Assembly: GCA_016906335.1 (NCBI GenBank)
Contig: JADEYG010000001.1
Location: 124,001-188,000, forward strand
Length of the DNA stretch: 64,000 nucleotides
Reading direction: 5' to 3'
DNA from: Novakomyces olei
Lineage: Eukaryota
The notes under the pieces are model-generated. The model made no database searches and was not told the origin of the DNA. It saw nothing but the letters and a program-made list of their open reading frames with translations. How positions within the stretch are numbered: the first letter of the stretch is position 1; each line of letters begins with the position of its first letter. The position numbers and the translations under genes were made by a program. Positions 1 to 64,000 of this stretch are shown here, one piece after another.

Positions 1-280
1 TGTAAAGTAGAATTAATAGTAGAGTCGAATGGGCCTTGAGCTGTCGCGCAAAACGTAATAAGCACGAGCATCTTGTGCTGCGCTCGTGCTCGTCGTTTCT
101 ATCAAGTATATCGCCTCTATATTACACTGCTTTTACCCGTATTCTATTAGAGCACAAATTGATTTAGACGAAGCGCTGTATACATTAAAAGCGCGAGGGA
201 GTCCCACACTCAAGTAATCTATACGTCCGAGGTCTATGTAACATAAAAGTCAAATATAGCAAAAAAAATTGTACACAGGT

Positions 281-299
281 TTAGGTTAGGGTGTGACTG
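281..299 (+). promoter_or_regulatory. Ribosomal-protein promoter element: TTAGGTTAGGG (Tbf1/Homol-E-like) next to Homol-D (TGTGACTG)
   Basis: TGTGACTG at 292-299 is the reverse complement of the Homol-D box CAGTCACA. It lies directly upstream of RPS22. Confidence 0.6.
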
Positions 300-522
300 C
301 TTTCATACAAGTCTTGTGCAGTGCTGTAAACAGACGAGTGTAAACGGCTTTTGAATCCCTAATTACCGACGTTCACAAATCTTAAGGTAAGGGACACTCT
401 TATGGCCGTCAAATAGTGTTTGCTACAGCATAAACGGCGTACAGTCGATTGCTGTATAGCAGCACGAGTTTTGCGCCAATGGAACTTGCTGTATGAACAC
501 AGACTGACCGCTCTTAGTGAAA

Positions 523-987
523 ATGGTGCGCCAATCAGTCTTGAACGATGCGCTCAACAACATTGTTAACGCCGAAAAACGTGGCCGCCGTCAGGTGTTG
601 ATCCGACCATCGTCCAAGGTCATTGTCAAGTTCTTGACTGTTATGCAGCAGCACGGTAAGTCTTGACTTTTTCTTATTTCGTGGTCCAATGGACCAGTCT
701 TTATGTTTTTCTAATACTTACAAATAGGATACATTGATGAGTTTGAGGAAGTAGACGATCACCGTTCCGGAAAGATTGTCATTCACCTTAACGGACGTTT
801 GAACAAATGCGGTGTCATCTCACCGCGTTTCAACGTCCGCTTAAATGAGCTGGAAAAGTGGGTCTCTCAGCTCCTGCCGTCGCGTCAGTTTGGCTACGTC
901 GTGTTGACCACGTCCGCTGGCATCATGGACCATGAGACTGCTCGCCGGAAGCATGCTGGTGGTAAAATCCTCGGATTTTTCTACTAG
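523..987 (+). CDS. RPS22: 40S ribosomal protein S22 (uS8); coding intron 656-727, probable 5'UTR intron 387-517
   Basis: Spliced product [38 protein letters not shown]...[24 protein letters not shown]. Both introns have GTAAG...TAG ends. Confidence 0.97.
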
Positions 988-1372
988 ATACAAAAGGCGC
1001 TGTATACCCTTGCATTAGTAATATTGTGCAGCATCTCACATTCAAAAGCACTAGATAAAAGATAACATTATTGTAAGCGACTTCAATTTGTTCATGGAGA
1101 ACGTGTATACGTATTCGTCTTTGTTACGACTATTACCAGACTAACCGTGTATACCGCGTCCGAGTATTGTTCCACTGGTGTATCGGTTCTGTCTCTTCAC
1201 AAACGTAATCTATACAAATAATAACGACTTCTGATAGCAATACATTTACAGATATGTTATTGAACAAAGAAATGTGTCAAATATCTATTACAGCTACATT
1301 TATCGACGGCATTGTTCATTTCTAACCGTATAGTCAATTAAAATGAAATAAAAAACCATAAAACAACGACCT

Positions 1373-2587
1373 CTAGTTCTTGGCATTGGTGATAGCCCAC
1401 GAAAGCTCGTAAGACTTGACCGCGTCCTCATAAGTAGACAAGATATCGCCGCGCACTGCCTTATTTTCAATGCTATCAATAAAGACCTCAATTTCGCCAA
1501 AGTAAGGATCGTCATCCGGGAAGCTATAAACTTCTTCGCGGTCAACAGCTGGAGTACGCAAGAAAAGCTGGGGCGATGTATAAGGATCGACCAAGCGGAG
1601 CTGGTAACCGTCGCAATAAACTTCCAAAGTACTATCGTATTTTGTACCCTGCAAGGTAAGAGCATGCGTCAGTGAACCGACGGCTCCAGAGGTATACTTC
1701 CAGCAGGCAGAAGTCACGCGCGGAATACGTTCATTCTCGGGAATTACGTTTTCATCAAAGGGCATAGCCGAAAGCTTGCCGGGCTTTTCGTCCCAGTTCA
1801 ATTTCACGGCGCGTACGGACGGAATATCCACGTCACCTCCAAAGTATCGGCTGAGATCGCAAAAGTGGGTTGCCTGTTCGACGATGGGTCCACCAGACTT
1901 GCTCTTTGTCCACCAGAAAGTCTTGCTGTTATGGGCGTATGAGGAAACGTAGCGGGCTACGGTTGCCATAACGGTGAGATTATTTTCCGCAATAATACTC
2001 TTCATTTTTTGCACTACTTGCAGATAACGCATCATGTATCCCACAGAGACAATTGCCTTGCGCTCGGCCAGTGCATGAGCCACTGCCCACGTATCGGAAA
2101 CGGGGCTGTTGGAAACTGGCTTCTCCACAAACAGTGCGACTCCCGGAATTTCGCTGGTTAATTGCAGTTCCAAGTCATTTGGCGGATGTGTTGAGCCGTG
2201 AAACTGTGGCGGACACCCAATCACAACAGCACAGGGCCGCGGTGCTTTTCCAGATCGGATATCCTTCAAAAAGTCCTCCAAAGAGGCGTACTCAACCGTG
2301 TCCTTGTACGCAGAATACACAAAGGATTCGCGCTTTGTCTTTAAAACTGCTGACGAGGCCACAGGATTGGGGTCAATTAGAGCCGTAACTTTTAGACGAG
2401 GTCCCAGCTTATGCTCAAGACGGAAAGAATGATTCCAGGGACCTTCTACTGTACCAAAGTTGATGCCACCAGCTCCGATAATGACAACGTTGAAATCGTC
2501 ACCAGGTGGAGGGTGGATTCCCATGCGATGCCCATCGGCCAAAGTAGAGCGGCGGCGAGCTGGTGTACGTTGAGGAGCAGCAGCCAT
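1373..2587 (-). CDS. Gfo/Idh/MocA-family NAD(P)-dependent oxidoreductase (YMR315W-like)
   Basis: VIIGAGGINFG Rossmann motif, FVEKPV, GGPIVEQATHFCDL. Confidence 0.85.
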   Translation of the reverse strand: MAAAPQRTPARRRSTLADGHRMGIHPPPGDDFNVVIIGAGGINFGTVEGPWNHSFRLEHKLGPRLKVTALIDPNPVASSAVLKTKRESFVYSAYKDTVEYASLEDFLKDIRSGKAPRPCAVVIGCPPQFHGSTHPPNDLELQLTSEIPGVALFVEKPVSNSPVSDTWAVAHALAERKAIVSVGYMMRYLQVVQKMKSIIAENNLTVMATVARYVSSYAHNSKTFWWTKSKSGGPIVEQATHFCDLSRYFGGDVDIPSVRAVKLNWDEKPGKLSAMPFDENVIPENERIPRVTSACWKYTSGAVGSLTHALTLQGTKYDSTLEVYCDGYQLRLVDPYTSPQLFLRTPAVDREEVYSFPDDDPYFGEIEVFIDSIENKAVRGDILSTYEDAVKSYELSWAITNAKN

Positions 2588-3005
2588 TGGGATGTTTGGG
2601 ACTGATCGAACAGCAATTCAAAGTTTTCGGGCACTAAAGTCGGTTGGAAATGTGTATATATACGCAATTGTATCGATGTGTGCTACGTCAATTATCCGGG
2701 CTGACAGCGGAAAGGGTTTTCTTTCGAAATTTTAATGTTCCTTGTTATATGCGGCTACGTCATTTATTATTAGATTAATGTTTATGGAATGTTAGATGCA
2801 GTTGTCGAACAGTAATGAATTCTTTTGCTTCTATTCTCGATAATGTTGAATTAATAGAACACCTTTGATATGACTGCGCAGACCAAATCAAAGGCTTGGC
2901 TTGATTGATCACGCTCAGGTAAAAAGAGAATCCTCCAAATTGGTTTGGTAAAATTAATGTTGCGCATTTTGCAATGAAATCAAAAAAAAATCAAAAAAGA
3001 AAATT

Positions 3006-3124
3006 GACTTGTAGCACAGGGTATTCCCACGTGGTCCCCCACCGTAGTACTGACCCTGCCCTATTCTGCTTAGCTTCGGTGATCGGACGGGAACCGGCGT
3101 ATTCAGAATGGTATGGCCACAAGT
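3006..3124 (-). rRNA. 5S rRNA, dispersed single copy
   Basis: Minus strand reads ACTTGTGGCCATACC...CCCGTCCGATC...AAGCTAAGC...AGTACTACGGTGGGGGACCACGTGGGAATACC...CTACAAGT. The ends pair and T-runs (Pol III terminator) follow. Confidence 0.95.
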
Positions 3125-3798
3125 ACCAAAACTGAATTCGAATAAGATATAATGTATAGTCAATTTTTCAAAGCAATTGAAAATGGCCTTAGTGGCCTTT
3201 ATATTGTTGGATTTTTTACCTTGACTAAACCATACGTTGAATGGTTTTCCACTCAAGGTCCAAATGCGATCTCATTTATCCATACTTGGACTATTTGCAA
3301 ACTTTAGCGTATATACTTCAAGTCAGCGTCAGCCCAGATTAGTCGCTCATCATTACTGCATAATGCAACATACTGGCTGACGTAGAGCTGCGGGCTGTCG
3401 TTGATTATAGATTCTCGACAGGCAGATCATAGGCCAAGCATTTTTATCAGTCTATCTTGATCGCAAGCTGCTTGCTTCCAAATGTCCTAGCACAATAGCT
3501 AAAAATCATAATCTAAAATCTGCGATTCATAAAGCATCTATTATGGAAATATATAAAGACCATCGCGCGTAGCAAAAACTACATCTTTGCTCTCCATTTG
3601 CCACACTGATCGCTCGCGCAATTTACGCGTCAGTCGTACGTGAGAAAAACGGTCGCCCGATTCAGTGGCGACTCCAACCCCGCTTGCTCTCTGATTACTT
3701 GAAATTTCCACGCACCAAAGCATATATAAACGGTAGCGCCCTCCCCACGTTTTCCGGACAAACCTCAACTTACCGTAACTTGATAGTTTAGAATAGCT

Positions 3799-3889
3799 GC
3801 GAGTGCGGGTGGCGCAAGACCTTTTGTCGACACGTCTGAGATTATACCGCTGGAACTTGATCTGGGCAATACCAGCGAAAGGAACTTGT
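3799..3889 (+). ncRNA. TPP riboswitch aptamer in the THI4 leader (probable intron 3775-3946)
   Basis: Fungal TPP signature CTGAGATTATAC...GAACTTGATCTGGGCAATACCAGCGAAAGGA. P1 pairs GCGAGT with ACTTGT. It lies about 100 nt upstream of the THI4 ATG. Confidence 0.93.
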
Positions 3890-3968
3890 TTTCGAGGACT
3901 TGACTGCTCCTTCTTAATAATTCTTTTTTTCTTCTTTTTTTTTCAGAAAGAGTTGTAATACTGTGTGA

Positions 3969-4934
<966 letters not shown>

Positions 4935-5623
4935 GGCTCTCTTGTTGCCTTGGCATAAGTCTTTTTATCATGCCATCTCGTTCTAGCCAATTGAGGGTTT
5001 GTTTTGATCGTACTTGACCGCTCTTTACACATAGTTTATTCTTTCGACACGAATATTTTACACATCAGTTGTATGGACTATAAATCTTGTCTTTTCCGTG
5101 ATAAGCGTAGAGTTTTGTACAAAGTTTTGGGCTCTGTCTCAGCGTATCTATAAATGTTTCAGCATCTGTATGAATTTGTTATAGTATATGGGCGAGTCCA
5201 ATAAACAAAGGCTTCTAACGTTCACCAAGCTCGTCAGCCTGCTCATGTTGGAAATTGTAGTAGACAAGCGCCGGAATTTTAATGCGCAGTCTTGAGCTGA
5301 AGTTGGCTATTGATACATTTTACATAATATTCGAAAAAGGCCGTTGGTAAGAGTTTCAGCAAATACAAACTTGCAAACTTGTCTCGTTATTTTGCACGCT
5401 ATAGTCTTCATGTAGGGACAAAAATTTGGTTGATAACGTGCTTGAAATAACTCCATCAATTTCTAATACCTTCAACATCCATAACACAAGAACCATTCAC
5501 CCATCCGTTTCGCTATCTAAAATGAAGCAATAAACTAAAGCAACCTGAACCTTCTTAAATTAGGCCAATCTGTCAAACCCTCCAATAATAGGACAATTGC
5601 ACTCGCCAACAAGCGCCAACACT

Positions 5624-7325
5624 CTAAACATCTGCCCTCGATAATACAGAAACAGCGCTTACAGGCGCATTATCAACAACTTCTGCCTGCTTTTCGTCTT
5701 GCAGTATTTCGTCATTGCTTGAAGACTTCGTGACACTAAGCTCTTCGGCACGCCGTTTAATCTGCTCATTATCACGGCGCTCGAGGTAGTACGTGGGCAC
5801 TACCAGCGCCAGCATGATTAACACGGTCCCTGTGGCGATAATGTAGCCACGCCGAAATTCCGGAGCCTGACTAGTGGGAAAAAACACGATACTCGTCCAG
5901 ATGGTCATAATTTGTGACAGGGCATCAGAAATACCAATAACAGCCGCTCTCTCCTCAGCATCGTAACGGCAAGCATGGTTGATCCAGCCAGAGAAAAGAG
6001 CCTGGTCTGTTCCATCCAGGGAGATTAAACAAAAACAAATCCAGCGCCACCAGTCTGCAATATTCCAGGCAGAAAGACTGGCAAACACTGCAATCAGCAC
6101 TGTATGAACAAAGATAAAAATGGGATAAGGCGAGTAAGTATCGGCCAGCCCAGAGAGCACAAATTGGCAGACTACTCCCACCGCATTGGCAACAGTGGGA
6201 TAATTATTGACTTGCGCAATGCTGTAGCGCGATCGCGGTTGGGATTTGAGCCACAGTGGAAATCCGAGTCCATCAGACAGCGCATACGTGTTTAATCCGA
6301 TCCAAAACGCGGAGAAAATGTACACTCGCCAGCGGAGAAAGACGCGTCTCAGTATAGAGAGGTCAATTTTACCTGGCTCACGCGTCCCGTTCTTCACGAG
6401 ACGCGTTTTAGCCAACGCGAGTTCTTCGTCTTTGAGCCAAAACACTTTAGAGGCCTGTTGAGGCGTACCCGGGAACCAGACAAATCCAATCAGAGCAATA
6501 GGCACGGTTACTATCCCATCCACGATAAAACCCCATTGCCATCCGTCCAGTCCGCCTTTACCATTAAGGCTGGAATAGGCGGCGGATTGAAAGTAGCCGC
6601 TAAACATTGAACCGAGGCTGCTCGAAATACTGAAAACTGTTATGCGGCGGTACAGCTCGTCTCGCGTAAACCAGCTTCCTAACGTGTACACAATTGTAAC
6701 AAAGCTGGGTCCTTCGGCCAAGCCTATGAGAAAGCGAAGAGCGTACAACTGCGATGGAGTCTTGACTGCAGCCGAACAAAATGTCAACAGACCCCAGACG
6801 AGTTCAAGAGAAGGCAGCATGAAACGCGCCCAAGACCGAGTCGCAAACATAGCTCCAAAGCACATTGTAATGACGTAGCCGGCGCTGTACATGGACTTTG
6901 CATAGCTCAGATCGTTGCCCGTCATACCGATATCCTCTTTCATGCCAGAGACACTGTCGTTAGAATAAGGAAATTTTTGATCATAAAATTTGATCTTTTG
7001 AGAGAATTGAGGGTAAATGGTGAAGCACTTACTAAGAGTTGGTAATTGAACTTTTATCGAGACTTTTAGTGAAATAAGAGCAGCAAATGTAGACGAGGAG
7101 TGCGAAATCCAGCTTGATCAAAAGCTTTCGCTCTTTTCGCGATAAGTGCGACGGGTACCAGTAAAAGAGCAGTGTGAACCTTTGCCATAAGGTATATTTG
7201 TGACGAACGTCAGCGTCTTCGAGTGGTACGTCTCGCTCTGACTTTTGAATCTGCTCCACTCGGTACTCTGGTGTTTCCTCAGTCCTACAAGTGCGCGAGG
7301 ACGCGCGGCGCCACCAGCTTGCCAT
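5624..7325 (-). CDS. MFS anion:cation symporter, Seo1/Fen2/Liz1-like; intron 6954-7032
   Basis: Splicing restores LDKSSITNSYVSGMKED. Also ERKLLIKLD, LGSWFTRDEL, GLDGWQWGFIVDG. Confidence 0.85.
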
Positions 7326-7345
7326 CAGTGAAACTGAGTAAGGTC

Positions 7346-7378
<33 letters not shown>

Positions 7379-9062
7379 TCCTGACAAAAGATCTTTCAAG
7401 GCAAAGAGGTGATCAAGTAGATAAGAGGCGATCAAATAGATAAGCAATAGAGAAGAGCCACGCAGAGTCAGGCCAAGGCCAGAGAGATCTCTAATTATAT
7501 AGTCCTTTTGCAGCCCACGCACTATCGCGAAGAGTGGCGAAATAAAATCTATATTCCGAAACAGTACAGCTCCACGTACAAATTCATTAACACACACCCG
7601 TGCGAACATTACATCACGTGCTTCGCCTATATTACGTACTCGGCTCTGTCTATGTATAAATTTATGCGCGTGGACCTTTGTGCTTTTCGTACGGTGCTTT
7701 TCGTACGGAGCCTATTTTGCGGTCACGACGGGTAGATTACGGCGTGTATAAGCGCGGGTCTAATTGAAGCAGTCGCAAAAAGTGTTGCTGCGGAATCTTG
7801 AAAATATTTAGCGATACGATAGTGGAAAAGAGTACCGTCACGGAGATTAGATAACATACAAGATAGTACTTACTTGCTTATCAGAAAAAAAGAGAGGCAA
7901 ATAATATCGAGTTGTAAAGGACGGTGACGAAGCCAATTATTGCTCTCGGCAAAGATTACCCTCTGCCGAGCAAGTCGGCGGACGTAAAATACTGTATCTA
8001 TGACAAATTTGAAAGCAAGTTTGAGGAATTGCTCTTGCTAGTATCAAAGATACGGGTGTTATAGTAGACAGGCAAAACTACTACGGACAGTAAATATCCC
8101 ACTTATTTTGGGCAAATTTTCCAGAAAAAAACTTTGTAATTAAATAAACCATTCTTTTGCAAGATCTCAAGTTTAAACAGCCTTGCGCCATAATTGAACA
8201 ATTCTTTGAGCATGCGAATATTCGTGCTTTCTCATTTCGCAATTTGTAGATCATTTCGCTAATTTTCACTTTTAATTATCATATATGTATGTAATAGGTA
8301 CTCCAGGTTTTTTACGTCTTCCAACAATTTCAATTCTCCAACTTGACTAAAGGAGAAATATGGGATTTTTCTAATTATTTTGCTAGTTCTGAAGCATGAA
8401 CATTAAATTTTACACATTGTATATTTGTCGGATTGCAGCCATTTAATCATATTAGCGTCCATTATTCTTCTCACCTCGTCCGTTACCGTAAAATATTATG
8501 CAGAACAGTACACTGACGGAGAACCTTTACTTTGCAAATCGACCCGCTACAACGAAACTCACAAAGAGTCCCCAGCAATTTAGTCATCAAAAGAATTATT
8601 CAATACATATTAATACATATTGTGGAACTACATGAAAAAAATAATTTATATTTATATTTGCAACTGAAAAGACTTCACTTGGGCGTACATCGTGGTCTGC
8701 CACGTGACCGCGTGCGTAATCTTTGTGCAATAAACAAAAACATCTTGATTGCGTGATGGCCAATCAAATACCTCTAACGACTTAGCATGAAAAATTAGAG
8801 TGCAAGAAAAGAAGAAAAAAAGACCGATCATTCGGCGCCGTTTCCTATACTTGTTCCTACATTCACTAAAGATGGAGAGACGAGCTGAGACAAAGAGCTT
8901 TTGATTGCGGGGTTATTTCCTGAAACAAAGAGATTCTAATTTGCAAATGTCTATGGATATGAATCAGTTTGTCATTGATTAAACAGCTTAATTATATTTC
9001 AAACATGTCCTATGTCCACTTTATTCTCCCCTCAAAATAAAAGCCCCAATAAAAGACGGAGC

Positions 9063-11166
9063 CTAAAAGAAAAGCCACGAACCAAGCAAATTCAGTCGCT
9101 GTCGAGGTGTCAATCCTCTGGTAAACAAATTGTATGACCGCTTTGCGTCTTGCAGTGCCCGCTCCCTTTCCTCTACTGTAAGAAAAATATCGTACCTATC
9201 GGTCTCGAGATCCATTGAATTTGCACTAACGAGCCGCGTTCGCTTTAATATTTTCCAAAACAAAACCATTCCGATAAGAATTGGGATTTCGATATAATAC
9301 GAAACAAAATCCACTATATCAAATTTTGGACTGAAACAAGACCAACCCTGGACAAGGACAAGAAAAATGTTCAATATTACCACTAAAATTGGTCCCACAG
9401 GATACGTCCAGTTTTTGAAAGGCAAAAGATGCTCCAGTCCTTGTCTCCGCACACCGCGTCGAAATCTCAGAGAGGAAATGCCGATTGCGATCCATGACAG
9501 TTGATTCGAAACTCCAACGACGCTAGAAATTTAGAATTGAGCTGCACCAAAAACAATTATAAAAAAGCTAATGATTTTGAACTTAAAACAGAAAAGTTGT
9601 AAAGACATTAATTAGTAAGAGGTCTCTTCATGCAAGGATAATTGAATTCTGGAAATGCAATAAATAAAGCCTCAAGGACATAGAAAAAGTTCAAAAGTCA
9701 TACTTTTGCAGCCAGGACCAAAGCTGGCCTGCGCCGATGTAGCTCGCACCAAAACAGAGCCCGCTTATAACAGACGTCACTAAAACTGCAACCCACGGAG
9801 TGCGAAACCGGTTCAGAGTTCCAAGAAACGCCGGAGCATGTCTGTTAACAGCAAGAGTATATAGCAGTCTTGAGCCAGCGAAGAGCGCATGATTCGCGGC
9901 CGATACTGCACTTGTCATAACAACAACGTTGATAAAGCTACCAGCAACTTTACTGCCAGCTAATTCAAAAATTATGGTAAAGGGACTTGTGCGACTTGAG
10001 GAGCCATCAAGTCCTGGATGCTGATACGAAATGTTAAGGCCCACCATTAAAACAGATAGAATGTAGAATAACATTATTCTCCAAAACACATTTTTCACCA
10101 CACGAGGAAGGTTCTTTGAAGGGTTGACCGTTTCTCCCGCCGTAACGGTAATTGACTCTGTACCACCACTGAAAAAATTAAAAACATTATAAAACAATTT
10201 AGAATAAAAATAAAAATAAAATTCAAAACTTACAATGCAAAAGAAGCTTTTACAAAAACTGACGCGAATCCTCCAATCCCGCCAACAAATGGTGCATCAC
10301 CAATAAACCAGTTCCGAGTACCAATCCTCTGGTGCTGACGGTTTGCTCCACAATTAACAGCGATGCTGACGATAATGAAAACCTTAATATTGTCAACATT
10401 TGATTGCAGTGAAAACAAAAAACATACAATAATCGTCGCGACTTTGAGCAGGCTGAGAAAGTATTCCGTCTGGAATTGTTAGGATATAAAAAAAAAATTT
10501 GCAACGTACGTAGCCGTACACGCGAACCGACAGTACATTGAGAAAAATCACGAGTAATAAAAAAATCAACGTGATTGCCCAACCCGGGAAATTGTCGGTC
10601 CAAAACTCAAGAAGCAATTGCAGCGCAATGACATCAGCCGCAGTGGATACTGCGTCATTGAACCAATAATTATACGTCAGTCCAAATGCAAAGGCATCGT
10701 CCACGAAGCGTCTAGTAATGTTATTATTTGGAACGCAAGGAAAAGAAAACTTAAGAGAAAAAAGCAAAACTAAATCAAACAAGACTAATAACAAAGAATA
10801 AATGAATGCTTATCTGTACTATCAAGCTCACCCTGCAAAAGTACAAAAAGACCCGGCAACTGGGATAAATGCTGCCATTTCACCGAGCGAGAGCATTGTA
10901 ATAAAAACGATTCCGCCAACAATGGCGTACGAAATAACAAGTGACGCTGGCCCACCAATGGCTAACGCATTTCCTGTACCGAGAAAAAGGCCAGTTCCAA
11001 TAGTGCCTCCAATCGCAATCATCTGTACCTGTCGCGCAGATAGAGACCGCGATAGTCTATCGCTAACCACCCGATGCTGTTGTAGAGGCACATCTTTGCT
11101 ATTGGCACTGTCCTGTCCGGAACGTTGCTCTTCCTGTTGGTTTTCAATTATTTCCTCTTTCTCCAT
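9063..11166 (-). CDS. APC/YAT-family amino acid permease, multi-exon
   Basis: LSRSLSARQVQMIAIGGTIGTGLFLGTG, SLGEMAAFIPVAGSF, GGTESITVTAGE, FWRIMLFY. Confidence 0.9.
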
Positions 11167-12187
11167 TACCCCACAATTTGCCTGACTTGTATATGAGACC
11201 AGCGGCCAATAATAATTAAGAGTCTGATAAGACTGATAATACTATACGATGTAGTATGATAAACGACGAAAATCAAAAGTGAATATGCCCGGCTTGGCCG
11301 CCCGATGATGCGGATAGTCAAAAGGTTGGGCGGCTGCTATTTTATGTGCTCAGCCAGGATTTGATAATTTCTCTTCATGTAAGCCTGCTGTGCCCTTATG
11401 GGCATATTAAATCTTGCTTCAAGAGAAAATTTATGAGTTGCGAATTGTACTGAGCCAAATTGCGCCATAGTCTTCACATAGCCAAAAAGCAAGCATTAAT
11501 CACGTAATTTAAGAATTGAAAGCTGAAGTAGATACTACTGCTACATGAATAGTCTGGGTAATGCTCCAATTGGCAAAGCTAAGCGATATGGTCATTTGGC
11601 TAACGCAAGGCTTTCCCTAACCGCGTATTAAGCTGTGGGCTGTTAGATCTACAGTACTACATATAGCGTATACGGTATTGTAGTAAACAAGGCACACTGA
11701 AAATAGAAACAACTTCAGATTGAATCAATCGTACTACGTTGTGTTTCATTCTATTATCTAGCATATTGAGTAGGCCTTGAAGTTTGGCTATCTGCAAAGC
11801 AAACCAAGTACTCGGCCGTCCACTTTAAAGCTAGTAGATCAATCTTGAATATACTTGATACTAATTAGCGTAATTCGTCTAGGAGCAATAGTAAAACAAG
11901 TCTGGGTAAAACTTAAAAAAAAAAACAAAAACAAAAATTGCGAAAAAGGCAATGAAACTTTCAGAACTGTAAAGGAAAGACATGAAAATAGGAGTAACAC
12001 TTCCTTAAATCTTGTACTTTCAATCTTGTGCTCGAAATTGCCCGTTACAAGGTCGAGACATCTAGTACAGACTGCTGCCTTCGTCCCGTGTTACAAGGAC
12101 GATTGGATTAATAATGTAAAACGTTGAATGGTGCTTTATGCATTACTGTATGCTAAACTACGCTCGCACGTCTAATAATACAGTATT

Positions 12188-13855
12188 CTATTCGTTCTTG
12201 AAATGAGGCGCACCGAGGGGCTCGTAATTTCTGTAAAACGACAAATCAGGCGGTGATTGCCTTTCATGGAGTGTTTGCAAATCCAAATATTCCGGTCCCA
12301 ATTGCTTTAGTGACGTCACACCGAGAAGTTTCATAGTTGTCACCATTTCCGCGGCAATCATCTGATTAAGTTTGCGAACACCTTCTTCACCATAGCAAGC
12401 ATTAGCAAAAAGATAAGGTCGGCCTAGTCCGACTCCTCTAGCTCCTAGACACAGTGCCTTTACAACATCAGAGCCTCTTCGTACGCCTCCATCGACATAA
12501 ACTTCTATCTTTTTATCAAGCCCTCGCTTTCGTAGCTCTGGCATAGCCTCGGCCAGAACCTCAATAGGCGCCCTTGCAAAATCAAGCTGTCTACCTCCAT
12601 GATTGGATAAAACAACAGCCTTAACTCCACGCTCAGCAGCTTCAACCACATCCTCTGCACACTGGATACCCTTCAGAACGACAGGTTTCCCATTGGATAC
12701 TTTTTCATACTCTTCCCATTTGTCCCAAGTAACAATGTGCTCTACGCTGTACTGCACTGCTTTTGCTAATTCCTTGGTTGACTGGCTCTTTTGCATGGAC
12801 AGGGCTCGTAATTTTAAATCCTTCTCCCGACGCCCAAAAGCAGACGTGTCTACAGTAACAAAAATAGCTTTAATAGTGGGCTCAGCAATAGCCGCCTTTA
12901 TACGTTTGATAGTCTCTGTCCGATCGTTTTCCACGTACAATTGGAACCACTGTGTTTGACCGGGGACCTGGCCCGCGATATCTTCCATGGGGAAAGACGC
13001 AAAATTAGATATCATTTGTACCACACCTTCTGCCCCACAGCCACGGGCAATTGACAGCTCACCGTCAGGGTTTCCCAGACGAGCCTGAGCAGCGGCGGAA
13101 CAGTAGAAAGGTACTTTAGTCGCAGTCCCCATAAAAGTGGTAGCAAGATCAACGGGCCCGGAAACGTCTCGCATAGCCCGCGGTTTGAAAAAAATACGGG
13201 AGTAAGCGTCATGATTTTCGCGTAAAGTGACTTCGTCATCAGCACCACTGGAATAGTAGCACCAAGCATTTGCCGGTAGAATCTTCCTGGCAACGTATTC
13301 GAAATCGTTGATATTCATAATCTGAGAGATATCCGGCATATTGTCCAAATAATCCAGTCTTTGCTGTTCTGCTTCATCGTCAATGTTCGCCGCAGTAACG
13401 TCGGGAGCCGGTTCCATTTTCCCGGCTAAAGGACCCAAGTGCTGATCGGGGGAAAGGTACTTGTCCACAAAGCTAGGAGCATGGTACTTATTGAAAATGG
13501 TGGACGCATTTTTTCCAGCGTACTGCAGGATTATATCGGCACCGCCGGGATGTTTAGGAAGGAACTTTGTCAAATCATACACCTCGTCATTCACAACAAC
13601 CCATACTCCTGCTTTCAGGCTGTTGTGGCTCTCCACATCGGCTACAGCTACTCCGGGCTTCTCCGACGATGCAAAGGCAATTGAGGATCCATAGTAAGCA
13701 GCAACCGCACTGGCAGTGGCAAAAGTGCCTAGTGCTATCGCTACGCGACGCGTAGACGTACGCGTAGACGCATACGCGTAACTGGCACGGGTCGCGTAAG
13801 CGCGGCGGCTAGACAGCCGGTAGAAGGACCGGCCAATCGAGAGCCTGGGCGGCAT
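12188..13855 (-). CDS. CYB2: Flavocytochrome b2-like L-2-hydroxyacid dehydrogenase (mitochondrial presequence, cytochrome b5 domain, FMN domain)
   Basis: HPGG heme motif, YYSSGADDE, SNHGGRQLD, DGGVRRGSD. The Arg/Ser-rich N-terminus starts at ATG 13855. Confidence 0.85.
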   Translation of the reverse strand: MPPRLSIGRSFYRLSSRRAYATRASYAYASTRTSTRRVAIALGTFATASAVAAYYGSSIAFASSEKPGVAVADVESHNSLKAGVWVVVNDEVYDLTKFLPKHPGGADIILQYAGKNASTIFNKYHAPSFVDKYLSPDQHLGPLAGKMEPAPDVTAANIDDEAEQQRLDYLDNMPDISQIMNINDFEYVARKILPANAWCYYSSGADDEVTLRENHDAYSRIFFKPRAMRDVSGPVDLATTFMGTATKVPFYCSAAAQARLGNPDGELSIARGCGAEGVVQMISNFASFPMEDIAGQVPGQTQWFQLYVENDRTETIKRIKAAIAEPTIKAIFVTVDTSAFGRREKDLKLRALSMQKSQSTKELAKAVQYSVEHIVTWDKWEEYEKVSNGKPVVLKGIQCAEDVVEAAERGVKAVVLSNHGGRQLDFARAPIEVLAEAMPELRKRGLDKKIEVYVDGGVRRGSDVVKALCLGARGVGLGRPYLFANACYGEEGVRKLNQMIAAEMVTTMKLLGVTSLKQLGPEYLDLQTLHERQSPPDLSFYRNYEPLGAPHFKNE

Positions 13856-14366
13856 TTGCTTCGTCAAGTTGCGTGGGGTGGTTTTAGCTATTACCATGTT
13901 AATTTTATTGCTTAAATCGTAATCGTCGGCAAAGATATTGGGTACAGGATGTTCAAGTAATAATCTCTCGGCAATCGGCAATCGGCAATCGTGCTAGCGT
14001 TAAGTCTATGTGGTAAGTATTGATTGATTTTTCAATTCGAGTTTATATGACAAAGTCGCAAGCTCTGCTTTTGCTGTCAATTGCTCTATAGCAGTTAATG
14101 AAGTTGGGATTTTCATAGTATTCAGAGGGCGGGAAAAGGACTAAACACCGCTTATCGTAATGCTTCCCGATCGCTAATTATACTAAAACTCTGTTATGAT
14201 TGGGCGATCTTCGAGTTGCCGAATTTAAAATAACATTATCACTAGTACCTATATTAATATTAATATTATTTATATTTATTTATTTATATCAATTTGTATT
14301 TTTATCGAAATGCAGACGCCCTTTTAAACATATTCACATACTACGCATCCACACACTGGCGCCTCT

Positions 14367-16508
14367 TTATTGTTGACTAGTAGCTTCCATAACTAGCTCC
14401 CCTCCATCAATCGACTCCAGCAATATGGGCCCCATGAAAGCGTAGGGCCAGCCGCCCGACAATTGTAGCCATATAGATTGAACGCTTATGGAGCGGGCTG
14501 AGGTATCACCCGTAGCAAATTTGACAGAAGCCTGTAGATTCGGAAGAGAAATAAATGACGGGTACCCGTCTCCAGGCTGAGGTCGAAAATCAGTTGCCTC
14601 TCCGCCTTCATCGTCCTCTTCCTCTTCATCCCCGAAATTGGGCGTGTCCACCATCTCTGCTTGTCCCAAGATCTTCTCATTAACCTCGCCCAGATAAGAT
14701 GCCTTGTAGAGATCGTGCATTATGTTCAGCGCTACAAGCCACTGTCTAGCCGCCTTCCATTCAGGGCCCCATGATGAAATTAATTGATGTACTAAATTAT
14801 AGTAATGTGAGGCCTTGTGCAATATCTCTTGATCAGAGTAATCCTTGTCCTGCGCATACTGGAGCCATAAAAGAGTATTCGCTGCAATCAACACGGAGGC
14901 CCCCACCCATACAGACTGCAATGACGAAGAGGGCATAAAAGAGGAGGCAGACGAAGAAGAGGGAATAATCTCGATCAAGCTCGAAAGCATTTCCCCAATT
15001 TTCAAGGCGCTTTTAACGCACGCAGATATTAAGGATTCTTCTCGGTGTAAATAAGACCAACCAGCAGCGTCCACAAGATCAACGAGCTTGGTGTAAGCTG
15101 TTAAATGAGGAAGATAGCATTGATGAGCGACACATGAAGCACTTTGCAACAAGAAATGCATTGCCACGAATGATCTTTGCTGTGAAAGAACACATTGTTT
15201 CTCGTAATTTTCCAGGTTCCATCCAATGCTTGTGGGCAAAGAATTTATCCAGGCCTGTAAGCCTTGGCTCTGCCGGTAAAATCCACTTCGTGGATCAGTG
15301 GGAACGTACCAGTCCAACCGCCGACGCGAATAAACAGTGAAATCCGCCATTTCGCTCCACAAGCAAACTGCTTTTATTAGATATGGTGTGAGACCAAGAT
15401 CAGAAGGCCGCTGCTGTGCTGCCAGATCATCTAACACGACACCCCTTGTCTCTTCTTGATAGGCTAAAGCAGCATCGGTGCCAGGCACGGCTATCGAAAC
15501 GGTATCTAGACTTATGGTACGGTGCTTTGCCAGTAAGTAGGCCAAAGCACGATCAAAGAGAAGGCATGCCCAAAACGTACGCCGCCGGACTTCTTGGTCT
15601 TTAAGGCTATGCTTTTGATGGAACTCCTTATTCAATCTCATTATTTCTGCCATACGAATTGCTGTTCCTGCGAAAAGATAGTGCCTTGATCCCGAGTTAT
15701 TGAGCAACTCGGCCATAGCGACAATGAGATTGGCTTGAATGTGGGTGACTTTGATGTTAGACTTGTTTTGTGATTTTTGATAAAGGCAAACGAAAACACA
15801 TGAAGCGGAAGGGCCTTGCAGATGAGTGGTAAAAGCAAACAAATAAATTTAAAAATTAATAATAAATTAAAAATAATATAAAATAAAAACAAAAACAAAA
15901 CTAAAATGAAAATCCGTCTCATACCACTAGGCTCATCAGATTTGTCTTTGACGAGCGACCTTGCCCTGACCAAGAACCGGCGGGAAACTTGACGGCCCAA
16001 AGCAAGCCCGAAATGCTTCTCTGCGTCTCGTGATCCGAGGTAACGTCCGCACAAGGCGACAACAGCAGACGAAAGAAGTAAGCTTTGTGTACATTTCCAC
16101 TCAAAGTCCGGTCGGTAGTCAAACGAGGCAAAGTCGCAGGAAAAATGGTGGTCGAAAAACAAGTCGAGGCACACGCGCAGGCCGTGTTGGCTTAGAGCGT
16201 ATCTTGCTGGAGCCGAAGTCATCGCGCGTTCAGTAGGCTGAGCCAGCTCGTTACCGTCGCTGAGGCTAGAAGCCCCCACCGTCTCTGGGCAAGAGTCACT
16301 CGCTGAATCTATAGCGAGCCAAGTACACGGTATATCTTTGGCCGCACAGTGCCTGCATCGAGGCCGTGTGCCATCGCACTTTGTCTTGCGGCGCCGACTA
16401 TTCACGAGGCAGGTCAGGCCCAAGATCTTTGCTGTGGAATAGGGATTGTATGGCTTACCAGTTGTTGCACGCTAGCGGAGTCCGAACAAAGCTTCGCTTC
16501 ATAATCAT
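14367..16508 (-). CDS. Zn2Cys6 transcription factor with fungal TF domain; introns 16398-16458 and about 15749-15924
   Basis: Spliced CNNCRRRKTKCDGTRPRCRHCAAKDIPC; EVRRRTFWACLLFDR. Confidence 0.9.
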
Positions 16509-17590
16509 CGCGGCGGAGTCAGCGATACGATTTTCAGTGGCGTTTTAACTGCCAGTCGAGCGCAGACTACTGCAAATTGTCCGCATTGCCTTTAGAAAAT
16601 AGTGGCAGAGTCTAATGCCCGCTCAATAGCTCACTTTGCCGCAGACGAGGCCCACGCGTAAGGAGAGTATAGCCCGTCCACGATACATGCAGCCCCGTGT
16701 TTTGTAATTAAGACGTGTTTTTTATATGCTTGTGGAGTGTGTATATGTGTATATGTGTATATGCGTGCAACATGAATTTAATACTATTCAGCGCGTCCAT
16801 AGAATATTATGGGTTTTTAGTGTTAATGGATTTGACTAAGAATGGAGGGCGTTTAATATATATACATGTGGTGTAACACGCTTCTTGTTTCTAAAAAGAT
16901 ATATTAAAGATTAGTTCTACCAGTATTTTTAACAGTTAGTGTTAGGAAAAGATAAACTAACCCTAACCCTGACTGATTCTGGCTTACTGCTGCTATGAGT
17001 AGCCCGACTCTAGAATTTTTATTTATACTATATTGATTTATACTATTCTTTATCTATTGTCGAAACATTTAATTTTAAAGATAGCCTTATTGCTCTTTCG
17101 AAATTACGCTATTCGGGTGTATATTCAAATGCGTAAAAGGTAACCCGCAAGCTAATTACTCGAGATATAGAACATTTTGATAAATATCTTCGCTTTGCGT
17201 TTACAAGTAATGCTCGAGCGCCCTCATAAACTAATCAATGCAATTAGCCCACAGCTTTTTTACTCACCGCACATATCCACTTTGCACACAAAACGAAGAC
17301 ATAAAGGGCCATAACGGATTGAAGGGCAGCGGACAAGCCGACCAATAAAAGAAGGTAAGGCGAATATAACGGGAGTAAAACAACATCAAAGTAGAACAGG
17401 AAAACCAAGAAATGTTACATACCTTCCACGATAAAGTATAGCGCACCTATTCGCGGATTGAAGTCCGATATCTTTGTGTGGGATAATTTCGGAACTTACA
17501 AATTCCGTGGGTGTTGAGATAAGGATACAGGCCAAAGTGTATAAAAACGCGCGTGTCCATGACTCGTCAGGCGCACTTAAGATCGTGAAG

Positions 17591-19539
17591 ATGTCTGACT
17601 TGAAGGAGAAATATGATGTTGAAGTCGTAAACGCACCAAAGACCGGTGAGGTCGTTGAGGTTGATCGAGCCTATGACCGCCAGGCGGACGATGAAGTTCG
17701 AAAGTTTCTGCTTGAAAATGATGAAGCAGTTACTATCACCGATGATGAGAGTCGACGAATCTTGCGCAAAATTGACTGGGGGATAATGGTACATCTTTGT
17801 GCACATGTTCATTTATACTATTTTTGTTTTCTCAGTTTAAATCTTCGTATCATTGATTTGATAGACTTTAAATCAGATATTTTTGTCATCCTCTGGCTCG
17901 CTTTTGCTAACTACAACATAGCCTCTAAGCTTAGCGTGCTACACCCTACAATACTTGGACAAAACTCTTATCAATTACAGCCAGTAAGATTTTTTAAAAG
18001 GCAATTACTAAACGAGCCAAAGCGTCATGGGACTGTTGAAGGATACCGGTATCAGTGCTGATCAGGTACGCATTGCTTGCCCCCTATTTTGTTTTATTTA
18101 TGTTTACTGCTATATGCTACTTTATTGGACTTTGCTAATCCTTTTTTCCAGTTTTCGTACATGGCAATGGTGTTCTATGTCTCCTACCTGTTTAGCGAAT
18201 CCTTTTCGGCAACTCTGCTCTCCCGGTTTCCAGCTGCCAGGTACCTTTCTATCAATGTAACACTGTGGGGAGCAGTTATCACTGGCATGTCCGGAATTTC
18301 TAACTTTGCGCAACTGACAGCTCTGAGGGTAATTGGATTTGGAATATGCACAGGCTTTTTCTTATTAATAATAGGTTCTTCTTGGTATATTCGAAAGTGC
18401 AGTAGCCCCAAGTTTGATTCTCATCAGCTCAATGTTTTATTTGCGAAGCGAGCAGCCGTTCAGGTAAAGGAAAAATTAAACTGGTTGCGTATGCTTACAG
18501 CGCCACAGGATCGGGATTTGGTATACTGGCACCGGATGGGGGGTCATAATAGGATCTCTGCTAAGTTTTGCCTTTCAGCATGTTCACTCTGAGCAGTTCA
18601 AATCATGGCAAATTCTTTTCCTTGTTGTTGGTCTGGTCACGGTCGTTGTGGGAATCATCTCAGCGTTCCTTTTGCCCAACAATCCAATGACTGCTCGATT
18701 TTTGACAAAGTCTGAACGATTATATGCCGTGTTGAGGGTGGAGAGCAACAAAACGGGCATAGAAAACCGATCTTTCAAGTTGTATCAAGCCAAAGAAGCC
18801 CTATTGGACTTTCGAATCTGGATACTTCTCATTATCATTTCTGCATCAAGTGTCTCGAACGGTGCAATCTCCACTTATTCTTCCACGATAATAAAAAATA
18901 TAGGATTTACATCAAAGCAGTCGGCGTTGCTTTCAATTCCTTCTGGAGTGATTTCAATCATTTCGACTCTCACCGTCACTTATTTGGCCACTAGAGGCGT
19001 ACAGATCACATATTGTGCAATCTTGTGCATTGTACCAGGAATCATTGGAGGATGCTTGCTGAGTTTTGTTGGAGAAAGTCACCATGGTCCTCTGCTGGCA
19101 GGAAATTATTTAATTCAACCCGTTGGTTCTGCGTTGCCTTTGTATTATTCTTTTGCGTCGATAAATACTAGTGGGCATACTAAAAAAGTGGTCGTTAACG
19201 CACTGGTTTTGGTTGCCTTTTGGTAAGCTCTTTCGCTCATTTTCTCGCGATTATACTTTGTTTTATTGCTTTATTATTATTTTCTGGCTTGTACTAATTG
19301 AAAGTGTCGGCAATATTATTGGCCCTCTTACGTTCACTGGAGCAACGGCTCCACAATTTTTGCCAGCTAAAATCGCGGTTGTCATTACACTTTGTGTCTC
19401 GTGCTTATTGCTTCTTTCATTGAAGGGAATGTATATGTATGAGAATAGGCGCCGAGACCGACTGCAGCAGGTCGTCGTACCAGAAAGCTGGCTCGATATT
19501 ACGGACAAGGAGAATAATGCGTTCAGGTACGGATATTAG
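17591..19539 (+). CDS. MFS allantoate/ureidosuccinate permease family (Dal5-like), multi-exon
   Basis: RRILRKIDW, QYLDKTLINY, LPNNPMTARFLT, NKTGIEN, NTSGHTKK, GNIIGP, DITDKENNAFRY. Confidence 0.88.
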
Positions 19540-20070
19540 AGAGGCAAGGGAGAATGTTGGATAGTTTTTTATTTTAACTGTGCGGGAGTTACTTGACAAT
19601 ACTTTATTTAATTGCTTTTTACACAAGAGCCCATGATTCAGTATTTTTCTAGGATTCGGTATTTTCTAGCCATTGGCTCCTAAATAGATTCCAATTTAAA
19701 GGCCGCATGATACATGATGAAGGGTAGTATGTTTGCTGGAAGAACAGATCGTATTATTAGACTTCCATCTGTCTCTATCCCGTCGCAAATAGCTCGGGCG
19801 CGGAGACTATAATGTCGCAATAAATCGCGAAAACCCACGGGAGATAAGGCGATAAGAAGGATTAAAAACGAAACCCAATGATAAATACAAAACAAGCCAA
19901 TCGGTATATATGTTTTTTATTACAACTTAACGAGACAACAAGTAACCTGACTACAACGGAAATTACAAGTTCCGTTTTGCGCAGTGCTTCTCCGCGTATC
20001 GCCACGAGCCGTAAACTCTTCCAACCTGTCCCTCCATCAAAGAGCAATAGAAACCCGGAATAATCATACA

Positions 20071-21893
20071 ATGACTGTACAAGTTGGCATTGAGCAGCAT
20101 GAGTTTATGCGGTTCGCTTCGCGGCGCTCTACCGTGCACTCGCTGGGAGGTATGGTCTCTTCGACACAGCCTTTGGCATCGGAAGCTGGCTACAGGATCC
20201 TTGAGAAAGGAGGAAATGCTGCTGATGCAGCAATAGCGGTAGCAGCTGGCCTTAATGTAACTGAGCCGGGCTCTACAGGAATTGGCGGTGACATGTTTTG
20301 CCTTTTTTACGACGCTTCTAGCCAAAAGGTGAGAGGCCTGAACGGCTCCGGCCGATCGCCAGCTGCCTTGTCGCTCGAGCGCGTTCGCCAAATGGGGATT
20401 ACGGGTGATCATATTCCGAGCACAAATATCAATGCCGCTACTGTGCCTGGAGCGGCTGCCGGCTGGGTGGACACTTTTGAGACCTTTGGCTCTGGCAAAG
20501 TCACAATGCAAGATATACTGGCGCCTGCTATTTCGCTAGCAGAGGATGGGTTCCCCGTCAGCCGAATTTCAGCCCACTCATGGCGTGGGGCAGAAAAGCT
20601 GCTAAAGACCGCTAGCCCGAACGGGAATGAAATGTTGCGAAAGAGTAAAGCGCCGAAAGAAGGGGAAATCATGCGGAACCCGACATTGGCACAGACCTTT
20701 AGGTCTGTTGCAGCCCACGGAAAAAGTGGGTTCTACACGGGTCGCATTGCCCAGGCTATTGTTGATCTAGTGCAATCAAAGGGCGGGTTAATGACACTTG
20801 AAGATTTAAAGGAGCATACATCCACTATAATCGAGCCGATTAGTGCCAAATTCTGGGGTAAAGATGTGTGGGAGTGCCCACCCAACGGGCAAGGTCTGGT
20901 GGCCCTGATCGCACTACAGCTGGTACAGGCCTTGAAGACACGTGAAGAAATGTACAAATTGCAACATAACTCTACCGCCTACCTGCACCTTCTTATCGAG
21001 TGCCTGCGTATTGCCTTTGCCGATGGGAATGAGCATATTGCTGACCCCAATTTTGTTCGCGTCTTGCATGACAGTTTGCTGCACGAAGTATATACAGAGG
21101 AACGTGCAAAATTGTTTAGCGAAAAGCAGCATAATCCTAATATTACATTTGGCTCCCCTCATAACTCGAGTGACACTGTTTACTTCTCCGTCACTGATAA
21201 AGAGGGCAATGCCTGCTCTTTTATTATTTCAAATTATGAAGGTTTCGGAACGGGAGCAATTCCCAAGGCCTGTGGGTTCACTCTGCAAAATCGAGGCAGC
21301 AATTTTGTTCTTACCGAATCCCACGCAAACTGCATTGCGCCTAGAAAACGACCGTACCATACAATAATCCCAGCATTAGTAACGGAAAACGGTGAGTTGT
21401 GGGCTACTTATGGTGTAATGGGAGGCTTTATGCAGCCTCAGGGTCATGTTCAAGTTTTGCTTAATATGTTGGTTTTTGGAATGGATCCACAGGAAGCTTT
21501 AGACGCTCCTAGATTTTGTATAAACTCAGCTTCGGACTCCAATTCCGTCGTTTTCTTGGAAGAAGGTGTCGATGATAACGTCGTTAAGGGCTTGCAAGCA
21601 CTTGGTCATGAGGTCGAACTGCTTAAAGGTTTCAGCCGTGCACGGTTTGGCAGAGGCCAAATTATCAGAAGTCGGTACGATGAGGATGGTAACCGGATTT
21701 TTTCCGGTGGTAGTGATATGCGTGGAGATGGTGAGAGAACAGCAATAAAAATAAATCTATTTGTTGGCTTGTCTTAAATTTTGATTCTGCTTTCTTTTAT
21801 TTCATTTTGTATGTTTTAGTTCTTTAGGATTTACTTTCAATTGAATGTGCTCGAAACTAACTTTTAGGCGCGGCTATCCCGGTCAGTAAATAA
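20071..21893 (+). CDS. Cytosolic gamma-glutamyltranspeptidase-like Ntn amidohydrolase (YwrD/HpxW/LmbA type); terminal intron 21731-21867
   Basis: GGNAADAAIA, GIGGDMF, SDTVYF (autoprocessing Thr), KRPYHTIIP, GVMGGFMQPQGH. No signal peptide or TM anchor. Spliced end reads DGAAIPVSK*. Confidence 0.9.
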
Positions 21894-22039
21894 ATCGTCT
21901 GTTGGACATTTCGAACCAAATTTTTTAAATTTTTAAATAATTATTCACAGTTTACGAGCATTGAGGATATAAATATAACTGTGACTAGAGATATAAACAA
22001 ATAAAAAGTCCTTAATTATGAATTATCGCTGTTTTTACA

Positions 22040-24380
22040 TTAATGCATCCGCAGTGGATCAGACTGAAACCCGAATAAAACCTCAATCGGCACATCGTAA
22101 AGCCCCGGGTGTAAATCTGGCTGAGAATTCACTATTTCGTCTGCCATAGTCGACGTCCTTGCCGGCGAGGTTACAATAGGTCTGTCAAACAGCTGAAGCA
22201 GTGTATCAAAATCATTAAAATTGTTTAGAGGCATGGATGAATCAAAATCATCAAATTCAAAATCCATCAATGACGCAAGATCTCTTGCCGGAACAGGCAC
22301 ATTTTCACGGTGCGCAAGCTCCTCGTGTATCGCTGTTGGCGGTGATGCAATAGGGTCACGGGTCAGGCAGACATTTAGTTTTTCCATCAAAGAGTTTATG
22401 ACTCCATAGGCCTTTCTGGCCACTGGATTAGTGGGGCAATTTTGTTCAATGACGTAAAGGCAAAGCAGCAGGGCCGAGTGCATGTCCGAATGCCCTTTTA
22501 ATTGCGACGCCAGTCTTACAATAATAGTGGCGGCCGAATAAACTGCGTAAGAAACCAGATACGGGGCGTCACTCGCCTTGTATATATTGCAATAAGTCTG
22601 TGTAAGCTGTACAACACCAAAAGCGCTACGAGCACAATAATGCAGGTTTTCTGCTGCTTCGTCTTCGCTCCGTTTCAAATGGCCTCCCTCCAGGAAAGGC
22701 CTGTGCGTCAAAATAACAATAATATAATATAAAAAATGCATTGAGAAAATATTGCGGCTTGGGACTTGATGGCTGTTTGCTGGGGACCGGGATATTTTTA
22801 GCCATTCCGGCAACGCGTTGGTCCAATTATTTAACAAATCGACGATTCCCTGCTGTGCAGTTCTGGCCGCCTTAAACGGCCTAGTGTACAGTTGACTGAT
22901 GATAGACTCCATAATCACACCGAGTTCGCACAGGCAGGTAAAAGCCGATAGCGAATAATGATGAGCAAAGTAGCCTTCCAGAGGCGTTTCCACCAAATCA
23001 TACTCCTCCGACCAATCGAGAAATTCTGGTTTCGTAGACGTGTCCTTTACGAAAATACTTACAGCCCGCCCTTGGTAGAATGAATGGACTTTATCCAAAA
23101 CTGAGATTGTTAGTTGATCATATACACATGGGAAAGCGTACCATAAGCACCCCAAAAGACTCGGTTACGAATTTCTCGACCTTGAATCATGGCCACAGTG
23201 GCATCTTCCGGCAAGGGAATATTAATATGCAAACCCAAATCAACAATCATTCGAAACGCCTTGAATTAGAATTGAGCAATAATTTACGTACTATTCCGCT
23301 GTAAATCCACCCCGTGCTTTGCTTTCCAATCGCAAAAAGCCTGCTAGATAGTAAAAGCAAAGCTTGTATCGTAGTAATTCGTGAACTAATTTTCCGTTGT
23401 TAGCCAGCTCATCTAATTAGTCTCTTTCAATTTACCACTGAAGCTCTTCCACCAAAAGAACTTTGACCCTTTCTAAAAAAACCATTCCGCTTGTAGATGG
23501 GTCGGATGGATTTCCTCTTATTCGAAGATCGCTCGAGAATTTGGCAGCACCGAAATAAATGGCGTTCAAGAGGAGCTTGGAAAAATAAGGACCGCCACAA
23601 GCCATATCTCGCATAAACGCTGGGCGATAAGTTAGTACATACATGTGATGCTGCCGATTCCAATGGGACTCAAGCAGTTGCATGCCAACAAAAGGATCGA
23701 CACCATCGAAATCAAGTTGGCCTGTCTCGAAATGTTTTGATTCCAATGCTCCTAAATTGTTTAAAACCAGACACATTCAAACAAAACAAAAGGGGAAAAT
23801 AAAAAAAAATAAAAAGAAAGAAAGAAGTTGTTCACTTACTTTGCTCCTTAGCCTCCTGTTCTAATAGCCGTTTAGCGGAAGAACTAGGAATAGAAGCTGA
23901 GCTTTCAGTGTATGGCTCCTTTCCATCAGAGCCATAAGCAGGAAAAAAAGAGCTTGTGGGTCCGTGATAAGTTTCATTCCCTAGCACTGCGCCCTTGTAA
24001 GATAGTCCTACAATTTCTGGGTCAGGTGCTGGCGAATTTAGGTGTGTAGTAGCAGAGCTCTGGTTGGACTCGCGCAGTTTGCTAATTTCGTCCTGTAATT
24101 TGAGGACATCGGCCCTCGATACGCTATAAAATTTAGAAAAAAAGCACACAAAGAGATGCCGCCAGATTTGCCTGGGCGGATTGACCTACCGTAGTCTCTT
24201 TTTGTGAGGGTGGTAACTGCACTCACGATTGTGTACTGTACAATGTGTGCAGCGCGGCACTTCATTATCGCATTTTAACTATAGATTTCAGTAATAAACT
24301 CACAATGAAACAATGCGTACTTTACGCTGCCGGCAAAAGTCACATGCCGACTTTACGCGAGCTTTTCGTTCCCTCGCCAT
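22040..24380 (-). CDS. Zn2Cys6 transcription factor, NirA/Nit-4-like family, multi-exon
   Basis: Spliced SACDFCRQRKLKCDNEVPRCTHCTVHNRECSY; HWNRQHH..TYRPAFMRDMACGGPYFSKLLLNAIY; IVILTHRPF. Confidence 0.88.
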
Positions 24381-24690
24381 GGCATTGCAAGCTACGGCGC
24401 TCTGAAGAGTCTACAGTGTGCCTAATGTACTGTATTTATTATTCGCTTATCGAGGCCATACAATAATACTAAAATATTATTTGACACTTGTATGGCGAGG
24501 TGGGTGGGGGTCATTGATCGGCAAAGGCTGTAGAGCAATTTTTACTTGGAATACTGAATCTACAAGTCAGAAAAGGTACGGGCGGCATTTAACGCAAAAT
24601 ATACTTAACGAAAGTTGCATTAATGCAAGTTGTGGCTGGTCTTTGAAAAATTCGTATCCCTTTTCCAATTTGCTCTCATTAAGAGCGACA

Positions 24691-25674
24691 CTATGAAGGA
24701 GGTCGAGCCTCAGTCTGTTTTGTAATTAGCGAATAATGTTCAATGTGCCGGTGGTTGGCAAAATTGAATGAAAGCTGCTTCCCAATCTGTGCCTCGCCGA
24801 GATCAATAGAAGCAGAAATAATAGCATCGCCAGTGCCCGTCTCTTCGGCTATTATATGGCCTTGCGGGCTGACTATACACGAGCCCCCAATCAATTCGTA
24901 TTTCCCGTCATCGACACCAGCTCTCGCTGCCGATACGGACCACGTAGAGTTTGCGTAAGAATTTGCCTGCATGCAGAGTCTGTGCTGGAAGTATACCTCA
25001 TCGATACACTCCTGTTTTGTTTTCCGCTTGGGATCTTGGCCCCACGCATAAGGCGTATACGCCGTAGTATTAAACCCGCACAATACGAGCTCGACTCCCT
25101 GGAGACCGAGGACGCGCCAGCTCTCAGGCCAGCGACGGTCGTTGCAAATAATCATTCCCATGATGGCGTTAATGGACGATTTCGGGTTGAAGGCTTTGAA
25201 CCCGAGATCTCCAATTTTAAAGTACCGCTTTTCAAGATGCTCATTGCCATCGGGATAGTTTGCGGGCTCAACCGTGCCGGGCACATGGATTTTTCGGTAC
25301 TTTGCAATTGCATTCCCGTGCTTATCTACATACACCATCGAATTGAAGTATTCACCATTGTCCGTTTTTTCGGCATAGCCGATGCAAACGTCGATGGCAA
25401 GTTTTCTCGCGTGGTCGAAAAAGGCTTTGACGTTTTTGCTCGAGGTTATTTCCCCACTTTCAAACCAATCATCAAGCTCTGAGCTGTTCAACAGATACCT
25501 GGGGAAAAAGGTGGTGAAAGCTAGTTCGGGAAAGACAACAAGGTCTACACCTTTTGCTTTAGCAATATCAAGCAGGCTGATAAGGCGCTGTATTACATCT
25601 CCACGTGGCGTCGACCTGTTTATTGCTCCAACCTGAGCTGCCGCTACCGTGACTACTCTTTTACTATTTGTCAT
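24691..25674 (-). CDS. Nitrilase-superfamily N-carbamoyl-amino acid amidohydrolase (D-carbamoylase-like)
   Basis: Glu-Lys-Cys triad in VFPELAFTTFFPR, KYRKIHVPG and GMIICNDRRWPE. EHLEKRYF is typical of the DCase branch. Intronless. Confidence 0.9.
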   Translation of the reverse strand: MTNSKRVVTVAAAQVGAINRSTPRGDVIQRLISLLDIAKAKGVDLVVFPELAFTTFFPRYLLNSSELDDWFESGEITSSKNVKAFFDHARKLAIDVCIGYAEKTDNGEYFNSMVYVDKHGNAIAKYRKIHVPGTVEPANYPDGNEHLEKRYFKIGDLGFKAFNPKSSINAIMGMIICNDRRWPESWRVLGLQGVELVLCGFNTTAYTPYAWGQDPKRKTKQECIDEVYFQHRLCMQANSYANSTWSVSAARAGVDDGKYELIGGSCIVSPQGHIIAEETGTGDAIISASIDLGEAQIGKQLSFNFANHRHIEHYSLITKQTEARPPS

Positions 25675-26474
25675 TTCCGCAGTGTCCAGACCTATCCGTC
25701 TCTCGTGACATTTAATTGCGCAACATTATAAACTATAAATCGCTCGTACTAGATTTGGATGACATGTTGCTCGCAAGACTTTCCCTCCTTCAACTGTTAT
25801 CTCGAGTGGGGGACGCTGACAAACTTCGTGTATCTTGGTCACGTGACCTTGATAAGCGATTATTCCTGTGAAATTCTATTGTTCCCAAATTAGCCATAGC
25901 TACGGAATATTCAAGTATCAAGTAATAATTGCCGGCGGCTAACGCCCGCTAATAATATCTGTGAAATAGTGTCGTTGTTATTCTATACACCAACCGTAGT
26001 AAATGCTGTGACCGCTGTGAGCAGTGAAATGCACCGAATCCACCCGCGCATACACATAAATTGGACAAGAAAAGCAGGATATTTGAATAGTAAATTGTTG
26101 AAAAATGGAGCGGTTCATGCATTAGGTCCACGTTAACCTAATTCCCAAAAGCAGGCGATTTGGCCACTAGAACAGTTTGCGGAAAGATAAGCCGATCGAT
26201 GTGGGGGCCACAGCTTGATAACAAGTAATGCTGCAAAAAATCACACGAATCCATTAGTAAAATACGAAATAGTATGTGTGGGTTGGCGAATACAAATGGT
26301 ATCCAAAAATACGAGATAACAAGGGAAGTGGGGGCCAAACACGTCAATCTCAAATTTGACAGAAGTTTAAATAGAGACGATCGTCAAACAATCGACATTG
26401 ACTTTGGCTCTCAGAGTACTATTGTTCAAAAAAATTTGTCTTCAAAGCATCAAATAAAGAACAACACAACCAAG

Positions 26475-28173
26475 ATGTCGATCAACCTAGAGAAAGCTCC
26501 CGATAAATTGGAGGTTTCTGAGAGCCTTAATGGTCTCTCTGAAGAATTCACAAAGGCAGAGGAAAGGCGAATGCTTTTTAAGCTTGATATTACCATTCTT
26601 CCCATGCTGGCAATCCTATATTTTTGCAGGTACGTTGTTGCTAGTTGTTACTTTTTCTGTGGTCTTTTCGTTCACAATTCGAGGCTTTGACTGGATTTTG
26701 TTGCATTTTTCTCACACATCATTTAGCAACGTTGATAAATCAAACTTGAGCAATGCAAAGACCTCGGACCAGTTTAATGACGACATCGGATTCCATGGTC
26801 GCATGTACAATGACATGCTTTCTTACACTAATATTCCTTACATTGTATTTGGACCTTTGATGGGTGCCGTCTCAAAGCGGTACGGAGCGAGTATAGTTTT
26901 ACCAATTTGCATGTTTGTTTTTGGTGCTATGGGAGCCTTGTCTGCTGCTTGCAATAATTATGGTGGACTGCTAGTCGTTCGATTGATTTTATCGGCTGTC
27001 GAGTCCGGTCTCTTTGCCAGTGTCGCGCTTTACCTTAGTCAGTTTTATCGACGTTTGGAATTGGGTGGACGCCTCAGTATCTTTTATGGTGCTTCGCAAT
27101 TTGCTGTGGCGTTTATTGGTCTTATTGCTTACGCTACACTTCGTATTGATGGAACAATTGCCGGATGGCGTATTATGTTTATCATTGAAGGCCTCGTCAC
27201 AGTAGTGGGAGCTATAATGGCGTTTTTCATTCTCCCCAAGTCTCCCGCCAATGCATGGATGCTCACTCCTAAGGAAAGAATGTTTGCTGTGCAACGTATT
27301 GAGGCTGATTCCTCGATATCTTTGAAGGGAGACTTTAACTACATTGTGACCTTGAAGAAGATATTCAAACGCCCTGTGTTTTATTATTGGCTCGTTTCGT
27401 ATACCTTGCTTGGTATGTTTGACTTTTTATTTTAAAATACATGTATTCGCAAATACTAATTAATGCCAGGCATTCCTCTGTTTTCAACGTCGCTGTGGTT
27501 TCCTCAGATTGTTCAGTCTCTCGGTTTCGATACTGTCAAGGTAAGATCATTGCAGTGACATATTTTGTTTTTGATCTTCACATTTTCTTTGTGTATTCGA
27601 ATCTAACATTTGGCATAGACAAATTTGTACACCGTCGCACCAAGCTTGGTGGCCGCCGTTTATCTTGTCGCAGTATGCTATTTGTCAGACTACCTCAAGA
27701 ATAGGTGCAGCATGATTACATTTACGATTTCTCTCTGCATTATCGGATACATTATCCTGGCCGCAATCGACCCGCTCAAACATTTTGGAGTTTCATATTT
27801 TGCAATGTTCCTCATGTCCTGCGGATTTCATGCACCTAGTCCTATTTTTGTTGCCTGGTTCAGCAATAATACGCCAGATGAAAATGAGCGCGCTCTCATG
27901 ACTCCAATTCTCGTATCGCTTTGCAATGCTATGACTTTTGTAGCGTCAAATATCTTTTTCCCTTCTCAGGCTCCTCACTACTACACTGCACTTTACATTA
28001 ATATTGCTGCTGGTGCTCTTAGTCTTATTACCGCTCTGATGATCGAGGCATATATGATACGTCAGAACCGCAAGCTGGACTCACAGCAGGGACAAAAAAT
28101 ACGATCTCAAGATGTTGCGACCCGCGATTTGAAGTTAGGATACAAGGATCCTAAATTTCGATATGTATACTAG
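26475..28173 (+). CDS. MFS anion:cation symporter (Tna1/Dal5 family), multi-exon
   Basis: EERRMLFKLD, DKSNLSNAKT, YLSQFYRRLELGGRLSIFY, GWRIMFIIEG, DPKFRYVY. Confidence 0.88.
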
Positions 28174-28388
28174 CTCGTTGCTCTTTGACATGGATTTGAG
28201 CAGGATGAGCAGGATGAGCAGGCTGGTTATATAGATTTGTTGCCTGATAATTTTGAATATTACCATATCATACTGGTAATTCGAAATGGATATGAATGTT
28301 TTGTAATCTGCATATGATAGTCATTAGTATCCACGCCATTCTTTTACCAACTGTGCGACTTGTGAATACAAAAATAATATGGATAAAT

Positions 28389-28561
28389 ATGGGCAAAAAG
28401 TCTCAAAGCTGCATCGTCGGTGGTGGACCTGGTGGACTTGCTCAGCAATTGCAGCCTCGCAAATATTATATGTGTAAGTAACAGTAGAAGCGCTAAAAGG
28501 TTCGCTCAGCCAAGTTCGTGCTGGTATTAGCTTGTTTCCTAATGGCTGGGAGTATCTGTAG
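28389..28561 (+). pseudogene. Remnant N-terminus of an FAD-dependent monooxygenase (salicylate-hydroxylase/HpxO-like group)
   Basis: Reads MGKKSQSCIVGGGPGGLA, then a frameshift near 28443, then AIAASQILYV*VTVEALKGSLSQVRAGISLFPNGWEYL*. It has GxGxxG plus a degenerate GAGI-x-L-x-PNG motif. Confidence 0.7.
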
Positions 28562-30198
28562 ATTTTTCTTCGAGTTATAATATTCAATTCAGTGGTAAAC
28601 GTGACGAAAGTTGAAGTAAAAGCTCAAAAAAGCTCAATCGGAAAAGTCCGCAATAAATTATTATTTTTGTCGGTTTTGGAGCCATGTTACTTCGTTAGGA
28701 ATTGGTCAAAGTAATACATAAGATAAAATGGATATGCAAAATCAATATTCGAGAACTTCAGGAGAATTATTTGACAGCACGTGATTTGCGCCCAACGAAA
28801 ATTGGCCTGTGACACGAAGAACAGAAACAATTGGGTGTATAATTAATAATAAGGTAAAAGGGCGATATATTTTATTACTAAAAAATATCTCTAATAGGTA
28901 TATCTCCTATCTCAAAGTAATGTTCCGTCTTGGAATCATTTTCATATTGTGACGGGCCCTTTGATAGCGCAAATCTGATTGTTACAATGTTGTACCTAAA
29001 TTTATTCGTTTTGCAATACTGATAAATATCTTGCCGTCGTTATCGCGTGCTCGACCATTAGACATTTTTTGCATTAGTAATTATCCTGAAACTTAACGCG
29101 TAATAACTTGAAATTTAATTTAGCGTGACAATATTTGTGGGTTTGCTCAAGATAACTGACATAACACCCTGTCAAAAATAATAAGTACATGCCGAAATCG
29201 GGCTTTGTCAGATGCTGCACCTTGAATGGCATTTGTCTTAGAACATATGCCGCACACTGCCGTGAATTGTCCCGGCGTCGTCAATATTGATTGCTGAGCT
29301 AGCATTACCATTTATTCAAGTCCATGGAGCTCTAGGTGTGAGATACTATGAAAGTGGGATAAGGTATCAGAGTGCTCAACGCATTTAATACGTAGTCTTA
29401 CTCGGCGTTGTGTGCTATCGCAGCAGTTTCCATAAAACATAGCATAAAACAAGAGACATTTAAACGACCACTTTGTACACGAAAGCACTCTCATCGATAA
29501 AAATGAACATGAAAACCTATCTGGGATCAGGTCGATCCCGGGGGCATAGTACAGTACTGTGCCCATAGTGCAATTGGCCATTACGCAAACGTTGGCCGCT
29601 TCACGTTTTTCAAAAGAACTCATACGTCTCGCCAGCGTCCAAATTATATACTAGCCCACGGAACCAGATTGATTAATCCCACGTATCTACTCATACTATA
29701 ATATGCAGTTCAAGTTATAGGAGTCCATACGTAACGATGATGGCTACTCGGCGGAAGCGGGCAATAAAAAAAGTCAAATTACGTAGAATTGCCGCGGCTA
29801 TTATGTTAATCATTCTAGCGCATGTTATCTTGCAAGCCACAGGACAGTAAGGCTCGTTTTAAATTGCGCGAGTCACCTATGAATGACTAAATATCGCGTG
29901 CTTCGATTACTATATCGGGATAAGACAGTATAGGTATAGTACAATTATTATATGATATAGTACGCTAGTCAGTATGTCGCCGCTTACAAACCCCCACAAT
30001 AGACAAGTTTTGGCATTCAATTGTATAAGTAGCGGGTCAGAGCCGGTTTTTAAAACATCAACCCTGTCGCTGTAACGCAAGGCCTCTTTGCAATTTCAGC
30101 TTTGCAAAGCAAGGCTGCCACTGTAGATTGCTTGGACTGAATAAGCACAGAGGACACGAACGGAAACAAAAATAGCCATTGGGACAGTTTAAAGCAAG

Positions 30199-31848
30199 AT
30201 GGGAATCACAGAGTATTTTTATGGCAGAGCAGCGAGTCCGGACAAGCATTCGGATGATGAGAAAAATGAAAATTTTATCGAAAACACGGGTCATCCTGTA
30301 GCGGTTCATCATGTTGGTCATAATTTCGATAATAGCGAGATTGCAAAGTATTGGATGGATATATATGAAGAGGCAAAATACGAGTCGCGTCATCAAATTG
30401 ACCCGAAGTTTGCTTGGGAGCCAGTGGAGGAAAAACGACTCGTCCGTAAGACTGATTGGTACGTAACTTTCTGGGCCTTTATTATGTTTGTTGGTCTCAA
30501 TATCGATCGATACAACATGGCAAATGCTACGGCCGGCACAATTTTGGAGGATTTGAATTTAACAACAAACGATTACAATCTGGGAAACACGATAAATTTT
30601 GTTTGCTTTTTAGCGGCAGAGCTCCCGTCCCAGTTAATTTCAAAATGGGTTGGACCCGATCGCTGGATCCCAATTCAACTTACACTATGGAGCGTTGTAT
30701 CGATTAGTCAGTGCCGAATGACATCACGTAGCGGATTTCTTGCCACTAGAGCTTTGATCGGTGCACTTGAAGGCGGATTCATCCCGGATGTCTCCCTGTG
30801 GATGTCTTATTTTTACAAAAACAACGAGCTGTCTGTCCGTTTTGCTTGGTTTTATATCGCAAATCCTTTTACCCAGGCCGTGACGGGCCTTTTGTCTGCG
30901 GCAATTTTCACGCTGCACGATGCGAGGGGTATGAGAGGATGGCAATGGATTTTCCTTATTGAAGGATTGATCACGCTTATCATTGGCCTTTGCTCCTTCT
31001 TTAAGATGCCGGCCTCCGTAGTTCAAACTCGAACGTGGTTCCGACGCAGTGGATGGTACACCGACCGGGAGGAGAAAATAATGGTGAACCGTGTCATCCG
31101 CGATGATCCAAGCAAAGGCGAACTGAACAACCGTCAGCCAATCAATCTGCAGATGCTGTGGAAATCGCTCATAGATTATGACCTGTGGCCGTTATACGTA
31201 TCCCGATTGTTCCTTGATATTGTGGCACAACCATTGACCAGATACGCGTCTATTATTCTGAGAAGTCAGCATTTTTCAACCGCTATAAACAATTTGCTGC
31301 AGGTGCCTTACGCCGCTTTTCAAATAATAACAATGGTATGCATGAGTCACGGAGCGCGCAGGTACAGACAGTTTGGTATTTTCCTTTCTGTCACGGCAAT
31401 CTGGTTATTGCCTTGTCTCGCTGCCATGCTCTGGTGGCCCGAGTACAGGCACAATGTATGGCCCAGCTATATTATTTTATTTTTCGCCCTGAGCTATCCG
31501 CCTTCTTGGCCCATCACGATCGCTTGGACGTCGGAGAACTCGAACAGTGTTCGCACCCGGTCAGTTTCTGCCGCTATTGTGAATATGTTTTCACAGAGCG
31601 CCAACATTATTGGAGCCAATTTGTTTAGACAGGACGATGCTCCGGCTTACAAGCGGGGTTTAAGGCAAGATTTTGCTATTTGCATCGCGGCTATTGTTTG
31701 TGTATACCTCACCAGATACTACTACATGGTCAAAAACAAGATCCGTGAACGCAAGTGGGCCGCAATGAGCCCAGAGCAGCAAATGGACTATATCAAAAAC
31801 ACGCCCGAGCAGGGAAACAAGCGCCTTGATTTCAGGTTCGCTTACTGA
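30199..31848 (+). CDS. MFS ACS transporter, Soa1(YIL166C)/AstA-like sulfonate/sulfur-anion permease
   Basis: KYESRHQIDPKFAW..EEKRLVRKTD, ELPSQLISK..GPDRWIP, RDDPSKGELNNRQ, NKRLDFRFAY. Confidence 0.8.
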   Translation: MGITEYFYGRAASPDKHSDDEKNENFIENTGHPVAVHHVGHNFDNSEIAKYWMDIYEEAKYESRHQIDPKFAWEPVEEKRLVRKTDWYVTFWAFIMFVGLNIDRYNMANATAGTILEDLNLTTNDYNLGNTINFVCFLAAELPSQLISKWVGPDRWIPIQLTLWSVVSISQCRMTSRSGFLATRALIGALEGGFIPDVSLWMSYFYKNNELSVRFAWFYIANPFTQAVTGLLSAAIFTLHDARGMRGWQWIFLIEGLITLIIGLCSFFKMPASVVQTRTWFRRSGWYTDREEKIMVNRVIRDDPSKGELNNRQPINLQMLWKSLIDYDLWPLYVSRLFLDIVAQPLTRYASIILRSQHFSTAINNLLQVPYAAFQIITMVCMSHGARRYRQFGIFLSVTAIWLLPCLAAMLWWPEYRHNVWPSYIILFFALSYPPSWPITIAWTSENSNSVRTRSVSAAIVNMFSQSANIIGANLFRQDDAPAYKRGLRQDFAICIAAIVCVYLTRYYYMVKNKIRERKWAAMSPEQQMDYIKNTPEQGNKRLDFRFAY

Positions 31849-32852
31849 AACCAATGCGAATCTGTCTTTACGTGTGTTTGACACTTTGCACTACGTCATT
31901 ATTGCTTTATCGTCTTTTTTGTCTACCATACATTTATCCATACATTTATCATTGAACATTTGACTATATATTCTTTTGCCTGTTATTAACCTGTTTAGCG
32001 TACACTCATACTTTACAATCTCTGGGGACATGAAAAGTGCAATTCTGCACGTTACTGGCAGCGAGCAGCATCGTTATATGCACTTTTCTGCATAGTTTTA
32101 TTTTATATTATTTATTTATTTACTTATCTGTTTATTTATTTATTTTTCCTAAAGATTTATTCGTATTTCTGATACCTGTTGAAATAGATTAGACATGAAT
32201 ATATATGTTATAGACCCAGCAAGATCTGTCGCTCAGGCACGCGTGCATTTAACAGGTGAATAAATTGGTCGGCTTTAGTAGGCTTTTAGGCGTAACCGCA
32301 ATCCATACCGCTATTGTTATTTCCTTCTGCAAGTAATCTTTGAGTCAATCATCGATTATAGCGTTTCGACATCTGTTGCAGTACGATTACTTGCAATTAC
32401 TTGCATACTCCGCCAACTAAATAGCCTAATACTCGAGTACCAAAGTACCCAAAAAAGCCTAAATGCCAACCAAATACACTGAACACCCACACCAAAAACC
32501 CTAAACACCCCAGCGATCCAACACCTAAACGCTCAACATCACGTAATCGTATATATTGCGTGACCATATATATATTGCCTAATCGTATATATTGCGTCAA
32601 AGTATAGGCGTAGTAGACATTGTATTTCCGAGCGCGCCGAAAGTCATAAATTAATAAACAAAGTATAAATTAATAATAATTGCCGTGACTAGTAGCCGTG
32701 ACGTCGTAGTCGGCGTGGTGGTGCAATTATTTATTATTGCCGTCCCCGAGTTAAGAGTAATCCGTGAACCGTAATCCGCAATCACACATTCAGTATACAA
32801 ATACCAGTGCCTACCGAGACCACAGAGCAGTGCCACAACTACCTGAATCCAT

Positions 32853-33890
32853 ATGTCTGGCAGAGTGTACCGTCTCGGTGGCGGAGACGGCTTTGAGCAG
32901 CGGCTCAGCGTGAAGCAAGAGCCTCACGGCTCGCCTGGTCCCGGGCAAGTGCTGATCCGCATCCGCGCTGTATCGCTCAACTACCGCGATATCGCGATCG
33001 TCGTTCGGCAGTACCCCGGACGCGTAGAGGACGGGGTAGTGCCCCTCTCTGACGGTGCCGGTGACGTCATTGCCCTCGGCGAGGGAGTAACGAGCGTGCG
33101 GGTGGGCGACCGTGTGTGCCCGAATTTCAGTCCGGGACTGCTGAGCGGGAACAGCTCGCCCGTTGCCCTGTCTGAGGCTTTGGGCGGAGGATTGGACGGA
33201 ATGCTGAGAGAGTACGGAGTGTTCCCAGAGACCTCACTCGTCAAGATCCCCGACTATCTGTCGTACGAGGAAGCGGCGACTCTGCCCTGCGCAGCAGTAA
33301 CTGCGTGGCACGGACTCTTCACGAACGCTAATGTGCCTTTCCTTCCGGGGCAGAACGTACTCGCGATCGGTACTGGCGGAGTATCCATATTTGCTCTGCA
33401 ATTGGCAGTGGCCGCTGGTGCTAATGTTATTGTTACTTCCTCGTCTGACGCAAAGCTTGAGCACGCTAAACGGCTGGGCGCTCTCCATACTATAAACTAT
33501 AGCACTACGCCCGAGTGGGGTGAGGAGGTCAAGCGCCTTACTAACGGCGTCGGAGTGCACCACGTCATTGAAGTCGGTGGGGAGGGCACTTTTCCACAGA
33601 CACTCAAGAGTTTAGCCTTTGCTGGCAATATTGCCGTCGTAGGGTTTGTAGCCAAACCGGAGCAAAGGTACTCCTTCTCCGAGTTTGTGGGGACTGCACT
33701 CGGAGTGCAGGCTAATGTGCGCGGCATTGTTGTCGGCAGCGTTGCCCTCTTTAACCAGCTGGTCGCTGCTCTCTCATCGCACAAGATACACCCTGTCGTG
33801 GATAAAGTTTTTGACTTTGACCACTCTGTCGACGCGTACAAGTACCTGCAAAGCCAGGCTCACCTCGGCAAAGTTGTCATCAAGATTTAG
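32853..33890 (+). CDS. Medium-chain dehydrogenase/reductase (zinc-free, MDR7/quinone-reductase-like)
   Basis: AVSLNYRD, PLSDGAG, EAATLPCAAVTAW, GTGGVSIFALQ, HLGKVVI. Confidence 0.9.
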   Translation: MSGRVYRLGGGDGFEQRLSVKQEPHGSPGPGQVLIRIRAVSLNYRDIAIVVRQYPGRVEDGVVPLSDGAGDVIALGEGVTSVRVGDRVCPNFSPGLLSGNSSPVALSEALGGGLDGMLREYGVFPETSLVKIPDYLSYEEAATLPCAAVTAWHGLFTNANVPFLPGQNVLAIGTGGVSIFALQLAVAAGANVIVTSSSDAKLEHAKRLGALHTINYSTTPEWGEEVKRLTNGVGVHHVIEVGGEGTFPQTLKSLAFAGNIAVVGFVAKPEQRYSFSEFVGTALGVQANVRGIVVGSVALFNQLVAALSSHKIHPVVDKVFDFDHSVDAYKYLQSQAHLGKVVIKI

Positions 33891-34278
33891 CCCTTGGCTC
33901 CCGTGGATCGAATAGTTTAGTCTAATTTAGTCGCGTGTTTGTACCCTATCTGCACTGCAATACCAGAAGCAAGTTGCATTTCATTCACAGTATAGCTATA
34001 CTCAAAATTTTTAGCTACATCAACAAGCATAGCTATATTTAACTCGATAATTGCAGTAAAGCAACAGTCGTTTAATGTTTACGCCGTATACAATCACCGA
34101 TGTTTACCTGTTTACCTGTTTTCCATTGTAAGATAAACGTAAAACAAGCTGGACAAATCTAATCAAATTGGAAAAATGATTGCTCCTAGCAAGAATTGCT
34201 CCCAGCAAGAGCCAGGTCGAGTGACCGTTCGGTATGGTACAGAATTATATATAGAGTATTACTATTCACAGGTCTACG

Positions 34279-36248
34279 TCAAAATCTACCCTCCACCATA
34301 TCCCATTCTTCGTCCAACGGTCTCTGCTGCTTGTCCGTCAAACTTGCTCTTGCCAGAGCAATCAGCTTATTACCAAACGCCAAACTGCTCCGGCTATCAC
34401 CATTCTCCTCAGACCCAATACCACTCTGTGGCCGACTGCAATATAGGTGCCGGGTAATGGGGATGGCAGTGCCCGGAGGTGCCTGATCCTTGCGCGACTG
34501 GCACCAGCCAATCACGACGCCCTTCTCTTTGTACAGTGTCCCCAATTTTGACACGGTGTTTGTAACCAGTTCTGTTTGAGCAGCGAAATGGCCATTAGCA
34601 GTCTCCTCTCCTACATCTCTGGCCGTCTTTATCGCTGGCCGCACTGGCCGCACTTGCAACTTGGCTTGCTTTATCTGCCTCTCGCCTCCTCCCTCTAACG
34701 ATTCATCCGGCTCTTGGACAAAAGCCTGCTCGTCCAACCGCCAAACTGCCTCCACAGTCTCCCGACGTCCGTCAGGTTCAATCGCACACAGCCGCAGCTC
34801 TTGTGCACCCGGGTCCAGCAGGAAAACCCTGATTATTCCTGTCGAGGTAGAGAAGGTTAAAGCAGCGGTTGCGTTCCTTTCCGACTGATAAAGCTTCAGC
34901 CGTATACACTTCTCCTGCTTGGTTTTGTCGGTAGAAAAGACGTGCAGAGTGCCATTGGCACTCTGCAGAGACACTGTCGCCCTTCGCCCAGGATTTCCGC
35001 TCTCAGGTGCCCAGGATACTGCGCAAATATGCGTGTAGCTCAGACCCCTTTGCAGGCTTCGTAGTAAAATCACCCTCCGTTGTTTTTGCAATTTTGCATA
35101 AAACAGGGATAGATCGTACACGTCTGCCCTGTCGCCACTTGCACGGGCTGCCAGTAGACAGATTCGATTGGGAGAGAAACTTAGCATTGAAACTGCGTTT
35201 CTAACGCAAAAACAACTTGCCTCTGAGGGCGAGTCTAAATTGATCAGAGCAATATATGGAGACTCGTTGCCATTGGCCATTTGCTGCTGAGTACTGCTTT
35301 CCGTATGGTTTATAGAATCTGCATGGTTTATCGCCGGTGCTTCCTCTGCCATCGATTTGAGCCAATCACGAAGCACTTGGCGACCACGATGCTGGAGGCC
35401 ATAAATCCCGTTTACTACTTCGCTGCCCAATGCTTCCTTCCACTGAGCCAAAGCCAAAGAAACTGCATGTTGACCATGGACAGCACAGAGAGAGTCGGCC
35501 CGGTCAACTTGAAGACAGTCCATACCTCGTGGACTTGAGCGGCAAAGGCAGGCCATCCAGCTGCTTCCCAGGGCTACAACCGGCTGCTCTTCCGAGTAGT
35601 AAAGGTCTAGGAAAGGCATTTGGGGTCCGCTTTTAAGGAAAATGTCTCCACGCTCGTCCATTTGTGTTGTGAAGGCCTCTACTTTATTGCGGACAATGAC
35701 ACATCGGCCGTTTTCAAGGTAAATAGCTTTTGCTGGTTTCTCCGTAAGCTTTCTGCCCGCAAATTTAGTGCTGCCGACGGTGCAGTAAAGATATAGTTCT
35801 GTGCGTGTGCACCCAGCCGCCAGCAAATAAACAGTCTTGCCGTTTATAATGCAAGTCTATTTGTTAAAATGAAAAATAATAAATAAATAAATAAATAAAT
35901 AAATACTCTTTCAATACATACGCTGGCGGTCGCAATGTAGGAATCCGACGTATCAAAAGTCGTCAATACACATATAGGAGAGACGGCTGCACGGAAAGCG
36001 AGAAAAAGCACTTTTGCGTCCAAGTGTACGGCAATATGCGTGTGGGATGCATATTGCCGACAGTATATTATAGCCGCATCTTGTTCGTCTCTCGATTCCT
36101 GTGGCGGAGACGAGCGCAGTAGCGCATTCGTAATATGAGAGGGCCACCAAGTTCTATGGTTAGCATCCTTTATTCAATCCCAATATCCTTTATTCAATCC
36201 AACTTACTCTTCGTTGAGGGGCTTTGTTGGATAAACGTATTTGGGCAT
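34279..36248 (-). CDS. Divergent WD40 beta-propeller, BCAS3/PROPPIN-like; two 5' introns
   Basis: PVVALGSSWMA, SMLSFSPN..LLAARASG, LQRGLSYTHICAVSW, SANGTLHVFS. Upstream exons from ATG 36248 splice in frame. Confidence 0.6.
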
Positions 36249-37111
36249 AAGCGGCCTAAAAGCACCTCTCCGCGGCAAAGACGAAACAAGGAGCAGCAAG
36301 GACGACGATAGAGGTAAAGACGGGTCTCAAATACAACCAAATCAGCAATGGGCCAACGAGTGCAGGACCCCTTCTTCCCGCGAGCGTAAAGAGATATGAA
36401 GCGAGAGACAGATCTAAGCGTGTTGGCCCACAGAGGGCAGAGGCGCGGCCAATGTGCGCCGTCTCCGTGTTGGATCGCGAAACCTCGTACGGCCGAGTTT
36501 GAGCGTCAACTGTTGCCGGAAAAAAGAGTCTCCGCAAGTCGCAGCCACAGTCTGTGACTTTTCTTTTCTTCTACCGAAATCGGCCCTAATTTTTCGCACA
36601 GTTTAGACGCCAGTATCGCGGTAACGCGTAAGACGACGACGACGCCAGGCGCCGAGCAGCTGCGCTCCTGATCCGGACGTCATGGTAATGTGGAGAAGTA
36701 AGCAATGCTTCCCGCAAGATATCGTGACATGGTAGCAAGTAATGATTTTATTTAAATCGGTAGACGTGATTTATTATATGTCTATTGTTATTATATGTCT
36801 ATTATTGTATGCAGATCTGTCTCGTAATTGTGGCGCGTTTATTACGGGCCGCCAGTCGTAGGGTGGAACACGTACGGGCGCGTATTAAAACTAGAAAAAG
36901 CAGGAATTACGGTATTACCTGGCGATTACAGTATTACTTGAGTTACCTGACAATACAGTATTACTTGCATATTGTAGTAGATATAGCAACGGGCCCCGTG
37001 CGTAAAACTTTTCGGCGCCCTCAATACGAGAATACTGACTCATTCGTCCAGCGCGTGGACGGGTCGGCGACAGTATCGAGGGCGATATTCCCTTTCTTCC
37101 ATGTATAAGAG

Positions 37112-38364
37112 ATGGCAGTCTGGTACTTTACAGCCAACGATTTACGGCATACGCCGTCGTGGGTAGACGGACTGACGGCCGACGAAGAGGCGCGTAATCG
37201 CGCAAAGGGCGTCAATTTCATATTTGCTATTGCCATGCGGCTTAAACTGTGAGAACCGTACTTTCTGTCCGCACTCGTCTAACACAGCTTTGTGCAGTCC
37301 GCAAATAACAATGTCAACCGCGGCAGTTTACTTTCACCGGTTCTATACAAAATTCTCATTTAAACGATACCCTTATTTTGTAAGTTTTTCAAAAGACGAG
37401 ATCAAGCGGCCATACAGGATATTGAACGTATCTGACCGTTTTCGCAGGATATTGCAGCGACCTGCCTTTTCCTCGCTACTAAAGTAGAAGAATCAGTGCG
37501 CCGGCTGAAGGATATAGTCACGATTGCTGCCAGACTTGCACAGAAAAACATGGCTCTCGTAATCGACGAGCAATCACGAGAGTATTGGCGCTGGCGCGAT
37601 ACTATTCTGTATACTGAAGAACTTGTCCTGGAGGCGATCTGTTTTGATTTGTCAATCAAGCATCCTTACCAGGAGACTGTCAACCTTGTCTCCAAGTTTG
37701 CACCTGGACAGAAACCCGTGGCTAAAAGAGCCTGGGCTTTTATCAACGATATGCTTCGATCTACTATTTGTCTGCAATACAAGCCGCGAATGATCGCAGC
37801 TGCCGCTTTTTATTTAGCTCTAAAGCGGTCTGGTATTGACGTCAATTCTGGCGTTGCTGAAGAATGGCACCGCATGATTGATGCTGAATTTGAAGATATC
37901 AAGGGTATGCTTCTTTATTAATTCTTAATTGCGATTTAAATTGTTTTATTTTTTTTCTGCCTTTCTTAGACTATTGTTGGCCCCACTCTCTGTACTCTAT
38001 ACAAACCCCAATCGTCTGCAGACCGCTGATGTCAGATCTATTGGAAACGTTATTCACACAATACCGTCGGCTGCCACAGGATAGCGGCACTTCTTTAATA
38101 CGTCATGTTTTTGGTGACGATGCTGCACAGAGTCCTAGTGCAGCTGATTCTCCAGCTGCTGATACGAACGCTGTTGAGAAACGGCCTTCCGAGCAAGACG
38201 AGTCGACGCCTCAATTTTCGACGGAAAAAAAGATTCGTATGGAGGATTACAAAGCAGCAAGAGCTGCCGCTGCTGCCGCTGCTTCTGCAGGTACAGGAGG
38301 AAACGAGAATGGCCCTTTCTCACAGGAGGCAGAAGTACCACTCTCAAAATTGGACTCTGCATAG
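37112..38364 (+). CDS. Transcriptional cyclin (cyclin T/K, Pch1-like), multi-exon
   Basis: WYFT..L..TPS..DG, RAKGVNFI, LKLPQITMSTAAVYFHRFY, FLATKVEE, WRWRDTILYTEE, FDLSIKHPY. Confidence 0.9.
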
Positions 38365-39186
38365 ACGGAAAAGGCCTTTTATACCCGCCCACCTTTTCGA
38401 TGATGTTGTACAGCTAAATATTTTTGATATATATTTGATTTAGAGTACTAAAAGGATAACTAGTGGAAATTAGAATCTATATAAAACAAGAATAGGTTTG
38501 AAACTAGAATCAGTTCAAACCTAAATGAATTTTAACTGAAAGTCAGTTTAAACCTGGCATAAATAAAAAGAACAAATGGCAAGGGGCTCTTGGCTCTTTA
38601 GAGTCTGATAGAGCTTAACATTAATTAAGATTAAACGATTAGAAGCCAATCAAACAATGGTTTCATTTGCGCGAAACTCGGATTGGGTGAAAATACAATA
38701 GTTTTCAAAACACGAGCAAAGATTTTGAATGTACTCGACTACAATGCAAAATGATGCTGCAGTCCAAGATGTATTAGGAAATATGAATTATATTCAACGA
38801 TAAAGTCAAACGAATAAACTAATGCAACGCAATCTATGATAAAACCATCGGCAATTTAAACCTTATACTTCCACTAATGCTCCTCGTTGGTCCTCCAGCA
38901 ACCCTTGTGCGATACACAAACTGATAAGAATATAATACTAATAAAACACGTAAAATAAATCACAATTCAAGCGTTTGTGTTCAATAAAATCCGAATGCAC
39001 AATGCCAGGACGGTAAAAAAAAAAGTCAACTAATGCATTACATAAACAAGTCTTTCTCACAGAGAAGCACTCAAGAGACAATGTTGAAGAACGCAATCGA
39101 GTATGGCGTTCATATCCAATATGTTCCATAAACGAGACCTCAAAAAGCAAATAAATAAACAAACAGAAATACAGATAGTCAAAATA

Positions 39187-42100
39187 TCACAAAAAGTTTT
39201 GCCCTCTATAATAATGCATTCGATTATCGCCCCCGACAGAATCATTATCAAACTCGTTATGAGGCAAAAGCTCTTGGACATCGCTTTCCTGTTCACCGGC
39301 CCACTGTGGTCGCCCCATAACAGGCAGTGGTCGGTCGATAGTTGAGTTTGTACGGTATCTATCAATATTTAACCCTAACCCTTGGTCTCCCTCTCTCCCT
39401 GATCCGTAAGGGAACGGGTACTCGCGTTCGTTTGTAAATGACTGAGCCGAAGGAGAAAAATCCTGAGCAAATGCGCGCCTGACGGGTGGTTTCCAATCAT
39501 CATACATTGGCGCCAACTCGTACTCTTCTTCTTTGTTTTTATACAATTTTTTATTATCATTACAATTGTAATTATTTGCACTGCCTGCATGTCCGATATC
39601 GTCACCATACTTCAATGACATATCGTCCTGGCCTACCGGTTTCCGAGCAAAAGAACCGGAAATTGGATTAGTAATAGTGTAAGTTTCTGTATGATTTTCT
39701 TCCAGGTCCTCCAGCACCTTTGTACTACCAATCTGCTCAGCCGTGTGCAGTTCAGCATCGTCTACAATCTCAAACTTTTCCGCCAGCGGAACCTGAGCGA
39801 AACTGGATTTTGCCGAACTGGATACAGTTTCATTTTCGCCATTTTGAATTCCATATTCTCGTAAAAGCTGCTCTAATAGGGGCTGGAATTCTTTTTTAAC
39901 CATCGGGACAAGCAAAGGCTCTGTCATGGCCGCATGGCCATACCTTGCAAGCACAAAGTTCTTTTCGTCAAATGGAGAAGAATCTCTTGTCGAGCTTTGC
40001 GGTTGCCCATCCCGGTCCTCGAGCTTTTCGCTGTAATAATCAAATTCTGGTTGAAGCGTTCTATATGTATAGTATTTGAAGACGGGCCAAACGAGCAGGA
40101 GGGGAAGCACACAGTATGCGCGCCAGCGCGCATCGTTTGATCGCATGAAAATCACGAGAAAATGAATGACCGTGGCAAACATCATAGCAAAAATAACCCG
40201 ATTAAAACCCATCTAACAGACAATTAATATTGAACTAACCTTTATTTATTTATTTTTTGCTTATTGTTTTTTATATTGCTTTTTCAATTGTTGTTGTTCT
40301 TTTTTCAACTTTTTTTTTTGAGCAAATTCATTTGTAAATATATTATTTTTATGTTTTGTATCATTATTTTACTATTTTTCCTCATCATGAGCATTCTTTT
40401 TTTATCATACCTTCCAGAACGTGCCGCCTGTTTCGATCTTTGTTATATATACGTAGTATAAACAGTATTTGGTGGTGAAACCACTAATGATGAAGAATAA
40501 TGCACAAAAGGGTAAGACTAATGGCGCCACGACAGAATACGAAAAAGCAATAGTTGCATAGAAAAGAAACTGTTTGCGTTAGCAAAAGCACGACAGAAAT
40601 TTTTCAATTTTCACTTTACGTTATTGTAAAACACGGAGTATAAAAATGGCGGTGGGCTGCTCCATTCAATCACGTCGCGCGGCGTCGCACCGGAGAAGAC
40701 TCGATTCCACAAGCGTAAAAGAATATTTACAATTTGTGACATTTGCAAAAAACAGGACACGTATCTGCGTGAATGAGTCATCTGAAATTCCGACACAAGA
40801 AACAAAAGTATAGATTCTCAAGTCAAACTTACTGCTGAGCAATATACATAATCCAAAACGCATTGGTTGACACAATGCCATCGGCAATACTTGACGCGTA
40901 ACCGAAGTTACGTACTGTATCCCACCAGCTGCTGCCACCGCCATTTCTTTGCGAATATATGGCTTGTGTCACAACGTTCCATATTGTTTGGATAAGAGTG
41001 AAAAGGACAAGGTTATTGAACACGCTGCAATTAGTATGTCTGGATAAAATAATGGATATTTTAGTTTTGTGAAATGCATAGTATATAACGATATACGTAA
41101 CCAATAATCAGATAATTGTACAAATAATATAAAATATGAAAAATAAACCACAAAAAGATTTATAATCATAATAACAATTATTATAATTATAATCATGATA
41201 AAAATGATAATAATAATTACTATTATTATAATTATAAAAATAATTCCAATATGATTGGAGATGATGACTTTGATATTGAGAAACACGAGACATGTGAAAA
41301 TTAAGGGCACTTACAAGAAGAAATACAGTTTGTGTAAAACGGCCTTTTCTCTAGAAGACTTTGTAAAATCTCCTTGCCATGCACTTAACCGGCGCATAAT
41401 AACAGGAAGCACGGCAAAAAACAAGTTCAAAACAATCGGAGCCGCTATACCCTGAATGAGGGCCCATAATGTAGTATGGCGTTGCAATTCGCGGTTAAAA
41501 GTAGGCGAAAGATCCCCAATGTTGGAAATATTTGCGAGAAATGTCGCAATCAGTGCCGAAGGCACTACCCACGCAATTGACAGGGCAAAAAAAAGCAAAT
41601 TACCGGTGTGACGATTTCGATGTCGCTGGAGTCGTGGCATTTCTATATTGGTCCAAAGAGCATCTTTGCTGGCCGGTGCCAGGCCGACAGTGGGACTAGC
41701 CTGCTTATTTTCCTTGGCCACAAGGTGGGCAACAGCGATTTCGTCGTACAAAACAAACCCGTATTTCTGCAAGCCCAGCATGTCAATATTGGAGCGAGCC
41801 GCTTCGACTCGCTCCGCCAGTTGTGCGGCTCGGGAAAGCAGCTTTCGTGCTTGAGAAAACTCCTTTACCCCGTAAGAATTAAAGAGTCCGTCCTTCGTGG
41901 CGGTACGACGAAAGTAGGTGTTTAGGACACGTTCCAGCTGCCTGACAACATCATTGTGCTGATCAACAAGACCACAAATCCCACCAACGTCTCGTCCGAG
42001 TGCCGTTTGCCGGATATGCTGAGACTGACCAAATTTACGAGCAATTTCATGAAAAGCAGAACTGTTACGCTGCGCCTTTGCCACGTCTGTAACGAGTAGA

Positions 42101-42747
42101 GTACGGGCGTGCAGTGACCGTGTATACTCTGAAGAGGCAAAATAGGCTCTTCGCAGCCTCAGCATTTTGCGATACGTATTGAGCAAGACGGCCATGACAA
42201 AGAGGGAGATGGCCCAGGACATTGTAACATGCGCCCACAGCCAGCTGCCCGTGACCGTCTGTATGGACAGCATTGCCAGAGGATTGTGGCGGGCCATTTC
42301 GTTTTGCGAGGCTCTAGAGTGCCTTGTGGACAGATAGTTTAGCGGTAGAAGAACAGACGCGGTTACGAGGGACAGTACGGCAAATACAAGTCTCATCATC
42401 CCAACAAACGCTAAAAGAGTGGCCGCATCAGTGCCAATGCGAGAGATTGTGGCCTCGTTTAACGGCGTTAGTAAAGGCCTCACCCACGAAAGAGGTCCGC
42501 GTCCAGGCAGCGGCAGTCTTTTGTCCTTAGCCGCGTACTTTTCCCGTGGAGCAAATATAGCATTGTGCCTAGGGCGTAGAAGGCAGAAAAACAGTAAAAG
42601 AACCGTGCAAAAAACGACAGAATAGCCCAATGACGAGAGAATTGCATTGCGTGAGAAATTGCCGTGTGTCTTTGAGGATTCTTGGATTTTGTTCAATGCA
42701 TCGTTGAGTCCCCCACCCGTATCCGCTCGTGGCAGGATTGCTGCCAT
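39187..42747 (-). CDS. OSCA/TMEM63 (CSC1/RSN1, DUF221) calcium-permeable channel, multi-exon
   Basis: LLRPRHNAIFAPR, SLHARTLLVTD, LAPASKDALWTN, VLHKLYFFFVFNN, TPRDVIEWSSPPPF, KIETGGTFW. Confidence 0.9.
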
Positions 42748-43534
42748 TGTTCAAAAGTGCAGCTGTTCTTACGCGTTTTTTACCCCGATCGATTCGGCAA
42801 TGCCCGTTTCGACTGCCGGTCTCGACTAGTGCCGTAGCGCGGGGCGCACACAAAGAAAAAAATGGCCAAATACTCGGAGTCTCCCAAGATGAGCACAGAT
42901 ACAAGCAAAGGCTCAATTGCGGTCTTGTGCCATTTGCTTTGTATATATCACGTGTATAAAATGCGTAAAATGTCCACAAGTATAATGGACACAAGGGACT
43001 ACTATACACACTGAATATACTTCGTACGATATACTATTAAATAACGAATTAATTATATTGCTCCAGCGTTGGCTGACAGCGAGGCGCGTACAATTAATTA
43101 ATATACGGCTTATTACCTAAGACATTTGTCAGATCCTCGTTGGCTTTTAACATTGGGGCTGGCGGCTATGATATACAAGTAATAATGCCGTCAGTGGAAG
43201 GAAAAGGGGCCAATTATTACATTATTTTATGAGCGTAATTGCTGTATGTTGTTGGGACAAACGTGCAAGTAAGCTTTGGGTAGGATAAAAGGTCTATGAC
43301 AGATGTCCGTGTAAAAAGCCTGTTCTCGCAATATTTTGTATGTATATATAATTCATTTACATATATACCATATATACGTTTAACACACACACATATATAC
43401 TCACATGTATATACTCACACATATCTATATATACAGATATCTATCTATATATATATATATGAGCTTGCTAATAAAATATTGTATGGCACTATAAGCCGGT
43501 CGCATTAAAATCTGTGTAAAAAAAATCTACCACC

Positions 43535-43843
43535 ATGGCTCCTCCTCAGACGATGGGCGTTGGCCGCGGACCTCAACCTTCCGATAATCGGATAGTCGCT
43601 GCGTTCAAGACTGCATTTTCACCCGAAAATTCAAGCCTTACTTGGGCCCTGGTTGCCTTTGCCGTACGCTGATAATGCTTATATTTAGTCTTTATTGGTT
43701 CATTTAGATCTTTACGTTCCTTTCACATTGTTCTAACTTACAGGCCGGAGTTGCTTTCCTACAGTCGCCAGCTCGTGAAGCATTAGTGTAAGCTTTTAAT
43801 CGCTCTCCAAACCCCCTTTCTGACCGTTTCCAGATTGGCTTAG
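43535..43843 (+). CDS. TOM6: Mitochondrial import receptor subunit Tom6 (exons 43535-43663, 43744-43787, 43834-43843; 60 aa)
   Basis: Spliced MAPPQTMG...FSPENSSLTWALVAFAAGVAFLQSPAREALVLA*. Introns are canonical. Absent from the ORF track. Confidence 0.75.
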
Positions 43844-44310
43844 GACACACTGTTTATGTGGGAGGATGTTTGAAAACGGACAATATTTGAACAAATCAGT
43901 TTATCTTTATCGGCCCGGCCTACTTTGCAACAAGGACGATGATTTGGATATGTACACTGGAATAAGCATGTCCTAAAGTCAATGTTGCTTCTAAATAAGC
44001 TCAACATTTTCGATATTGAATTAAATGTCTAGCAATACTTCAATCTTATCGCTATATATTTTACTAGGCTTTTGTCGTTTGTCCCACTGCAGTATAGTTA
44101 TAGAATCAATAGACTCGGGAACCGCGCTCTATTTGCCGCTTTGCTTGCTTTTATAGTAATTCCATTGTTTGTGCTTCTCTAGAATCAGACTGTTCGCTCT
44201 ACAAGATCTCTCTACCAATTGAAGAATTGAATCAAGCAGCCCTTTATGCCCTTCCTTCTATTTAATCATGATGTAATACGAATGACGATCTAGTAGTCTA
44301 TAAATCTTCA

Positions 44311-45443
44311 TCAAGTCAGGGTGGCCTTTCTGAACCACGATTTAGCGACCTCATAACTCCCCAAGTACAGGCCGAGACCGAGTCCCGTCCAAGTTGCTCT
44401 AAGCAACCCTCCTGTCATTAACCCGCGTATTCCTGCTTCCCTGTACACACGGGCAAACATACCGGTCACTGATACGTCGCCGCGCCTTGAGAGCATCAAA
44501 CGCGTCTTTACCACGTCAATTGGTGTGGTCAAAAGAGCAGCCGTACTTCCTGAAGCAGCTGCACACGCTCCACTCTGAAACCCGGAAAGCCTCTCCACAT
44601 TTTGCCCATTGTAACGCGCATAACGGCGCCTTAGATCCTCGTATAGTACAAATTGCAGAGCTGTTACTGGCACATTTCTCAGCACCATACCATTAAACCC
44701 GGCGATTAATGCCCCCCATCTTTTATTAATACTTCCTGTCAGGAAAAGCGTACGTAACTCCTGCAGCGGAGAGTTTCTGCTAGTCTGACTTCTTTGCTTC
44801 GCCAGTTCTGCGGGTGCAAGTACTACACAGGACAACACTTCTGCCGTTGAGGACGATGCAATATGGTTTAATGGTCCTGTAAGAGGCAGTTTGTCCTTAA
44901 GGTTCTCGTACGAATAAAAAAACACAGCCGCTTTTAATTAGAACTGTTCATAATTTATTCGGAAACAAAACTTGCACCAATTCTTGCGGGCTTCTCTTGA
45001 TCGTTCCGGTTTATTTATTTATTTATTTATTTATTATTTATTCATTCTTTAGCTTTTTTTTCCCTATTCATTTATTCTTTTTCCTGTCAGTTCATCGTCC
45101 ATTTGCTTTTTGATTATGGCTTTTCCCTATTATTCAAAAAAAGAGCAATTATACGCCCCTTCACCAACTTACCTGACGGAATCGTCGTGACAAACACGAG
45201 AGAAACGCCTCTGTAAAGACCGGTCAAGCCGCCATTACCGCTAATCCCTCCGACTGCTTGACGGCGAGTCTTTATCGTATCCAGTGGATATCTGAGCATT
45301 AGACAATCTTAATTAAATAATTCCATACACGGCCGCATCGCAAATTGCACCAGCACAGGCTCCTGCCTACAGTTTAACGGCTCATTCGTCAATTAAGAGC
45401 GCAGACTTACCACGAGCGACCGCCAGCTCGTATCGTTAGCCAT
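44311..45443 (-). CDS. SAM5: Mitochondrial carrier, SAM carrier (Sam5/Pet8)-like, 4 exons
   Basis: AGACAGAICD, YPLDTIKTR, GLYRG, PAELAKQR, TPIDVVKTRLM. Confidence 0.75.
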
Positions 45444-45843
45444 ATGACGTTGTATTATATATTCAAAGCTTGCCACTAGTATTGAGCATCAATATTCTAC
45501 AGCGTAATCGTCTAGGGTTAGGGTTAGGGTTAATATTGGATAAATGTCTGGCAGACGAGTCCATGGATTTTGTGCCGTGGCGTGGGCGAGTGTTGTGCTT
45601 ACTGTCAGTATGGAAATACCCCTATATTCGTTGCGGGTCAACAGTACCTGAAATATACGACTGATTGGCATTAATGTATTCTCAAATATAGCTCACAATC
45701 ACAGCTATGCACAACTAGTAAATACAACACAAAATAAACACCGTGCATAAAAAATAAAATAAAAGGTATGAAATAGAATAAAATCATAAACAGTGAAACT
45801 GGCCGTGTAACGAGTGGGGTATTCAACTATTGCCGTGTTTGCG

Positions 45844-46943
45844 TCAACTGCGTTCCGTTGTGTACCGCGGATGGCAAAGGAACCGCGGCCATTCGATTTG
45901 TAACAAAGGGGCGTCCATTTTATCGAAATCGTCAACTCCGGATCTCTGACCTGAAGACAATACAGTGGTCCCTGTACGGCGATACTCACGTGCACGTGAG
46001 GCTGGAGCATTTGCGGCCGGTGCTGCAAATGCATTTTGTGGCTCTTGTGAAGAGGCCGCAGGATTGGAAGGAGGCCCCATTGATCCTGAGAGTCTACTGG
46101 TGGCCGAGTGCCTTTGCGCCTGGAAAGAATCGTACTCCAAAACGACATGAGCCCATTCGGCAAGAGAGCGGCCGGCATACTGGCTGCGACGTGTTTGCAG
46201 TGCACAACTTGCACGTACTTTATCAAGCAATCTTGTCTGCGCTGGTGAAAGCGTGGCCCCCACCAGGTCGTCAGGTTGGCCCCCACCAGAGCCATGCCCC
46301 GAATTATCACGAGCCTCATACGCCTGAGCCAGTACTCCCTCAACGTCCTTGGGCAAAATGCCCATGGCCGACCGCTCCATGAGCTGGACGTACTTGGCCG
46401 GTGGAAAAGTAAAGTCAGCGGGTCTTCGCTGCTTGCAGCTTTCCAGGGCAAACTTGTACCCTAACGGCTTCCCAGCATCAGACGGCTCACTGCCGGCCGG
46501 ATACGATCCTCTTCGTTCATTGCTAAAGGCAAAAGTGCGAGGATTTTCAGTGGAGGAAAAGGAAGAAGAGGAGGAGGGAACAGCACTTTGATTTGAGGGC
46601 CCAGAGTAGTGGCGAGACCAGCCCGACTCTGACGCAAGCCTTGAACCTTCTATCCCACTCCCGTTTCCTGAGCCAATAGCAGCAGCTGCTGCTGCTGCTG
46701 CTGCAAAATGAGGAGCAGAAATGGGGGTCGGATCGGGTACAAATGTACTCCTCAGCCTCATAATGCCTTTCATCAGATTGCCTCCAAACCCGGATTCGTT
46801 TGAGGCACGTGTGTTTGAAATCATATCGTCCTCTTCCGCATCTGCTCCCATTGCCTCTTCCAGTGCGGAGGGGGACAATGGCAAATTGGCCCCCACTACA
46901 CTACCGGCTCCATGGCTGGCCCCCACATTAACTCCTCCTCCAC

Positions 46944-46984
<41 letters not shown>

Positions 46985-49900
46985 TGAGCAGAGCCAAAGG
47001 CACTGTAACGGCCATAGGCTCCGGTCGGGGTCACTGCAGTGTTTGTGTAAATAGGAAGAATAGTAAACTTCTTGTTGGGAATCGGGTTGCAGGGAAGAAT
47101 CGAGGGCAGTTCTTGGCCGGAGGCGATACTCTGCTGTACTAGATCGTTGTGGTACCGCCAAGCAGTCTTTAGTTTTTCCCTCACAGCCAGGCCAAAATGC
47201 AGTGCTCCGTTAAAATCGGCACTATTGTTGTTGTTGTTGTTATTGTTGTTGTTGTTAATATTATTATTGTTGTCAACAATAACATTATCATCAACATTAT
47301 TCTTCTTTGACCCATCGATAATGCTAATATTCGTGGCTGGCCGTATAACTTTCCAGCAAAGCAGCCGCATAAAATGCGTTCGAACCATTGGCCCCCAGTG
47401 CAAAAACATGGGCTCAAACAAATCGCACAGGATCCATTCGCCCCAGTCCGCCTTAGTGTCCGGTGGCAGTTCTGACCAAATATCGTACATAAATCCAATT
47501 GCCCGGAGAGCCAGGAAATCGTTCCTGGAATCAACGAGCGCCTGCATTGTCGCCTTCCAAAACGCTGCGTCGATAGCAAAAGACTTGTAGTCTGAGAGGT
47601 AACAGAGCACCTGGCTGCTCAGATCGCAGGCAGCAAAACAGCCATGAATATCAGAGATTTGTACGCTTCTCGCTGTGGCACAGAGCGAATTGCCCACCAT
47701 ATAGACGAAATAATCGTGCCTGTCGCCCCACAGATGATCGGCCACGTTGCTCAAGGCCTCAATCAGCATTTTAGTGGCAATTTCAAAGGTCGTATGTGCC
47801 CCATAGTTGGAGACGCGAGGGTTTAAATGGATTCCGTTCGGCACTGGAGAAAGGCCGGCAAAGGGGATCAGCTCGTGCCGGTGGACAAGAGACTCTACGA
47901 TAAAGTACATGTGGCCATAAATTGCTGCCCAGCCAGGGACCTTGAAGCACTCTGATAGCGACAGCGAGACGGGCTGGTCTCCTCTGCCAGATCTCGACGG
48001 CTCTGAGCCTTCTCGCTCTTGCTTTGGCTCTTGCTTTGGCTCTTGCTCTTGTTCTGGTGGGGTTAAAAGGTAATTGCCGAGTATTTCGTTCCAGAACCTG
48101 ACAAAAGGAAAATAGAGTTCGCCTGTATGGTTAAGCATTCGCTGCCGTATACTCGTAGAAAAATCTATTTCGATCAAAGGACTCTCCTCTTCAAGCGGCT
48201 CGAGGCAAGAGATCTCCATCTTCATGGACGGGCAAAGCCTCACTTTTACCTTTACCTTTCCATCTTCCCGGCCGGCACGCTCGTTGCTGCTGTACAGACC
48301 TGTGGTGTAGTAGGGAAACTGCCTGCCAATCCGCTTGCCACTCTCTGCGCTCGGCTGCCTCAGAGGCTGGGCAAACTGCCGATTGAAACGGCCGCGGCAG
48401 TCACGAGGGATCTGCAGGACACTGCAGATTGCTCGTGCTACTCCAGGCACTGCGAAAAACCCGACAGCGAGTAATCGGGCGATAAAGAGAACAGTGATCC
48501 TGCTCAGAGGCCGATTGACGGGGCAATTATCGAGGATCTGTGTCCCTCCGTAATGGAGCGACAGGGCGACAAGGCTCCTGTACCGCTGAGTAATTATACT
48601 CGGAGACCCTAACCCTAACCCTAACCCTGACTGCTCAGCCAGATGGGTCTCGTTCAGCGGCCCAGTCTGCATAAAGCTGGACCAAGTACGCAGTGAAGCA
48701 AGCCGGCTGACGACATCAAACACGACGGCCCTGTCTGCCAGCTTTAGGCACGGAGCAGTCCCGCCTGAGCCTGGTCTTGCCCGAAAGGCAAACGGCCGGT
48801 CAGACTCATTGCCGCTCAGTGTCGAAGAGGTCTCTGTACCATTCTGGCAGACGGTTGCAGGCAGAACCATAGACAGAGTGGCCGCCCACCACTTTAGGAG
48901 AGCCTGCAAGATAATCTCGTCAGACTCGTCCAAGCCTCCATCACGGCAAACAAGCTGAGCTGGAGAAATGCCCTCTGTGCTCCAGCTGTCGCTGAAGGGA
49001 CTCGCCGGCCGGTCTTGAGCACTGCCCGAGGACACAAGGTTCGGAGACGACATTGAGGCAATAAACGACTTTGACAAGTCTGGGCTTGAGAGACTGGCAC
49101 GGTAGGGCGAGTGCGAGCCGTGGGTCGAGAAAGCAGAGCTGGTAAAGGGAATTGTAGTGGAACAGGCAAAGGAGGAGGAGGAGGAGGAGGAAGAATAAGA
49201 AGGAGCAAATGAAGAAGAAGGAGAAAATGAAGAAGAAGAAGAAGGAGAAAATGAAGAAGAAGAAGCAGAAAATGAAGAAGAAGGAGAAGAAGAAGCTAGA
49301 GGCGGCGGCGGTCCGCTGCCAAACCCATAGATACGAGAGATTCTGTCGTCTTTAGAGATAGAGCCAAGAACACTAGGCGAAACGGCAGCTCCACGTGCTG
49401 CTGATGTCATTATTCCACGGAGCATGTACGAGGACCTTCGGGGTGCGCTTGCCGCGGCAGCAGACGATTTAGATTTGCTTTCTTTTGCTCTGGCTTCAGA
49501 GAGGACGGAAGAGCTGTGTGAGGGAGCAGTTCGCAGAAAAGGCAGAAGGAAATCACGAAGGATCGTAAGCTTATCCGCCTCAGACGAGGAGACCCGAAAC
49601 CTGTGCAGTTCGTGTTCGAGTGTAATGTACTTTTCTTCTCGTATCGCCTGCTGATCGTTCAGAGACTGGGCAGCACTGGTAGTAGATGTCCGTCGCATCG
49701 TTATTGCCCTTGGAAGACTGTGGTCATCAGTTGCCACGTTTGCCGCTCTCAGCGAGTTGGATTCAGTCTGAGTTGACGAGGCAGAGGAGGATTGCTGGGA
49801 AAATGGGCGTGTGGCAGCAAGAGACCGCAGCATTGAGAAAAAGCCCTGGTCGCTGGCTTTGGCTTTAGCACTCTCTGATTTCCGGCGGTGGTGGCTGCTC

Positions 49901-51126
49901 AGCACTGGGTCATTTTGGCTTTGCAGAGTTGCGTTCGAAGAGGCTGAAGAGGCCGAAGACTTGAATGAAAATTTGGAGTACTCTGAACTAGAATCTTCGT
50001 CGTCGTAAAGACTGGCAACAGAGGTTTCCGGCTGCTGTTGCAATGAGCTCTGAGGCTTTGCTCCACACAATGAAGCTGCTGCTTGCCTCTCGCGAGCACC
50101 AGCTACAGCACTGCCACCATCTGCCAAGGGCTGCTCTGACCAAAGGCTTGTCCCGTGGACAATTGCGTTGTCTTCATTGCTATTATTTTCGCTGTTGCTT
50201 GCTCGCTTTGTGCTAAACACTGCCGACGCGCTTCGAGAAAGCGGTACTTTGCTCTTCAATTTCTGTGCCAAAAGATTGCCTTTTGAAAGTTTTTGTCGCA
50301 GAAAATGCGGTTCGTTTGAACCTGCCTGCTTGCAGAGTTCGCCGGGCAGTTTGGGAAGAGATTTCCCTGAATTATCTGATCCCATAAAGGACTGCTTTTC
50401 GCTCAACTGACTCGTTGGTGAGATTAAAGCACGTTTAGGAGGAGTCACACCGGGCGGCGGGGCTGGACTTTGCCCGCCAAGAAGCGAGGACGAAGGAGGA
50501 GGTAGGCTTCTAGTGCTCGGCGAATGCAGTAGACTAGTAGGCCTTGGCCGACTACTTTGCGACTGAGATTTGGTCCATAAATGGTGTTCGTCCGCATGTT
50601 TTGTAGGAGTCTCAAATCTACTCTTTTCCTGTTCATCAATCTTTTGCTGCCTTTGCCTGTGTCTTTGCCTGCTTCCCTCGTCTTCTTCCTCTTCATCTTC
50701 ATCTTCTTCATTCTCTTCGTCTCCATCATCAGCGCTTCCTGCATCGTCACTAGTTTCCGCTCGAGCTAAACGCCTGTTAGACCTTGAAAGAGTCGATTCC
50801 CTTTTAATTGCACCGCTTTCGAGCAGTGATGGAGACGATTCTGAAGCAGCGGGACTGTGGCGCAGTGCATCTCGTGTCGTTCGGGGTGAAATAGATCGAG
50901 GAGTAGAAGCACTGGACGAGGAAGATATAGGTGACGCAATTCCCATTATCTGTGAAATGCAGTCTCTGTCGATAAACGAGCGAGATCGCGATTGCTTGAG
51001 ACGGCGAGGAGTCGTTTCAGTGAGACCATTTGGTATCACAAAAGGATGATTGTTTGGCGATTGCGCAGCAGCCGACTGCTCTGATAGTTTTGAAGACACA
51101 TAATGTATGTTATCTGAAGCGATCAT
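45844..51126 (-). CDS. Large DUF1765 protein (YDL073W/Ahk1-like) with low-complexity tracts
   Basis: LRAIGFMYDIW, FLHWGPMVRTHFMRLLCWK, PCNPIPNK, YAGRSLAEW; poly-S, poly-N and poly-A runs. Confidence 0.75.
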
Positions 51127-53035
51127 TGTCAAAGTTCAATGCTGTCAGAAAGAAGGTAGCACTTTTTTAATAGTTTTGGAAAGTAAGCAGAACCGGTTGA
51201 AATATCCCTCAAACACGAAAAGCAGACAAAATAAATAAAATAAAACAAAATGATTAGAGATTAAACTGAAATACAACAACTTTGGGACAAAGACAGATTA
51301 ATAAACAAAAGGATATTTGTATGCAACACGGAGTCAGGACGAGGGCAGCTGAAGAGCACCAGATAAGACAAGCTGAGAAAAAGACGAATGGAAAAAATCG
51401 AAATTGGAGGATTCAAAAGGCAGTCTGCACGTGTAAAACAAGTCCTTTTGCTTAATAGTACTTTGGCGGGGCAAGCAAATCTCTCACCCCTGAAAGACCG
51501 CCGAGACTGACTAAAATTAAACGAACGGGTTTAGTCGTCTTTTTCCTTTGTGCCTTGTACAGAGTCAATAGAAGAACGAGCGTGAGCAGTTTCTACGTAC
51601 TGCGAATATCAGAGAGACCTTTAAAAGTAAAAATCAGCTCTACTCCCTGAGTGAGTGACGCGTTCAAAGTGTCGATACAGACTTCTATAACTCAGTGGCA
51701 ATGCCCTTCAGCTCAAAAGAGCAAAGGAAAGCACCATGTCGAACCCACACACAAAGTAGCTGTTGTGAAGACGGTGCAGAATAAAGCCAACCGTACAGGC
51801 CGTTAAATGCCAACTTTTGACTTTGTTATGGCAATGGCCCAGTCGACGGTGAGTGTGCTTTATTCTCGTCTTTTTCTCTTTTTTTATCTGGTTATTTTAG
51901 TTTAATGTGTCCTTTTAGAACAATTAGTCTTTATGTACGCGGATGGGCCCCACAGAGACCACGGAAAAAATAGATAAATAAATAAATAATACACAAGTCT
52001 AAAATCTCGATAATCTCGTACACGTACAAAGTACTGGTTCGTTTATTTTTTGTAAAATATTCAAAAGAATCATAAAGACACCTTCGGTGCGAGAAAATGC
52101 CGATAAGCTAAACGAATAGGCACACACTGAAAGACGATGATATATTGTTTACATTCCGTCCGACAGGATTATTTTGCTGGAAACAGCGTTGACCGCACTG
52201 CAAAGCTGTGGAAGAGTCAACCCAATTTACCAATCTAAAGTTTTCACACAAAATCCATCTGTCGTTACCCAAAGTTTCGTATCTTACACGCCAAAGTCTT
52301 TAACTAGCTATTGCTAAATAATATGATTATATAGATCATCCGATTTATCCGGAGGGTCTTTGAGCAATTGCTGGATCTATACATCTATGACCCACGATCG
52401 TGAAACGACCAAGAAGAAATAGAGAGTGTTGATCTTTTTGTCAAAATTGGGTTCGGCTCTGCTCAAACGGCGTACATGGCAAATAGCCTGTAAATTGCGT
52501 AGAAAGGTGCATCTTTTATGGCTATTCTATTTCTATTTTGACCTGTGGGTTACCGTTACGGTTGGTTGCCTTACTTGTCTTAAAATAGAAGCATACTCAA
52601 TTAAGCCGTGAGTGCGCGTTACGCGTAAGATTAAGTAATGCTCGTGCACACGTGGCATCGGCGTACATGAGACTATGCCGACCAATTTTCAACAATAAGT
52701 AATCTAGTGCCAGGAAGTAAGGCGCGTGTTTAAAGTAATGTAATTGAGATATGGCTGATCTTCGTCTTTTAAATCTAATGCATGATACGATAATACAATA
52801 AATAATCTGCAATATCTCAATGTTATGCTCGCCATATATTAGCCAACTAAATGGGACTAGAGTGTCCCTACGCTTACAAGGCAGAACGCTTCCATTGCCG
52901 CCCGCATTCTTCTATAATTACAAACAGGTTTTAAGTCACCAAAATTGCTGATTTCTCCATGCAAGAATTTTAACACATGTACGAGTCCGCCTTGTCTTGA
53001 GAATTCAGAGCTAGCGATTCGTTGGTACATCTTTC

Positions 53036-54441
53036 TCAAAAATGCTTAAAAAGCTCTTCTCGATACACACGAAGAAGACTTCCAGTCTCCTCTCTGCCCT
53101 CCTTGATGGGGACTCGAAAGAAAGGCGCGATCACAGTCTCAGTTACCAGCCTGAACAAACGCGAAATGCGGTTACCGAGCCTTGCGCCCGTCTGAGCAAA
53201 ATCGGGATATGCATTGACCTCCAAGAGCCGTACTCCAAAGTCGGGCACGACTATAAAATCAAGACCGAATATCTCGTAAGCATTAGGTAATGTCTTTTGT
53301 ATTAGTATAGTTATTTAGCACTGCATATTGTCTTGCAAATTCTCCCTGTGTGTGTGTTTTTTTTGGCTATTTCTTTTTGTTCTTTTCTCCTGAAGTCCTG
53401 TGTTTTTATGTATATACTTTCAGTTCTCACACAGTTCCTAAATTCCTCAATTTTACATACCTGAAAGTAGAGTCGCTGCGTAGCCGCTGCTCGAAACAGG
53501 TCTCCCACAGTATTGTATATGTTTTGTTTTATAAGCCCAATCTGCTCCGGTGTGAAATCTAAATCGTCGAGTAAAACAACTGAGTCCATCTTATCTTGCC
53601 TGTTTCCTTGCAGGCAGGTATTGGTCAAATGGGCCGATAAATTTTCATTGGCCGCCATCGCTGAATCCTTCCTTTGCAGCGAATAAGGCTGTATGGCAAA
53701 AAGTGCAAGCATTTGGTCGTAGACGTAGACAGATATTGCACCAGCAACAACGACGTAGACACGTAAATGAAACTTCCTATCATTTACAATCAGAGGATCA
53801 CGCACGTATTCTTGAACAACAAAATGCCGAAGGTCGCTTGTAGCAATATGACTACTGTGATCATTTCTTTCCTCGGTCTTTTCTATTGCGTCCTCATTTG
53901 CGCTATCAGATTCCGGCTCTTCGCTCTCAAAAGAGTCAAATATTTCCTGAAGCTCTTCTTGTGTGGAAAATAGGCGTATTCCCTGTCCACGGTCCGCCAT
54001 AGAAGGCTTTAATATATACCAGCAACGGTCTTCAACGGGTAAAGCGCCATTCTGTTCCAGCTCATATTTGAGCTCGCATGATTCTGTAAGCGCATCGTCC
54101 AAAAATTCTGCATAGTCAAGTTCTAGTTGAAATGATATAGGCACAGCCTGGGCCAGCACAGACGTAGGGTTTTTCGCTACATACGATGCGACCGTATGTG
54201 CCAGGAAATGTTTGCGAATGAGTGCTTTTCGTATCGTGTAAGCACAGACTAGAATTTCTTGCGATTTTCTTAAAGCAGATTCGAAATCTATATGCTCATA
54301 ATCACACCAATAAAGAATATTGCCGTCATTCTCAGTAGCGTCTACTTGCGCAATACCGTCAGCAAGCGCTTCGTCAAGCGCCCGCTTGATTCTACTCGCG
54401 ACGTACTCGTCGCTGTATTCCAAGCATGCTTTGATGCGCAT
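53036..54441 (-). CDS. Tubulin-tyrosine ligase family protein (Pby1 TTL-domain-like, no SurE domain); intron 53294-53460
   Basis: RKALIRKHFL, ILKPSMADRGQGIRLF, RKFHLRVY, AHLTNTCLQ, EIFGLDF, LLEVNAYPDF. Confidence 0.88.
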
Positions 54442-54729
54442 GCTTTGCTTATAATTTCTGTTGATTATTCACAAGCTTGTTTGTGTGCACTAGAAAATTG
54501 AATTTATTTTATGGCAATTTTTAATAATAGACGGTTTAATGAACCGCATAATATCCCCATTTCCTATGATTCCATTCATGCAGCTGTTCAGCGGGCCGCA
54601 GGGAATGAATGGCCTCAAATCAATCGTTCAATTCACGAGGCCTCGAGCAGAACCTAAAAAAATTATAGGTATTTCTTGTATCATACAATAAATTTAAAAC
54701 GTGGAAAAGTACGAAAAAGCCAAAAAATA

Positions 54730-54800
54730 CTTCCCGACCGGGAGTCGAACCCGGGGTTGGCGCGTGACAGGCGCCGGTGTTACCGCTACACCATCGAGAA
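54730..54800 (-). tRNA. tRNA-Asp(GTC)
   Basis: TTCTCGATGGTGTAGCGGTAACACC-GGCGC-CTGTCAC-GCGCC-AACCCCGGGTTCGACTCCCGGTCGGGAAG forms a cloverleaf; a T-run follows. Confidence 0.95.
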
Positions 54801-54913
54801 TTTTAACCGAACCATATAGCCGAACAGATAGCATTTCAGCTGTAATTTAGGTATATATATCTCAAAAGCCTCTGATTTTATAAAAAGTTGTAGCTTAAAA
54901 CAAATTGGTCACG

Positions 54914-56022
54914 ATGCGTTTGCTGCTTAGGCCAGATGGTCAGACAGGACCAGACACGTTAGTGTCCCTTAAACACCCTGGAACAGGCGAGAACGCACGA
55001 TTCCTTTTACAGAACATCGATACAGAAAAACGATTATGTGAAGTCGTACGCATTGCGGACGCGTCGCGGCCGCGTTCGGCTTTTATGCAAGACTTTGTGA
55101 TCGAAGGTACGTTTGTAAAGAGCTAAATAAGTAATTTAATTATTAAATGACAGCTCTAATGCTTAGATGGCTCTGTATATTGTTGCACTCCTATCGACCT
55201 AATGTTCATGCTATTGCCATGTTTACAAAACGCGTCGTCGCGTTACATTGAGATGTACGATATTTTAGACGCGTTTGAGGAGGCCAACGCGCCACACGGT
55301 CGTCTGGTAAGACAGATACTGGCGGAGCCATTTCTTCAAGCAATTGAACGCGTCTGCGACACTGTAGATGCTGGTGGAAACAGCATGTATAGGATAAGTG
55401 AAGCTCGGCTGTTTGATACTCTTGAATGCAAAGCAAAGCGCGTGAGTGACCAATTACCGTCGTCTATATTTGCGCGTTTCACTTTGAGTGAAATTGGGGA
55501 GAATTTGAGTGGGAAAGGGGGAGACGCGTCGGATATACGTTTGGCAGCGGAGCAAGGTCGATTACGCAGCGCCCGTAGTATGGTAGCGTCATATTTGCCC
55601 GATTCATTGCGCAAAAAGTATCTTGCTGGCAAAATGTGTGTGACCGAAATATCAACTTCTTATACACACATATTTTCTATATTTTGCACGAAGTCTCTAG
55701 TATTTCTTTTTGTTTCGTTCATCCGTTTGTGCATTGTTTTGGCTTTTCCTTTCAAAAGTATCACTTTTCTTTGATTAACATCGAAAATAGGTACGAAGAG
55801 TTTGATAAGTGTGTGGCCGCTGTAGTGGCTGCCAAACAGGCATCAATACTTAGCAATTCGACAGATATGTACATAAATGGAAATGGTAAACGTAAAGCGG
55901 AGCAGACAGTGACAGATGGACGAACGCGGAAAGCTCTGCCAGTCAGTAAAGGCGTAAAAGCAATATCTAAAGTTAACACGAGCGGTATGAGCAAGATGAC
56001 GTCTTTTTTCAAAAAGCAGTAG
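54914..56022 (+). CDS. RNH202: RNase H2 subunit B, 3 exons
   Basis: LKHPGTG, RPRSAF..DFVIEDG..CTPIDLMF, C-terminal PIP box KVNTSGMSKMTSFFKK. Confidence 0.85.
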
Positions 56023-56856
56023 CGTTGGAGAGCCGCAAAATCCTACAAGTGGAAGAAAAGCGGATGATTGAGGACATTTGCAGGCATATATTGATGTACG
56101 AGCAAAAAGCATATAAATGTATTTGGGAAGAGACATCTGGTTTGACTCTTTAAATAATATTATCTTGTAGACACGTACGTGTCTACGGAAATAAATATTG
56201 TGCATTTTACATGGAAAAGACGCGTTTCTCTTTTTGTAATTAGAGAAAGGGAATCAAATGCGTTTTGAGATAAGCGAGACTGGCGGGTCCATCTTCAGAG
56301 CAGAAAGCTACTGAGAGACGGAATAATACAAGACTTTGTTGTATCATTCGAGTTTATACAGAACTAAATTGATTGTGTTTTTTAGATGAGTAGCATCATA
56401 ATAGACAGCTCAAACTTTGGAGTAAAAAGAAAATTCATGAAATCTATTATGGTAAGAAAGGGAACCTTTTGGTGAAGATAATTGCATAATTTCATCTATA
56501 ATTCTGTCCATCATTGCGCTACAGAAATAAATTAATTATTCAAAGCGCTCAAATTCAAACTGTCTCTCCGTCATATGCGGAAGGTTTGCTCGTCAATATA
56601 TTAAATTAATACAAAAGAAAAGCAATTCAGAGGATACTTTGACGCTTTTTATGAGCAGTTCATCGGTGACTGAATAGCCAAAGTCTTGATTTCGACTAGA
56701 AGCCTCGTATCAGGCAGGTCCTTGTGGCTGATGGGAAAAACGATTCGAAGATTAGTGGCAGTACAAGCCGTATAAAGATCAAAAAAATTAAAAAGCTACT
56801 CAAACACATAGACTAATGAAAATTTCCGATATTATTTTGATAATATGTCGGTGTTC

Positions 56857-56960
56857 TTACAGAAGATAAAACTATACCTCCTTATGGTTAGCATGTTGCC
56901 ATATTCGGTTACAGACGATAAAACTATACCTCCTTATGGTTAGCATATTGCCATATTCGG
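56857..56960. repeat. Tandem duplication, 2 x 52 bp with 2 mismatches
   Basis: TTACAGA(A/C)GATAAAACTATACCTCCTTATGGTTAGCAT(G/A)TTGCCATATTCGG occurs twice. Confidence 0.95.
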
Positions 56961-57379
56961 CACGTAGCGTGGGTAAATCTGTGGGGAAGAAATTCTTTCG
57001 GCGAATCCGATCAGATAACAATTGAGTTCAAATTCAAAGCATTGATCGTATTCGGATATCAAAGTCAAGCTTGAGACGAAACAACCCCGAAATGAACGAT
57101 GAAATACGAGAGCAGGAACGTTTACCGAGCCATTTGGCCAAAAGACTGTACCGTTAAAGTTAAATACGCCAACTGAACGGTTATAGAAATGAAGAAGACG
57201 AAGGCAGTAAAATTATGTCTTATTTTGACTTTGAGCATTATTTGCAATCAGTTTGCGAGCGAAATTACCTTGAGATGGCGGGGTTGATTTTTTGGTGTTA
57301 TTATATAAACCATGTTGCATACCCCAAATCTCTAAGCTCTTAGAGCGACAACGAAGGCAATTTCCACCCAAATTCCAAA

Positions 57380-58639
57380 ATGAAGCTTTTAAAAAAATTG
57401 CTTTTTGCTTTCTCTTACCAGTTGGCCTCGGCCGCTATCATAATGCGCAGAGAAAAGTTTGATGAAAAAATAAGAGGGATAAACCTCGGTGGATGGCTGG
57501 TTCTTAATCCTGCAGTGACTCCTCACTTACACGATGAAAGGAACCAAAAAATTCCAATAATCGATGAGTATAGGTTTTGTCAAAAATATGGTCATGAAGC
57601 TGCCAAAAAGCATCTATCACGCCATTGGAACGAGTTTATTACATACGAAGATTTCCGGGCAATTAAAGGCTATGGTTTTAATCTCGTACGGATACCCATT
57701 GGCTACTGGGCAATTTGGCCATTGAAGTCTGACCCATATGTGACGGGCGCACAGCAATATCTAGACAAAGCGCTTGACTGGAGCAAAAGGTTAGGACTCA
57801 AAGTTTGGATTGATTTGATTGGCCTGCCTGGCTCACAGAATGGACTCGCTGAATCTGGAAGAAAGTGCAAAGCCGAATGGTTTCACAGCAAGGCCAATAT
57901 TGATCATTCCAAGAGAGTAGTTGACCTAATTGTGACCAAATACGTGCGCAATATCCGTTACAGAGATGTTATCATTGGCATTGAAACTCTGAATGAGGCG
58001 GATCCTACTGTTGACAAATGGCAGATTTTGACGGATTACAATGTTCATTCATATAACAGTATTCGTGGTGCTTCGGACTCCATGTCTGTTGTGTACCAGA
58101 CAGGTATAGATTGGCTTTTTTGGGTCAAACCATATTTAGAAAAACAATTAGACGATGCTAAAAACATTGTTTATGATGTTCATTACACAGACTCCAAGAG
58201 AAGAAATATGGAAGATCGATCATTTACAAACATAATAAAAGATGTTTGTTCAATGACGAACCATATGCGAACCTTGCAGAAAAACGGTGCTGCTGCAGTT
58301 CTTGGCAAATTCACGGGAGAAATGAGACCCGATGCAGATGATCATTATAGTATGCCTGGGCACTCGAATGATGTCTCGGGCAGAATGGAAGACTCCTTCT
58401 ATGTTTTCTCTCACGAACAAAAGCACGTGGATTATGCATTATTTCCACAGTCCAGACTGGCAGAAATTCGCAAATTTATTGAGGCTCAAATGGATCTTGG
58501 CGACAAATTTTCAGGATGGATTTTCCATAATTACAAGACGCTTGAGGGCACGAAACTTCCTCAAGATTTTGTTGCTCTTGTGCAAAAGAAATTGTTCCCT
58601 GTACCGGTCAACAAGCGGACCACAAAACGATTGTGCTGA
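57380..58639 (+). CDS. Secreted GH5 exo-beta-1,3-glucanase homologue (Exg1-like) with degenerate active site
   Basis: Signal peptide followed by RR; IRGINLGGWLV, NLVRIPIGYW, DPYVTGAQQYLDKA, GLPGSQNG, IETLNE. Confidence 0.88.
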   Translation: MKLLKKLLFAFSYQLASAAIIMRREKFDEKIRGINLGGWLVLNPAVTPHLHDERNQKIPIIDEYRFCQKYGHEAAKKHLSRHWNEFITYEDFRAIKGYGFNLVRIPIGYWAIWPLKSDPYVTGAQQYLDKALDWSKRLGLKVWIDLIGLPGSQNGLAESGRKCKAEWFHSKANIDHSKRVVDLIVTKYVRNIRYRDVIIGIETLNEADPTVDKWQILTDYNVHSYNSIRGASDSMSVVYQTGIDWLFWVKPYLEKQLDDAKNIVYDVHYTDSKRRNMEDRSFTNIIKDVCSMTNHMRTLQKNGAAAVLGKFTGEMRPDADDHYSMPGHSNDVSGRMEDSFYVFSHEQKHVDYALFPQSRLAEIRKFIEAQMDLGDKFSGWIFHNYKTLEGTKLPQDFVALVQKKLFPVPVNKRTTKRLC

Positions 58640-58719
58640 TGAGAGGTCAACCGTTTTATTTTTGTACCCTTCCTCTATTTCACCATATAAATTTGGACTT
58701 GTTTTTAGTACGTTCATCG

Positions 58720-58850
<131 letters not shown>

Positions 58851-59240
58851 CGGGAAATCTATACACTTTACCCAATGTTTTCGTAAATCTAAATAATAAT
58901 TGATTACTCTCTCACATTACACACTCGCGTTTACATATACTGCTCTACACATACCCACTTAGCTTGCAAGTAATAAATTAATTTATTATTACGTATTGTT
59001 CTATATACATTATCGTCCTTATACATTATCGTTCCGTGCACATTAGTGTGCCTGCCAAGTTTCCATGTTGTATCGTCTCGCGATTGTTCCGTGCCACATT
59101 AAATTATAATTGTTCCATTTTATCCTGTTTTTCCATAGTCGTGTGGAGGGTCTCGCAACAATTCGGTCCCACATTAATCTCGGGTTTTCTCGTTGTATTA
59201 AATTAGAATTGTTTGCTCCCGCGGGACGGCAGAGAGCGAA

Positions 59241-61301
59241 ATGGCTTCGGTTCCAGTGGTCCACGACTTGAACAGCGTCTACACTAGCAACTTTGTGGAG
59301 GCAGAAGAAAAGCGTTGGCACGAGCTCGAGCAGCGCTTTATCAAGCTTTATGGCCATCGGCCGCAGTACATTGCCCGGGCGCCCGGTCGTGTCAGTCTGA
59401 TCGGCGAGCACATTGATTATTCCGAGTTTACCGTGCTTCCGTGTGCTATTCGTGCAGATATGGTTATTGCCTTTTCTATCAACAATGACTCGGCAACTAT
59501 CAGAGCTGCCAATCTTGATTCTGAGCGGTTTCCTGCGCGAGAGATTCAATTGCCGCCGGCGGGAGAAGAAATCGAAATCGATGATACGCATCTCGAATGG
59601 TCTAATTATTTACGCTGTGGCTACCGTGGAGCAATGGGACTGTTGAATTCGAAATTGGCTCAGCCTTTGGCTCCCAAGGGCATGAATATCCTCGCCCACG
59701 GATCCGTTCCTACTGGCTCGGGGCTTAGTTCTTCCGCTGCTTTTACTTGTGCAAGCGCCCTGGCCGTGCTTGTAGCCAATGCCGGGACCAAAGTTAGCAA
59801 AGAGGAATTGACTCAATTGGCGATTGTGGCAGAACGGTTTGTTGGCGTCAATTCTGGGGGGTAAGTGGATAATTCTGTTGGATAGCAATGGAGAATCAAT
59901 GAATTTAAAAAAAAAAAAAAGGAAAAATGAATGAATGGCATTTTGTCATGTTTACATGTGCTTATTCACTACATCAATATGCTCTTTATTTATCTGGATT
60001 CGTAACTGCCATGAATGATTGACTAACTTTAAGAATGGACCAGGCGGCATCAGTGTACGGAGAGAAGGGAAAGGCTTTGAGCATTTCGTTCAAACCTCAT
60101 TTGCTCGCCGTGCCGATTGCCTTTCCCCCCACTGACCCCCACTTTAGTTTCGTGCTGGCTAATACGCTCACAGTTGCCGACAAGTTCACTACAGGGCCGA
60201 TTCACTACAATTTGCGTGTAGTTGAAACGACTCTTTCTGCAGAGATTCTGAGTCGTCTACTCAATCTAGGCACTTTGAGCGTGCGCGATGGATTTGGCGG
60301 TACTTTATGGGAAGTAGCTCGCCGATACCATGAGCGAGAGGGCGTTGATGTCGACTCTGTTGATCCTTGCCAGTCGGAAGAAATGCTTTCTGAGATGATC
60401 AAGGTCGTGGAGGAGCAATTTACAAAGCCAGAAGGTTATACTCGTGCCGAGCTTGCAAGTCTTATGGGCACTACTGAAGACGAGCTAGTGGCCAAGTACA
60501 TGACTCGATTTCCAGGTGGGTTATTTATTGCTTTTCGTTAAATTTATACATATTCCTATGCGGCTATTTTGTGTCTTATGTCTTTTTTTTTTTGATTCTA
60601 CGGAAAAAGGGGAGACGATTTGTCATGTAGTGTTTTAATGATGCTTATCATTTAACCTATTTTCTGTTTAGTTCAATTACATTCTTTGGTTTTTGTTTGT
60701 ATTGTGTTTTTATCATGGATCAGCGCTTACTAATTGTCTCTTAGTCCGCACGGAGAGGTTTCAGCTACGGCATAGGTCGCACCATGTCTTTTCTGAGTCT
60801 ATTCGCGTCATTCGATTCAAAAATGTTCTGAAAGGTGAAACACCTGGTAATGTACCAGAGCTTTTGGGCAAAATTATGAATGAGTCACAAGAAAGCTGCC
60901 GAGATCTGTTCGATGCATCCTGTCCAGTAAGTTTTGAACCGTACATACGATTTGCTTTTATTTAAATATGTTTCCGGCTTTTCGTTCTTTTGCTTTATTT
61001 TCTTTTTCCTCGTTGATCATCTCGTTCGCATCCAGTAACGTTTCCGCGATCTAATAATTTCTAGGAAATTGAGGATTTGACCAAACTTGCCATTGCATCT
61101 GGTGCATACGGTTCTCGCCTTACTGGAGCCGGTTGGGGGGGAATGACCTGCTCTCTCGTTGCCACTGATCATGTGCCGGCTTTTATTGATAGTCTCAAGC
61201 GAGGATATTATGACAAACGATTTCCTCACATCAAAGATCTGTCGGAAATTGTGTTCCCCACACTTCCCGGCACTGGCGCCGTGATTTTCGAGACAAAGTG
61301 A
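59241..61301 (+). CDS. GAL1: Galactokinase; introns 59861-60033, 60516-60744, 60927-61064
   Basis: RAPGRVSLIGEHIDY, VPTGSGLSSSAA, GGMDQAAS, YNLRVVE, GSRLTGAGWGG. Confidence 0.93.
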
Positions 61302-62657
61302 AATTTGTATCTACCATGAAAATATCGATCATAAGGAGAAAAATTATGTGAAGAAAATTGAATGGATGAAAAGCAGAATTTGCGTGGAATGATTTCTTGC
61401 CTGAGATATTGTCCAAGGGTTATTGACTGTTTCTATATTCGTATGACCTTAAAATTTCAATGTACTACTATCCAATCTGAATGTTGTAGAGATATAGACA
61501 TAAGAGTACGTTTATGACAATTTTCTTAATTTTAGATTTCCCATTAATGTCTGGCAAGAGGTGTAAACTAGTTTCATCATCCGATCCTGATATTAGACGA
61601 AGATAAAAGATTCCGATAGCTAAAGCTGTGCCAAGAGACAGCCCTATATATCAACAAAAGTATGATATTGAGAATTAAATCAACATTAATGGAATATCAA
61701 GTTTATATATGACTCCAATCACCGGGATACTGGATGCTTCTCGACACCTTAATGCCTGAAAGTTCGACGCAATTAATATCACTGGGCTATGAGTTTTGCA
61801 AAAGACAGCTTGACCTCTCGTTTAAAAAGTTACAATAGCCTTATACGGATCCAAGAAATTGCAAAGTAAATTTTATTTCTAGTGTTAAAACATTTCAAGA
61901 ACGGCAAAAAAAAAGTTTAATCGTCTGAATTCTGGGGATAAATACAATTAAATCCGAACAACGTGGACGTGAGATGCTTTTGATCCTCCTTTGAGTCTTT
62001 TTCACGGCATATTTGGCAATTGCAACTATGCCGTGAAAAAGACTCAAAGGTTGAAAAAGAATCTTGTCTATTCCTTTCAGAAAAGGTATGGAGAAAGTTT
62101 CCAAATATTCCCTCACCCATTCAAGGGTTGCGGAGCGGTTCTAGTTTAGTTTTCAATAAGCAAAAACACGATCTCGGACGAATCCTCACTGATACGCGTA
62201 AATGCCCTGCATAAGAATGGAGGAAAAAGAGGACGGCGGGCCACTCTCCTTATATACAATAAAATTAGGGTTAGGGCTCGGAGACTGTAAATTTCGTTGA
62301 AGAATTGTTTATTTACTTTCTAATACTTTTAGTGTTGATGGACTAAAGGCGCACAGTAACGACGGAGAAAAGTCCTATTAACTAAATCAGACTATCAGAG
62401 AAGAGTCAAGTGACGGAACGAAAGCAGCTCGCGTGTTGGATCATTGAAACCGGTGCAAAGCGCAAGAAAAAATTAGAAATTGGAACATTATAACAAACTA
62501 AACACCATTATCTCTCTTCCTATACAAATAAAGAATAAATCGGGCGAGTTGAGATCGGCGAAGACGCATTGAAAGAATTAAAAAGGCCGCATATCCGTTA
62601 CTACAGAATCAACCTTTCTGCTGGTGTAATCTCAAAAATTGGCCTTTTGACAATAAT

Positions 62658-63100
62658 TTACGATAGACCTTGTTCGAATTTGGCCTTCTCTGTCTCATAG
62701 CGTGTTTTGTCGGCGGCTGCTTTATCTTCAAACACCTAAAAACTCGTTAGCAATGCTCATGACACTGAACGATGATGATGTTGGTATACCTTTCTCTCGT
62801 CAGCAGGCAAATACTTCCATTTTTCACCCAAAAGTCTGCCCACATCGCCTAAACAATCAGTACTCTGAAGAAGAACAAGATAATGGTAAAAGAACTCACC
62901 GAAACTGGCGCCCTTGTTGGACTCTCTAATTTTTTCGCGCCACTCCTGAGCGAAAAACATGTAAGCGCTTAAACCACGCTTCGGCGCGTTAGGGTCTATG
63001 AACATTAGCATCTGTAAACAAGCCTTCAAAGCAAACCTTTCTTTGCGCGCGGCTTGCGGCCAGATTCCGGGCGTCCTCGTTTAGATGCTTCCTTGGGCAT
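62658..63100 (-). CDS. NHP6: HMG-box chromatin protein Nhp6, 4 coding exons
   Basis: Spliced [25 protein letters not shown]...[13 protein letters not shown]...[13 protein letters not shown]. Confidence 0.92.
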
Positions 63101-63399
63101 TTTGTTCCCTAGCAGCAAAGTCAGTTTTCCACATCGTGCAGGGTCAGTATGCTCTTTACTTTAATCAAAGTCCGTAGTCTTGATACTCCGTACTATATGT
63201 GCGTGCGCTATAACGCGTCGTTAGCAGAGAAGCAGGACGTATATAAGCTTATACTTATCACTTTGCCCTCAAGCAATGTAGGAAGCGAATAAAAACAATA
63301 GACGGTTGTGCTTGTGCGCGCGTGTGTGTACACCACTTGTTGTAGGCGCTGCTAATAATATGTGCTTATTGACGTAGAAAGACAATATATGGCAGTAGT

Positions 63400-63460
63400 A
63401 GTGTGTGTTTGTGTGTGGTGTTTGTGTGTGGTGTTTGTGTGTGGTGTTTGTGTGTGTGCG
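63400..63460. repeat. GT-rich minisatellite, about 3 copies of GTGTGTGGTGTTT
   Basis: Directly visible upstream of NHP6. Confidence 0.8.
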
Positions 63461-64000
63461 GATGTGTGTAGGTTTTTTGTATGGTGGCTTAAAGCGCAGG
63501 CTTGCGCTTTTTTCCGTACTTTTCGCACCGCGGAAAGGGATAGGGTTTGCTAGGGTTGAAAATGTGATGCAATTATTATCAAGTACAGTGTATGACGAGA
63601 GCCCAAGTTGTGATTGGCTGGTGTAATTTTTAATTTTGTGCGAAGTATTTTCGATAGCGAACTCGCTGAATAGCGAATGGCGAGAATACGAAACCGTCAT
63701 TATGCATACCGATCGCTATACTTGGCAGGTTGCTTACATCTATATTTCACTGATTTCTGGTCTGGCCTTATCTGTGATTGGTGGATATTAGTATTTGTTT
63801 ATTCTCATACTACGTCACAATATAGATTCTCGTTTGCGTTTTGCGGACGAGCAGCTCCCTTTAATTTGCTCTTCGTTCGTATACGTACGTCGTTGAGCAT
63901 TCGAGGTGACACAAGTAATTGGATATAGTGCATTATGTATGTTTTTGGGTAGTACTGTTTACTGATTTGTATACATTGAATACCCTCCCCAACGATATCG

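Follow-up and report, generated by a model that had tools for sequence, protein, structure and literature searches.

Two neighboring permease-amidohydrolase gene sets at a locus of Novakomyces olei, possibly separate nutrient-scavenging modules

Results

The window, a stretch of 64 kb, carries six contiguous intact genes between positions 14367 and 28173 (intron-modeled ORFs), in the order TF1 (−), MFS1 (+), GGT-like (+), TF2 (−), DCase-like (−), and MFS2 (+) (Table 1). The models are predictions that use canonical GT..AG introns of 39 to 137 nt and the restoration of family motifs. The order and orientation of the six genes in the initial annotation were borne out, all six being intact after intron modeling; its family labels agree with the Pfam and PDB assignments (for TF2 as a Zn2Cys6 factor, putatively NirA-like), and its two divergent pairs are present, TF1/MFS1 with a spacer of 1082 bp and DCase/MFS2 with a spacer of 797 bp. 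The FAD-monooxygenase remnant that had been placed downstream of MFS2 was not recovered. The 61-aa ORF in question contains VGGGPGGL, but neither this ORF nor any of nine neighboring ORFs on the plus strand had a FAD- or monooxygenase-family Pfam match at an E value of ≤1, and an overlapping ORF (28328-28477) gave subthreshold matches to DUF4328 (E = 0.013) and Zn_ribbon_ZPR1 (E = 0.059).

Table 1. Genes and sequence features of the locus (positions in the window)
Feature	Position	Strand	Description
TF1, Zn2Cys6 transcription factor	14367-16508	−	3 exons (14367-15748, 15925-16397, 16459-16508); 634 aa
CGGAACTTACAAATTCCG, CGG-N12-CCG palindrome, 18 bp	17490-17507	+	84 bp upstream of MFS1 ATG
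MFS1, Dal5-type (anion:cation symporter [ACS] family) MFS permease	17591-19539	+	7 exons; 505 aa
Two direct GATAAG hexamers (19843, 19851)	19843-19856	+	220-228 bp upstream of GGT-like ATG
CGGAAATTACAAGTTCCG, CGG-N12-CCG palindrome, second copy	19957-19974	+	97 bp upstream of GGT-like ATG
GGT-like Ntn hydrolase	20071-21893	+	2 exons (20071-21730, 21868-21893); 561 aa
TF2, Zn2Cys6 transcription factor	22040-24380	−	7 exons; 673 aa
DCase-like carbon-nitrogen hydrolase (N-carbamoyl-D-amino-acid hydrolase type)	24691-25677	−	Single exon; 328 aa
MFS2, ACS-family permease	26475-28173	+	Exons 26475-26629, 26727-27412, 27470-27540, 27619-28173; 488 aa
ORF with VGGGPGGL	28296-28481	+	61 aa; alleged FAD-monooxygenase remnant, unsupported

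TF1 gave Pfam matches to Zn_clus and Fungal_trans, and its model, built by hand, restores the complete Zn2Cys6 motif CNNCRRRKTKCDGTRPRCRHC, which is split by an intron. The model of TF2 restores CDFCRQRKLKCDNEVPRCTHC and the fungal_trans core (TIQALLLLS...AFRMIVDLGLH); the two factors share 46% identity over 35 aa, 22% over 107 aa, and nothing more. Both permeases match Pfam MFS_1 and are 24% identical to each other. The closest relatives of MFS1 (~50% identity) are named allantoate or allantoin permease by their sources, and therefore its Dal5-like label holds. Altogether, the window has four mutually distant ACS-family permeases (22 to 26% identity). It also carries one amino-acid permease and several oxidoreductases.

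The promoters of MFS1 and of the GGT-like gene each contain a CGG-N12-CCG palindrome of 18 bp with 16 specified bases (CGGAA-N-TTACAA-N-TTCCG), which is a candidate Zn2Cys6 dimer site by its sequence. Exact matches to CGGAANTTACAANTTCCG occur only twice in the 64 kb, in these two promoters, and in none of 100 shuffles. The similarity of the two promoters is limited to the palindrome, and therefore they are not a duplicated promoter. No copy with up to three mismatches is present in the promoter of TF2 or in the DCase/MFS2 promoters. A single 12-mer is common to the promoters on the TF1-MFS1-GGT side and those on the TF2-DCase-MFS2 side, but since at least one arises in 24% of 300 shuffles, this is within chance. 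The promoters had also been described as GATAA-rich, with GATAAG at 19843 and 19851. Both hexamers lie exactly there and form a possible GATA-factor (nitrogen catabolite) site pair, but the richness did not hold: three promoters have 5.5 to 6.3 HGATAR sites per kb and that of TF2 has 3.2, compared to a window average of 3.4 per kb and 5.9 per kb in the AT-rich, nonpromoter spacer 28174-30192. A CGG-N9-CCG motif containing GATAAG is found at 26180.

The GGT-like protein matches Pfam G_glu_transpept (1.1e-141), and its best solved relative is PDB 2NLZ (1.6e-114, 387 bits). It has neither a signal peptide nor an N-terminal hydrophobic segment and retains the nucleophile Thr369 and the GG oxyanion pair. 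Residues N411, Q430, D433, S462, and S463 of the Escherichia coli enzyme are replaced by Y, R, N, H, and T, respectively; hence, the Asp that binds the γ-glutamyl amino group is an Asn here, and none of 26 fungal sequences has Asp at this position. Small-subunit scores were 144 bits for 2NLZ, 114 bits for 2I3O, 92 bits for HpxW (5HFT, so identified in a passage of PMC12360370), and 42 to 59 bits for canonical GGTs, and the motifs QNRGxxF, HT..P, and MGG..QPQ are common to the small subunits of the protein and HpxW. Judged by sequence, the protein falls in the noncanonical YwrD/HpxW/class-IV-acylase group; the initial assignment to the HpxW group therefore stands, and a grouping with glutathione-type GGTs, which the initial annotation had named as evidence against its own reading, was not seen. 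According to passages of PMC8062742, class IV cephalosporin acylases have Asn for Asp433, the exchange D433N leads to a loss of transpeptidation and a gain of glutaryl-7-ACA acylase activity, and the physiological role of YwrD is given as unassigned.

The DCase-like protein matches Pfam CN_hydrolase (3.2e-43) and the solved N-carbamoyl-D-amino-acid hydrolases in the PDB (E = 2e-73, ~47% identity). It retains the Glu/Lys/Cys triad and the substrate motif CNDRRW, and its initial labeling as D-carbamoylase-like is sustained. FPELA, KYRKIH, CNDRRW, and HLEKRYF align with the PDB DCases, and the residues, whose roles are taken from a part of PMC11503299, are invariant in 34 fungal sequences. In a tree, fungal DCases form a clade of their own that includes the window protein, on a long branch (0.68, where the median is 0.22); a branch of this length hints at a change of role. 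In two fungal proteins, PF01177 is fused to PF00795.

Three DCase loci from fungal metagenomes (L001 to L003) all contain a hydantoinase-like (dihydropyrimidinase) gene, a hydantoin racemase-like gene, and a Zn2Cys6 factor. The gene divergent from DCase is the dihydropyrimidinase/hydantoinase (2FTY, 349 bits), and in L003 an ACS MFS gene lies near DCase. Their Zn2Cys6 factors are mutually orthologous and, outside the zinc cluster, unrelated to TF2. These three contexts all come from one sub-clade of the tree, a sample that leaves out the nearest relatives of the window protein (Saitoella, P0122, and P0123). We found no description of such fungal clusters in the literature searched. Of 77 DCase loci from bacterial metagenomes, 18 have a hydantoinase-like gene and 23 a racemase-like gene. 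The 64-kb window contains neither an Amidohydro_1 or PF01177 homolog (hydantoinase, racemase) nor an ortholog of the Zn2Cys6 factor of the three fungal loci.

No GGT homolog was found in the flanks of these 80 DCase loci (3 fungal, 77 bacterial). Conversely, at the 80 prokaryotic loci where the nearest GGT-like relatives are encoded, no DCase-type or ACS MFS gene flanks them; a distant CN-hydrolase (26% identity) is present at one locus, and there is no conserved neighbor, the most frequent neighbor family occurring in 17 of the 80. Among the best 120 matches of each search, four species have both homologs, Saitoella, Neolentinus, Guyanagaster, and Coniferiporia, and in all four the two lie on different contigs, although some of these matches may be paralogs. 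Within the best 120 matches, the GGT-like family spans chytrids, Glomeromycota, and Basidiomycota regardless of the presence of DCase, and therefore the gene may serve a housekeeping function independent of MFS1.

Discussion

We consider it about an even call that the region consists of two neighboring, separately wired nutrient-scavenging modules, each with a Zn2Cys6 activator, an ACS-family permease, and a cytosolic amidohydrolase. Module A would comprise TF1, the Dal5-like MFS1, and the GGT-like Ntn hydrolase. MFS1 would import an anionic amide or ureido carboxylate, and the autoprocessed Thr-nucleophile hydrolase would then cut an amide without a free α-amino group, of the oxamate, glutaryl, or acyl type and not glutathione. 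To judge from the single motif that they share, MFS1 and the GGT-like gene may be coactivated via the palindrome, which is most likely bound by a dimer of TF1, the candidate regulator, if adjacency alone is taken as the guide. Nitrogen control of module A by a GATA factor is possible.

The hydrolase of module A resembles HpxW, the oxamate amidohydrolase of Klebsiella, in its noncanonical GGT branch, in QNRGxxF instead of NNQMDDF, in the Thr nucleophile, and in the autoprocessing layout. However, its similarity to 2NLZ is far greater, HpxW carries Ala where the window protein has Asn (D433 position), and the hpx purine-catabolic neighbors are absent from the window. With YwrD of Bacillus and the "cephalosporin acylase" 2NLZ of B. 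halodurans it has in common the intracellular location and the Asn at the Asp433 position, but in the window its gene adjoins that of a Dal5-like permease and carries a dedicated promoter element.

Module B would comprise TF2 as candidate regulator, the DCase-like hydrolase, and MFS2. MFS2 would import preformed N-carbamoyl (ureido) acids, and the Cys-Glu-Lys hydrolase would decarbamoylate them to the amino acid, CO2, and NH3. Module B looks like a reduced relative of the fungal hydantoinase/carbamoylase/racemase cluster: it shares with the three fungal loci the DCase clade and an adjoining Zn2Cys6 factor, but a permease instead of the hydantoinase is divergent from DCase, the racemase is missing, and the factor is not orthologous. 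Bacterial hydantoin-utilization (hyu) clusters consist of D-hydantoinase, N-carbamoyl-D-amino-acid hydrolase, hydantoin racemase, and a permease. The window DCase is a clear homolog, with a transporter and a regulator adjoining, but hydantoinase and racemase are lacking, the transporter is a eukaryotic ACS-family MFS protein, the regulator is of the Zn2Cys6 type, and the fungal DCases are a separate clade.

The six genes might also be unrelated neighbors in a permease-rich nutrient-assimilation stretch, with the GGT-like protein as a housekeeping enzyme and neither module as a functional unit. With this many permeases and oxidoreductases in 64 kb, adjacency of a permease and an enzyme is expected by chance, and the spread of the GGT-like family over fungal phyla and the lack of a conserved neighbor in prokaryotes fit this view as well. 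We nevertheless regard it as unlikely. Chance does not explain why a palindrome of 16 specified bases precedes both MFS1 and the GGT-like gene at similar distances, and DCase is accompanied by pathway partners in all three fungal loci and in part of the bacterial ones. Furthermore, fungal catabolic mini-clusters are usually built from divergent pairs of a transcription factor and a permease or of an enzyme and a permease.

Rather doubtful, in our view, is that module B belongs to a full hydantoin/dihydropyrimidine route whose hydantoinase and racemase genes have been relocated in the genome, with the DCase-like enzyme still acting downstream. Its active site is unchanged, and the sampled members of its fungal clade are linked to hydantoinase and racemase; the absence of both genes from the 64 kb, the nonorthologous TF2, and the long branch speak against this route.

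Least probable is the single catabolic cluster of the initial annotation, in which the cell would take up a ureido acid, for instance oxalurate, the DCase-like enzyme would remove the carbamoyl group to yield oxamate, and the HpxW-like hydrolase would split the oxamate into oxalate and NH3. Two amidohydrolase genes lie 3 kb apart together with permeases and regulators, the GGT-like protein carries the HpxW motifs and scores higher against HpxW than against canonical GGTs, and oxalurate is, by our reasoning, isosteric with N-carbamoylglycine; a resemblance of YwrD to HpxW and coevolution with purine catabolism have been suggested in a passage of PMC5270733. Yet, a carbamoylase feeding a GGT-like amidase was not borne out: the enzyme genes are unlinked in the four species and in both sets of 80 loci (lack of linkage in related genomes being part of what the initial annotation had named as counterevidence), the hydrolase matches 2NLZ better than HpxW and differs from HpxW at the D433 position, the one strong common cis-element joins MFS1 and the GGT-like gene and excludes the DCase side, the partners of DCase in other fungi are hydantoinase, racemase, and another transcription factor, and the GGT-like family occurs irrespective of DCase. 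Fungal purine catabolism is not known to proceed via oxamate. Dal5 is the allantoate-ureidosuccinate permease of Saccharomyces, and the Saccharomyces DAL cluster is similar in its Dal5-family permease, Zn2Cys6 regulator, and GATA sites, a nitrogen-scavenging logic, but allantoinase, allantoicase, ureidoglycolate lyase, and urea amidolyase are all absent from the window. Support for a single ureide pathway is weak; as a whole, the observation of the initial annotation is partly confirmed and its interpretation partly supported.

In sum, the locus looks like two separate units and not one new pathway, and it is therefore only moderately unusual. With two amidohydrolase modules side by side and the GATAAG-containing CGG-N9-CCG at 26180, there is room left for a functional link between module A and module B.

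RESULTS

Gene models of the locus

The stretch is fungal in character, with short GT..AG introns, CTAAC-like branch sites, and Zn2Cys6 factors. Gene families were located by stop-to-stop ORFs and Pfam scans; introns were placed frame by frame and exons joined by coordinates, and an automatic strict-consensus intron finder missed most introns. The families named in the initial annotation were found in their places, and six neighboring genes are intact in our models: the Zn2Cys6 factor TF1, the permease MFS1, and a gamma-glutamyltranspeptidase (GGT)-like Ntn hydrolase (module A), followed by the Zn2Cys6 factor TF2, an N-carbamoyl-D-amino-acid hydrolase (DCase)-like enzyme, and the permease MFS2 (module B). 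That the zinc clusters of TF1 and TF2 are complete only after splicing supports the models. MFS1 is predicted to have an unusually short intron of 39 nt (GTAAGA...AAG, with a TACTAAA branch-like site), which is needed because it keeps the gene in frame and restores the conserved VMGL motif. A FAD-monooxygenase remnant, also claimed for the locus, was rejected because no supporting match was found. The 61-aa ORF in question carries a GxGxxG-like string, and neither it nor nine neighboring ORFs matched any Pfam family of FAD proteins or monooxygenases at E ≤ 1. An ORF overlapping it had two sub-threshold matches to unrelated Pfam families (E = 0.013 and 0.059).

Predicted genes and sequence elements of the locus and its surroundings (window positions)
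Feature	Position	Strand	Structure	Length
GFO/IDH/MocA oxidoreductase	1373-2617			
ACS-family MFS permease	5624-7117	-		
Amino-acid permease	about 9063-10296	-		
Flavocytochrome-b2-type FMN dehydrogenase	12188-13993	-		
TF1 (module A)	14367-16508	-	3 exons	634 aa
Repeat CGGATTGAAG, two copies	17315-17324; 17454-17467			
CGG-N12-CCG palindrome, copy before MFS1	17490-17507			18 bp
MFS1 (module A), ACS-family permease	17591-19539	+	7 exons	505 aa
Short intron of MFS1	17984-18022			39 nt
CGG-N12-CCG palindrome, copy before GGT-like	19957-19974			18 bp
GGT-like (module A)	20071-21730 + 21868-21893	+		561 aa
TF2 (module B)	22040-24380	-	7 exons	673 aa
DCase-like (module B)	24691-25677	-	1 exon	328 aa
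MFS2 (module B), ACS-family permease	26475-28173	+	4 exons	488 aa
ACS-family MFS permease	30193-31848	+		
Zinc alcohol dehydrogenase	32847-33890			
Open frame	34279-35856	-		525 aa

The locus lies in a permease-rich nutrient-assimilation stretch, with four permeases of the anion:cation symporter (ACS) family in 64 kb that are only 22 to 26% identical to each other. MFS1 matched Pfam MFS_1 and had 99 relatives at E ≤ 1e-10 with about 50% identity, many of which are called allantoate or allantoin permease in their source annotations. MFS1 is thus predicted to be a Dal5/ACS-family MFS permease with best similarity to allantoate-permease-type transporters. Exon 2 of MFS2 matched only generic MFS clusters in the ESM Atlas. 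The 525-aa open frame had no Pfam match at E ≤ 0.001.

A DCase-like enzyme and a noncanonical GGT homolog

In the PDB, the DCase-like protein matched eleven sequences of solved N-carbamoyl-D-amino-acid hydrolases (E = 1e-67 to 2e-73), and the remaining CN-hydrolases followed at 1e-17 or worse. Its motifs FPELA, KYRKIH, and CNDRRW are in residue-for-residue register with the DCase structures 8I99 and 6LEI, and the Glu-Lys-Cys triad (Glu47/Lys127/Cys172, reference numbering) is kept. Also kept are CNDRRW and HLEKRYF with the substrate-contact residues Asn173, Arg175/Arg176, and His144. Excerpts of one study list Cys172/Glu47/Lys127 as the catalytic triad and Asn173/Arg176/His144 as ligand contacts (PMC11503299). 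The residues of all four motifs are invariant in 34 fungal homologs; the position of Pro199 is Thr in the window protein. A FastTree phylogeny was built from 64 rows, including 39 of the 120 DCase hits listed and 24 of the 80 loci, picked across named taxa and context classes. It placed the fungal DCases in one clade (SH-like support of 100) separate from the bacterial ones, with the window protein inside it on a long branch (0.68 versus a median of 0.22).

The GGT-like protein had its best PDB match in 2NLZ (387 bits), the "cephalosporin acylase" of Bacillus halodurans, followed by 2I3O (252 bits) and canonical GGTs (190 to 235 bits). When only the small subunit was compared, the scores were 144 bits for 2NLZ, 114 for 2I3O, 92 for 5HFT, and 42 to 59 for canonical GGTs. 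Thr369, which aligns with the nucleophile T391 of Escherichia coli, was seen in all 26 family members, and GVMGG, aligned with GSPGG, preserves the Gly-Gly oxyanion pair. The gamma-glutamyl binding residues of the E. coli enzyme, Asn411, Gln430, Asp433, Ser462, and Ser463, correspond here to Tyr, Arg, Asn, His, and Thr. At the position of Asp433, none of 26 fungal relatives has Asp; they have Asn (17) or Gly (9) instead. Class IV cephalosporin acylases likewise have Asn here, and according to the excerpted text, D433N abolished transpeptidation and introduced glutaryl-7-ACA acylase activity (PMC8062742). Together, these residue changes and the acylase data point to an amidase for a substrate lacking the alpha-amino group of a gamma-glutamyl moiety. 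Judged from its sequence, the protein is not a glutathione GGT. By inspection, its N terminus (MTVQVGIEQHEFMRFASRRSTVH) has no hydrophobic stretch and hence no secretory signal or membrane anchor.

Excerpts of PMC12360370 identify 5HFT as HpxW. The GGT-like protein and HpxW both fall into the noncanonical group and have motifs in common, the small subunit scoring better with 5HFT than with canonical GGTs, but better still with 2NLZ. No hpx-like neighbors of the GGT-like gene were found in the window.

Homologs of the GGT-like protein with 55 to 63% identity occur in chytrids, Glomeromycota, Basidiomycota, Taphrinomycotina, and Pezizomycotina among the best 120 matches listed; DCase-like homologs are patchier, with 45 to 57% identity among theirs. 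The nearest prokaryotic relatives of the GGT-like protein (loci L081 to L091, from Heimdallarchaeota, Thorarchaeota, Bathyarchaeia, and Chloroflexota) are 53 to 56% identical and thus nearly as close as the fungal orthologs of other phyla, so the gene may be old in eukaryotes or may have passed between domains. A literature search on ggtA found nothing on this family, and the excerpted text of PMC8062742 assigns no role to the homolog YwrD.

The two enzyme genes were unlinked in the genomes and loci sampled

The initial annotation had proposed the locus as a candidate ureide/amide nitrogen-catabolic cluster. Four species occurred in both lists of the best 120 matches, and in all four, paralogs ignored, the GGT-like and DCase-like homologs are on contigs that differ in length: Saitoella (635874 versus 436079), Neolentinus (1528150 versus 995929), Guyanagaster (2412579 versus 1793957), and Coniferiporia (133980 versus 263825). 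The relatives of MFS1 had almost no species in common with those of the two enzymes; in Thozetella they were unlinked, and the match in Collybiopsis was weak. Scanning metagenomes with an alignment of 34 DCase sequences yielded 80 loci, and tblastn with all window proteins found a GGT homolog in none of them (0 of 3 fungal-like, 0 of 77 bacterial). Conversely, a scan of prokaryotic genomes with a 26-sequence GGT alignment yielded 80 loci with 43 to 56% identity, the best from Heimdall- and Bathyarchaea and Chloroflexota. None had a DCase-type gene or an ACS-family permease, one had a distant CN-hydrolase (26% identity), and the commonest neighbor family was seen at 17 of the 80.

The promoters divide the locus in the same way. 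Inverted CGG triplets are the classic site of Zn2Cys6 dimers, and the one strong element shared between promoters is an 18-bp palindrome, CGGAA-N-TTACAA-N-TTCCG. The 64 kb contain two exact copies, whereas 100 shuffled sequences gave none. The two copies lie 84 bp upstream of the ATG of MFS1 and 97 bp upstream of that of the GGT-like gene, and the similarity of these two promoters is confined to the 18 bp. Allowing up to three mismatches gave no further copy in the promoters of TF2 or DCase/MFS2, nor did these have a significant motif in common with the module A promoters. A 12-mer common to both sides, ACAAGTAATGCT (17203 and 26221), was rejected as within chance. The GATAAG pair at 19843 and 19851 was confirmed; the claimed richness of the promoters in GATA was not, as their density equals that of neighboring nonpromoter spacer. 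The repeat CGGATTGAAG, which is present twice in the TF1/MFS1 spacer, may be a second factor site; one copy forms a CGG-N8-CCG element (CGGATTGAAGTCCG) 23 bp upstream of the main palindrome.

Distribution, contigs, loci, and promoters thus argue against one cluster: within the few fungal contexts sampled, the two enzymes were unlinked in every species and locus, and the palindrome stands only before MFS1 and the GGT-like gene.

Fungal-like hydantoinase/carbamoylase/racemase loci

Three of the 80 DCase loci (L001:2558-9904, L002:356-6730, and L003:4359-19683) are fungal-like by GC content (0.47 to 0.50), longer matches, and placement within the fungal clade of the DCase phylogeny. In all three, a dihydropyrimidinase/D-hydantoinase gene is divergent from the DCase gene (349 bits to 2FTY, 319 bits to 1NFG), a hydantoin/allantoin racemase homolog (3QVJ, 5LFD) lies beside it, and a Zn2Cys6 factor orthologous among the loci is nearby; L003 also has an ACS-family permease and a P450. 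Among the bacterial loci, 18 of 77 had a hydantoinase-like and 23 of 77 a racemase-like gene. The set looks like a eukaryotic counterpart of the bacterial hyu clusters. Two database proteins from Friedmanniomyces and "Taxawa" (P0136, 567 aa; P0207, 538 aa) carry PF01177 (racemase) and PF00795 (CN_hydrolase) in one chain; whether true fusions or merged models of neighboring genes, they point to racemase-DCase adjacency.

In hyu-type clusters, the hydantoinase/dihydropyrimidinase and hydantoin racemase genes are adjacent to the carbamoylase gene, whereas the window has homologs of neither (tblastn with the proteins of the three loci, E ≤ 1e-3). The similarity of TF2 to the factor of these loci is limited to the 49-aa zinc cluster.

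Our literature searches found no published description of such fungal clusters: nothing joined hydantoin racemase, carbamoylase, and fungal, or DCase and Zn2Cys6, and the titles and abstracts listed on hydantoinase, hydantoin racemase, and fungi gave no sign of one. Fungal Asp/Glu/hydantoin racemases are described as horizontal gene transfers in a study whose excerpted text mentions neither hydantoinase nor carbamoyl (PMC5169069), and dihydropyrimidinase is widespread in fungi according to excerpts of PMC9585004.

DISCUSSION

We favor two adjacent modules, a reading in which belief and doubt are evenly balanced. Module A would be tied together by the palindrome and would comprise TF1, the Dal5-like permease MFS1, and a YwrD/HpxW-type hydrolase; it probably takes up an anionic amide or ureido carboxylate, from which it would release ammonia or an amine. 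Module B, which may be related in reduced form to the fungal hydantoinase/carbamoylase/racemase cluster, probably acts on imported N-carbamoyl acids. Pure juxtaposition of the six genes is unlikely, with a minor but real chance of being right. We think improbable a variant in which the DCase-like enzyme works with a hydantoinase and a racemase encoded elsewhere in the same genome, both being missing from the window. Conversion of oxalurate via oxamate to oxalate in one pathway is chemically attractive and draws some support from the kinship of the GGT-like protein with HpxW, which YwrD also resembles, as Danchin suggested (excerpt of PMC5270733); it is without genomic support, and we regard it as quite improbable.

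Two modules could also act jointly. A YwrD/HpxW-type cytosolic Ntn hydrolase, under the control of its own Zn2Cys6 factor and a CGG-N12-CCG site, would degrade an imported amido- or ureido-carboxylate; in this lineage it would have come to lie beside a hydantoinase-free carbamoylase module. The two together would turn an acyl-urea, e.g., oxalurate, into oxamate and this into oxalate, with release of CO2 and two NH3. We give this proposal only a slim chance; if it holds, the route would be one that has yet to be described in eukaryotes.

In sum, the locus itself does not, on present evidence, amount to a new pathway; it is akin to fungal mini-clusters of factor, permease, and enzyme and to hyu-type carbamoylase clusters, both known kinds. 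If module A is real, it would provide the first regulatory and transport context for YwrD-type GGT homologs, a family kept from chytrids to mushrooms and nearly as similar in Asgard archaea, Bathyarchaeia, and Chloroflexota, and its palindrome, adjacent factor, and Dal5-like permease make a simple experiment to find the inducer possible. Module B and the three fungal-like loci indicate that fungi carry their own hydantoinase/carbamoylase/racemase clusters, which bear on the turnover of D-amino acids and hydantoins and on biocatalysis. More interesting than the cluster originally claimed are thus the hyu-like clusters of fungi and, around an orphan Ntn hydrolase that occurs in several fungal phyla, a candidate regulon.
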